Positions 1 through 64,000 of a stretch of DNA of 64,000 bases are shown here, in pieces. Source of the stretch: Heterodontus francisci. Taxonomy: Eukaryota. Position numbers and translations under genes: made by a program. A model generated the notes under the pieces. It was given only the letters and a program-made list of their open reading frames with translations, was not told where the DNA came from and made no database searches. The stretch spans positions 7,418,304 through 7,482,303 of the forward strand of contig NC_090418.1 in NCBI RefSeq assembly GCF_036365525.1, in the 5' to 3' direction. The first letter of the stretch is position 1. Each line of letters begins with the position of its first letter.

Positions 1-335
1 CTGCTGGGGTATAAATCCGAAAACTGACCCAGGCCCAACCCGGCCACAGCCAACCCGAACCCGACCCGGGCATGAGTCCTTTAATTTTTTTTTGTTATTG
101 TGCCCTACCTTATCCAAATGGTAATACTTGTGATCCTCTTCATCCCGTTCCGGTAGCAGGCTATTCCTGCAGATGGAGTTGTGGGGAATCATGGGTGAAC
201 CTGATCCCGTGAGTTCCCAGAGGCAGTACCATCCAGCCCGACCCGATCCGAGCCCGAATGCTGGTCTCGGAATATAGACCCGACCTTACCCGAGCCCGAC
301 ACATGTAGTCGAGTTCGGGTTGGGTAGCTAGGCTT
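1..335. mobile_element. MITE-like/DNA transposon remnant with ACCCGA(A/C/G)CCCG iterations
   Basis: Iterated cccgacccga/cccgaacccga motifs at 25-70 and 235-300, with their complement (gagttcgggttgggtagc) at about 311-328. Confidence 0.45.
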
Positions 336-799
336 TACTCTATCCACCCGTTTAATCTCCTTCTACAGCCCCTGCGTGCTGCACTCTATCCCGGACTCCA
401 CCCACCTAATCTAATCTCCTTCCACAGCCCCTGAACACTCTACCCTATCATTGAATCTTTTGCACCCATTTAGCCCGCTGAGACAAAGGGGCCTCAAATG
501 GATATCCCCCGAAATCAGGCGTGGGGATAGCCCTGCTCCGGCTGCAGCAGGGGCTAAAACGTCTGGTGCCAATGCTTGAAGGCCTGCAGGAAGGGGCAGG
601 AACGGCACGAGAGGGCAGAGAGTCAGTGCCCGCCTTTTTGGATGCACGTTGGAGTCATGGTGTCGGAGGCTGACTGGAGTAGAGAGCTTCTCTTCCATCA
701 GGGAGCTAGGAGGGCTTCCAAAAAGATACAGCAAAGACAGTGCGAACAACAGCTTGGCGGTAAAGTCACTGGGCCAGTCATCCAAAAGCCCACCTCTCT

Positions 800-1995
800 G
801 TGCCCCTCACTCACTCTAACCTGCCCCCCTCTGAACTTACCGCACTCCAGTCTCTCAAGTCTAACCCCAACATTGTGATCAAGCCTGCAGACAAGGGTGG
901 TGCTGTCGTTGTCTGCAGTGCCAACTCTCAGACACTTCTTCCTACCACCCCCTGGACCATGACCCCACCACCGAACGTCAAGCTACTGTCCACAGGACTG
1001 TCACTGACCTCATCTCCTCCGGACATCTTCCCTTTACAGCTTCCAACCTCATAGTCCCACAACCCCGGACAGCCCGCTTCTACCTCCTTCCCAAAATCCA
1101 CAAACAGGACTGTCCCGGCAGAGCCATTGTGTCAGCCTGCTCCTGCCCCACTGAACCTATTTCTTCCTATCTTGACTCTATCTTTTCTCCGCTGGTCCAG
1201 TCTCTTCCCACCTACATCTGTGACTCTTCTGACGCCCTGCGTAATTTTAACAATTCTCAGTCTCCTGGCCCCAACCGCCTCCTCTTCACTATGGACGTCC
1301 AATCTCTCTGCACCTCCATCTCCCACCAGGACTGTTTGAGGGCTCTCCACTCCTTCCTTGAACAGAGGCCCAACCAGTCCCCATTCACCACCACCCTCCT
1401 CCGCCTGGCTGAACTTGTTCTCACATTGAACAACTTCTCCTTCAACTCCACTCACTTCCTGCAAGTAAAAGGTGTTGCTATGGGTACCCGCATGGGTCCT
1501 AGTTATGATGGTCTTTTTGTGGGATATGTCGAGCATTCTTTGTTCCAGTCCTGCTTAGGGCCCCTCCCCCACCTCTTTTTCCAGTACATTGATGACTGTA
1601 TCGGTGCTGTTTCCTGCTCCTGCCCCGAACTGGAAAACTTTATCAACTTTGCTTCTAATTTCCACTCTTCTCTCACCTTTACATGGTCCATCTCCGACAC
1701 TTCCCTTCCCTTCCTCGACTTCTCTGTCTCCATCTCTGGGGATAGGCTGTCTACTAATATTCATTATAAGCCCACCGACTCTCACAGCTACCTCGACTAC
1801 ACTTCTTCACACCCTACCTCCTGTAAGGACTTCATTCCATTCTCCCAGTTTCTCTGTCTCTGACACGTCTGCTCTGATGATGCTACCTTCCATGACAGCG
1901 CTTCTATATGTCTTCCATTTTCCTCAACCGAGGATTCCCCCTCACTGTGGTTGACAGGGCCCTCAACCGTGTCCGGCCCATTTCCCGCACCTCTA
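800..1995 (+). mobile_element. Penelope-like retroelement reverse transcriptase, decayed
   Basis: ORFs 800-1054 and 1129-1863 carry PLE-RT motifs VIKPADKGGAVVV, MDVQSL, GVAMGTRMGPSY, YIDD, LPFLD, YKPTDSHSYL; broken by frameshifts and stops. Confidence 0.85.
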
Positions 1996-3539
1996 CCCTC
2001 ACCCCTCCCCCTCGTCCCAGAAGCACAACAGGGGTCTCCCTCTCCTATTGGCCCTTCAGCTTTGAGAGCTGGATGGCCACCCTTATTTGGATGGCGAGCC
2101 TGCCCACTGGCCACTAATTGGCCAATTCAAGGACTATCCCAGCCGAGTTACTGTTCCCCACACAGTTTTAGGATCTGACCCCTATTTGAGCCTGACGGCG
2201 GGGTCCTGAACCCCATGGGGGAAATCCTGCCCAGGATCCCTACGAAAGGAGCGAATTGAAGAACATCTAGAGCTAAAATCACAGCATCACAGAGTTGTTA
2301 CAACACAGAAGGAGGCCATTCAGCCCATCATGTCTGTGCTGGCTCTCCGAAGGAGCAATTTACCTGGAGCCACTCCCCCGCCTTCTATCCGTAACCCTGC
2401 ACATTCTTCCTTTTCAGATAACACTTCAATTCCCCCTTGGATGCCTCGATTGAACCTCAAGGTCAAGAGAACACCGAGATGTTGGCCTATGAGAAGGAGC
2501 TGGCGGAATTTGCGCCGGTCGCCACGCCAATAGAGGCTCTCAGCTGAGTGCCAGGAAGCGGAGGAGGAAAGACAGTGGCGGGGGGAGGGAAGTGGGTCAA
2601 TCTCAGCCAGCAGAAGCGCCAGGGAGCCAGTCGGATGTGGCCCCCAAGTCAATTTTTAAAAAGAAATAAGTACAATTCGTTCCCCATTTAATGACGGCCA
2701 CTGACTAGGCTGCATCCAGATCTGGAAAACCTCAGCAAAGGCCTGAGGCCTCCCAGTTTTCCCGAGGGGTCCTCAATCAGGCGTTAGGGCCCTCATTAGC
2801 CTATGAAAGGAGCCAAAATGGACGTCTTGGGCAGGCACTCCGGACGCCTGAATAACGGCCTGACTTAATCTCAGGTCAGGCCTCCTTGGGATGCAGGATG
2901 TTGGCGCCCTAGAATTAGGGCTTGTTAGGCCGAAAGGGGCAGAGTGAGGTCCAGCTTGTACCCAGCCCCTAGATCACTATAGTGACGGGAGCAGGAACTG
3001 CTTGACTCAAAGCCAGTCTGAATTTGAATCAGTCGGGAAAGCAGAAAGAGAAGCAATGGAGCCAAACAATCCTGGGATTATATACACTTCCAGACTTCCT
3101 TTGCACTTTAGTATGCCAGTACAGGCAGACACATGCACTCGCTCCTGAGCCTTGTTACTTCAATTAGGACAAGCCATTTGTGATGACTTTAACACATGTG
3201 ACAATAACAGGTAGTTTTTTTTTTTCTGAAGCAGTTTAAGCCGCAGTAGATTTGTTTTCGTTTTTTTGCGGAGATCTCTAAGAGATTACATAAGGCACTA
3301 ATGAGGTGAAGAAACCAACTGTCAACCTATGCGGGTTAATGTTGCGAAAAACAAAATCACCTCAGGATTTTAATGCCAAATCTCTTGATTTTTAAGAGTT
3401 TGTCTCTTGGGTTAGGAGACGGTGGGGGTTTGGCAACTGGCATGAGTAGCCGAGTAAGTCAGTCAGGCCCACACTCAGCTGTTATTGAGCCTACTTTATC
3501 TAAAATACTATTGTGCGTTATCAGGTAATTAATTTGACA

Positions 3540-4280
3540 TGAAAGCAGTGTGAAGTAATTCATTTTGGTCGCAAGAATGAGGAGAGGCGATACGAAATAA
3601 AGGATACAAATCCAAAAGGGCGTGCAGGAGCTGAGAGACCTGGGGGTATATGTGCACAAATCATTGAAGGTTGCAGGACAGGTTGAGAAAGCGATTAATA
3701 AAGTATATGGGATCCTGGGCTTATTATATATAGGGACATAGAGTACAAAACCACGCCGGTTCGGCCTCAGCTGGAGTATTGTGTCCAATTCCGGGCACTG
3801 CAGTTCAGGAAGGTTGTGTAGGCTTTAGAGAGGGTGCAGAAGCGATTCATGAGGATGGTTCCAAGGATGAGGGACTGCAGTTACGTGGACAGGCTGGAGA
3901 AACTCGGGCTGTTCTCCTTCGAGAAGAGAAGGTTGAGAGGAGATTTGATAGAGGTGTTCAAAATCATGAGGGGTCTGGACAGAGTAGATAGGGAGAAACA
4001 GTTCCCATTGGTGAAGGGTCGAAAGGTAGAGGACACTGATATAAGGTGATTGACAAAAGGACAAGAGGCGACATGAGGGAAAACCTTTTTACACAGTGAG
4101 GATCTGGATCTGAGTGTTTGGTGGGAATTGGATAATTACCTGAAGAGAAAAATAATTTGCAGGGCTACGAGGAAAAGGCTGGGGTGTGGGAATAGCTGAG
4201 TAGTTCATGCAGAGAGCCGGTACGGACACAATGGGCTGAATGGCCTCCTTCTGTGCTGTGGCCATTCTATAATTCTATGA
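3540..4280 (+). mobile_element. CR1-type LINE 3' fragment
   Basis: VQKRFMRMVP...[30 protein letters not shown] tail and a 3' end ...gggctgaatggcctccttctgtgctg. Confidence 0.85.
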
Positions 4281-4361
4281 AAGGAATTACCCATGGCGAT
4301 AAATGCAAAGGAGGCCTACGGGGCCACATGACCTACTCCTGTTCCTATTCCGGAGGCCCAG

Positions 4362-5352
4362 TGCTACGAAAGTGCTTCCAAGTTTTTTCATACTTTTATT
4401 TTTTGAGGACTTGCGTTAAAACTGAAAAGATTCCATGGATGTGTTTTTTTTTACCAAGTTCACCGAAAGGACATTTGAGAAGTTCCTCGAAAACCACCTG
4501 TGCTAGAAACCACCAGTGATTTGGGCTCAGTAAACAACAGAATCCTTGGTGGCCTGGGGAAGATGTTTACAGAGAAGGCACATGTCAAGGTTGATGGAGG
4601 TCAGGAGGTTGACTCTCTATTTGTGGTTTGGACATTGTTTTTAGTTTAGTTGGGGTGTGCACTCTTTGACAGTTGGTGTTTTCCTGTCGAGGGTAAAGAA
4701 ATCACACCTTTTTCTGTACCTCTTTGAAGAAACCCTGCAAAGATCCAGTGTGGGAGAGCTAAAATCCCTGGAGCTGCATCTTTCCTGAGAAGCTGGAAAA
4801 ACCCTATGATTCAAGTGTATGATGGTCGAAAAACCCTGATGCCACATTTCTCCTGGAAAGCCAGTAGAATAATTCTCGATATCTCCAGAATGGACTGCTT
4901 CTGAAACGATCCAAGTGGCCCGTCTCCGTATGCCAGGACGCCAGACCAAAAAAGGGACAACTGACTTCCTTCCTTACGTTTTGTTCATCAAGAATTAACA
5001 AATATTTGGCCAAAGTAATTTTTTTTTTGTCTTTTTTTCTAACAGACCTCTGCAGAAGGAATTATTGTATTTTTCCCCGTATGTATGTGTGAGTGTAATT
5101 GGGGAATTTAAAAAGGGAACTTTCATATTTCAATCTGTGTGTTAATGCTTTTTTTCGTTACTGGTTTGGAATAAACTAATAATTTTGTTGTTTATTAAAG
5201 AAATCCGGTTGGTATATTTTATTCTGGGATTTTAAAAATAGAGTGTATGATTGGCTGTATGGGTAACCGGGTAAACATTTAAATTTATGTTGTGACGTGT
5301 GGAGAAGTGGAACTAGAAAAGACAGTGCACTCCTCCCTCCTCGGTCGTAACA
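4362..5352 (+). mobile_element. Solo LTR (Gypsy-like) inserted into a SINE
   Basis: TGCTACGA...TCGTAACA termini (7/8 inverted match), CCAG duplicated at 4358-4361 and 5353-5356, internal AATAAA at about 5169; the flanks join into one SINE. Confidence 0.75.
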
Positions 5353-5712
5353 CCAGGTTAATACCCTGTGGACATGGGTTCAAATCCCACCATGGCAGCT
5401 GGTGGAATTTAAATTCAATTAATTAATAATAAAAAAAATGTGCAATTGAAAGCTAGTCTCAGTAATGGTGACCATGAAACTATCAATTGTCGTAACAACC
5501 CACCTGGTTCACTAATGTCCTTTAAGGAAGGAAATCTGCCATCCTTACCTGGTCTGGCCTACATGTGACTCCAGACCCACAGCGATGTGGTTGACTCTTA
5601 ACTGTCCTCTGAAATGGGCCTAGCAAGCCACTCAGTTGTCAAGACCAGTTAGGGATGGGCAACAAATGCTGGCCTTGTCAGTGACACCCCCATCCCATGA
5701 AAGAATTAAAAA
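5353..5712 (+). mobile_element. tRNA-derived SINE (3' part; 5' stub at about 4345-4361)
   Basis: B-box-like gggttcaaatccc; body recurs at about 37900-38220. Confidence 0.7.
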
Positions 5713-5966
5713 GTAAACTTCCTACACAAGTCTTTCTCCTTACCCATAAAATGGGTCAAAAATCTAAAACTGTCGCGGGCTGGGGAACCCAATGCTGTCA
5801 GAGCTACAGCTATCAAACGTGTGCAGGAATCGCCCCTTCTCACAATAGCTCCTAACCCATCCACTATAGGCTTCTGAAGTAGAACAGGCTTAAACTGCAG
5901 CGGTCACACAAGGGTTAAAGCCGCGACGAGCACCCCCAGAAATGATCGTATAAAAACTCCTCTTAC

Positions 5967-5996
5967 CATAACCAGTTTTCCTGTTAGGTTCCCCAT
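5967..5996 (-). CDS. Candidate first coding exon MGNLTGKLVM of a minus-strand micro-exon gene
   Basis: gagaaATGG Kozak context, 30-nt exon, strong donor ATG|GTAAGA, in non-repetitive DNA; TGACTCA and TTCCG motifs upstream at 6252-6264. Confidence 0.3.
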
Positions 5997-6409
5997 TTCT
6001 CCATGGAAAGTGAATCAATTTGCAAACGGCAGGAGTTATTAACACGAGATTTTAATTAGCCATGACAGACACCCAGGAGAGATGTCTTTACTCAGTGGGT
6101 TCGCTGCAGAGTGGTAGATAGTTTCAGAAGCAGGATCAAACTAGTTTAATGAAAAGTGATTTCTTTCCACATGCCAGCACTTACCAGGAGACTTAAAGTC
6201 GGAGAATGAGAGAGGACAACGTGGAAGCTGTAACTTGAAGCGAGGGTTTGATGACTCATTTCCGCTTACGTTGTCACATCTCTCACTTTGTACTTGACAG
6301 TCCCTCCATTGGTCGCCTGACATGTCCATCACTACATGTCCCTATCTTCCCACAGCCAATGTCTGCACCTGATGTGATTGTCAAGAATCGTCAGTCAAAC
6401 AATATTCTC

Positions 6410-7400
6410 AATAGTATATTAATGATTTAGCTGAGAGAACTAAGTGTAATATCTCCAAATTTTCAGGTGACACAAAACTGGGTGGGAGGGTGAGTTGTGA
6501 GGAGGTTGCAGAGAGGCTTCAAGTTGATTTGGACAAGTTGAGTGAGTGGGCTAGTGCATGGCAGATGCAGTATAATGTGGATAAATGTGAGGTTATCCAC
6601 TTTGGTAGGAAAAACAGGAAGGCAGATTATTATCTGAATAGCTATAAGCTGAGACAGGGGAATATGCAGCGAGACCTGGGTGTTCTCGTACACCAGTCGC
6701 TGAAGGTAAGCATGGAGGTGCAACAGGCGGTAAAAAAGGCAAATGGTATTTTGGCCTTCATCGTGAGAGGATTCGAGTACAGGAGCAGGGATGTCTTGCT
6801 GCAATTATACAGGGCCTTGGTGAGGCCACACCTGGAATATTGTGTGTAGTTTTATAGTTTTGCTCTCCTTATCTGAGGAAGGATGTTCTTGCTATAGAGG
6901 GAGTGCAGCGAAGGTTTACCAGACTGATTCCTGGGATGGCGGGACTGACATATGAGGAGAGATTGAGTCGGTTAGGATTATATTCGCTGGAGTTCAGAAG
7001 AGTGAGGGGGGATCTCATAGAAACCTATAAAATTCTAACAGGACTTGACAGGGTAGATGCAGGAAGGATGTTCCCAATGGTGGGAGAGTCCAGAACCAGG
7101 GGTCATAGTCTAAGGATACGGGGTAAACCTTTCAGGACTGAGATGAGGAGAAATTACTTCACCCAGAGAGTGGTGAGCCTGTGGAATTTGTTACCACAGA
7201 AAGCAGTTGAGGCCAAAACATTGTATGTTCTCAAGAAGGAGTTAGATATAGCTCTTGGAGTGAAAGGGATCAAAGGATATGGGGGAAAGCAGGAACAGGT
7301 TACTGAGTTGGATGATCAGCCATGATCATAATGAATGGCCGAGCAGGCTCGAAGGGCCGAATGGCCTACTCCTGCTCCTATTTTCTATGCTTCTATGGTT
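6410..7400 (+). mobile_element. CR1-type LINE 3' fragment
   Basis: ORFs 6490-6849 and 6903-7325: WQMQYNVDKCEVIHFG, LYRALVRPHLEYCV, LEFRRVRGDLIETYKI. Confidence 0.9.
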
Positions 7401-7569
7401 CTAAACTCCAATACTTCATTTTTACTCCAAAGTAACAAAAGTGCTGAAGAAAACAAACACATACACACACACAGTGAGCCACCTTCACTCAGGATATACA
7501 CCACCCCCCCCCCTCCAGAATATTAACAGTGGCAGAAACCTGGAAATTAAAATCCCCACAAGATGCACC

Positions 7570-8048
7570 TTGTGTATGGCTCTGTGGGTAGCACTCTGCT
7601 GTCTGAATCCAAAGGTGTCAGTTCAGGTCCCACTCTGAGACATGAGCACAAAAGTTTTGGCTGATAGCCCCCGTACAGCACTGAGCACTGAAGGAGTACT
7701 GCACTGTCAGAGGCGCCGTCTCTCAGACGAGACATTAAACAAGACCCCGTCTGTCCTCTCAGGTGGATGTAAAGGACCCCATGGCTGTTATATCACACAA
7801 GAGCGGGGGGTGGGGAGGGGGTTCTTCCCCAGGTCAATTATTTATCCCTTGACCAAAATCACAAAAAACAGATCAGCGGCTCGGCAGTTATCGCATCGTT
7901 GTTTGTGGGATCTTGCTGTGCGCAAATTGGGCTGCTGCGTTTCCGACATTACAACCGTGACTACGCTTTAAAATGATGTCTTTGGCTGGAAAGCGCCTTG
8001 GGGTGTCCGGTGGTCGTGAAAGGCGCTATATAAATGCAAGTCTTTCAA
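7570..8048 (+). mobile_element. DeuSINE (SacSINE1/AmnSINE-like)
   Basis: Deu-domain-like core (gagacattaaac...ggtggatgtaaagga; gtttgtgggatcttgctgtgcgcaaattgg) and tail gcgctatataaatgcaagtc; partial copies at about 21640-21810 and 37180-37415. Confidence 0.75.
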
Positions 8049-8199
8049 TTTTTCCTTTCTTTGTCAGGGTCTGGCTTCCAGTCCGGGTGGGGATACCCTG
8101 GGGCGACTTGCAGTGGCAGCTCGGTCCACTTCCTGACCGGCGGGGTGTCGGGGTCTGATCCCCGATCCCGTGGGGAATCTGATCACTGGTGTGGGGGAG

Positions 8200-8678
8200 G
8201 TTCAGAGAGAAAGAAACAGAGAGACTGGCAGAAGGAGAGAAACAGGACGAGACGGAGAGAGAAAGAGAAAGACAGAGAGGGAGAGGGAGAGTGAGACACA
8301 GAGTGAAGAAGAGAGAGGGTCAAATTTTATTTTAACAGATCCACACACAGCGGGGAAGGCTACAGTTAATTGCCTCACTTAATATTTTAATTACTTAGCC
8401 GACATCTCCACAAGAGTTTCCTGCTCACCTGCCAACTCCCGGTTAAAACCAGAAGTGGGCAGGATCATGTCAGGTTCCTGACCCAATGCCACTTTTCAGG
8501 GCTTCAATCCCCATCTCCGCACCCCTCCACTCCTCCCCCACCCCCGCACCCCTCCACTCCTCCCCACCCCCGCACCCCTCCACTCCTCTCCCAACCCCCC
8601 ACCTGCAACCAAACTTACCCTCATGTTGACAGTTAAAATTCTACCCAGAGAAAGACAGAGTGAGAGATAAAGATAGCA

Positions 8679-8720
<42 letters not shown>

Positions 8721-9500
8721 AGAAAGACAGAGAGAAGGGGAAAGTGAAAGATAGAGAGAGAGGGAGGGAAAAAGGCAGAGTGAGAGAGAGAGGGAGAAAG
8801 AGAGGGAGAGAGAAAGTGGGAGGGAGAAAGACAAAGAGAAAGAGAGAGGGGGAGGGAGAAAGACAGANNNNNNNNNNNNNNNNNNNNNNNNNNNNNNNNN
8901 NNNNNNNNNNNNNNNNNNNNNNNNNNNNNNNNNNNNNNNNNNNNNNNNNNNNNNNNNNNNNNNNNNNNNNNNNNNNNNNNNNNNNNNNNNNNNNNNNNNN
9001 NNNNNNNNNNNNNNNNNNNNNNNNNNNNNNNNNNNNNNNNNNNNNNNNNNNNNNNNNNNNNNNNNNNNNNNNGTGAGAGACTGAAACAAAGAGAGAGACA
9101 CAGAGAGACATACAGTGAAAGAGGCAGAGAGTGAGGGAGAACAGTAAGAGAGAGACAGAGAGAGAAAGATATAGGAAAAGAGAGAGACACACAGGGGAGA
9201 GAAACAGTGAGAGACAGAAAGAGAGAGAGACAGAGAGGGGGGGGAGAGAGAGAGACAGAGTGAGAAATAAAGGTAGACAGAGACACACACACACATACAC
9301 ACAGGGTAGAGTGAGAGCCAGAGAGAGGAATTGAGAGACAGACAGACAGAGACAGAGGGAAGAGAAGGTGACAGAGTAAGAGAGAGACAAAGGGAGATAG
9401 CGAAAGAGAGAGACCAGGGAAGAGAGAAAGAGGGAGAGACAGTGAGAGAGATGGGGAGAGAGAGTGGGAGAGAGACGGGGAGTGAAGGGGAGAGAGACTA
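8200..9500. repeat. GA-rich low-complexity region around an assembly gap
   Basis: (GA)n-rich sequence flanking an N run; short cccctccactcct repeats at 8520-8590. Confidence 0.85.
8868..9072. other. Assembly gap (205 N)
   Basis: Run of n characters. Confidence 1.
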
Positions 9501-10169
9501 ACCCTAACAGCAGCATTCCAGTAGCAGGGATTTGTGAGGAAGCTGGTTGACTCACTCACAGCATTGCTGGGGAGGAGGAGGGGAGGGTGAGAAGCTGAGC
9601 TCAGGGCTGTGCCTGGCTACACGCATGCTCCACCTTCCCCTCAACTGGCCTCAGTATCCCTGAGGTTAGGTAAGCAGACGGCCCCTGATGCTAACCTGTG
9701 ACATGCTGCTGTCAATATCGGGATGAGGGCGGGACCAGGCCCGGCCATGATGCCCCCCACAGTCGAATTGCCTGCAGAGAGAGGCTCATGCGGGCTGGCC
9801 CATGAGGAAAATGGTTGCAGCCTGTGAGGTTAAATTCAGGACAGCGTGAAGGTCAGTAATGTGAGTCGCAGGCTAGATTAACTGAAGTGTGTGTAACTCG
9901 ATCACAGCATTATCTCAGTGGATGACTCCCCGGAGATTGTGCAGTGCGGGCACAAGAGGCTGTCTGTTTCATTTCCTCTGCCTCTCACTGCAAGGACCAC
10001 GATACACAATCCTCCCACACACACACACACCACGGCCTTGAGCATCTGAACATGGCACAAACTGATGTGCAGAGGTTATGCTACAATGTCATCACTATCT
10101 GTTACAGCTTTCACAACTCAATGGGCCTTCTGTAATGAACACAGCCTCAGTCCTTGTAACACACCATCC

Positions 10170-10775
10170 ACCCTCCCTATCTCTCTCTCCATCCCCCCCT
10201 CTCTCCCCTTTTCTCTCTCTCCCCACCCCCCCCAACCCCCCATCTCCCTCTCTCTCCCTTTCCTTCTCTCTCCCTCATCCCCCTCTTTGTATTCCTTTCT
10301 CTCCTTCTCTCTCTCCATCTCTGCCCTTCTCTCCCTCCTTCTGCATTCCTTTCGCACTCTCCCCATTTGTATTTCTCTGTCTCTCCCCCACCCCCCCATC
10401 TCCCCCTCTTCATCCCTAATTCTGTTTTTCTCACTCTTCCCTATTTTACCCTCTATCACTAGTTCTCTTTCTTTTCCCCTGTGTATCCTTTCCTATCTCT
10501 GTTTCACTATCCCCCTCTCTCCAAATTTCTCTCTTTTCCTTGATCACTTTATCACTCCTTCCCTCCGTCTCCATCTCCCTTCCTCTCTCTGTGTCTCACT
10601 CCATCTAAATCTCTCTCCCTCTCTGTCTCTCCCTCTATATATATGTTTCTGTCTATCTATCCACCTAACTCTCTCCCTCTCTGTCTCTCTATCCATCTAA
10701 CCAGCTAACTCTCTCTCCCCCTGCACTATCCATCTAACTCTTTCTCTCTTCCTCTCTGTGCATATCTCTCACTCT
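10170..10775. repeat. CT-rich low-complexity region
   Basis: Pyrimidine-rich (CT)n-like sequence. Confidence 0.85.
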
Positions 10776-10794
10776 CGGTGATTCACGTGATTGA

Positions 10795-11565
10795 ATCCTG
10801 AGATGAGGGGGCTGTTTTATAAGGAGAGATTGAGGAAACTGGGTCTGTATTCTCTGGAGTTAAGGAGGATGAGAGGTGATCTGATTAAAACATAAAATTC
10901 TTAAGGACAAGATAGATGCTGTGAGGCTGTTTCCCCCTGGTGGGAGAGTCTAAAACGAGGGAGCACAGTCTCAGAATAAAGGGTTGGCCATGAAGGGGTG
11001 AGATGAGGAGAAATTTCTTCACTCAGGTTATGAATCTTTGGAATCCTCTACCCCAGAGAGATGGTGGATGCTCAGATGTTTTATTTTTATTTAGAGATAC
11101 AGCACTGAAACAGGCCCTTCGGCCCACTGAGTCTGTGCCGACCAACAACCACTCATTTATACTAACCCTGCAGTAATCCCATATTCCCTACCACCTACCT
11201 ACACTAGGGGCAATTTACAATGGCCAATTTACCTATCAACCTGCAAGTCTTTGGCTGTGGGAGGAAACCGGAGCACCCGGCGAAAACCCACGCGGTCATA
11301 GGGAGAACTTGCAAACTCCGCACAGGCAGCACCCAGAATCGAACCCGGGTCCCTGGAGCTGTGAGGCTGCGGCGCTAACCACTGCGCCACTGTGCCGCCC
11401 CCGTTGAGTATATTCAAGACTGAGATCGATAGATTTTTGGTCTCTCAGGGAATTAGGGGATCGGCCAGGTAGATGAGGAGGTGAGAAGATCAGCCATAAT
11501 CATATTGAACGGCAGAACTGGTTCGAGGGGCCGAATGGTCTATTCCTGATCCTGTTTCTTATGTT
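10795..11565 (+). mobile_element. CR1 3' fragment interrupted by a SINE
   Basis: CR1 tail (gagatgaggagaaatttcttcactcag...gttgagtatattcaagactgag) is split at about 11080/11401. Confidence 0.75.
11082..11400 (-). mobile_element. V-SINE (HE1-like)
   Basis: Minus strand begins ggcggcacagtggcgcagtggttagc (A box) then ggttcgattc (B box) and V-domain gtgctccggtttcctcccaca. Confidence 0.9.
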
Positions 11566-11649
11566 CTTTGTGTCTTCTCTGTGTCTCTCAGATTCCTGCT
11601 TTCTCTCTCTTTCCCTCTCTCTCCTTCCCTCTCTATATCTCATTCATAA

Positions 11650-12830
11650 GGACGTCTTCACGATGCACTTGGAGAAATACAATATGGTTATAACAAGTCA
11701 ACATGGTTTTACTCGAGGGAGATCCAGTTTGACAAATTTATTAGAGGCCTTTGAGGATGGAAGTAGTAGGGTGGATAAAGGGGAACCAGTCGATGTAGTA
11801 TACCTGGATTTCCAAAAGGCATTCGATAAGGTACCAGGCAAAAGGTTAATAGGCAAGATAAGGGCTCGTGGAGTTGAGGGTAATATATTAGCATAGATAG
11901 ATAATTGGTTAACATACAGGATGCAACAAGTGGGCATTAACAGGGCATTTTCAAGTTGGCAGGCAGTGAATAGTGGGGTGCCGCAAGACTCAGTGCTGGG
12001 GCCTCAGCTATTACGACCTATATTAATGATTTAGATGACGAGACAGAGAGTAATATATCTAAGTTTGATGATACAAAGCTTGGTGGAAAGGTAAGCTGTG
12101 GGGAGGACTCTGAGAGGCTGCAAAGGGATATAGAGAGATTAAGTGAGTGGGCAACAAGATGGTAGATGGAGTATAATGTGGGGAAGTGTGAAGTTATTCA
12201 CTTTAGTCGTAAGAATAGAAAAGAGGAATATTTTTTTAAAGGTGTGAAACCTGTAAGTGTGGATGTTCAAAGAGACTTGGGTGTGCTTGGACAAGGAATG
12301 CAGAAAGTTAGCATGCAGGTACAGCAAGCAATTAGAAGGCAAATGGCATGTTGATCTTTATTGCAAGGGTATTGGAGTGCAGGAATAAGGATGTGGGGAT
12401 TGTCCTGTGATGAGAGGCTGAGTAAACTGGAGTCTAGAAGAATAAGAGGTGATCTCATTGAAACATACAAGATTCTAAAGGGGCGAGATGGGGTAGACAC
12501 TGAGAGGTTGTTTCCGCTGGTCAGGGAATCTAAAACGCAGGAACACGGTCTCATGATAATGGCCTGATCATTTAGGACTGAGATGAGGAGAAATGACTTC
12601 ACCTAAAGGGTTATGAATCTTCGGAATTCAATCTTTGGAGGGTTGTGGATGCTCTATCGCTGAATACATTTAAGGCTGGAATAGACAGATTTTTGGTCTC
12701 TCAGGGAATCAAGGGATATGGAGAGTGGGCGGGAAAGTGGAGTTGAATCCTAAGATCAGCCATAATCGTACTGAATGGTGGAGCAGTCTCAATGGGCCGA
12801 ATGGTCTACTCCTGCTCCTATTTCTTGAGT
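11650..12830 (+). mobile_element. CR1 RT fragment
   Basis: SQHGFTRGRSSLTNLLEAFE...VDVVYLDFQKAFDKVP, MEYNVGKCEVIHF. Confidence 0.9.
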
Positions 12831-12834
12831 TCAT

Positions 12835-13190
12835 TTTGATTTGATTTTGATTTAGAGATGCAGCACTGAAACAGGCCCTTCGGCCCACCGAGTCTGTGCC
12901 GACCATCAACCACCCATTTATACTAATCCTACACTAATCCCATATTGCTACCACATCCTCACCTGTCCCTATATTCCCCTACCACCTACCTATACTAGGG
13001 GCAATTTATAATGGCCAATTTTCCTATCAACCTGCAAGTCTTTTGGCTGTGGGAGGAAACCGGAGCACCCGGAGGAAACCCACGCAGACACAGGGAGAAC
13101 TTGCAAACTCCACACAGGCAGTACCCAGAATCGAACCCGGGTCGCTGGAGTTGTGAGGCTGCGGTGCTAACCACTGCGCCACTGTGCCGC
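12835..13190 (-). mobile_element. V-SINE (HE1-like)
   Basis: Near-identical to 11082-11400. Confidence 0.9.
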
Positions 13191-13391
13191 CTCTACCTCT
13201 CCCTCCTGTCTATCTATATGTCTTTCTATCTCCCTCTCTCTGCATGTCTCTATAATCTCCCTCCCTGCCTAGATCTCTTTTTCTCCATCACTCCATCTCT
13301 CTCACTCTCTCTCTCACTATCTCTCTGTTTCTATCTGCCTATGTCTCTCTCTATCACTTCTTCATACCTCTTTATCTCTTTATCAATCACA

Positions 13392-15010
13392 TATCGGAAC
13401 AAGAGGAGGCCATTCAGCCCCTCAAGCCTGTTCTACCAGTGAATGAGATCGTGGCTGATCTGTGACATAACTCCATTTGCCTTTGCCCCATCTCCCTTAA
13501 TAACCTCAGATTTAAAGTTAACAATTGATCCGGCATCAACTGCCATTTGTGGAAGAGAGTTCCAAACTTCTCCCACCCTTTGTGTGTAGAAGTTTCCTCA
13601 TTTCACTCCTGAAAGGTTTGGCTCTAATTTTTACATTGTGCCCCCTCGTCCTAGACTCCACAACCAGAAGAAACAGTTTCTCTCTATCTACCCTATCAGT
13701 TCACCTTAATATCTCGAAAACATCGATCAAATCACCCCTTAACCTTCGAAATTCCAGGGAATACAACCCGAGTTTGTATAATCGCTCCTTGTTAAAAAAA
13801 ATCCTCTGGCTCGCTCCCATCATCTGAAACCTTTCAAGATATCCAGTCACTCTACCTTTAATTATAGACTCTAGTAATTTCCCGACAACAGATGTTAGGC
13901 TAACTGGTCTATAATTCCCTGGATTCCCTCGGCCACCTCGTAAATAGCAAGTTGATGCACAATTTTCCGATCCAAAGGATCGGTTCCTGAATCGAGAGAG
14001 GTTTTGTGACTATAGTTAGGCCGTCTGCAGTGTTCCCATTGACTTCCTTCAAAGCCCTGCCATAGAAAACATCTGGGGATCTGTCAGTCTTTAATCCCAT
14101 TACTTTCTTCATTACCGTTATTGTGCTTATGTTAATTTTGGTGAGTCCCTGTCCCTGATTCAATATTAATCTCCTTGGAATGTCTGGTATTGTGACCTCT
14201 TCCTCTGTAAATACTGATGCAAAGTAGTTATTCAGCATGTATGCCATTTCCTTATTTTCATTGGCGATATCATTGTTATCAGTTTTCAAAGCGTCCACAT
14301 TGTTTCTGACTTTTTCCTTTTAGTTTTAGGTTGTCCCTTATCTCTTTAGTCATCCATGGCTGTCGTTTTTTGGTTCTTGTAGAACTCTTGCCCTTTAGGG
14401 TTTTGTATCACATCAAATTCTTTTTTAAAAAAACACCTCCCACTTATCTTCTGTCATTTTACCCAATAACAGACTCGCCCAGATTACTCTGGACAGTATC
14501 TCATCACATCGGCGCCAACCTCACCTAAATCTTGAATCTTTAGTGGCTGTTTCACATTGTCCCTTTACAGCTCAACATTCAGCTCAGTCATATTATGGTC
14601 ACATTAGATAGATGTTGACACACTATTGGGCTTTCCCTGAAATCTCTCTCATTGCTTGTTATTAAACCTGATATTGAATGCCCCCTTGTTGGTTCTAGGA
14701 GATACCGCTGCTGAAAACACATTCTCTACCTTTCGGACATGAGCTTATTCCAATGTATATGTGAAGTTATAATCCTCCATTAAAACCATTCTGCTTTTGC
14801 TACACGCTTGTCTAATCTCTGCATTAATACAGTCAGCCTCCTAACACCTGGTATGCCTATACACAAATCCCACTAGTCTTAAATCCTTTTCAATTTCTTA
14901 ACCAAAAAAGGCACCAGTACCTGCTTCCCTCTCTTATTATTGCAGTGAGTTTATCCATAACCACTAAAGCTACTCTCCCCCTTGACTACTTGCCCCTATC
15001 TTTCCTGTCG
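13392..15010 (-). mobile_element. Old CR1 fragments
   Basis: MAYMLNNYFASVFTEE motif (13909-14298) and CR1 3' tail at 13400-13790. Confidence 0.7.
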
Positions 15011-15019
15011 AACATAGAC

Positions 15020-15212
15020 CCTTTGAGATAGGTTGATAGGTAAATTGGCCATTATAAAATTGTCACTAGTATAGGTAGGTGGTAGGGAAATATAGGGACA
15101 GGTGGGGATGTTTGGTAGGAATATGGGATTAGTATAAATGGGTGGTTGATGTTCGGCACAGACTCAGTGGGCCGAAGGGCCTGTTTCAGTGCTGTATCTC
15201 TAATCTAATCTA
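15020..15212 (+). mobile_element. V-SINE 3' half
   Basis: Reverse complement of the 3' half of the 12835-13190 element. Confidence 0.8.
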
Positions 15213-16046
15213 ACAAGTCACACCCTCCAGGTTGAATTTGTGTCTGCAGTTCATTCAAATTGTCCCTCACACCCTAATCTGTGCTTCCACTGTATGTTTT
15301 ACTCTAAATTTTCTATTTCTCTCCCCTGCTTTAATCACTTTATATCTTTTGGTTTTCCCTTTATATGTAGTGCCTACAGCACATTTTCCGATTGTTAATC
15401 TATTCTCATTGTCAGCTTGTTTTGGATTTATTATTTATACTTCCATATTTCTATTTGCCCCTCCCTCTATGTAAATTCTCTCTTTCTATCAGTCTCTCCC
15501 CTTCTGTTTCCCCTCTCCGTCCCTCTTTTGCCCTCTACCTCTCCCTCTCAGTCTGTCGATCTCTCTCTATTTCCCTCGTTGCTCCCTAACTGACTGTCTT
15601 TGTCTCTGTCTGTCTCGCTGTCTCTCTCTATTGTTCCTTTTCTGCCTCTCTCTCCCTCTCTATCTCCCCTTCTGCCTCTCTCTTTCTCTGTCTCTATCTC
15701 TCGCAACTTCTTTCTCACTCTCTCCATGTTCTCCACCTGTCTCTCCTCTCTCTCTCCCTCTATGTCTGTATGCCTCACTCTATCCCTCTCCCTCTCACTG
15801 GCAGCCCCCAGTTGCAGTAACCCAGGAGCCTCTGCCTCTTGCACAACAGAAGAGACGCAACAGTCACTGACAAGAACAAACACAACAAAACCACAGTGAA
15901 AGAGAGGGACTGAAGAGAAGTGAGCAGATGACGTTAGTGCCTGGCATCCTGGTGTTGAGTGGGAGTCAGTGATAGTATGAGGGACAGCCTCAGAGAGCAA
16001 CCCAGCACAGAGTCGATCAGCATCCTACACCGTGCGTAATAAGAGC

Positions 16047-16075
16047 TGATAAAACTGATAAAATATATATAAAAG
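16047..16075 (+). promoter_or_regulatory. Putative SPSB promoter: tandem TGATAA (GATA) sites plus TATAAAAG
   Basis: ctgataaaactgataaaatatatataaaag about 195 nt before the ATG; no AG acceptor immediately before the ATG. Confidence 0.3.
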
Positions 16076-16267
16076 GTAGAACTTGTGATCAATTTAGTTA
16101 CAGCTCAAACCCTTTCACAAGTAAGAGAGCGGCAGACTTCGAAATTTAACTGAGGAAACGGGGGAGAGAAATAATTCTAAATCTGATTTATTAATTTAAA
16201 CTTGTGTCAAAAATTAGTCAGTTGAAGTGGAGGAGAGAAAAGATTTTGGTTTGTTTCTTTTTGGAAA

Positions 16268-16958
16268 ATGGGTTTGAATTTGGTCAAGTCCATCAAGGCG
16301 GAGAAGGAGATGTCTTCGAGCCAGGGGCTGCAGCGCTTTCAAGGGCTGGGGGTGCCAACACCAGCCAGTTTGGACTTCTTGCTGGACCTGCCGCCGGTAC
16401 CCAGGGAGGTGCAAGACCGCCACGCTTGGAGCAGCTGGGACCGCTCGCCAAACATGTGCCCGTCGGAGGGCTCAGCGGAGAATTGCGAGCTTGCGGCCCG
16501 CCGGCGCCCGGTGCCCGACAGCACTGACTGCGTGCGGGGCAAGGTGGGCTACCGGCGGGGGCTCCACGTCTGGCAGGTGGGCTGGCCGCCCGGGCAGCGG
16601 GGCAGCCACGCCGCCGTGGGGGTGGGCACGGCCTGCGCCCGCCTCCAGTCGCCCGGCTACCGGGTGCTGCTGGGCGGCGAGGATGGCCAGTCGTGGGCGT
16701 GGGAGCTGGGGGGCAACCGGCTGCACCACGCCGGCAGAGCTGGCCGGCGGTACCCGGAGACGCCCGGGGCCCCGCTGGCCGTGCCCGAGAGATTCCTGGT
16801 CGTGCTGGATTCCGACGAGGGGACGCTGAGCTTCATGGTGGACGGAGAGTACCTGGGAGTGGCCTTCGACGGGTTGAAGGGCAAGACCTTGTATCCCATG
16901 GTCAGCTGCGTCTGGGGCAACACCAGAATAACCCTCACCTACGTTAATGGACTGGACA
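16268..16958 (+). CDS. SPRY domain and SOCS box protein (SPSB1/2/4 family), coding exon 1 (SPRY)
   Basis: LDFLLDLPP, STDCVRGKVGYRRGLHVWQV, QRGSHAAVGV, SWAWEL, VVLDSDEGTLSFMVDGEYLGVAF, LYPMVSCVWG; phase-1 donor GAC A|GTAAGT; GC/CpG-rich exon. Confidence 0.93.
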
Positions 16959-18819
16959 GTAAGTGAGCAAAGACGGGTACGGGCAGAAGAGGGTTCAGTT
17001 CATGCTTTGGGGGCGCAGTTGCTAATTCCGGCCGCAAATTAGAACCTTAGGACGGTTACGGCACCGAAGGAGGCCATTCGGCCCATCGTGTCCGTACTGG
17101 CTCTCCGAAAAACACAATTCCCTCACTTCCAACATTTTCTCTTCTGGTGCTTCCTTTTGAAAGCCCCGATTGGGAAACAACCCGATTGTAATTATCCTGA
17201 TTTTTTTTTTTAATTACTGAAAATGACCTTTAAAAAAAAACAGAGAACAGAACGGTTTTCGAGTTACACTGGATTGCAAACGCCTCAGTAAAGGCTTTAA
17301 AACAAAAAAAGGATCGCTTCAAAACCTTGTCAGTGCCCTAATGCTTAAAAAAAAAAGCCGGCTTGATTTCTGTTGGCGCTTTGAGGACCCGCACATGACC
17401 ACAGATAGCGCTGACCCCAAACTTGGAGTTCTATTCCTCCTTGAGGGGGGTCCAGTTTTGTAGATGGGGCGGGGGGGGGGGGGGGGGGTGGGGGGAAGAT
17501 CCTGCTTCCAGCACAATGCGTTTAAAACTAGCGCACACAAACAAATCGAGGAAATTCGAGTAGTGCTCAGAATTCCACTAATCGAGTAGAAACTCCAGAC
17601 CCACCGGACATTTCTGTCAGGTGCCAGTGTTCACTAGGGTGCTGTGCACAGTTTGCGATCAGTATTAAACTGGAGAAAGTGCAAGAATAGATGTACTGGA
17701 ATAATATCAGAACTGAGAGGCTGGGGCTCTTTTCTCTAGAAAAGAGAAGGCAGAGTTGTGGGGAAATGACCCCGATAGAGGTCTTTAAGATTATGAGAGG
17801 GTTCGATAAGGTAGACGTAGGGAAGACGGTTCCACTTGTGGGGGAGACCAGAACTAGGGGCCATCAATATAAGACAAACAGTCACAAATACATCCAGTCG
17901 GGAATTCGGGAAAACCGCTTTACCCAGAGAGATGCTGAGACTGGGACAGTAAGTAGCAAACAACGAGAGAAATAGAGGGAGAGTAAAAGACAGAAAGTGA
18001 GAGACACAGACAGAAAGAGAGAGAGGAGCGGACACAGTCATCTAGTTGTCAAGTTACCGCACCAGTCAGAATGAGATTTTGAATTCAGTTTAAATCACAT
18101 GATTAGAACAAGCTGGTATCAGTCAAAGTGACCCTGATACTTGTAAATAAACCTTTTCAGTGTCCTTGAACAAATAACTTGGCCTATACGTGACCCCAGT
18201 CAACAGCACAGGCTTTGTCAGTCAGACATGAGGCAGGCATGCGGGAGTCTGCACCCTTGGCGGAGTTACAGAACAGCAAAGGGTCTTCACCCCATGGTCG
18301 ATCAGCCACCGAGGCTGCCTAGGCTGATACTCGTTGCTTGGAAACTGTCAGCTCGTGGGCAATCCTGCAGGTGGTTGGCTAGCACTGTGTTAATACGCCA
18401 GGCATCTATTTTAAGATGGGGCAGGATTGGTGCGGAGGGAGCGGGGGGCGGTTTGAGGGGGGTGGGGTGGGGTAAAGTGAGAACGGGAATTCAGGGGGTC
18501 AGAGATAATTTTTTTTTGAAAGAAATCAGGTCCGGCCTTTGCCCGCCTGACTATTGAGCCGCCCGGGAGAGGGCGAGCCCGCGGGTGGCGAGGCAGCCTC
18601 CGGATGGAGCTCCTGCGCGATGCCCACTGCAGTCGAATAGGCTGGTGCCTGACCGCATTACCGGAGGGAAGCAGGGGTGGAGCAGCGGGGAGGTGTTGGG
18701 GGGAGGGGGTAAGAGGAGAGGAGTGGGGGGGGGGGGGGGGGGGGGAGGGAAAGCGGAGTCGAAAACGGACTTTAAGCCAGAAGAATCTCTTGCTGAGGGG
18801 TGGTCTCTCCGTTCCACAG

Positions 18820-18947
18820 GGCAGCCGCTGACTCTCGCTGATCTCTGCCGACGACGTATTCGGCAGGCGCTGGGGAAAGATCGAATCTCAGCAGTCGAGT
18901 CGTTACCACTGCCTCTCACCATCAAGACATATTTACAGTGCTCCTGA
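18820..18947 (+). CDS. SPSB coding exon 2 (SOCS box)
   Basis: Acceptor ctccgttccacag|; in frame with exon 1, giving GLDRQPLTLADLCRRRIRQALG...LPLPLTIKTYLQCS*; spliced protein 272 aa. Confidence 0.92.
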
Positions 18948-19043
18948 AAGAGGGAGGCAGAGAGAGAGAGAGAGAGAGAGATTGAGCACCTGACTGCAAA
19001 CACCAGATCAACTCCAAGCTTATTATTTATGTATCCATTATGA

Positions 19044-19049
19044 AATAAA
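19044..19049 (+). terminator. Polyadenylation signal of the SPSB gene
   Basis: AATAAA about 100 nt after the stop, followed by a GT/T-rich stretch; ATTTA upstream. Confidence 0.7.
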
Positions 19050-22000
19050 ATTATTGATTGAATCCCGTTGTTTTGTTGAGTTTTTAACAAATGCTAGACC
19101 CCCTTCATTGAGCGGTTCGCCATTAAATCACCACCTGCAAGTTGCCCTCCAAGACACACACCATCCTGACTTGGAACTATATCGGCCGTTCCTTCACTGT
19201 CGCTGGGTCAAAATCCTGGAACTCCCTTCCTAACAGCACTGTGGGTGCACCTACCTCACACGGACTGCAGCAGTTCAAGAAGGCAGCTCACCACCACCTT
19301 CTCAAGGGCAATTAGGGATGGGCAATAACTGGCCGAGCCTCTCTCCATCTCACTTTCGTTCTTTCTCTATCTCTTTCTCGTTCTGTCTGTCACTTTCTGC
19401 CTCTGTCTCTATCTCTTAATCTGTCTCACAATCACTGTTCTCTCTCCCTGTCCAGACCAGATTATAATCTCGGCCTAGAGTTGAGTGTGAGGACTGTAGG
19501 CCCTCAGGAGACTCACTCAGATGCCCTGGACACAAGGCCAAGGCCAGTCTAACTCCTGGGCTTCATTAACGTGACTCTAGGCCCAACTCCGGCCTGAGCC
19601 TGGTGGGGATAACATGGGGCAGGCGGGTGGGAGGGGGCAGAGAAGGCCACGGGGATGATCCCCGTCAGCGAGGTAACTGAATCAGGGATGGATGGTGGTG
19701 ATGGAGTGGGTTAGTTTGGGACGTGGTAAGAGGAGGTCCTGTTCCGGGCTTTGCTGCTCTTTGCTGCCTCCCTGAGGCTAGCAACCAGAGCCAACTGAGC
19801 TTTGAGTGTGAAATTGAGACCCAGACTCCTCTGTGGGTGAGGGCCTCAAATGCCTCCCGAAACCGGGGAGCAAAATTGGGGATCGGGGTGAGTGAGCAGT
19901 TTAAGAATTTAAGAACTGTTGGAATCAGCCATTAGTCCCAATGGGGGAATACCGGAAAGTGCAGGTGGGAGGGAGTTTTGGGAGCTTTTCTTTGTGCATT
20001 TACTTATTCCTGGCATCCCTGGCAAGGCCGGCATTTAGTGCCCATTCCTAGTTGCCCTCGAGAAGGTGGTGGCGAGCCGCCATCTTGAACGGCTGCAGTC
20101 CGTGTGGGGGGGTAGGTACACCCGCAGTGCTTTTAGAGAGAGAGTTCCAGGATTTTGACCTAGTGACGGTGACGGAACGGCCGATAAGCAAGCACGTTGA
20201 GACGGTGAACGCGACTTGGAGGTGACGGTGCTCCTTTGCGATGCTTCCCGCCCCCCCCCCCCTCCCCCCCATGGCGGAATAGCTCGCTGCCACTGATTGC
20301 CGTGCTGTGAGGCGTAGGGACAGGGGCTGGGGCCTGTGGTTCTGCAGGAAAGGGGGCGATGGGAGGGGAGTTGTGGGTGGGGGAGAGAGGATGAAGATAT
20401 TTAACCCAATGACTGATACTGGACAAGCACTGATGGAATTAAATCAACCCTTGTTTCTTTCTAAATTCCCTCTCGGAACGTGACAGAGCGGAGGAGGGTC
20501 AGGATTAACCTGGAAAAATAGCTGAGTCTCTCTCGTGACCCACCCCCCCCCCCCCCTCCCTCCCCCCACAATCCCGTCTGAGAAACGTCCTTTTTTATTC
20601 TCGGACATCGACTGTCAGCAATTCCTGCTCCCCCTGCAGTTACTCAGAATGTCAGCAACACTGCAAGATTATTAATGCGCAACTCCATAGCTTCTGACCT
20701 TCTCGCACATGTCGCCTGTCGTTTCATGAACAATCAATTAATCCTTTCGGACGAGGGCTGTAGCTGCACAAGAGGCTGACTGGATGTCTTGAGGAGAGGA
20801 CCACTTATTAAATGAGGCCTTGGCACAGTGAGTATTCAGCCACACAACTGTTCAGCTCTGTTGTAGCATTAGGCGTCAGTGCTTTCTCTCGGCTATTTTC
20901 TTTTTCTGTCAATGGCTTTACTGAGTGAGAGTCAGTGCTGAAGGAAAACTGATTGAGAGAGAGAGAGAGAGAGAGCTGGAGAAAGAGGTGAGGAGATACA
21001 GAAAGAGTCGGGGACATGGGGGGGGGGCGAGGAGGAGGAGGAGAGGGTGGGGACGCAAGACGGAAAGAGGGACAGATGCAGAGAGAGGGGAAAGGGAGAT
21101 GGAGACAGGTGGCGATGGAAAGAGGGGGAGAGAGGGAGGGAGAAAGAGGGGGAGAGAGGGAGGGAGAAAGAGGGGGAGAGAGGGAGGGAGAAAGAGGGGG
21201 AGAGAGGGAGACTAAAAGGGAGCCAGCTGGGAGAGAATAAAGAGGAAAGCGAGAGAGAGAGAAGGAGGTAGGAGACGGATGGAGAGAAAAGGTGGAAAGA
21301 CGGGGAGCAAGAGAGCAGAGAAGATGGTGAAGGAGGAAGGGAGGAGGACAACTGCTGCCCTGGAGGAATCATTGTCTGTGAAAGCTGAAGGGACAAACTT
21401 GATGGTAAACACAGTGAAAGCACAGTCACAAAAGGCCTACAATAGCCTGCTGCAGGGCTCAATAGCAGCACAGCTGTGTGGTATTGTGCTCAAAGGTGAC
21501 AACTGTCTGTGATGGCCGGAGGGCGGCAGTTGGCGGGGGGTGGGGGGGGTGGGGGCTGCGATTTTTTTAGCCTCGTATCCGGGCATTTTCACTCCCCCCA
21601 CCCCTGAGTCAGCAGGCTGAGGGAGCACAGCAGAGCCAGACTCTGGCCAGCGGCGGTACTGAGGGAACAGCCGTCTTACTGAGGTGTCCCCACACGTCAA
21701 AGATCCCACAGCTGTTATTGTGGGGGGGGGGGGGAAATGTTTAACCCTCGACCAGCATCGCTGGAAGAAAAGATTCATTTCATTGGCCAGCTTGTGGGAT
21801 CTTGCTGTCCCCAAAATGGCTCCGGCACAAACGTCAAGCGCTGCACCTTGTGCGAGCCAGTGGGGTGGCAGAGTGACTGTTGGCCGGTGTGTGTGGTGGG
21901 GGGAAATGGAACGCCATAATCTTCCGGAATGTTCCACGGCAATTTTGGGATGAGGTTGACAGTTGGGAGGTGGTTTTGGCGGGGCGGGAAGGAGCAGAAG

Positions 22001-22639
22001 GAGGGACTGTCGACATCACTCTGCAGTGATTCCCGTGATGAGGATACGGCCTGGGAGATGGGGAGGGGGTTGCTGAACAACCACAAATGACTCTGCTGTT
22101 TCCCAAGTGCCAGGGATTGATGAGTCAGCAACCTAGGGGTTCAGCAGCTCGGTGATTCCTGCTGACTGCGTCCCCGACCATCGGGCGAGGTCAAGAGCAG
22201 CTGCGAAGCCCCACACAGTCGGAGAGCCAACGCTTGCTGCCCTGGCGCATCGCAAGCCACCTTGTTTCGTTGGCGGTGGGGTTACATGCAGGAGGGGCAT
22301 TCGAACCTTTCTTTGGGGGATGGGAGGGGAAGCCCCGTCAGGCAATTCCACTGCAAAGGCATCACTGGCAAGCCCAGACTGGGGATCAAACACCTGCTCC
22401 TGGTCTGAATGGCGGAGCATTAACTGGAAAGGATGGCAGAAGAGGAGACACATCAGTTCCTGACCTGATCTCGCACTCTCCGTAAATTTGAACTCTGCTT
22501 TCCAGATCCTAACTCACAGCGAGTCCCGTTAACCCGTCACCCACCCCTGTGGCTCCCAGTCCGACAACACCTCAGTTTTAAAATTCTCTCTCCATTTTCA
22601 AATCTTTCACTAACCACGTACCCTACACATCTCTGTCAC

Positions 22640-22772
22640 CTCCCAGGGCAGGTACAGCATGGGGGGGTTAGATACAGAGTAAAGCTCCCTCTACACTGTC
22701 CCAGCAAACACTCCCCAGGACAGGTACAGCATGGGGGTTAGATACAGAGTAAAGCTCCCTCTGCACTGTCCC
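22640..22772. repeat. Two units of a ~70-bp satellite
   Basis: caggtacagcatgggggttagatacagagtaaagctccctct(a/g)cactgtccc occurs twice. Confidence 0.8.
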
Positions 22773-23011
22773 ACTTCTACATGTTCTGGACCTGCGCGTG
22801 ACTCCTGTTCCTTCGCTGCCCACTGAGCATGTCCTGCACATGAGACACATACACACACATACATACTCACAAATGTAGGTGATTGAGCAGTACAAGTTCT
22901 AGGTGGCTCTATGCTCACAGTTAGTGATTACCAGTTGCAGTTGAAATGTGCTACCTGTTACCTGTCTCTCTCTCTCTCTCTCTTACAGGTTGAGCTGCGG
23001 AGGTTACAACA

Positions 23012-23075
23012 ATGGTTGGACGATGGGTTTTGCTGCTTCTACTGTTGATGACGATCACTCTGAGCTCAGCAAAGA
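23012..23075 (+). CDS. Signal-peptide exon of a single-IgV, GPI-anchor-like protein
   Basis: MVGRWVLLLLLLMTITLSSAK plus phase-1 donor A|GTAAGT; upstream acceptor tcttacag at 22981-22988 implies a non-coding first exon. Confidence 0.85.
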
Positions 23076-24364
23076 GTAAGTATTTCCATTGGGTTTACCC
23101 TCCGGCCCAATCTACCCCTCCGCACTTTTTGTCACCTCTGGACTTGACCTTTCCAAGGCATTCCTAACCGGCCTCCCACATTCTACCCTCCAAAAACTCG
23201 AGGGCATCCAAAAGTCTGCTGCCCCATGTCCCAACTCACACCGAGTCCCTTTCATCCCTCAGCCCCTGTGCTCACTGATCTAAACTGCATCCCAGTCCAG
23301 TAACACATCAATTTTAAAATTCTCATCCTCGTTTTCCAATCCCTCAGTGGCCTCCTCCCTCCCTAGCTCTGTATCCTCCTCCTCCTCCTCCTCCTGCCAA
23401 AACCCTCCGAGATCTCTGCGCTCCGCCAATTCTGGCCTCTTTCCATCGTTGAGCCTTTTATTGAACAACCAAGGCGAATCCAATTGGGTAATTCAGAGTG
23501 TTCGCTTTCTGATTGGCCGTGGCAAGGTAGGGCAGCGTGAGGATTGACGTGTCAGTCGGCCAATGGTGGGAGAGGATGGGGGAGGGTGCGTGGCTGTCTG
23601 GGGGACGTCATGTGATGGATCCTGCCAGAAGGCGTCCAACCAGAATTGTCGGCCTTACCAAAAGGTGCCACGCGCTCATCCCGCCAAGAGAAAGAGGTTC
23701 AATGCCAACCTGAACCCCCCCCCCCCCCCCCCCACAAAATAGCTGAGACATGCCGCGGTAATGCTGAGGTGGGATCAAGACAAACGGCTGGGACGAGCCC
23801 CAAATAAACTAGTGGGAATTGTAGACTCGCAACTGGCTCCAGTTGAGCAATAGGAAGATGGAAGCCCTCGGCTCCAGACCGCAGCACTGTCTCTGTTCCC
23901 TCGCTGCTTAATCTGACAGAGGGGAAGAGGAGTAACAGTACAGTGAGGGACAGCGTGAAACGGTAGAGTGGGAGTGAATCCCAGCTCATGGTGTTTAACG
24001 AGCGACACCCGCAGAGCAAGACTGGTCAATGACGTGTGTCCGGGCTGGAGGAGGTGCAGGAATTGGGGCTACGTGTCCTGAGAGCAAGTGGGGACCTGCA
24101 GCATCTAGTTCCCCATTATCCCACATCCCATACCACCCCTATCAGCAAACCCATCATTCCATCCACCGCCTTCTGTCCCCAGCAACTGAATCGTCTCGCC
24201 AGGCAAAGATCCCGCCTGATGCAAGTAGCTCGTTGAGGTCTGTTCACAGTTTGGTTTGTCCCAGGTGCTCTCCCTTGGTGATGGTGTGTGTGCGTGTGTG
24301 TGTGTGCGCATGTGTGTCAGACCCATGAGCATGTGTGCTTGTGAGCCAAGTGTGCTCTCTCAAT

Positions 24365-26440
24365 AACCCTGAGTGTGAATTCTCGGTAACTCCAAGTGTC
24401 AGCTCTAAGTAACTCCGAGTGTGAACTCTCAGTTATCCTGAGTGTGAACTCTCAGTTACCCCGAGTGTGAGTTCTCAGTAACTCCGAGTGTGAGTTCTCA
24501 GTAACTCCGAGTGTAAGTTCTCAGTAACTCCGAGTGTGAACTCTCATTAACTCTGAGTGTGAACTCTCATTAACTCTGAGTGTGAACTCTCAGTAACTCC
24601 GAGTGGGAACGCTCAGTAACTCTGAATGGGAACTCTCAGTAACTCCGAGTGTGAGTTCTCAGTAACTCCGAGTGTGAGTTCTCAGTAACTCCGAGTGTGA
24701 ACTCTCATTAACTCTGAATGGGAACTCTCAGTAACTCCGAGTGTGAGTTTCCAGTAACCCCGAGTGTGAGTTCTCAGTAACCCCGAGTGTGAACTCTCAG
24801 TAACTCCAAGTGTGAGTTTCCAGTAACTCCAAGTGTGAACTCTCAGTAACTCCGAACGTGAACTCTCAGTAACTCCGAACGTGAACTCTCAGTAACTCCG
24901 AATGTGAACTCTCAGTAACTCCGAGTGTGAGTTATCAGTAACTCCGAGTGTGAGTTATCAGTAGCTCCGAGTGCGAGTTCTCAGTAACTCCGAGTGTGAG
25001 TTATCAGTAACTCCGAGTGTGAGTTATCAGTAGCTCCGAGTGCGAGTTCTCAGTAACTCCGAGTGTGAGTTCTCAGTAACTCCGAGTGTGAGTTCTCAGT
25101 AACTCTGAGTGTGAACTCTCAGTAACTCTGAGAGTGAGTTCTCAGTAACTCTGAGTGTGAACTCTCAGTAACTCCGAGTGTGAGTTATCAGTAACTCCGA
25201 GTGTGAGTTATCAGTAGCTCCGAGTGCGAGTTCTCAGTAACTCCGAGTGTGAGTTATCAGTAACTCCGAGTGTGAGTTATCAGTAGCTCCGAGTGCGAGT
25301 TCTCAGTAACTCCGAGTGTGAGTTCTCAGTAACTCTGAGTGTGAACTCTCAGTAACTCTGAGAGTGAGTTCTCAGTAACTCTGAGAGTGAGTTCTCAGTA
25401 ACTCTGAGTGTGAATTCTCAGTAATTCTGAGTGTGAGTTCTCCATAACTCCGAGTGTGAACTCTCAGTAACTCCGAGTGCGAGTTCTCAGTAACTCTGAG
25501 TGTGAGTTCTCAGTAACTCTGAGTGTGAACTCTCAGTAACTCTGAGAGTGAGTTCTCAGTAACTCTGAGAGTGAGTTCTCAGTAACTCCGAGTGTGAATT
25601 CTCAGTAATTCTGAGTGTGAGTTCTCCATAACTCCGAGTGTGAACTCTCAGTAACTCCGAGTGTGAATTCTCAGTAACTCTGAGTGTGAACTCTCAGTAA
25701 CTCTGAGTGTGAACTCTCAGTAACTCCGAGTGTGAGTTATCAGTAACTCCGAGTGTGAGTTATCAGTAGCTCCGAGTGCGAGTTCTCAGTAACTCCGAGT
25801 GTGAGTTATCAGTAACTCCGAGTGTGAGTTATCAGTAGCTCCGAGTGCGAGTTCTCAGTAACTCCGAGTGTGAGTTCTCAGTAACTCCGAGTGTGAGTTC
25901 TCAGTAACTCTGAGTGTGAACTCTCAGTAACTCTGAGAGTGAGTTCTCAGTAACTCTGAGTGTGAACTCTCAGTAACTCCGAGTGTGAGTTATCAGTAAC
26001 TCCGAGTGTGAGTTATCAGTAACTCCGAGTGTGAGTTATCAGTATCTCCGAGTGCGAGTTCTCAGTAACTCCGAGTGTGAGTTATCAGTAACTCCGAGTG
26101 TGAGTTATCAGTAGCTCCGAGTGCGAGTTCTCAGTAACTCCGAGTGTGAGTTCTCAGTAACTCTGAGTGTGAACTCTCAGTAACTCTGAGAGTGAGTTCT
26201 CAGTAACTCTGAGAGTGAGTTCTCAGTAACTCTGAGTGTGAATTCTCAGTAATTCTGAGTGTGAGTTCTCCATAACTCCGAGTGTGAACTTTCAGTAACT
26301 CCGAGTGTGAATTCTCAGTAACTCTGAGAGTGAGTTCTCAGTAACTCTGAGTGTGAATTCTCAGTAATTCTGAGTGTGAGTTCTCCATAACTCCGAGTGT
26401 GAACTCTCAGTAACTCCGAGTGTGAATTCTCAGTAACTCC
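24365..26440. repeat. 23-bp tandem minisatellite (about 90 units), intronic
   Basis: Unit actccgagtgtgagttctcagta with recurring variant blocks; ends at the polypyrimidine tract of the V exon. Confidence 0.97.
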
Positions 26441-26463
26441 GTGTGTTTATCCCTTTGCTGCAG

Positions 26464-26832
26464 TCTTGCTGCAGTGCACACGGCATGTGAAGGAGGTGAC
26501 TGCGAAGAGTGGTGGGTCGGTGATGTTGCCCTGCAGCTTTAACTGGACGGAGCCTATTCCCGGGAAGCACCGAGCAGTTTGGCAGAAGAATATCATGGGG
26601 GGTTCTCCTCTGGTGGTTTATGAATGGGATTCGGCAGAAGAGGACAAAGGCCCGGGCAACGAGTTCATGGGACGCACCTTCATGGCGGCAAATTGGTTTG
26701 AGAAGAGAGACCCTTCGCTGAACCTGACTGATGTGTCATTGAACGACACGGGGATCTACGAATGTTACATCGTCACCCAGCGCCCCCACTCCTCGGGCCT
26801 CTGCGCTGATATCAGGCTGACGGTTTTTCCAG
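26464..26832 (+). CDS. IgV exon, B7/butyrophilin/MOG-like V domain
   Basis: Acceptor ccctttgctgcag|, donor G|GTGAGG (phase 1-1); GGSVMLPCSF, AVWQK, EFMGRT, PSLNLTDV, DTGIYECYI; extra Cys in LLQC and GLCAD; sequons NWT, NLT, NDT. Confidence 0.9.
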
Positions 26833-27401
26833 GTGAGGAATTTGACTGGCGCCCTGTCTCCACCAACTGCCTGGCACCCGTGATGTAATGATGCTGGTTG
26901 TGGGGGCGGGGGGGCTGGGGGTGGTGCCCTCACCGGTATCCACTTTGCCATTCGACTGTGGGAGGCATCGCATTGTGCACCCGGCATCCAACCAATTGGG
27001 AGGTTGGTGGAGGGAGGGGCTGGCGGGTTGGGAGGGAGGGACTGAGTGCAAGTAGTGAGGAATCGCAGTGATGGAGCTGCCTGTTCGTGTAGTATGAAGG
27101 GACAAATATCACTCTCCTCTCTCTCTCTCTCTCTCTCTCCCCTATTGCTCTCATCACTCTATCTCTTATTCTATCTCTCTATCTCCCCCCTTCTCTCCCT
27201 CTATCTCTTTCTCCCACTCCTTCTATCTCCTCTCTTTCTCTCCCCTCTTCTCTCTCTCTCTCTCTCTCCCTCCGCCTCCATGCTTCTTCACCCTGGTGAC
27301 CCACTGTTGAGTGTCAGTAGTCTGGGGGAGAATGTATGCGGGGGGGGTGGGGAGCGGGAGTTGGGGTTCGAGAAACACATGATCCATTTGGTTTGCTTTA
27401 G

Positions 27402-27484
27402 GTTACACAGGAGCTGCTGAAGTGACAACAGTTCCCAGCGTTCTCCTGCTAACTGGCCTGGCCTTCGTTCCCTTCTTCAGCTGA
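27402..27484 (+). CDS. Terminal exon with GPI-anchor-like signal
   Basis: Acceptor gtttgctttag|; phase 1 gives GYTGAAEVTTVPSVLLLTGLAFVPFFS*: small residues, spacer, hydrophobic end, no cytoplasmic tail; precursor 171 aa. Confidence 0.72.
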
Positions 27485-28469
27485 CGAGAGTCCGAATAGT
27501 TCACACCAGGTCAGTGACGAGGCAACGCGACCTCTCCTCTGTCCCCCCGGCCCTGCTCCCTCCTTCCCTCTCCCCCTTCCCCTCCCATTTCCCTCTCAAC
27601 CTCCCCTCCTTTCCCCACCCACTCCCCCTTACCCTGAAGTTCCATTAACTGTTTTTTTCTCTCGCTACAAAGGCTGCCAGACCTGCTTTGTATTCCGAGC
27701 CTCTCGGGGTCTCTCCAGATTGTTGAGTCCCTCATCCCTGGTGCCGTTCTGGGAAACCTCCTCTGTACCCACTCCAAGGCCTTGCCATTCTTCGCAAAGT
27801 GTTTAAGCCCCTTGCCCAACCGTTTTAGATTGAAGTTTGCCTTGTCCACGCTCTTGACCATTTTGTGTCAGTCACCAGGTTTCAGTGGGTTTGCCATTGT
27901 TCACCAGCCCCAGCGGATCTCAGGAATCTCAACATAAGAACAACATAAGAAATAGGAGCAGGAGTAGGCCATTCAGCCCCTCAAGCCTGATCCACCATTC
28001 ACTAAGATTATGGCTGATCTGACCTCCACTCAACTCCACTTTCCCTCCTTTTCTCCACAAACCTTGACTCCCCTATAGTTCAAAACTCTATCTCAGCGTT
28101 GAGTATATTCAATGACCCAGCCTCCACTGCTCTCGGTAGGGGTGGGGGAGAGAATCCCAAAGATTCACGACCCTCGGAGAGAAGACATTCCTCCTCATCT
28201 CCGTCTCAAACGGGTGAGCCCTTATCCTGAGCAAGAGATGGGGGAAACTCAACATTAAAGAGAGGTTAGCACATTCCCTAGATGGAGTACAGCCTGTCTG
28301 TCCTGGGTTGTAGTGTTTTGAAAATTGTATTGTGCCTTTTGTTCACTTGAGGCTACCAAACACACACATTAGAAATTGGAGATTGTGTTTGACACACACG
28401 GGAAGCTTGTATATACCCACACATTGATCTCTCCAAGAAAAACATCCAATCAGAAGAAATTTTAGTCTC

Positions 28470-29020
28470 TGGGCCCAACTTGGCCTCCTACACTGTCCCA
28501 ATGAAGCTCGATGTAAACTCGAGGAACAGCGCCTCATCTTTCGATTAGGCATTTTCCAGCCTCTGGCCTCAACGTTGAGTTCAACAATTTCAGATCGTAA
28601 CCACTGCTCCCATTTTCTTCAGACAGCGGCTGCTGCTAATGATTCTGCTGTTGCCATTTACACCTCCTCTAGACCCATCTTTTGTTTCTTCGCCTGTCCC
28701 ATTACCATCTCCTTTTGCCTTGCCACATCATCCCTTTTGGCATTGAATCTTTTCTGCCTTCCACCCGGTCACAGACCTTCCCTATAGTTCTATCCTCCCC
28801 TCCTGCTCCCCCTCCCCCTCCCCGCCCCTGTTCCCTGCCTCTGAACTTGCTTAAAACCTGTCAAATCTCAAACTTTTTCCATTTCTGATGAAAGGCCACA
28901 GACCTGAAACGTTAACTCTGCTTGTCTCTCCACTGATGCTACCAGACCTGCTGAGTGTTTCCAGCATTTTCTGTTTTTTTTTTATTTCAGATTTCCAGCA
29001 TCTGCAGTATTTTGCTTTTG
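28470..29020 (+). mobile_element. Penelope 3' fragment (GIY-YIG C-terminus plus terminal repeat with hammerhead core)
   Basis: Translates GLLHCPNEARCKLEEQRLIFRLG; CTGATGA...GAAACGTTAAC at 28885-28916. Confidence 0.7.
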
Positions 29021-30275
29021 TCTGGCTTCTATCTGTCTGCCCCTGATGAGATCGGCTCACTCGACTGGCACAGCAGAGATATGAAAGGCAGCGAAATATC
29101 AAGATGGGAGCAAGGCTTTAATTGGACTCAGCCTATTGCTTTATATCAATGGCTAGTCAGTCCTTCAGGGGGCTTTAAGAAACAACTAAATAGTCTAAAT
29201 AGACTAAATAGTGCATTCACAATGTTCCGAGAACTCTGCATTTCCTCCAATTCTGGTCTCTTACACATCCCCCGATTTTAATCACTCCACCATTGGCGAC
29301 TGTGCCTTCAGCAGCCGGGTCCCCAAAACTCGGTAATTCCCTCTCCCTCAATATCCTAGGGGCTACCATTGACCAGAAACTGAACTGGAGTAGCCATATA
29401 AATACCGTGGCTACAAGGGCAGGTCAGAGGCTAGGAATTCTGCAGTAACTCACCTCCTGACTCCCCAAAGCCCGTCCACCATCTACAAGGCACAAGTCGG
29501 GAGTGTGATGGAATACTCTCCACTTGCCTGGATGGGTGCAGCTCCAACAACACTCAAGGAGCTCGACGCCATCCAGGACAAAGCAGCCTGCTTGATCGGT
29601 ACCACATCCACTATCTCTTTCTCTTCCTTGACCTGTCCTAATATCTCCTTATGTGGCTCGGTGTCAAATTGCATCTGTTAACATTCCCGCGAAGCACCTT
29701 GGGATACTTCACAATGTTAAAGGTGCTATATAAATGCAATCTGTTGCTCATTGACATTTTTCTATATTTTCAGGTCCTGTACATATAATCTAAAGCCCGA
29801 ACTTTGAAACACGAGATGTGAGCCTGCAAATTTAAGAATTGATGCTGGAATGTTCCGCCGAGTCTATGATGTATTTTTTTTGCTTGTGACTGCTGTCTCT
29901 CCATTGATGTACCCTGCCTCTGTCTGCACATTGTGCTCATTTTCCTCTGTTACTTTCTTTTGAGCCCTTCCCCCTGGCCAGGTGACTTTGGGATTCTGTT
30001 TTCCCGGGTTTAGCTGGAGAGAGAATGATACCCACCATTTTCGATTGCCACCCTCGGTCAGCTCCGTCAAAGCTCTTTGTCCCGTTGCATGGCGAGGGGG
30101 CCAGGAGTTCTGTGACATGCTGGGCTGCTCCCTCATTCACCAGGTCTCTGCAGAGCCTCAGCATCAAGGATGCCTCCTGGCTCATCGCCCTGGGAAGGTG
30201 TAGAAAGATTGGCAGCGTATTTTTTTATATTGAAAATGGAGGTTATCGTGATGACAGCCTTGTCAATGATACGTT

Positions 30276-30490
30276 CTAACCACGACCCTTAACCACTAAC
30301 CCCTAACCTTAACCAACATCCCTGAGCCCTAACCACTAACCTTAACTGCTAGCTTCTTGCCCTAACCACTAAACTCTAACTTCAACCACTAAACCTTACT
30401 TTAACCCCAAGCCCTAACCATTAACCCTAACCCTAACTCCTGATCACTAACGGCTAAATCCTAATCGTACCCACCAACCCTGAACCCTCA
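30276..30490. repeat. Degenerate interstitial telomere-like (CCCTAA)n repeat
   Basis: ccctaa, cactaa, ccttaa and ccctga hexamers in tandem. Confidence 0.7.
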
Positions 30491-33159
30491 CTGCACTCGG
30501 TCAGTGCCAAGTCTGTTGTTATGGAAACCAAATGCCCTGATCCTGAGGGAATCCCCACCTCACGCTGACTGAAGTTTTCTTCAGTCCTGCATAATATGGA
30601 ATCGGTGAATGCGGAATGCCGATCCTACAACACATCCTGGAATCAATGTGAAACACTGAGGCCTAAAGCCGGTGCCTCCAGCTGACTCCCTGGTCCTTGC
30701 GAGGTGTGAAAGACGACCCAAGCTCGGGGGACCGCCAGAAGATGGAAGGGCAGCCACGGGAAAACAGGATGCCGTCTCCAAAGCGGGGGGGGGGGATGGG
30801 GGGAGGGAGGGGAGTCTTAATATCTGGGAAGGCGCTCCAGAGTGTGATGTCTTTGGATGACTAAGACAGCAAGTCTTTGTCCCGTTCTCCGTTTAATTTA
30901 TTCTCTTGTGTCTTTGGTGGTGGCAATATCGTGGAGGACAGATAGTCGGGCAGGAAACAGCTCACGTTGGGACCGGCATCCCCGAGCTCATTCGAGAAGC
31001 AACAGAACGATTGTCAGTCCTGGTTAGTGAATGAGGGACCTCGTATTTCAATATGGTGGGTCTGTTGTCAGATAGATAGTCCTTAAACGGTGTGGTGTTC
31101 CCTCTTCCCCAGTCTTTTCACCCACATCGTCCCAGAAAACAGAGTCACACCTATGTCATTGTGAAACGTTGTCACAAACTGAAGCGTATTTGTGCTCGGT
31201 GGAAATTCTCAGAATGTTTGTAATCCACTGTTGTCCTTATTCCTCTTGATGGTGAAGTCCCTTTCATACCCTTCGCCCCGTGGTGATGCCCAGGATAATG
31301 TTGCTGTTAACAATGTTCATGGTAGTGTCCATCCTTCCATTGGTAGGAAAATCAATATGGCGTCCGTGTCACTGTTGGTAAGTCAACAGCCATTTCCATG
31401 GTGATACCCCCATCCTCGATGTGGCCCCTATCCCTCGTGGTGGCCAATGCCCATGTTAATTTCCCCCAGCGATGCCCGTCTTTCCTTAAGCCAGTGTTCC
31501 TGCTGCTGTTGCCCACCCTGACGCTTTCCATTCTAGCATAACCTGCTTGGCATGATCGCCTGCCCTCCGCTGTCAGACCAGCTGACCCACTCGAGCCCCA
31601 CCTGGACGCTCAGCCCGGTCCTTCTGCGAACTGCATTCGTGCTCCAGTTGGCAAAGAGCCATGTAAAACCCTAACACGGTTTCAGTGGATTGTTGAAGCA
31701 GGGAGCCGTATCCAGGGGCCTGGCTTCTGAGAGGGTCTCGAACCCAGATCTTAAGAGGGGTTGAAAATTGGTCGAGAACGGGATGAGATCTTTTCAGTGG
31801 CACCGTTTGGACTGCTTTGCTTGCACAAACTGGTCTTCTTACTGTCTGCCTTATGCTGTGTTTGTACTTTAAGAAGCAACTCTGTTTTAACAGTTTATTC
31901 AAAGTGTTAATACTAACCGCTGTGTCTCAGCTACTGACTGCTCTATCACTGGCAGAATAAAGCTTTGTTATCTCTGCACTTTTCGTCTCTAAATCTGCTC
32001 TCGCTTTCCTTGTGCCTGACGATATTGGGTCCTCACCTAAACAGACCCATCATGGATCCTTTCTGTGAGGAAATCCTGCTACACTGTACATTGGTGAAAT
32101 TGGACATTGTGATGTTGGGGGGTGGGTGGGGAGAAGGAGAGAGAATGTGCATAAAGAGGTTCAATTGGGGGTGGGGGAGGGGGAGGGGAGTCCTCCTCTG
32201 CCAGAAAAAGCTTGGGATGCCATGTTGGCTGGGGCGTGCGGAGACATCTCCCTGGCGGCTCCTTTAACAGGCGTTGGGCCCCTTGAATCGACCAATAGCG
32301 CCTGTCTTAGGACCCGATTGGTTAGCCTCGGGCTTTCTACACTTAGCGCCACCTGATCCACGCGGGGTCCTTAAAGGGAGCGCTGGAGGCCTCCATCACA
32401 AAACGTACATTATTAAGTAAAAGCACTGAGACGAATGCTGAACTGGGCATCTTTCCACCCAGTTCCCTACTTAAACTGCACTCGCCCCACAGTTGCCCAT
32501 GTCACCCTAATGTTGCCAAGAGCTGCACACGAGCAGACCCTGATTGGCATTGTGGCCCCTGGATATACCACTCCCGCCTACCTCCACCCCCCTCACTGGA
32601 AGCCACAGTGTCACCCAATAGCATGTCAGTGTTCATTTGGCCACTGGCAACCCCGGTTGACTGCGTTTGGGTATATGGAAACCAGGGATCTGGGGCAGGA
32701 ACCCAACGCCCAGCTTCCACAGCCCCTGCACACAATAGAATCAGCTCAAGCAGAAGGAGGCCCTTTGGCCCATCGTGACTGCGCCAGCCCTTTGAACGAG
32801 CAACCCAATTAGACTGACTCCCCTGCTCTTTCCTCATAGGCCTGCCAAGATTTCCTTATCGAGAATATATCAGATTCCCTTTTGGAAATTACGTCTAAGG
32901 AGACGAAGAGGTCATTAAGTGGAACACGCTCATCCCATTCTCATGGGTGAACACCACCATCTCCCCAATTCTCACCTATCCCTGAATCCCCTCTCCAGCC
33001 AGAAGTACACCCATTCCTGTCTATTGAGCCCATTGGCGCACTCACCTGCAATGGCCTTTCCTATTGTATTTATCTGTAATGTGACTGTGCTTCCACTCAG
33101 TTCTATCCATCTCTGTCATCATTTCAAAAGCTTCAATCAGCTGTTTCACCAACGTGCCT

Positions 33160-33440
33160 TGTTGAATGAGAATTTTCTTTATTCCACTCACTGGAGATCT
33201 GAATTTATTTTTTTTAAAGACATTTATAAAAGGAAAAGCTAAAAGGCCGGCAGCTTAAGATGATCACCTAGTTTGCAACACTGTATCCTACACTGTAATG
33301 CTTGTGAGGAGGGAGATGAAATGGCTGCATTTCCCAGCAAGAACCAAGACCCAGAAAGTTTAAAGGAACTACCTGTTCTTTCAGCAAGCAGAGAAATACT
33401 GCTAACTGCTATGTTTGAATCACTGAACCCTAAGTTGGGG

Positions 33441-33482
<42 letters not shown>

Positions 33483-33900
33483 GTCCAGCTTGAAAGCTTT
33501 CAAATCCTGCCTGTTGACTGACCACCTTTGCATACTCTGGCTACAATCAGAAACCCCATTGGAAGAAAACATCTGCATCGCTGTCTCCAAGAGACCCACC
33601 GAACCAATCATCTACCTCTGCAAACTAAAAGCCTTCAGGACCACCAAATGCAGCTAGAAGCCAACCGAATCACCAAACTCCACAGACTGTATGCCTTTTG
33701 TATGGACTCTAACTCAACCAATCTACCTGTCCCCACTCTGTAATCTATTTGTGTGTGCATAAACCTCGAGTGTGTGTGTGAGTGAGTGAAAATTGTCATG
33801 TTGTTTATTATTTTATTAGTTCGGTTTAGGTACAATAAAATTAACCTCTTTCTTTGTTAACTCAAGAAAACCTGTCTGATTGGTTCTTGTTATGAGCAGA
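33160..33900 (+). mobile_element. LTR-like fragment
   Basis: Same layout as 4362-5352 (TG-rich stretch, AATAAA, ...aagaaaacctgtctgattggt); termini not resolved. Confidence 0.4.
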
Positions 33901-34219
33901 GCAAATTTCTCCTTGTGTCTTTAGGCCCCTTAAGGGCCGTCCTCAGGGAGCCAGAGCCAAGGCAGCAGAGCAGAGGAAGAATTCGATTGGATCACCACGA
34001 GACTAGTCCATGACATGAACAGCCCACCAACAGAGGAGCATTTTGGTGAGTGTCCCCGGGAGAGGAGATGTCGACACTCCAGGATTTAAATTAAAATTCC
34101 TGCACTCACTCAGCGAGATGAGGGAAGTTTTTACTGGACAGGAGGATTATTTCCATTCACTATCCCATCAGTAGTGGGAGATGAGGAGATTTTTTTTTTT
34201 ACGCAGCGAGTTGTTGTGA

Positions 34220-35030
34220 TCGAGTCATAGGGTTATACAGCACAGAAACAGGCCCATCGGCCATCAAGCACCTATCTGTTCTAATCCCATTTTCCAGCAC
34301 TTGGCCCGTAGCCTTGTATGCTATGGCGTTTCAAGTGCTCATCTAAATACTTCTTAAATGTTGTGAGGGTTCCTGCCTCTACCACCTCTTCAGGCAGTGC
34401 GTTCCAGATTCCAACCACCCTCTGGGTGAAGATTTTTTTTCTCAAATCCCCTCTAAACCTCCTGCCCCTTACCTTAAATCTATGGCCCCTGGTTATTGAT
34501 CCCTCTGCTCAGGGAAAATGTTTGTTCCAATCTATCTTATCAAGGCCCCTCATACTTCTGTATACCTCAATCAGGTCACCCCTCAGCCTTCTCTGCTCTA
34601 AGGAAAACAACCCTCGCCTATACAGTCTCTCTTCATAGCTGAAATGTTCCAGCCCAGGCAACATCCTGGTGAATCTCCTCTGCACCTCTCCAGTGCAATT
34701 ACATCCTTCTTATAGTGTGGTGCCCAGAACTGTACACAGTAATCCAGCTGTGGCCTAACTAGCGTTTTATACAGCTCCCTGCTCTTATATTCCATGCCTC
34801 GGCTAATAAAGGCAAGTATCCCATAGACCTTCCTAACCATCTTATCTACCTGTGCTGCTGCCTTCTGTGATCAATGGACAAGTACACCAAGGTCCCTCTG
34901 ACCCTCGGTACTTCCTAGGGTCCTACCATTCATGTATTCCCGTGCCTTGTCAGTCCTCCCAAACTGCATCACCTCACACTTCCCAGGATTAAATTCCATT
35001 TGCCACTGCTCCGCCCATCTTACCAGCCCA
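34220..35030 (-). mobile_element. CR1 3' fragment
   Basis: [29 protein letters not shown] on the minus strand. Confidence 0.85.
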
Positions 35031-35473
35031 TCTATATTGGTCCTGATAATGGAATCTGGATCTGGAACATGCTGCCTGAAAGGGCGGTGGAAGCCGATTC
35101 AGTGGGAACTTTCAAAAGAGAATTGGATAAATACTTGAAAAGGAAAGATTTGCAGTGTTACGGGGACAGAGCAGGGAGGAGTGGGACTAATTGGATAGCT
35201 CTTTCAAAGAGCCGGCACAGGCACATTGGGCCGAATGGCCTCCTCGTGTGCTGTAAGACTGTTGCTATTGTTACCCGCAACTTCCATGCTCTGTCCTGCT
35301 GAATACATTACTAAGCTTACGAGCCCCTGGAAACCGTTTTAACAGGTAGGTTTGAAGTGAATATTGAAAGGAGCGATGTTCCCATGTTAAGTCAGAATGA
35401 GGCCAGCAAAAGCATGAAAAGGTTTTTTGCCCAAAGGTCCTGTTCCTTCCACAACCCATAACCGTCTGCCCCA

Positions 35474-36162
35474 CCATTCAACCCCCTCCCCAGCCCATAT
35501 AGACTCTACCCTACCCATTCAACCCCCTCCCCCAGCCCACATAGACTCTACCCTACCCATTCAACCCCCTCCCCCAGCCCACATGGACTCTACCCTATCC
35601 ATTCAACCCCCTCCCCCAGCCCACATAGACTCTACCCTACCCATTCAACCCCCTCCCCCAGCCCACATGGACTCTACCCTACCCATTCAACCCCCTCCCC
35701 CAGCCCACATAGGCTCTACCCTACCCATTCAACCCCCTCCCCCAGCTCACATGGACTCTACCCTACCCATTCAACCCCCTCCCCCAGCCCACATAGACTC
35801 TACCCTACCCATTCAACCCCCTCCCCCAGCCCACATAGACTCTACCCTACCCATTCAACCCCCTCCCCCAGCCCACATGGACTCTACCCTACCCATTCAA
35901 CCCCCTCCCCCAGCCCACATGGACTCTACCCTACCCATTCAACCCCCTAACCAGCCCACATAGACTCTACCCTACCCATTCAACCCCCTCCCCCAGCCCA
36001 CATAGACTCTGCCCTACCCATTCAACCCCCTCCCCCAGCCCACATAGGCTCTACCCTACCCATTCAACCCCCTGCCCCAGCCCACATGGACTCTACCCTA
36101 CCCATTCAACCCCCTCCCCCAGCCCACATGGACTCTACCCTACCCATTCAACCCCTCCCCCA
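35474..36162. repeat. 42-bp C-rich minisatellite (about 16 units)
   Basis: Unit ccattcaaccccctcccccagcccacatagactctaccctac; degenerate units resume at about 37085-37165. Confidence 0.95.
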
Positions 36163-37075
36163 GCACAAAGATAGGTAGGAAAGTATGTTGTGAAGAGGAC
36201 ATAAGGAGGTTGAAGACTGATGTAGATAGGTTGAGTGAGTGGGCAAAAATCTGGCAGATGGAGTATAATGTGGGAAAATGTAAAGTTGTTCATTTTGGCA
36301 GGAAGAATAAAAAAGTGATGTGTTTCTTAAATGGGGAACGACTGAATAATTCCAAGGTACAGAGGGATCTAGGTGTTCTAGTGCAGGAGGCACAAGAGGT
36401 TGGCATGCAGGTGCGGCAAGTAATAAAGAAGGCTAATGGAAAGCCATTCTTTATTATGAGAGGAATTGAAAATAAAAGTAAGGATGTTATGCTTCAGTTG
36501 TACAGGGAATTGGTGAGACCACATCTCATATACTGTGTGCAGTTTTGGTCTCCTTATTTAAGGAAGGATGTAAATGCATTGGAGGCGGGGAGGTTTACTA
36601 GATTGATACCTGGAACGAGTGCGTTGTCTTATAAGTAAAGGTTGGACAGACTGGGCTTGTTTTCATTGGAGTTTAGAAGAGTGAGGGGAGACTGGATTGA
36701 AGTATATAAGATCCTGAACGTTCTTGACAGGGTAGATGGGGAAAGGATGCTTCCTCTTGTGGGTGAGTCCAGAACTGGGGGGCACTGTTTTGAAATTAGG
36801 GGTCAACCTTTTAGGACAGAGATGAGGAGAAATTTGTTCTCTCAGAGGGTTGTGCGACTCTGGAACTCTCTGCCTCAGAAGGTGTGTGAAGGTGGGGGTC
36901 ATTGAATATTTTTAAGGTGGGGGTAGATAGATTCTTGTTAGGCAAAGGAATCAAAGATTATCGGGAGTAGATGGGAGTGTGGAATTCGAGACTCAAACAG
37001 ATTAGCCATGATTTTATTGAATGACGGAGCAGGCTTGATGGGCTGAATGGCCTACTTCTGCTGTTAGTTCGTATG
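36163..37075 (+). mobile_element. CR1 3' fragment
   Basis: WQMEYNVGKCKVVHFG, LVRPHLIYCVQFWSPYL, LEFRRVRGDWIEVYKI. Confidence 0.9.
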
Positions 37076-38839
37076 GTCATATACCTAACCATTCAAAACC
37101 TTCGCGCAGCCCATAACACTCTACCCCATCCATTAAAACCCCTCCCGCAGCCTGTATACTCTCTATTCCACCCTGTTTCGAAGAAGGGGAGGGCAGTTCT
37201 CCCCACTGACTTGGGCCAATAATTACCCCTCAACCAACATCATTAACAAAAAATAAATAAATCATCTGGTCGTCGTCACATTGCTGTTCGTGGGATCTTG
37301 CGGTGCACAAATTGGCTGCCGCACTTCCTGCATTGCAGCGGTGACCAGACTTTAAAAATACTTCATTGGCTGTAAAGCTCTCTGGGTTGCCGAAGGCGCT
37401 ACATAAATGCAAGTTGTACTTGCAGTCCCACTCCCCACTGCTGTTTCCCGACAGCCAGCATATTTCTCCTTCATCCAATTCCCTTTTTGAAAGTTACGAT
37501 TGAATCTGCTTCCACCGCCCTTTCAGGCAGCGCGTTCCAGATCACAACAACTCACTGCGTTAAAGAAACATTCACATCCCCCACCACCCCCAACTGAACA
37601 CCTCGATTAAATCTCCCCTTAACCTTCTTTGCTCTAGGGAGAACAAGCCCAGCCTCTCCAGAGTCCCCACATCACTGACGTCCCTCATCCTTGGCACCAT
37701 TCCAGTAAATCTCTGCACTCTCTCCAAAGCTTTTCTTGCGAAAGAGAAGCAAGGTTGCGATGGTGAGAGAGAGAGAACGAGAGAGAGAGGGGTCGATGTT
37801 CAAGGGGAGACAGGAATCATCGACAAGCAACCAGGGCCCCTTGGAAATCCACGAGTTATGAGGAGAGCAGCATAGAGGCTATGTTGCAGGACCAGTAATC
37901 CAAGGGCCTGGTTATTGAGTAAGGGACATGGGTGCAAATCCCACAAAGGATGATGGGGAATTTAAATTCAGTTAATCGAATAAATCTGGAATTAAAAAGC
38001 TAGTCTCAATAATAGTGACCATGGTAACTGCAAGGTTATTGTGAAAAAAAAACACATCTGATTCACTAGGTAATGAAATCCGCCATACTTATCTGGTCTG
38101 GCCAACATGTAACTCCAGACCCACAGCAATGTAGTTGACTCTTAACTGCCCTCGGAAATGGCCCGAGCAAGCCATCTGTATTCAAGGAGGCAGCTCACCA
38201 CCTTCTCAAGGGCAATAAACGCTGGAGAGTTGAGGAGAAACCTTTTCATCCAGAGGGTGGTTGGAGTCTGGAATTCACCGCCTGAAAGGATGGGAAAGGC
38301 AACAAACCTCAACACATTGAAAAGATACTTGGATATTCACTTGAAGTGCAGTAAACTGCAGGGCTGAGGACCAAGAGCTGGAAAGTGGGATTTGTCTCGC
38401 ACAGACATGAAGGGCCGAATGGCCTCATTCTGTGCCATAAACATTCCGCACTTCTGTGCTAATTCAGGGGGTCGGGGGGTTTATCTATAGAATAACAGAT
38501 ACCCGGGAGTGAGTTACAGACTGGAATCTAATCGAGGGGTTCGGGAAGGTATACATGTAGAATAACACGTACCCGGGAGTAATGTCCCTCGGCGTTGCTC
38601 GGATTCTAGCTGTTGTCTGGGCAGAAATTAGACAGAAGCTCAGAGCCCAGATCTGTGAAAGGAGGCGGGACATTGTGAAGAGATCATTTCCCAATTGGAG
38701 ACGGATGTGGAACCAGAGAAATGGGAAGGAGAAAAACAGAACTAACTGGTCTGAAATAGTGAGTGTGTCACAAAGGCCGTCTCAGTATCCTGTGGTCAGT
38801 GAAGCTTCCTTCAGTCTCAGAGTGAGGTGAGGAGCTGCA

Positions 38840-38882
38840 ATGGGGTCTAATCACCATCTGATCGTCTTACAACTCTCTGTCG
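38840..38882 (+). pseudogene. Orphan PILR-like leader exon (copy 0)
   Basis: MGSNHHLIVLQLSV plus G|GTGAGT; homologous promoter upstream and intron 1 downstream, but no V exon before the next promoter at about 43920. Confidence 0.65.
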
Positions 38883-39601
38883 GTGAGTAAACTCAATCAT
38901 ATTTTCTTTTCTCTGGTTCCTTTCCCCATCACAACCCCCCCGCCCCATCCATCCAGCCCCTCCCAAGGGCACTTAGCCTTGCGGGGCCACCCACAGCTGC
39001 TGCTGGCTTTCCGTTTAATGCAAGGACAAACCAATGTGATGCCCACCCAAGTTGAAGAGTCAAGATGGGTCAACGAGAACAGCAGGAAAACATACCAAGG
39101 CGCTCGCCCAAGGCAAATGCAGAAAAGGGGCACAGCGCCAAAGCAGATATTAGGAGGAGTAACCCAAAGATAGGTCAATGAGGTGAGATTTAAAGGCGGC
39201 CTTGAAGTGAGAGATAGAGGCGGAGAGGTTTTACGGATGGAATTCCAACATTTAGGAATGAGAAGGCAGAAGGCACGAACGCTAATGTTGGGGCAAAGGG
39301 AGTCAAGTCAGGACAAGAGACAGGAATTGGAGGAATGCGGGTATCTCAGAGGGTTGGCGGGCTGGAGCAGGTTACAGAGATAGAGAAGGGAGGATCGAGA
39401 CCATGAAAGGATTTAAAGACGAGGATGAGAATTTTACACTGGGGGCTTTGGTGGACTGGGAGCCAGTGTAGGTCAGCAAGCACAGTGAGAGGGGAGGTGA
39501 CTGGGTGAACAGGAATTGGAGTGGATAGGGTACAGTACAGCAGAGGTTTGACGGATGAGTTGAAGGTTAAGGAAGGTGGAGGATGGACAATGGGCCAGGA
39601 C

Positions 39602-42462
39602 TTTTTTTTTTATTTCCAAAATATACTTTATTCATAAAAATCTGTAAAAATTACATTGCCAAACAGTTTCCAAACAGCACCAAAAAATACAAACATTGCA
39701 AAAGAGATCAGTTTCTTTCAATAATGTCATGAGTTTCTTCCCAACCCTTCCGTTTCACAATTGTCATGTCAATTACAGTTTTACATTTACAGCAATTGAG
39801 AATATTAACGATACAGTTCGAGGGGTTTCCCATGGATCCAGCCCCTCAGTCCAGCTTGGTGGGGGAACCTTACACTGTGGTCTTTCCCCATTGAGCCTTT
39901 GCTGCGGCTGCCCCAAGCTTTAGTGCGTCCCTCAGCACGTAGTCCTGGACCTTGGAATGTGCCAGTCTGCAACATTCGGTGGTGGACAACTCTTTGCGCT
40001 GGAAGACCAGCAAGTTTCGGGCAGACCAAAGGGCGTCTTTCACCGAATTGATAGTCCTCCAGCAGCAGTTGATGTTTGTCTCGGTGTGCGTCCCTGGGAA
40101 CAGCCCGTAGAGCACAGACTCCTGTGTTACAGAGCTGCTTGGGATGAACCTTGACAAAAACCACTGCATCTCTTTCCACACCTGCTTTGCAAAGGCACAT
40201 TCCAGGAGGAGGTGGGCGACCGTCTCTTCCCCACCACAGCCAACGCGGGGGCACTGTGCGGAGGGGGCGAGACTTCGGGTGTGCATGAAGGATCTGACGG
40301 GGAGGGCCCTTCTCACCACCAGCCAAGCTACGTCTTGGTGCTTGTTTGAAAGTTCTGGTGATGAGGCATTCCGCCAAATGACTTTGACGGTCTGCTCGGG
40401 GAACCACCCGACAGGATCCACCGTTTCCTTTACCCGTAGGGCCTTGAGGACATTCCGTGCAGACCACTGCCTGATGGACCGGTGGTCAAAGGTGTTTTTC
40501 CGCAGAAACTGCTCCACGAAGGATAGGTGGTACGGCGCCGCCCAACTGCACGGAGCGTTCCGCGGCAATGTGACCAGGCCCATCCTTCGCAACACCGGGG
40601 ACAGATAGAACCTCAGCACGTAGTGACACTTGGAGTTTGCGTACTGGGGATCTACACATAGCTTGATGCAGCCGCACACGAAGGTGGTCATCAGGATGAG
40701 GGCCACGTTGGGTACATTTTTCCCGCCCATGTCCAGAGATTTGAACATCGTGTCCCTCCGGACCCGGTCCATTTTAGATCCCCAGACGAAGCGGAAAATG
40801 GCTCGGGTGACTGCCACGGCGCAGGAGTGGGGTATGGGCCAGACCTGCGCCACGTAGAGCAACAACGTGAGCGCCTCGCACCTGATGACCAGGTTCTTAC
40901 CCACAATGGAGAGAGATCGCTGCCCCCACATGCCCAACTTTTGTCGTACCTTGGCTACTCGCTCCTCCCATGTTTTGGTGCACGCCCCGGCCCTTCCGAA
41001 CCATATCCCCAGCACCTTCAGGTAATCTGACCTGACGGTGAAGGGGACAAAGGATCGGTCAGCCCAGTTCCCAAAGAACATGGCCTCGCTCTTGCCGTGG
41101 TTAACTTTGGCTCCCGAGGCCAGTTCGAACTGGTCGCAGATGCTCATCAGTCTGCGCACGGACAGCGGATCCGAGCAGAAGACGGCGACGTCATCCATGT
41201 ACAGGGAGGTTTTGACCTGAGTGCCTCCACTGCCTGGGATTGTCACCCCTCTTATGCTCGCATCCTTCCTAATAGACTCAGCAAAGGGTTCAATACAGCA
41301 AACAAACAAGACCGGGGACAGAGGACAGCCCTGTCTGACTCCAGATTTGATCGGGAAACTTTCAGATTCCCACCCGTTGATTGACACTGCGCTACTGATG
41401 TTTGTGTAGAGCAGTTGGATCCAATTGCAGATTCCCTCCCCAAACCCCATTTTGGAAAGCACGTCCATCATGTAGGTGTGCAATATCCTGTCAAAAGCCT
41501 TCTCCTGGTCCAGGCTGATGAGGCAGGTGTCCACCCTCCTGTCCCGTACGTAGGTGATCGTATCCCTGAGTAGCGCGAGGCTATCAGAGATCTTCCTGCC
41601 GGGTACAGTACAGGTCTGATCGGGGTGAATCACCAGCTCCAGAGCAGACTTGACTCGACTGGCTATGACTTTGGACAGAATCTTGTAATCAACATTAAGC
41701 AGTGAGATGGGCCGCCAATTTCTGATTTCTATCCTCTCCCCCTTCTGCTTGTAAATGAGGGTGATGATGCCTTTTCTCATGGATTCTGACATGCTGCCGG
41801 CCAGGAGCATACTCTCGTATACTTCCAGCAGGTCCGGGCCGACCCAGTCCCACAGGGCCGAGTACAACTCGACCGGTAAGCCGTCGCTCCCGGGAGTTTT
41901 ACTCGTCTCGAAAGACTCGACGGCCTTTGTCAGCTCGTCCAGAGTTAGCGGCTTGTCCAGTCCCTCCCTCCTGCTGTCATCTAAGACCTCTGTGATAGAT
42001 GACAGGAAGGACTGGGAGGCTCTGCTGTCTGTGAGCTTCGCGTCATACAGCCCAGCATAAAAGGATTTGCTGATCCTTAGTATGTCGGACTGCGAAGACG
42101 TTACCGAGCCATCTTCTTCCTTCAGGCTGCTGATAACAGAGCTCTCTCTGTGTACCTTTTGGAAGAAGTAACGCGAGCACGTCTCATCCTGCTCGATGGA
42201 GCGGACTCTGGACCGGAAGATGATCTTGGAGGCCTCCTTGGCAAAGAGCGAGGCCTGCTGGCTCTTCACCTCTTGGAGGTCCTCCTTGACCTCGACCCCC
42301 ATTGACTGCAACCGGAGTAGATTTTGCATAATTTTCTGGAGTCGGGACAGTTCCCTCTGTCTCTCTCTCTCGCCTTCTGAACACCTTTGTGGATGAAGAA
42401 CCTCTTGATGTTCTCCTTAATCGCTTCCCACCAGTGAACTGGAGACTCAAAGAGGGGTTTCA
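39602..42462 (-). mobile_element. 5'-truncated Tx1/L1-clade LINE with an intact RT and zinc-knuckle ORF
   Basis: 819-aa ORF 39870-42329 (KTPGSDG, NWRPISLLNVDYK, DQEKAFD, GVRQGCPLSP, YMDD, CPRVGC...ETVAHLLLEC); poly(A) at 39602-39611, AATAAA at 39627-39632 (minus strand); 17-bp TSD GGACAATGGGCCAGGAC at 39585-39601 and 42463-42479. Confidence 0.95.
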
Positions 42463-42819
42463 GGACAATGGGCCAGGACTGATCAGGAAGTCGTGGTCAA
42501 GATAATCGAACTGTGGTTTTTAAAACTGAAAAACAGAAATGGAGAGAGTAGGGAGGGCTCCACATTACAGTCATGGAGAGGTAACGGGCGGTTTAACACT
42601 GCAGCCACCTGGTGTCGTGTCCCTGATGGTGATGGGTGAGGGGTGGGAGGGGATTCAGTAACACAGAGAGATTAGACCAGGAGCCTGTCCAAGGCCAACT
42701 CCCAGTCACTCCCCCAGACACAAACATCGGGTACAAAGCAACATTGGGAGAGCACAAGAGTTAACCATAGAGACCTCCTCGAAACCAGGAAACAGTGGGA
42801 AAGAACAGAAAGAGAGGAA

Positions 42820-43920
42820 TTTACAGGCTGGAATCTAATGCAGCGATACAATGCAGTTTATATATAGAATAACAGATACCCGGGAGTGAGTTACAGACTG
42901 GAATCTAATCGAGAGGTTCGGGTGGTATATATTTAGAATAACAGACACCCGGGAGTGAGTTACAGACTGGAATCTAATCGAGAGGTTCGGGTGGTATATA
43001 TTTAGAATAACAGACACCCGGGAGTGAGTTACAGACTGGAATCTAATCGAGGGGTTCGGGGGGTTTATATTTAGAATAACAGATACCCGGGAGTGAGTCA
43101 CAGACTGGAATCTAATCGAGGGGTTCAGGGGGTTAAAATATAGAATAACAGATACCCGGGAGTGAGTTACAGACTGGAATCTAATCAAGGGTTCAGGGGG
43201 TTTATATATAGAATAACAGATACCCAGGAGTGAGTTACAGGCTGGAATCTAATCGAGGGGTTCAGGGGGTTTATATATAAAATAACAGATACCCGGGAGT
43301 GATTAACAGACTGGAATCTAATCGAGGGGTTCAGGGAGTTTATATATAGAATAACAGATACCCAGGAGTGAGTTACAGACTGGAATCTAATCGAGGGGTT
43401 CGGGGGGTTTATATATAGAATAACAGATACCCGGGAGTGAGTTACAGACTGAAATCTAATCGAGGGGATCGGGGGTTAAAATATAGAATAACAGATACCC
43501 AGGAGTGAGTTACAGACTGGAATCTAATCGAGGGTTTGGGGGGTTTATATATAGAATAACAGATACCCGGGAGTGAGTTACAGACTGGAATCTAATCGAG
43601 GGGATCGGGGGTTAAAATATAGAATAACAGATACCCGGGAGTGAGTTACAGACTGGAATCTAATCAAGGGGTTCGGGAAGGTATACATGTGGAATAACAG
43701 ATACCCGGGAGTGAGTTACAGACTGGAATCTAATCAAGGGGTTCGGGTGGTTTATATATAGAATAACAGATACCCGGGAGTGAGTTACAGACTGGAATTT
43801 GATCGAGAGGTTCGGGAAGGTATACATGTAGAATAACAGATACCCGGGAGTGACTTACAGACTGGAATTTGATCGAGGGGTTCGGGAAGGTATACATGTA
43901 GAATAACACGTACCCGGGAG
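42820..43920. repeat. 69-bp satellite array
   Basis: Unit ...ataacagatacccgggagtgagttacagactggaatctaatcgaggggttcggggggtttatatataga. Confidence 0.95.
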
Positions 43921-44539
43921 TAATGTCCCTCGGCGTTGCTCGGATTCTAGCTGTTGTCTGGGCAGAAATCAGACAGAAGCTCAGAGCCCAGATCTGTGAA
44001 AGGAGGAGGGACATTGTGAAGAGATCATTTCCCAATTGGAGACGGATGTGGAACCAGAGAAATAGGAAGGAGAAAAACAGAACTAACTGGTCAGAAATAG
44101 TGAGTGTGTCACAAAGGCCGTCTCAGTATCCTGTGGTCAGTGAAGCTTCCTTCAGTCTCAGAGTGAGGTGAGGAGCTGCAATGGGGTCTAATCACCATCT
44201 GATCGTCTTACAACTCTCTGTCGGTGAGTAAACTCAATCATATTTTCCTTTCTCCGGTTCCTTTCCCCATTACAACACGCCCACCCCATCCATCCAGCCC
44301 CTCCCAAGGGCACTGAGCCTTGCAGGGCCTCCCACAGCTGCTCCTGAATTTCCATTTTATGCAAGGACGAACCAATGTGATGCCCACCCAAGTTGAAGAG
44401 TCAAGTTGGGTCAACGAGAACAGCAGGAAAACATACCAATGCACTCGCCCAAGGCATATGCAGAAAAGGGGCACAGCGCCACAGCAGATATTAGGAGGAG
44501 TGACCCAAAGATAGGTCAATGAGGTGAGTATCAAAGGCG

Positions 44540-44812
44540 GTTACAGCACTGAAACAGGGTGTTCGGCCCACCGGGTCTGTGCCGACCAACAACCACCCAT
44601 TTATACAAATCCTACATTAATCCCATATTCCCTACCACATCCCCACTATTCTCCTACGATCTACCCACACTAGGGGCAATTTACAATGGCCAATTTACCG
44701 ATTCAGCTGCAAGTCTGGAGCACCTGGCAGAAACCCACACGGTCACAGGGAGAACTTGCAAGCTCCACACATGCAGTACCCAGAATCGAACCCCAGTCGC
44801 CGGAGCTGTGAG
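44540..44812 (-). mobile_element. V-SINE in pseudogene intron 1
   Basis: Similar to 11082-11400. Confidence 0.8.
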
Positions 44813-45445
44813 GGGTTTGGGTGTTTATATAGAGAATAACAGATACCCAGGAGTGTGTTACAGGTGGGTATTTCAAATACAGAATTCCTCTATTACTGGG
44901 AGTATTCTGGAGGTAGTTGTCTGTTGGTTGAGAGACTGATTGTGATTCCTTAATAACCATTTGCTGTTTCCTCTCTCAATGATGATAAATGGAATTCGTT
45001 TCCGAGTGTCCCAGCCCCCCGGCCTGGAGGCTGTGGTAGGGAAGTCGATCATTATTTGCTGTTCATTCACTTACCCAGAAAACTACACACCCCAAAATAT
45101 TGACATTTATTGGAGACGACATTATTTTCACGGAGAATTTATATTCAACACCTCAAAGGGGTACATTCACCCTGATTACTGAGGCCGGATTGAATTCCTG
45201 GGTTCTCCAAATAAAGGGAAGGCCTGCTCCATCAGGATAAATCAGCTGAAACTGTCGTGTGGTGACATCAGGAAACAAAACCATGATGTGGCAAAGAGTA
45301 AATGGGTCATTCCTCACTGTCCGAGGTAAACGACATTCCCATTTCTCAAACTTGACAACGTTAGGAACTGGTCTGTTCATCCCACATAGCAAAAGATGAT
45401 CTGCCTAATGCAGCTGTCACCTTGACACCTGGGACATCTCCGAAA

Positions 45446-45808
45446 CCGACACTCCTGTCTGTCCAGGGTCCCCGACACAGACACTCCCGTCTGTCCAGGG
45501 GGACACTGACACTCCTGTATGTCCAGGGTCCCTGACACAGACACTCCCGTCTGTCCAGGGGGACACCGACACTCCTGTCTGTCCAGGGTCCCCGAAACTG
45601 ACACTCCTGGCTGTCCAGGGTCTCCACCACTGACACTCATGTCTGTCCAGGGTCCCCGAAACTGACACTCCTGGCTGTCCAGGGTCCCCGACACAGACAC
45701 TCCCCTCTGTCCAGGGGGACACCAACACTCCTGTCTGTCCAGGGTCTCCACCACTGACACTCCTGTCTGTCCAGGGTCCCCGACACTGACACTACTGTCT
45801 GTCCAGTG
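45446..45808. repeat. 32-bp minisatellite (short array)
   Basis: Unit acactcctgtctgtccagggtccccgacacag. Confidence 0.9.
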
Positions 45809-45844
45809 TCTGTAATACTGAGTATGTTCCCTGTGTAATAGAGT

Positions 45845-46166
45845 GATACAGCATGGAAACAGGCCCTTCAACCCATTGAGTCTGTGCCGAACATCAACAA
45901 CCCATTTATTGTAATCCTACATTAATTCCAAATTCCCACATTCCCTCAATTCTCCTACCACCTACCTACACGAGGGACAATTTACATTGGCCAATTTACC
46001 TATCAACCTGCAAGTCTTTGGCTGTGGGAGGAAACCGGAGCACCCGGCAGAAACGCACGCGGTCACAGGGAGAACTTGCAAACTCTGCTCAGGCAGCACC
46101 CAGAATTGAACCTTGGTCGCTGGAGCTGGGAGGCTGTGTTGCTAACCACTGCGGCACTGTGCCACC
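45845..46166 (-). mobile_element. V-SINE in pseudogene intron 2
   Basis: HE1-like; absent at the equivalent position (about 54825) of the intact copies. Confidence 0.85.
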
Positions 46167-47830
46167 CCAGTAACTGGAGTGTCACTGTGCTCCTGGATTT
46201 TGTCCGCATTCCTATTTCCACATCATTGCTGTGGATTTCTGTATTTCACAGCGCGGGAGCCCCAAACTACAACAGCCCAGTTAACCTCCTCACTGACTGC
46301 AACATCTCCAGAAGGCGACAAACTGGGCCAGTGGGTGATCCTAATAATCAGGTCCATGCTCGCACTGGGAATACTGACGGTTGTTTGGCTGATTGGAATT
46401 TATCTGATGAGGAGGAAGAAAGTTACGGGTAATCTGAGTATTCTGACTTCATTTGTAGTTATTTAGATAAATGTGATGCTTTTTTAAAGAAGATCTGGTG
46501 TCCCTCAATAAAACCAGTGACCATCCCCCAATGTACAATCTCTGTATGACTGGGCTCCCAACATCACTACAGCCTTGGTGCAAACTGAGGTGAAATCCAG
46601 AGGTGAGGTGAGAGTGACTGCCCTTGACATCAAGGCAGCATTTGACCGAGGGTGGCATCAAGGAGCTTGGCAAAACTGGAGTTAATGGGAATCAGAGGGA
46701 AAAACTCTCCACAGGTTGGAGTCATACCTAGCACAAAGGAAGATGGTTGTGGTTGTTGGAGGTCAATCATCTCAGACCCAGGACATCTCTGCAGGAGTTC
46801 CTCAGGGTAGTGACCTAGGTCAAAACAGCTTCTGCTGCTTCATCAATGACCTTTCTTCAGTCATAAGGTCAGAAGTGGTGATGATGGCTAGTGATTGCAC
46901 AATGTTCAGTAGCATTAACAACTTTTCAAGATACGGACGTAGTCCGTGGTTGCAATTGAGAAACCTGGCTGTAAAGTCAACCGTCATCGATTGGGAAACC
47001 AGCAAAGTCAAAAAGGGTGAAAGGAAGAAGAGGTTTATCAAGGAGTGGTGGGTTGGTGATACAAGGGTTGGGTTTTCAAAGCCATTGGTTGGACGAGGAA
47101 GGGAAGAGCGCGTGTGGTGAGGAGCTTGGGACGGAAGAGTTTGGAAACCTCAGAGGGACGATGACCATTATAGTATCACCAAAATAGACATAGAGGAGAT
47201 GTAGAGAGAGTGAAGGTGACTGGAGGTGAGAGAGGGGTCCATCAAAACACAACGAGCATCCCGTGGCATGAGTGCAGAGATACTGGACTAGTGGGGTCAT
47301 GCGCCCAGGGCTGCGTCCAGGGGCGCAGTTGGCAAATTGCCTCCAAAATGGACCCGACACTAACCCCCACCTGGCTGAAGTGAAATTGTCTCAATTTGAA
47401 GAGCTTTCCGGAAGCTCTGCAAACAGGTACAATTGATGGGAACTTGCCAATCCCAATATTTCAATCTGGCAGCATGGGCAGTTCTGTGGGTGAGGAGGGC
47501 AATAATTTCAAACCCCGCGTTCAGAGCAGAAACCCAATTTACACCTGACGTCACTTACGGTTAATATTCCTCGACCTTAGGCACTGATTCCACCGATTTC
47601 ACCTCTTTGCCGCTGCTTACACAGGCCCCAAACAGGACAAACTCGAAGACAATGTAGTGATGGGTATCACTCCTTTACACCTAAGATTCCCCGATCTTTT
47701 AACACTAACTTTCCTCGGCCACGCTCGGATTTTAGCTGTTGTCTGGGAAGAAATCAGACGGAAGCTCAGAGCCCAGATCTGAGAGAGGAGGAGGGACTTG
47801 ATATGAAGAGATAATTTCCCAATTGGAGAC

Positions 47831-47925
47831 GGAAGTGGAACCAGAGAAATAGGAAGGAGAAAAACAGAACTAACTGGTCAGAAATAGTGAGTGTGTCACA
47901 AAGGCCGTCTCAGTATCCTGTGGTC
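47831..47925 (+). promoter_or_regulatory. Putative PILR-like promoter (ETS GGAAGTG, RUNX TGTGGTC)
   Basis: GGAAGTG at 47831-47837 and TGTGGT at 47919-47924, 45-140 nt before the ATG; repeated at +8651; ETS core reads GGATGTG in the two defective copies. Confidence 0.45.
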
Positions 47926-47969
47926 TGTGAAGCCTCCTTCAGACTCACAGAGTGAGATGAGTAGCTGTC

Positions 47970-48012
47970 ATGGACTCTGTTCTCCATCTGATCATTCTGC
48001 ATCTCTCCGTCA
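47970..48012 (+). CDS. PILR-like receptor copy A, leader exon
   Basis: MDSVLHLIILHLSV plus A|GTGAGC (phase 1); joins the V exon as ...LSVMMINGNDFRV. Confidence 0.8.
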
Positions 48013-49057
48013 GTGAGCAAACCAAATTTTATTTTCCTTTCTCGAGTTTCGTGCCTCCATTTTAACATCCCTGCTCTATCCATGCAGTCCCTCCCAGGGG
48101 CCTCCCACAGCTGCTCCTGGCTTTCCATTTAACACATGGATTAATCAATTGCCACCAATGTGATGCCCACCCAAGTTGAAGAGTATAGGAGGGGGAACAA
48201 CAAGAACAGCAGGAAAACCTCCCAAGGTGCTCGCCAGAGGCATACGCAGAAAAGGGGCACAGTGCCAAAGCAGATATTAGGAGGAGTAACCCAAAGATAG
48301 GTCAATGAGGTGGGTCTTGAAGACAGAGAGAGGCAGAGACGTTTTAGGGATGGAATTCCAGAGTTGCGGAATGAGATGGCTGAGGGCACAGACCATAATG
48401 TTGGGGCAAAGGGAGTGAAGTCAGCACAAGAGACCGAAATTGGAAGAATGCAGATATGTCGGAGGGTTGTCGGGCTGGAGGAGGTTACAGAGATAGGGAA
48501 GGGAGGAATCGAGACCATGAAAGGATTTAAAGACGAGGATGAGAATTTTACACTGGGGGCTTTGGTGGTCTGGGAGCCAGTGTAGGTCAGCAAGCACAGT
48601 GAGAGGGGAGGTGACTGGGTGAACAGGAATTGGAGTGGATAGGGTACAGTACAGCAGAGGTTTGACAGATGAGTTGAAGGTTAAGGAAGGTGGAGGATGG
48701 ACAATGGGCCAGGACTGATCAGGAAGTCGTGGTCAAGATAATCGAACTGTGGTTTTTAAAACTGAAAAACAGAAATGGAGAGAGTAGGGAGGGCTCCACA
48801 TTACAGTCATGGAGAAGTAACGGGCGGTTTAACACTGCGGGCACCTGGTGTCGTGTCCCTGATGGTGATGGGTGAGGGGTGGGAGGGGATTCAGTAACAC
48901 AGAGAGATTAGACCAGGAGCCTGTCCAAGGCCAACTCCCAGTCACTCCCCCAGACACAAACATCGGGTACAAAGCAACATTTGTAGAGCACAAGAGGCAA
49001 CCATAGAGACCGCCTCGAAACCAGGAAACAGTGGGAAAGAACAGAAAAAGAGGAATT

Positions 49058-51612
49058 TACAGGCTGGAATCTAATGCAGCGATACAATGTAGTTTATATA
49101 TGGAATAACAGATACCCGGGAGTGAGTTACAGACTGGAATTTAATCGAGGGGTTCGGGGGGTTTAAATACAGAATAACAGATACCCGGGTGTGAGTTACA
49201 GACTGGAATCTAATCAAGGGGTTCGGGGTTTTTTTTATATCGAATAACAGATAACCGGCGGTAAGTTACAGACTGGAATCTAATCGAGGGGTTCGGGGGG
49301 TTTATATAAGGAATAATAGATACCCGGGAGTGAGTCACAGACTGGAATCTAATCGAAGGGTTCATGCGGTTTATATATAGAATAACAGATATCCGGGAGT
49401 GAGTCACAGACTGGAATCTAATCGGGGGTTCAGGGGGTTTATATATAGAATAACAGATACCCGGGAGTGAGTTACAGACTGGAATCTAATCGAGGGGATC
49501 GGGGGTTTATATATAGAATAACAGATACCCGGGTGTGAGTTACAGACTGGAATCTAATCGAGGGGTTCGGGGGGTTTATATATAGAATAACAGATACCCG
49601 GAAGTGAGTTACAGGCTGGAATCTAATCGAGGGGTTGAGGGGGTTTATATATAGAATAACAGATACCCGGGAGTGAGTTACAGACTGGAATCGTATCGAG
49701 GGGTTCAGGGGGTTTATATAAGGAATAATAGATACCCGGGAGTGAGTCACAGACTGGAATCTAATCGAAGGGTTCATGCGGTTTATATATAGAATAACAG
49801 ATATCCGGGAGTGAGTCACAGACTGGAATCTAATCGAGGGGTTCGGGGGGTTTATATATGGAATAACAGATACCCAGGAGTGAGTTACAGACTGGAATCT
49901 AATCGAGAGGTTCAGGGGGTTTATATATAGAATAACAGATACCCAGGAGTGAGTTACAGACTGGAATCTAATCGAGGGGTTCGGGGGGTTTATATATGGA
50001 ATAACAGATACCCGGGAGAGAGTTACAGGCTGGAATCTAATCGAGGGGTTGAGGGGGTTTATATATAGAATAACAGATACCCGGGAGTGAGTTACAGACT
50101 GGAATCGTATCGAGGGGTTCAGGGGGTTTATATATAGAATAACAGATACCCAGGAGTGAGTTACAGACTGGAATCTAATCGAGGGGTTCGGGGGGTTTAT
50201 ATATGGAATAACAGATACCCGGAAGTGAGTTACAGGCTGGAATCTAATCGAGGGGTTCAGGTGGTTTATATATAGAATAACAGATACCCAGGAGTGAGTT
50301 ACAGACTGGAATCTAATCGAGGGGTTCGGGGGGTTTATATATGGAATAACAGATACCCGGAAGTGAGTTACAGGCTGGAATCTAATCGAGGGGTTCAGGT
50401 GGTTTATATATAGAATAACAGATACCCAGGAGTGAGTTACAGACTGGAATCTAATCGAGGGGTTCAGGGGGTTTATATATAGAATAACAGATACCCAGGA
50501 GTGAGTTACAGACTGGAATCTAATCGAGGGGTTCGGGGGGTTTATATATGGAATAACAGATACCCGGAAGTGAGTTACAGGCTGGAATCTAATCGAGGGG
50601 TTCAGGGGGTTTATATATAGAATAACAGATACCCAGGAGTGAGTTACAGACTGGAATCTAATCGAGGGGTTCAGGGGGTTTATATATAGAATAACAGATA
50701 CCCAGGAGTGAGTTACAGACTGGAATCTAATCGAGGGGTTCAGGGGGTTTATATATAGAATAACAGATCCCCAGGAGTGAGTTACAGACTGGAATCTAAT
50801 CGAGGGGATCGGGGGGTTTATATATGGAATAACAGATACCCGGGAGAGAGTTACAGACTGGAATCTAATCGAGGGGTTCAGGGGGTTTATATATAGAATA
50901 ACAGATACCCGGGAGTAAGTTACAGACTGGAATCTAATCGAGGGGATCGGGGGGTTTTTATATAGAATAACAGATACCCGGGAGTGAGTTACAGACTGGA
51001 ATCTAATCAAGGGGATCGGGGTGTTTATATATAGAATAACAGATACCCGGGAGTGAGTTACAGACTGGAATCTAATCGAGGGGTTCGGGAGGTTTATATA
51101 TGGAATAACAGATACCCGGGAGAGAGTTACAGACTGGAATCTAATCGAGGGGTTCAGGGGGTTTATATATAGAATAACAGATACCCGGGAGTAAGTTACA
51201 GACTGGAATCTAATCGAGGGGATCGGGGGGTTTTTATATAGAATAACAGATACCCGGGAGTGAGTTACAGTCTGGCATCTAATTGAGGGCTTTGGGGGTT
51301 TATATATAAAATAACAGATACCCGGGAGTGAGTTACAGACTGGAATCTTATCGGGGGGTAAGCGGGGTTTATATATGGAATAACAGATACCCGGGAGTGA
51401 GTTACAGACTGGAATCTAATCGAGGGCTTTGGGGGTTTATATATAAAATAACAGATACCCGGCAGTGAGTTACAGACTGGAATCTTATCGGGGGGTTTGC
51501 GGGGTTCATATATAGAATAACAGGTTACCCAGGAGTGAGGTACAGACTGGAATCTAATCGAGGGGTTCGGGGGTTTATATATAGAATAACAGGTACCCAG
51601 GAGTGTGTTACA
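49058..51612. repeat. 69-bp satellite array (about 37 units) in intron 1
   Basis: Tandem 69-bp units. Confidence 0.97.
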
Positions 51613-51664
51613 GGTGGCTATTTCAGATACAGGATTCCTCTATTACTGGGAGTATTCAGGAGGT

Positions 51665-51793
51665 TCCGAAGAAGGGTCACTGACCCGAAACGTTAACTCT
51701 GCTTCTCTTTCCACAGATGCTGCCAGACCTGCTGAGTGATTCCAGCATTTCTTGTTTTTGTTTCAGATTTCCAGCATCCGCAATATTTTGCTT
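51665..51793 (+). mobile_element. Short Penelope terminal-repeat insertion with hammerhead-like core
   Basis: CCGAAGA-A-GGGTCA C TGACCC-GAAACGTTAAC; flanked by GTATTC(A/T)GGAGGT at 51652-51664 and 51794-51806; empty site at about 44902-44914. Confidence 0.75.
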
Positions 51794-51873
51794 GTATTCT
51801 GGAGGTAATTGTCTGTTGGTTGAGAGACTATTTATGATTCCTTAATAACCATTTGCTGTTTCCTCTCTCTCAG

Positions 51874-52242
51874 TGATGATAAATGGAAATGATTTCCGTG
51901 TGTTCCAGCCCCCCAGCCTGGAGGGGGTGGTCGGGCAGTCGATCATTATTCGCTGCTCATTCACTTACCCAGAAAACTACACACCCCAAAAGATTGACAT
52001 TTCTTGGAGAAGACTTAATTTTCACGGAGAATTTATATTCAACACCTCAAAGGGGTACATTCACCCTGATTACCGAGGCCGGCTTGAATTCCTGGGTTCT
52101 CCATATAAGGAGAAGACCGGCACCATCAGGATAAATCAGCTGAAGCTTAGTGACTCGAACCAGTATTCCTGTCGTGTGGTGACATCAGGACACAGACCCG
52201 AGATGTGGCAAAACATCCCTGGGACATTCCTCTCAGTCCGAG
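51874..52242 (+). CDS. PILR-like receptor copy A, IgV exon
   Basis: Acceptor ctctctcag|, donor G|GTAAAC; FRVFQP, GQSIIIRCSFTYP, ISWRRLNFHG, IHPDYRGRL, IRINQLK, YSCRV, WQNIPGTFLSV parallel the PILR motifs. Confidence 0.88.
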
Positions 52243-52362
52243 GTAAACGACATTCCCATTTCTCAAACTTGACAACGTTAGGAACTGGTCTGTTCATCCC
52301 ATATAGCAAAAGATGATCTGCCTAATGCAGCTGTCACCTTGACACATGGGACATCCCCGAAA

Positions 52363-54803
52363 CGACACTCCTGTCTGTCCAGGGTCCCCGACACAGACAC
52401 TCCTGTCTGTCCAGGGTCCCCGACACAGACACTCCTGTCTGTCCAGAGTCCCCGACACAGACACTCCTGTCTGGCCAGGGTCACCGACACAGACACTCCT
52501 GTCCGTCCAGAGTCCCCGACACAGACACTCCTGTCTGGCCAGGGTCCTCGACACAGACACTCCTGTCTGTTCCGGGTCCCCGACACAGACACTCCTGTCT
52601 GTCCAGGGTCACCGACACAGACACTCCTGTCTGGCCAGGGTCACCGACACAGACACTCCTGTCTGGCCAGGGTCCCCGACACAGACGGTCCTGTCTGTCC
52701 AGGGTCCGCTACACAGACACTCCTGTCTGTCCAGTGTCCCCGACACAGACACTCCTGTCTGTCCAGTGTCCCCGACACAGACACTCCTGTCTGTCCAGCG
52801 TTCCCGACACAGACACTCCTGTCTGTCCAGGGTCCCCGACACTAACAATACTGTCTGTCCAGGGTCTCTGACACAGACACTCCTGTCTGTCCAGGGTCAC
52901 CGACACTCCTGTATGTCCAGGGTCCCTGACACAGACACTCCTGTCTGTCCAGGGTCACCGACACAGACACTCCTGTCTGTCCAGGGTCCCCGACATTGAC
53001 ACTCCTGTCTGTCCAGGGTCCCCGACACTGACACTCCTGTCTGTCCAGGGTCACCGACACAGACACTCCTGTCTGTCCAGGGTCCCCGACATTGACACTC
53101 CTGTCTGTCCAGGGTCCCCGACATTGACACTCCTGTCTGTCCAGGGTCCCCGACACTAACAATACTGTCTGTCCAGGGTCTCTGACACAGACACTCCTGT
53201 CTGTCCAGGGTCACCGACACTCCTGTATGTCCAGGGTCCCTGACACAGACACTCCTGTCTGTCCAGGGTCACCGACACAGACACTCCTGTCTGTCCAGGG
53301 TCCCCGACACTGACACTCCTGTCTGTCCAGGGTCCCCGACACTGACACTCATGTCTGTCCAGGGTCCCCGACACAGACACTCCCCTCTGTCCAGTGTCCC
53401 CGACACAGACACTTCTGTCTGTCCAGGGTTCCCGACACAGACACTCCTGTCTGTCCAGGGTTCCCGACACAGACACTCCTGTCTGGCCAGGGTCCTCAAC
53501 ACAGACACTCCTGTCTGGCCAGGGTCCCCGACACAGACACTCCTGTCTGGCCAGGGTCACCGACACAGACACTCCTGTCTGGCCAGGGTCACCGATACAG
53601 ACACTCCTGTCTGGCCAGGGTCCTCGACACAGACACTCCTGTCTGGCCAGGGTCCCCGACACAGACACTCCTGTCTGGCCAGGGTCACCGATACAGACAC
53701 TCCTATCTGGCCAGGGTCCCCGACACAGACGGTCCTGTCTGTCCAGGGTCCGCTACACAGACACTCCTGTCTGTCCAGTGTCCCCGACACAGACACTCCT
53801 GTCTGTCCAGCGTTCCCGACACAGACACTCCTGTCTGTCCAGGGTCCCCGACACCGACACTTCTGTCTGTCCAGGGTCCCCGACACAGACCCTCTTGTCT
53901 GTCCAGGGTCCCCGACACAGACACTCCTGTCTGTCCAGGGTCCCTGACATAGACACTCCAGTCTGTCCAGGGTCCCCGACACAGACCCTCTTGTCTGTCC
54001 AGGGTCCCCGACACCGACACTCCTGTCTGTCCAGGGTCCCCGACACCGACACTCCTGTCTGTCCAGGGTCCCTGACATAGACACTCTTGTCTGTCCAGGG
54101 TCCCCGACACAGACACTCCTGTCTGTCCAGGGTCCCTGACATAGACACTCTTGTCTGTCCAGGGTCCCCGACACCGACACTCCTGTCTGTCCAGGGTCCC
54201 TGACATAGACACTCTTGTCTGTCCAGGGTCCCCGACACAGACACTCCTGTCTGTCCAGCGTTCCCGACACAGACACTCCTGTCTGTCCAGGGTCCCCGAC
54301 ACCGACACTCCTGTCTGTCCAGGGTCCCCGACACAGACCCTCTTGTCTGTCCAGGGTCCCCGACATAGACACTCCTGTCTGTCCAGGGTCCCCGACACCT
54401 ACACTCCTGTCTGTCCAGGGTCCCCGACACCGACACTCCTGTAGTCCAGGGTCCCTGACATAGACACTCTTGTCTGTCCAGGGTCCCCGACATAGACACT
54501 CCAGTCTGTCCAGCGTCCCTGACACTGACACTCCTGTCTGTCCAGGGTCCCCGACACAGACACTCCTGTCTGTCCAGGGCCCCCGACACAGACACTCCTG
54601 TCTGTCCAGGGCCCCCGACACAGACACTCCTGTCTGTCCAGGGTACCCGACACAGACACTCCTGTCTGTCCAGGGTACCCGACACAGACACTCCTGTCTG
54701 TCCAGGGTCCCCGACACAGACACTCCTGTCTGGCCAGGGCCCCCGACACAGACACTCCTGTCTGTCCAGCGTTCCCGACACAGACACTCCTGTCTGTCCA
54801 GTG
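52363..54803. repeat. 32-bp minisatellite (about 76 units) in intron 2
   Basis: Unit acactcctgtctgtccagggtccccgacacag. Confidence 0.97.
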
Positions 54804-54902
54804 TATCTAATGCTGAGTGTTCCCTGTATTTCTCGCTGTGCTCCTGGATTTTGTCCACATTCCTGTTTCCACATCATTGCTGTGGATTTCTGTATTTCAC
54901 AG

Positions 54903-55079
54903 CGCGGGAGCCCCAAACTACAACAGCCCAGTTAACCTCCTCACTGACTGCAACATCTCCAGAAGGCAACAAACTGGGCCAGTGGGTGATCCTAATAATC
55001 AGGTCCATGCTCGCACTGGGAATACTGACGGTTGTTTGGCTGATTGGAATTTATCTGATGAGGAGAAAGAAAGTTACGG
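54903..55079 (+). CDS. PILR-like receptor copy A, stalk+TM exon
   Basis: Acceptor tatttcacag|; AREPQTTTAQLTSSLTATSP stalk, TM WVILIIRSMLALGILTVVWLIGIYLM, stop-transfer RRKK; either donor G|GTAATC at 55080 or read-through to TAG 55117 with AATAAA at 55158. Confidence 0.85.
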
Positions 55080-56620
55080 GTAATCTGAGTATTCTGACTT
55101 CATTTGTAGTTATTTAGATAAATGTGATGCTTTTTTAAAGAAGATCTGGTGTCCCTCAATAAAACCAGTGACCATCCCCCAATGTACAATCTCTGTATGA
55201 CTGGGCTCCCAACATCACTACAGCCTTGGTGCAAACTGAGGTGAAATCCAGAGGTGAGGTGAGAGTGACTGCCCTTGACATCAAGGCAGCATTTGACCGA
55301 GGGTGGCATCAAGGAGCTTGGCAAAACTGGAGTTAATGGGAATCAGAGGGAAAAACTCTCCACAGGTTGGAGTCATACCTAGCACAAAGGAAGATGGTTG
55401 TGGTTGTTGGAGGTCAATCATCTCAGACCCAGGACATCTCTGCAGGAGTTCCTCAGGGTAGTGACCTAGGTCAAAACAGCTTCTGCTGCTTCATCAATGA
55501 CCTTTCTTCAGTCATAAGGTCAGAAGTGGTGATGATGGCTAGTGATTGCACAATGTTCAGTAGCATTAACAACTTTTCAAGATACGGACGTAGTCCGTGG
55601 TTGCAATTGAGAAACCTGGCTGTAAAGTCAACCGTCATCGATTGGGAAACCAGCAAAGTCAAAAAGGGTGAAAGGAAGAAGAGGTTTATCAAGGAGTGGT
55701 GGGTTGGTGATACAAGGGTTGGGTTTTCAAAGCCATTGGTTGGACGAGGAAGGGAAGAGCGCGTGTGGTGAGGAGCTTGGGACGGAAGAGTTTGGAAACC
55801 TCAGAGGGACGATGACCATTATAGTATCACCAAAATAGACATAGAGGAGATGTAGAGAGAGTGAAGGTGACTGGAGGTGAGAGAGGGGTCCATCAAAACA
55901 CAACGAGCATCCCGTGGCATGAGTGCAGAGATACTGGACTAGTGGGGTCATGCGCCCAGGGCTGCGTCCAGGGGCGCAGTTGGCAAATTGCCTCCAAAAT
56001 GGACCCGACACTAACCCCCACCTGGCTGAAGTGAAATTGTCTCAATTTGAAGAGCTTTCCGGAAGCTCTGCAAACAGGTACAATTGATGGGAACTTGCCA
56101 ATCCCAATATTTCAATCTGGCAGCATGGGCAGTTCTGTGGGTGAGGAGGGCAATAATTTCAAACCCCGCGTTCAGAGCAGAAACCCAATTTACACCTGAC
56201 GTCACTTACGGTTAATATTCCTCGACCTTAGGCACTGATTCCACCGATTTCACCTCTTTGCCGCTGCTTACACAGGCCCCAAACAGGACAAACTCGAAGA
56301 CAATGTAGTGATGGGTATCACTCCTTTACACCTAAGATTCCCCGATCTTTTAACACTAACTTTCCTCGGCCACGCTCGGATTTTAGCTGTTGTCTGGGAA
56401 GAAATCAGACGGAAGCTCAGAGCCCAGATCTGAGAGAGGAGGAGGGACTTGATATGAAGAGATAATTTCCCAATTGGAGACGGAAGTGGAACCAGAGAAA
56501 TAGGAAGGAGAAAAACAGAACTAACTGGTCAGAAATAGTGAGTGTGTCACAAAGGCCGTCTCAGTATCCTGTGGTCTGTGAAGCCTCCTTCAGACTCACA
56601 GAGTGAGATGAGTAGCTGTC

Positions 56621-56663
56621 ATGGACTCTGTTCTCCATCTGATCATTCTGCATCTCTCCGTCA
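56621..56663 (+). CDS. PILR-like receptor copy B, leader exon
   Basis: Identical to 47970-48012 (+8651). Confidence 0.8.
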
Positions 56664-57708
56664 GTGAGCAAACCAAATTTTATTTTCCTTTCTCGAGTTT
56701 CGTGCCTCCATTTTAACATCCCTGCTCTATCCATGCAGTCCCTCCCAGGGGCCTCCCACAGCTGCTCCTGGCTTTCCATTTAACACATGGATTAATCAAT
56801 TGCCACCAATGTGATGCCCACCCAAGTTGAAGAGTATAGGAGGGGGAACAACAAGAACAGCAGGAAAACCTCCCAAGGTGCTCGCCAGAGGCATACGCAG
56901 AAAAGGGGCACAGTGCCAAAGCAGATATTAGGAGGAGTAACCCAAAGATAGGTCAATGAGGTGGGTCTTGAAGACAGAGAGAGGCAGAGACGTTTTAGGG
57001 ATGGAATTCCAGAGTTGCGGAATGAGATGGCTGAGGGCACAGACCATAATGTTGGGGCAAAGGGAGTGAAGTCAGCACAAGAGACCGAAATTGGAAGAAT
57101 GCAGATATGTCGGAGGGTTGTCGGGCTGGAGGAGGTTACAGAGATAGGGAAGGGAGGAATCGAGACCATGAAAGGATTTAAAGACGAGGATGAGAATTTT
57201 ACACTGGGGGCTTTGGTGGTCTGGGAGCCAGTGTAGGTCAGCAAGCACAGTGAGAGGGGAGGTGACTGGGTGAACAGGAATTGGAGTGGATAGGGTACAG
57301 TACAGCAGAGGTTTGACAGATGAGTTGAAGGTTAAGGAAGGTGGAGGATGGACAATGGGCCAGGACTGATCAGGAAGTCGTGGTCAAGATAATCGAACTG
57401 TGGTTTTTAAAACTGAAAAACAGAAATGGAGAGAGTAGGGAGGGCTCCACATTACAGTCATGGAGAAGTAACGGGCGGTTTAACACTGCGGGCACCTGGT
57501 GTCGTGTCCCTGATGGTGATGGGTGAGGGGTGGGAGGGGATTCAGTAACACAGAGAGATTAGACCAGGAGCCTGTCCAAGGCCAACTCCCAGTCACTCCC
57601 CCAGACACAAACATCGGGTACAAAGCAACATTTGTAGAGCACAAGAGGCAACCATAGAGACCGCCTCGAAACCAGGAAACAGTGGGAAAGAACAGAAAAA
57701 GAGGAATT

Positions 57709-60263
57709 TACAGGCTGGAATCTAATGCAGCGATACAATGTAGTTTATATATGGAATAACAGATACCCGGGAGTGAGTTACAGACTGGAATTTAATCGAG
57801 GGGTTCGGGGGGTTTAAATACAGAATAACAGATACCCGGGTGTGAGTTACAGACTGGAATCTAATCAAGGGGTTCGGGGTTTTTTTTATATCGAATAACA
57901 GATAACCGGCGGTAAGTTACAGACTGGAATCTAATCGAGGGGTTCGGGGGGTTTATATAAGGAATAATAGATACCCGGGAGTGAGTCACAGACTGGAATC
58001 TAATCGAAGGGTTCATGCGGTTTATATATAGAATAACAGATATCCGGGAGTGAGTCACAGACTGGAATCTAATCGGGGGTTCAGGGGGTTTATATATAGA
58101 ATAACAGATACCCGGGAGTGAGTTACAGACTGGAATCTAATCGAGGGGATCGGGGGTTTATATATAGAATAACAGATACCCGGGTGTGAGTTACAGACTG
58201 GAATCTAATCGAGGGGTTCGGGGGGTTTATATATAGAATAACAGATACCCGGAAGTGAGTTACAGGCTGGAATCTAATCGAGGGGTTGAGGGGGTTTATA
58301 TATAGAATAACAGATACCCGGGAGTGAGTTACAGACTGGAATCGTATCGAGGGGTTCAGGGGGTTTATATAAGGAATAATAGATACCCGGGAGTGAGTCA
58401 CAGACTGGAATCTAATCGAAGGGTTCATGCGGTTTATATATAGAATAACAGATATCCGGGAGTGAGTCACAGACTGGAATCTAATCGAGGGGTTCGGGGG
58501 GTTTATATATGGAATAACAGATACCCAGGAGTGAGTTACAGACTGGAATCTAATCGAGAGGTTCAGGGGGTTTATATATAGAATAACAGATACCCAGGAG
58601 TGAGTTACAGACTGGAATCTAATCGAGGGGTTCGGGGGGTTTATATATGGAATAACAGATACCCGGGAGAGAGTTACAGGCTGGAATCTAATCGAGGGGT
58701 TGAGGGGGTTTATATATAGAATAACAGATACCCGGGAGTGAGTTACAGACTGGAATCGTATCGAGGGGTTCAGGGGGTTTATATATAGAATAACAGATAC
58801 CCAGGAGTGAGTTACAGACTGGAATCTAATCGAGGGGTTCGGGGGGTTTATATATGGAATAACAGATACCCGGAAGTGAGTTACAGGCTGGAATCTAATC
58901 GAGGGGTTCAGGTGGTTTATATATAGAATAACAGATACCCAGGAGTGAGTTACAGACTGGAATCTAATCGAGGGGTTCGGGGGGTTTATATATGGAATAA
59001 CAGATACCCGGAAGTGAGTTACAGGCTGGAATCTAATCGAGGGGTTCAGGTGGTTTATATATAGAATAACAGATACCCAGGAGTGAGTTACAGACTGGAA
59101 TCTAATCGAGGGGTTCAGGGGGTTTATATATAGAATAACAGATACCCAGGAGTGAGTTACAGACTGGAATCTAATCGAGGGGTTCGGGGGGTTTATATAT
59201 GGAATAACAGATACCCGGAAGTGAGTTACAGGCTGGAATCTAATCGAGGGGTTCAGGGGGTTTATATATAGAATAACAGATACCCAGGAGTGAGTTACAG
59301 ACTGGAATCTAATCGAGGGGTTCAGGGGGTTTATATATAGAATAACAGATACCCAGGAGTGAGTTACAGACTGGAATCTAATCGAGGGGTTCAGGGGGTT
59401 TATATATAGAATAACAGATCCCCAGGAGTGAGTTACAGACTGGAATCTAATCGAGGGGATCGGGGGGTTTATATATGGAATAACAGATACCCGGGAGAGA
59501 GTTACAGACTGGAATCTAATCGAGGGGTTCAGGGGGTTTATATATAGAATAACAGATACCCGGGAGTAAGTTACAGACTGGAATCTAATCGAGGGGATCG
59601 GGGGGTTTTTATATAGAATAACAGATACCCGGGAGTGAGTTACAGACTGGAATCTAATCAAGGGGATCGGGGTGTTTATATATAGAATAACAGATACCCG
59701 GGAGTGAGTTACAGACTGGAATCTAATCGAGGGGTTCGGGAGGTTTATATATGGAATAACAGATACCCGGGAGAGAGTTACAGACTGGAATCTAATCGAG
59801 GGGTTCAGGGGGTTTATATATAGAATAACAGATACCCGGGAGTAAGTTACAGACTGGAATCTAATCGAGGGGATCGGGGGGTTTTTATATAGAATAACAG
59901 ATACCCGGGAGTGAGTTACAGTCTGGCATCTAATTGAGGGCTTTGGGGGTTTATATATAAAATAACAGATACCCGGGAGTGAGTTACAGACTGGAATCTT
60001 ATCGGGGGGTAAGCGGGGTTTATATATGGAATAACAGATACCCGGGAGTGAGTTACAGACTGGAATCTAATCGAGGGCTTTGGGGGTTTATATATAAAAT
60101 AACAGATACCCGGCAGTGAGTTACAGACTGGAATCTTATCGGGGGGTTTGCGGGGTTCATATATAGAATAACAGGTTACCCAGGAGTGAGGTACAGACTG
60201 GAATCTAATCGAGGGGTTCGGGGGTTTATATATAGAATAACAGGTACCCAGGAGTGTGTTACA
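57709..60263. repeat. 69-bp satellite array in intron 1 of copy B
   Basis: Same variant order as 49058-51612. Confidence 0.97.
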
Positions 60264-60315
60264 GGTGGCTATTTCAGATACAGGATTCCTCTATTACTGG
60301 GAGTATTCAGGAGGT

Positions 60316-60444
60316 TCCGAAGAAGGGTCACTGACCCGAAACGTTAACTCTGCTTCTCTTTCCACAGATGCTGCCAGACCTGCTGAGTGATTCCAGCATT
60401 TCTTGTTTTTGTTTCAGATTTCCAGCATCCGCAATATTTTGCTT
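60316..60444 (+). mobile_element. Duplicate of the Penelope/hammerhead insertion
   Basis: Same sequence as 51665-51793. Confidence 0.75.
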
Positions 60445-60524
60445 GTATTCTGGAGGTAATTGTCTGTTGGTTGAGAGACTATTTATGATTCCTTAATAAC
60501 CATTTGCTGTTTCCTCTCTCTCAG

Positions 60525-60893
60525 TGATGATAAATGGAAATGATTTCCGTGTGTTCCAGCCCCCCAGCCTGGAGGGGGTGGTCGGGCAGTCGATCATTAT
60601 TCGCTGCTCATTCACTTACCCAGAAAACTACACACCCCAAAAGATTGACATTTCTTGGAGAAGACTTAATTTTCACGGAGAATTTATATTCAACACCTCA
60701 AAGGGGTACATTCACCCTGATTACCGAGGCCGGCTTGAATTCCTGGGTTCTCCATATAAGGAGAAGACCGGCACCATCAGGATAAATCAGCTGAAGCTTA
60801 GTGACTCGAACCAGTATTCCTGTCGTGTGGTGACATCAGGACACAGACCCGAGATGTGGCAAAACATCCCTGGGACATTCCTCTCAGTCCGAG
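60525..60893 (+). CDS. PILR-like receptor copy B, IgV exon
   Basis: Translation identical to copy A. Confidence 0.88.
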
Positions 60894-61013
60894 GTAAACG
60901 ACATTCCCATTTCTCAAACTTGACAACGTTAGGAACTGGTCTGTTCATCCCATATAGCAAAAGATGATCTGCCTAATGCAGCTGTCACCTTGACACATGG
61001 GACATCCCCGAAA

Positions 61014-63454
61014 CGACACTCCTGTCTGTCCAGGGTCCCCGACACAGACACTCCTGTCTGTCCAGGGTCCCCGACACAGACACTCCTGTCTGTCCAGAGT
61101 CCCCGACACAGACACTCCTGTCTGGCCAGGGTCACCGACACAGACACTCCTGTCCGTCCAGAGTCCCCGACACAGACACTCCTGTCTGGCCAGGGTCCTC
61201 GACACAGACACTCCTGTCTGTTCCGGGTCCCCGACACAGACACTCCTGTCTGTCCAGGGTCACCGACACAGACACTCCTGTCTGGCCAGGGTCACCGACA
61301 CAGACACTCCTGTCTGGCCAGGGTCCCCGACACAGACGGTCCTGTCTGTCCAGGGTCCGCTACACAGACACTCCTGTCTGTCCAGTGTCCCCGACACAGA
61401 CACTCCTGTCTGTCCAGTGTCCCCGACACAGACACTCCTGTCTGTCCAGCGTTCCCGACACAGACACTCCTGTCTGTCCAGGGTCCCCGACACTAACAAT
61501 ACTGTCTGTCCAGGGTCTCTGACACAGACACTCCTGTCTGTCCAGGGTCACCGACACTCCTGTATGTCCAGGGTCCCTGACACAGACACTCCTGTCTGTC
61601 CAGGGTCACCGACACAGACACTCCTGTCTGTCCAGGGTCCCCGACATTGACACTCCTGTCTGTCCAGGGTCCCCGACACTGACACTCCTGTCTGTCCAGG
61701 GTCACCGACACAGACACTCCTGTCTGTCCAGGGTCCCCGACATTGACACTCCTGTCTGTCCAGGGTCCCCGACATTGACACTCCTGTCTGTCCAGGGTCC
61801 CCGACACTAACAATACTGTCTGTCCAGGGTCTCTGACACAGACACTCCTGTCTGTCCAGGGTCACCGACACTCCTGTATGTCCAGGGTCCCTGACACAGA
61901 CACTCCTGTCTGTCCAGGGTCACCGACACAGACACTCCTGTCTGTCCAGGGTCCCCGACACTGACACTCCTGTCTGTCCAGGGTCCCCGACACTGACACT
62001 CATGTCTGTCCAGGGTCCCCGACACAGACACTCCCCTCTGTCCAGTGTCCCCGACACAGACACTTCTGTCTGTCCAGGGTTCCCGACACAGACACTCCTG
62101 TCTGTCCAGGGTTCCCGACACAGACACTCCTGTCTGGCCAGGGTCCTCAACACAGACACTCCTGTCTGGCCAGGGTCCCCGACACAGACACTCCTGTCTG
62201 GCCAGGGTCACCGACACAGACACTCCTGTCTGGCCAGGGTCACCGATACAGACACTCCTGTCTGGCCAGGGTCCTCGACACAGACACTCCTGTCTGGCCA
62301 GGGTCCCCGACACAGACACTCCTGTCTGGCCAGGGTCACCGATACAGACACTCCTATCTGGCCAGGGTCCCCGACACAGACGGTCCTGTCTGTCCAGGGT
62401 CCGCTACACAGACACTCCTGTCTGTCCAGTGTCCCCGACACAGACACTCCTGTCTGTCCAGCGTTCCCGACACAGACACTCCTGTCTGTCCAGGGTCCCC
62501 GACACCGACACTTCTGTCTGTCCAGGGTCCCCGACACAGACCCTCTTGTCTGTCCAGGGTCCCCGACACAGACACTCCTGTCTGTCCAGGGTCCCTGACA
62601 TAGACACTCCAGTCTGTCCAGGGTCCCCGACACAGACCCTCTTGTCTGTCCAGGGTCCCCGACACCGACACTCCTGTCTGTCCAGGGTCCCCGACACCGA
62701 CACTCCTGTCTGTCCAGGGTCCCTGACATAGACACTCTTGTCTGTCCAGGGTCCCCGACACAGACACTCCTGTCTGTCCAGGGTCCCTGACATAGACACT
62801 CTTGTCTGTCCAGGGTCCCCGACACCGACACTCCTGTCTGTCCAGGGTCCCTGACATAGACACTCTTGTCTGTCCAGGGTCCCCGACACAGACACTCCTG
62901 TCTGTCCAGCGTTCCCGACACAGACACTCCTGTCTGTCCAGGGTCCCCGACACCGACACTCCTGTCTGTCCAGGGTCCCCGACACAGACCCTCTTGTCTG
63001 TCCAGGGTCCCCGACATAGACACTCCTGTCTGTCCAGGGTCCCCGACACCTACACTCCTGTCTGTCCAGGGTCCCCGACACCGACACTCCTGTAGTCCAG
63101 GGTCCCTGACATAGACACTCTTGTCTGTCCAGGGTCCCCGACATAGACACTCCAGTCTGTCCAGCGTCCCTGACACTGACACTCCTGTCTGTCCAGGGTC
63201 CCCGACACAGACACTCCTGTCTGTCCAGGGCCCCCGACACAGACACTCCTGTCTGTCCAGGGCCCCCGACACAGACACTCCTGTCTGTCCAGGGTACCCG
63301 ACACAGACACTCCTGTCTGTCCAGGGTACCCGACACAGACACTCCTGTCTGTCCAGGGTCCCCGACACAGACACTCCTGTCTGGCCAGGGCCCCCGACAC
63401 AGACACTCCTGTCTGTCCAGCGTTCCCGACACAGACACTCCTGTCTGTCCAGTG
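61014..63454. repeat. 32-bp minisatellite in intron 2 of copy B
   Basis: Same as 52363-54803. Confidence 0.97.
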
Positions 63455-63553
63455 TATCTAATGCTGAGTGTTCCCTGTATTTCTCGCTGTGCTCCTGGAT
63501 TTTGTCCACATTCCTGTTTCCACATCATTGCTGTGGATTTCTGTATTTCACAG

Positions 63554-63730
63554 CGCGGGAGCCCCAAACTACAACAGCCCAGTTAACCTCCTCACTGACT
63601 GCAACATCTCCAGAAGGCAACAAACTGGGCCAGTGGGTGATCCTAATAATCAGGTCCATGCTCGCACTGGGAATACTGACGGTTGTTTGGCTGATTGGAA
63701 TTTATCTGATGAGGAGAAAGAAAGTTACGG
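63554..63730 (+). CDS. PILR-like receptor copy B, stalk+TM exon
   Basis: Identical to 54903-55079; any further exons lie beyond the window. Confidence 0.85.
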
Positions 63731-64000
63731 GTAATCTGAGTATTCTGACTTCATTTGTAGTTATTTAGATAAATGTGATGCTTTTTTAAAGAAGATCTGG
63801 TGTCCCTCAATAAAATCAGTGACCATCCCCCAATGTACAATCTCTGTATGACTGGGCTCCCAACATCACTACAGCCTTGGTGCAAACTGAGCTGAAATCC
63901 AGAGGTGAGGTGAGAGTGAGTGCCCTTGAACAGCAAGGCAGCATTTGACCGAGGGTGGCATCAAGGAGCCCTAGCAAAATTGGAGTCAATGGGAATCAGA

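Follow-up and report, generated by a model that had tools for sequence, protein, structure and literature searches.

Exon structure and transcripts of the locus

The window analyzed here, a stretch of 64,000 nucleotides of the Heterodontus francisci contig NC_090418.1 (positions 7,418,304 to 7,482,303), contains a spliced gene that encodes a protein with one antibody-fold domain. Three coding exons on the plus strand, with GT/AG ends and phase-1 joins, combine into an open reading frame of 171 amino acids plus stop. The signal-peptide exon (22989..23075) carries an ATG at position 23012, the first in frame past an upstream stop and in a strong Kozak context, and codes for 64 nt (23012-23075) up to its phase-1 donor. 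The V-domain exon (26464..26832, 369 nt) is supported by a Pfam V-set match, an AF2 model, alignments, and RNA-derived contigs. The last coding exon (27402..27509), of which 83 nt are coding (27402-27484), holds the candidate omega site, a spacer, the hydrophobic end, and the stop codon at 27482-27484. Intron 1 spans 23076..26463 and intron 2 spans 26833..27401, both on the plus strand with GT..AG ends. A short-period tandem array lies within intron 1 (approximately 24380-26440).

Assembled contigs from four sequencing runs (X1 to X4) matched the gene. None of the runs is recorded as RNA, and we took the contigs to derive from RNA on the ground that GT..AG introns are skipped in them. The contig from run X1 (1045 nt, depth 8.95) contains all three exons with no letters in between: contig positions 852-769 correspond to 22992-23075, 768-402 to 26464-26830, and 401-289 to 27400-27512. 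That these exons belong to one and the same record is inferred from matching length, depth, and strand. The contigs of X2 to X4, three runs of a single sample from a related organism, join the V exon to an acceptor at 27411, which lies in frame 9 nt downstream of 27402; this join skips 578 nt with GT..AG ends. All four contigs depart from the genome at 27512, beside a GT donor at 27510, and a 3'-UTR intron beginning 25 nt past the stop is therefore likely. The signal exon starts at an acceptor at ~22989, so a noncoding 5' exon upstream of this position is also likely.

The initial annotation had proposed three in-phase exons, a 171-aa precursor, and the junctions 23075^26464 and 26832^27402. 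The sequence and the RNA-derived contigs bear out this structure, and the X1 contig joins these exons end to end. Splicing of the V exon to C-domain or transmembrane exons had been named as the alternative; the contigs show a direct join to the exon with the GPI-type end. A simple acceptor scan from the V exon to position 46000 on the plus strand found no Ig C-domain exon, and a V-domain profile scan from the V exon to the PILR-like genes found no further Ig exon. The description of the gene as "hidden" was overstated, since orthologues already exist as RefSeq models in other sharks and in rays; the protein model of H. francisci itself was not among the matches of the protein searches.

The precursor and its protein family

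A hydrophobic leader, encoded by a separate phase-1 exon, opens the precursor; it was judged by eye and is kept in the orthologues, in agreement with the signal peptide proposed initially. The V exon matches Pfam V-set with an E value of 1.1e-10, and the AF2 model of the domain reached a pLDDT of 90.8. The domain carries the canonical residues Cys45, Cys122, and Trp61 and the family residue Trp99. The two extra cysteines noticed earlier were located at Cys26 in the A strand and Cys135 in the G strand and are conserved in the family. N-glycosylation sequons are present at residues 48, 108, and 115. The C terminus contains a candidate omega site at Gly148 (G-A-A), 23 residues before the end, followed by a polar spacer and a hydrophobic end of 14 residues, with no cytoplasmic tail and no charge in the last 15 residues. 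The summed insertion energy of this end was +3.3, compared with -2.6, -5.0, and +1.1 in three transmembrane controls.

Orthologues were found in three other sharks (Cetorhinus XP_078390009.1 and Heptranchias XP_067828258.1 ["VTCN1-like"] and Rhincodon XP_048476177.1) and in two rays (Mobula XP_062904813.1 and Hemitrygon XP_072905008.1). They keep the signal peptide, the single V domain (48 to 62% identity in the three compared), and a candidate GPI site and lack a tail. The names of these elasmobranch models are automatic, and the proteins are uncharacterized. A rule-based count revealed G or D with Ala at +2, 23 residues before the end, in 6/6 orthologues (four computed, Heptranchias and Hemitrygon counted by hand). 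Acceptor 27402 adds three residues relative to 27411, and the orthologues do not have these three residues. All four paralogues on the contig share the same type of C-terminal end. Splicing, together with conservation across six species, thus lends strong support to the proposed combination of a single V domain with a GPI-type end, and the product is likely a surface protein held by a GPI anchor, as judged from its sequence.

The protein belongs, by its sequence hallmarks and tree position, to a distinct, unnamed family common to sharks, rays, and salamanders. The hallmarks are the extra A/G-strand Cys pair and a Trp between strands D and E; the Cys pair was present in 23/23 signature-bearing proteins among 176 collected proteins. 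The survey of contig NC_090418.1, which covered the contig outside the interval 6.28-7.246 Mb, revealed four family genes, and transmembrane members occur in salamanders and one shark. Family members scored 115 to 169 bits in the domain comparison versus at most 66 bits for other B7/BTN-type V exons. In two trees, the orthologue group formed one clade (98/94 and 96/97), and the family clade stood apart both from the HHLA2 of armadillo and from the other V exons of B7/BTN type in the genome. Each tree contained one long-branch intruder within the family clade. The phylogeny against B7/BTN members suggested at the outset thus gave a clade of its own, with which none of the sampled B7/BTN V domains (a subset of the B7 members, excluding VISTA) grouped. 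These results argue against an aberrant descendant of a single known B7 member and place the gene, on the evidence of these comparisons, in an old family of its own with GPI-type and transmembrane members.

The salamander "CD276-like" protein Pleurodeles XP_069072352.1 shares the family signature and is 29% identical over a stretch of 118 residues (E value of 3e-18). It and an Ambystoma model lie inside the family clade and group with paralogue B instead of this gene. The Pleurodeles and Logan proteins consist of a V domain, a second Ig domain, a transmembrane segment, and a tail, unlike the shark gene, and the Ambystoma isoform seen was without a clear membrane segment. In a search of representative proteins, multidomain proteins dominated the best 150 of 9868 matches; the word-based searches are insensitive and say little on teleosts and amniotes. 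No paper describing the family was found in the literature searched, and B7 evolution surveys may list members; a term search of the main text of PMC12227049 and PMC3964593 returned nothing relevant.

Linked CD28H-like receptors and a predicted complex

Profile scanning revealed that the four family V exons are interspersed with V exons of CD28H-like receptors and with PILR-like genes. Six receptor-type V exons lie at four loci, each with an uncharged transmembrane exon. CD28 family members are described as having a single V domain, a Pro-rich F-G loop, a GxG motif, a transmembrane segment, and a tail tyrosine motif, and an E-I-P(-P-P) motif is described for CD28H/CD28HL (PMC11599192). The best relatives of the receptor V exons elsewhere in the genome carry an EIPPP or SLPPP loop. 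The nearest receptor, at 7.391 Mb of the contig and 50 kb from the gene, has YYC-x6-PTP..GKGNGT in its V domain and an uncharged transmembrane exon. Its nearest relatives are V exons of the EIPPP type, but it lacks the E-I-P motif itself, and the search for a tail exon at this locus found none.

Two readings of the chromosomal region were also considered. Assignment to the 12p13/SPSB2 region was rejected: the SPSB gene is nearer to SPSB1/4 than to SPSB2, and the TIM and gamma-enolase-like genes sit on other contigs. TP53 was looked for and not found, which leaves the 17p13/7q22 reading with two supports, a marginal match to beta-enolase and the PILR-like genes.

The V domain was modeled together with the nearest receptor, one of the six receptor V exons. 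The complex reached an ipSAE of 0.77 (runs 0.70, 0.77, and 0.77), compared with 0.01 for the best of three controls; contacts agreed by at least 95%, and the partner pLDDT was at least 84. The mark applied was reached by 51/78 solved and 2/108 mismatched microbial pairs, by 39/65 solved and 2/126 unrelated eukaryotic pairs, and also by 7/44 blind neighbor pairs. None of the three sequons lies within the modeled interface. The pass may come from likeness to, or memory of, solved B7/CD28 family complexes. It does not tell which family member binds, and another family gene (7.416 Mb) is closer to the modeled receptor. The reading of the protein as a ligand thereby gained a candidate partner from linkage and modeling, at the level of prediction.

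On balance, we slightly favor a 171-aa one-V precursor, likely GPI-anchored, that the complex model predicts to engage a CD28H-like receptor of the cluster as a ligand of the B7 type. The signal peptide would be cleaved near residue 21, and a GPI anchor attached at Gly148 would take the place of the last 23 residues. A second disulfide, Cys26-Cys135, would tie the A and G strands, and the glycans would point away from the front sheet. The C-C'-F-G front face is predicted to grip the F-G loop ERPTPIK of the receptor, much as the MYPPPY loop of CD28/CTLA-4 is gripped by B7-1/B7-2. Since the protein has no cytoplasmic tail, it would signal only via the receptor on another cell, and shedding by phospholipase is possible. 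With the predicted binding of a receptor 50 kb away, the gene would belong to a cluster of linked ligands and receptors that has not been described before.

Alternative readings and comparison with known systems

Adhesion is an alternative role: as a GPI-anchored molecule of the CTX/CAR/JAM/nectin type, the protein might bind to itself or to a paralogue by the same front face and have no part as a cosignaling ligand. CAR was the top fold match (Foldseek, VIA-align; Z of 16.7, rmsd of 2.2, 116 aligned residues), MXRA8 and CAR ranked above B7-H4 in the single-sequence PDB search, and JAML scored well with the family profile. We regard this as unlikely, because ICOS-L, B7-H6, and B7-H3, together with VSIG4, lie within 1 Z unit of CAR, the Atlas feature search is led by VTCN1, BTN1A1-like, and HHLA2 clusters, CD28H-like receptors lie scattered among the genes, and the complex model passed. 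A GPI-linked or shed decoy V domain, one that delivers no signal and competes with a transmembrane member or binds an adhesin of a pathogen, appears rather improbable. Such a role would be in keeping with the occurrence of transmembrane and tail-less versions in the family, among them two nearly identical V domains in Heptranchias, and with changes relative to a related species that cluster in residues 52-91 (16/22, a segment picked post hoc) and fall on 6/17 modeled interface residues versus 16/104 others (P = 0.058). Against it, the orthologue group is tail-less in 6/6 species, with no transmembrane twin among the proteins found, and dN/dS is 0.8 to 1.4 (31/34 differences), not significantly above 1; positive selection was accordingly rejected.

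It is very unlikely that GPI is absent altogether and that the hydrophobic end serves as a short membrane anchor lacking a tail or is removed for secretion. The GPI end was judged by rules, and the proposed GPI anchoring of B7-H4 rests on partial phosphatidylinositol-specific phospholipase C (PI-PLC) sensitivity (PMC3817299); the omega-like spacing is, however, fixed in 6/6 orthologues, and the hydrophobic stretch of 14 residues has no basic stop-transfer residues. The least likely reading is a shark orthologue of Thy-1 or CD160. Thy-1 (CD90) and CD160 share the layout of a single V domain plus GPI, and a Thy-1 cluster appeared at rank 10 of the Atlas search (score 0.91), but with 161 shared features, fewer than the 170 typical for the same family, and below the B7/BTN clusters. 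Thy-1 and CD160 have their extra disulfides at other positions; that of Thy-1 runs from A' to the end of G, whereas the shark Cys pair would join the start of A to the start of G. The Trp of the C strand is moreover retained in the family, as is a B7-like "GRT" motif in the D strand, and some of its members are transmembrane proteins with two domains. The initial comparison with Thy-1/CD160 thus holds for the layout and for nothing beyond it.

B7 ligands and CD28 family receptors set the second signal of lymphocytes. Extending the preferred reading of a B7-type ligand to the whole cluster, we tentatively suggest, at somewhat less than even likelihood, an ancient undescribed cosignaling system in which B7-related ligands with an A-G disulfide lie side by side with their own CD28H-like receptors. 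In such a system, a GPI anchor would hold most of the ligands of sharks and rays, those of salamanders would be transmembrane proteins, the receptors would fall outside the nine published CD28 members, and the origin would lie in the common ancestor of jawed vertebrates, with an apparent absence from mammals. Sharks have extra CD28H-like receptors whose ligands are described as unknown (PMC11599192), and the linked cluster, with its four genes for B7-related ligands, its four receptor loci, and one modeled pair, provides a direct set of pairs for testing. If true, a tail-less, lipid-anchored design would be added to the B7 toolkit, in a gnathostome-wide family named in no paper found in the literature searched. 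If binding fails, the product would be an Ig surface protein of the GPI type, conserved but otherwise ordinary.

CAR/CXADR, VSIG4, MXRA8, and JAML are top or tied fold and sequence matches with only ~20% identity; they span the membrane, and most of them have a second Ig domain. The butyrophilin layout of V domain, C domain, transmembrane segment, and B30.2/SPRY tail does not apply, since the protein has no tail; the neighboring SPRY gene is an SPSB gene in its own right. V exons of BTN type are located on contig C29 and fall into a different clade. Thy-1, CD160, and VISTA were not among the listed PDB or fold matches, an absence that excludes none of them. The B7 family (VTCN1/B7-H4, CD276/B7-H3, PD-L1, ICOS-L, and B7-H6) gave the best profile matches and tied fold matches; among single-domain PDB matches of the family profile, B7-H4 was top with 55 bits, followed by CAR (50), B7-H3 (50), and PD-L1 (48). 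The B7/BTN-like character assigned initially to the V domain is favored by the family profile and the Atlas features and is not unique by fold, in which B7 members tie with CAR and VSIG4. The typical B7 layout is a V plus C ectodomain with a transmembrane segment (PMC11599192); the shark protein differs from the B7 family by the lack of a C domain, the extra A/G Cys pair, the D-E Trp, and a clade separate from the sampled B7/BTN V domains. VISTA is an accepted single-V exception among B7 members. VISTA (B7-H5), described as a B7-related single IgV protein with three extra cysteines and a cytoplasmic tail (PMC3817299), shares the single IgV domain and additional cysteines with the shark protein and differs from it by this tail.

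Exon structure and splicing of the single-V gene

Analysis of the GPI-type single-V gene (window positions 23012 to 27484, + strand) confirmed the three in-phase exons proposed in the initial annotation, with GT/AG ends, and their 171-amino-acid open frame. The start ATG lies in a strong Kozak context, with an in-frame stop 5' of it. The predicted junctions of the V exon with its neighbors were recovered in a 1045-nt contig from sequencing run X1, in which the three exon stretches (22992 to 23075, 26464 to 26830, and 27400 to 27512) follow one another directly and show three differences overall; two X1 matches were inferred to be one record from their same length, depth, and strand. Three further runs (X2 to X4), all from a single sample of a related organism, join the V exon to another acceptor, also in frame, at 27411. 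Runs X1 to X4, none recorded as RNA, were treated as RNA-derived because GT..AG introns are skipped. At 27512, next to a GT donor, all four contigs stop matching the genome yet continue, and an acceptor precedes the signal exon; non-coding exons are therefore likely to flank the coding exons both 5' and 3'. Downstream exon scans revealed no C-domain exon, and the V exon is spliced to the GPI-type last exon. The gene is virtually certain to be real.

A short-period tandem array (24380 to 26440) occupies most of intron 1 and reaches the V-exon branch region. Elsewhere in the window, a two-exon SPSB gene encoding SPRY and SOCS box domains (16226 to 18947, +) matched SPSB1 and SPSB4 at 231 and 226 bits, above SPSB2 (186 bits). 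SPSB-type genes on contigs C11 and C37 are closer, and this SPSB gene may be a fourth ohnologue, absent from mammals. An 848-amino-acid retrotransposon reverse-transcriptase-like frame (39870 to 42416, -) and shorter LINE-like fragments (865 to 1863 and 6415 to 7325) are also present.

Protein anatomy and family members

The V exon matched the Pfam V-set (E value, 1.1e-10), and its predicted fold reached a pLDDT of 90.8. The protein has cysteines at 26, 45, 122, and 135, of which 26 and 135 are the two extra ones reported initially, and sequons at 48, 108, and 115. Its C terminus consists of G148-A-A, a polar spacer, and 14 uncharged hydrophobic residues, with no tail. The spacing is conserved: 23 residues before the end, G or D with Ala at +2 occurs in 6/6 species (four computed, two hand-counted). 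The hydrophobic end had an insertion-energy sum of +3.3; three transmembrane segments used as controls scored -2.6, -5.0, and +1.1. Judged by these rules (site, spacer, and simple insertion-energy sum), the protein is probably GPI-anchored.

RefSeq models of like layout were found in Cetorhinus, Mobula, Rhincodon, Heptranchias, and Hemitrygon. The same contig (C48) bears three paralogues, with V plus second Ig plus GPI-type end, V plus GPI-type end, and V plus stalk plus GPI-type end. One of them, XP_067879830.1 (G000:C48:7417980-7413862, -), lies just before the window and has an atypical Cys-rich second Ig; in its isoform X1, a hydrophilic first exon (window about 6180 to 6330, -) replaces the signal exon. 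Adjacent Heptranchias models P0143 and P0157 have near-identical V domains, one with a GPI-type end and the other with a transmembrane segment and tail. Salamander members have V plus a second Ig, with a transmembrane segment and tail in 2/3.

Of the 176 proteins compared, 23 (isoforms counted) carry the family signature, which combines an A-strand and a G-strand Cys with a Trp between strands D and E. A profile trained on 14 sequences scored family V domains at 115 to 165 bits (six unseen non-isoform members, 115 to 136), and the top full non-family domain at 65.5 bits. Among genome loci, four family exons scored 132 to 169 bits, and the next best scored 60.

Relationship to B7 and butyrophilin domains

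The B7/butyrophilin likeness initially noted holds in part. Profile matches to single-domain PDB entries placed B7-H4 first, followed by CAR, B7-H3, and PD-L1, and Atlas features of the whale-shark orthologue were led by VTCN1, BTN1A1-like, and HHLA2 clusters (Thy-1 cluster tenth). The single-sequence PDB search preferred MXRA8 and CAR. VIA-align gave a near-tie of CAR (Z 16.7; rmsd 2.2; 116 aligned), ICOS-L (16.0), B7-H6 (15.8), B7-H3 (15.7), and VSIG4 (15.7).

In two trees, the family formed a clade at 100/97 (61 rows) and 97/95 (36 rows, near-copies and three long rows dropped), each tree with one, different, long-branch intruder inside it. The window gene fell within an orthologue group supported at 98/94 and 96/97. 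Since the outgroups were of B7/BTN type, with CTX, VISTA, Thy-1, and CD160 absent, the trees show distinctness from sampled B7/BTN domains and not B7 descent. As for B7 membership, the V plus C plus transmembrane layout is absent, and no orthology to a named member was seen among the B7 domains sampled. No description of the family was found in the literature searched, a scope outside which the main B7 evolution paper lay. The genome also holds clusters of near-identical V exons, presumably B7-type (G000:C28:33.6-36.0 Mb), and of presumably butyrophilin-type V exons (G000:C29:3.0-12.1 Mb).

Linked receptor genes and predicted binding

In the C48 intervals read (6.22 to 6.28, 7.246 to 7.276, and 7.280 to 7.502 Mb), the V exons of the family map to 6.240, 7.266, 7.416, and 7.445 Mb, the last being the window gene. 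Four loci, at 6.271, 7.300, 7.341/7.343/7.345, and 7.391 Mb, contain six non-rearranging V exons of receptor type (L060, L065, L067, L062, L066, and L059) whose F-G loops bear Pro. Each locus has an uncharged transmembrane exon, and the trio at 7.34 Mb may together encode a single receptor with three domains. The top relatives of the 7.391-Mb V domain elsewhere in the genome bear EIPPP or SLPPP loops. In the available part of PMC11599192, CD28H and CD28HL carry the motif E-I-P(-P-P) and lie in other synteny blocks, and PILR, SPSB, and GPI do not appear; on this basis the C48 receptors seem to lie outside its nine CD28-family members.

PILR-like V exons (7.463 to 7.488 Mb) belong to tandem genes at window about 44946 to 64000 and G000:C48:7487906-7490631 (+), with a PILRA match at E 1e-17 and one partial and three full V exons. 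Two units 8651 nt apart share 98% identity and F-strand QYSC, not QYYC, with the Cys kept; this pair is a recent duplication or an assembly duplication. On C10, about 250 kb separate a B7-type V exon weakly grouped with HHLA2 (L036, 82.26 Mb) from a CD28H-like V exon of the EIPPP type (L068, 82.52 Mb); the two make a second candidate pair of linked ligand and receptor.

The V domain of the window gene was modelled by ESMFold2 in complex with that of the 7.391-Mb receptor, which is encoded 50 kb away. The runs scored ipSAE 0.70, 0.77, and 0.77, and the highest-scoring of three controls reached 0.01; contact agreement was at least 95%, and partner pLDDT at least 84. The ipSAE mark is reached by 51/78 solved and 2/108 mismatched microbial pairs, by 39/65 solved and 2/126 unrelated eukaryotic pairs, and by 7/44 blind neighbors. 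The modelled ligand interface on strands C, C', F, and G (60, 62, 65, 67-72, 75, 121, 123, 125, 127, 128, 130, and 132) meets the receptor F-G loop, as in the geometry of CTLA-4 with B7. The three sequons are left outside. Like complexes are already solved, so the pass may reflect memory; it covers one of six receptor domains and leaves the pairing unspecified, another family gene being nearer the 7.391-Mb receptor. Overall, the protein is slightly more likely than not to be a ligand of a linked CD28H-like receptor.

Compared to a related species (organism B), 34/366 letters differ in the V exon and 3/105 in the last exon (p 0.04). From 31 listed differences, dN/dS was 0.8 to 1.4, not significantly above 1, and amino-acid changes affected 6/17 modelled interface residues versus 16/104 others (p 0.058). 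This divergence suits an immune surface molecule but is no proof of selection.

Between the ligand and decoy roles initially suggested, a B7-like ligand is most plausibly the working mode. PMC3817299 supplies two precedents: for B7-H4 it describes a possible GPI anchor, and for VISTA a lone IgV domain that carries additional cysteines.
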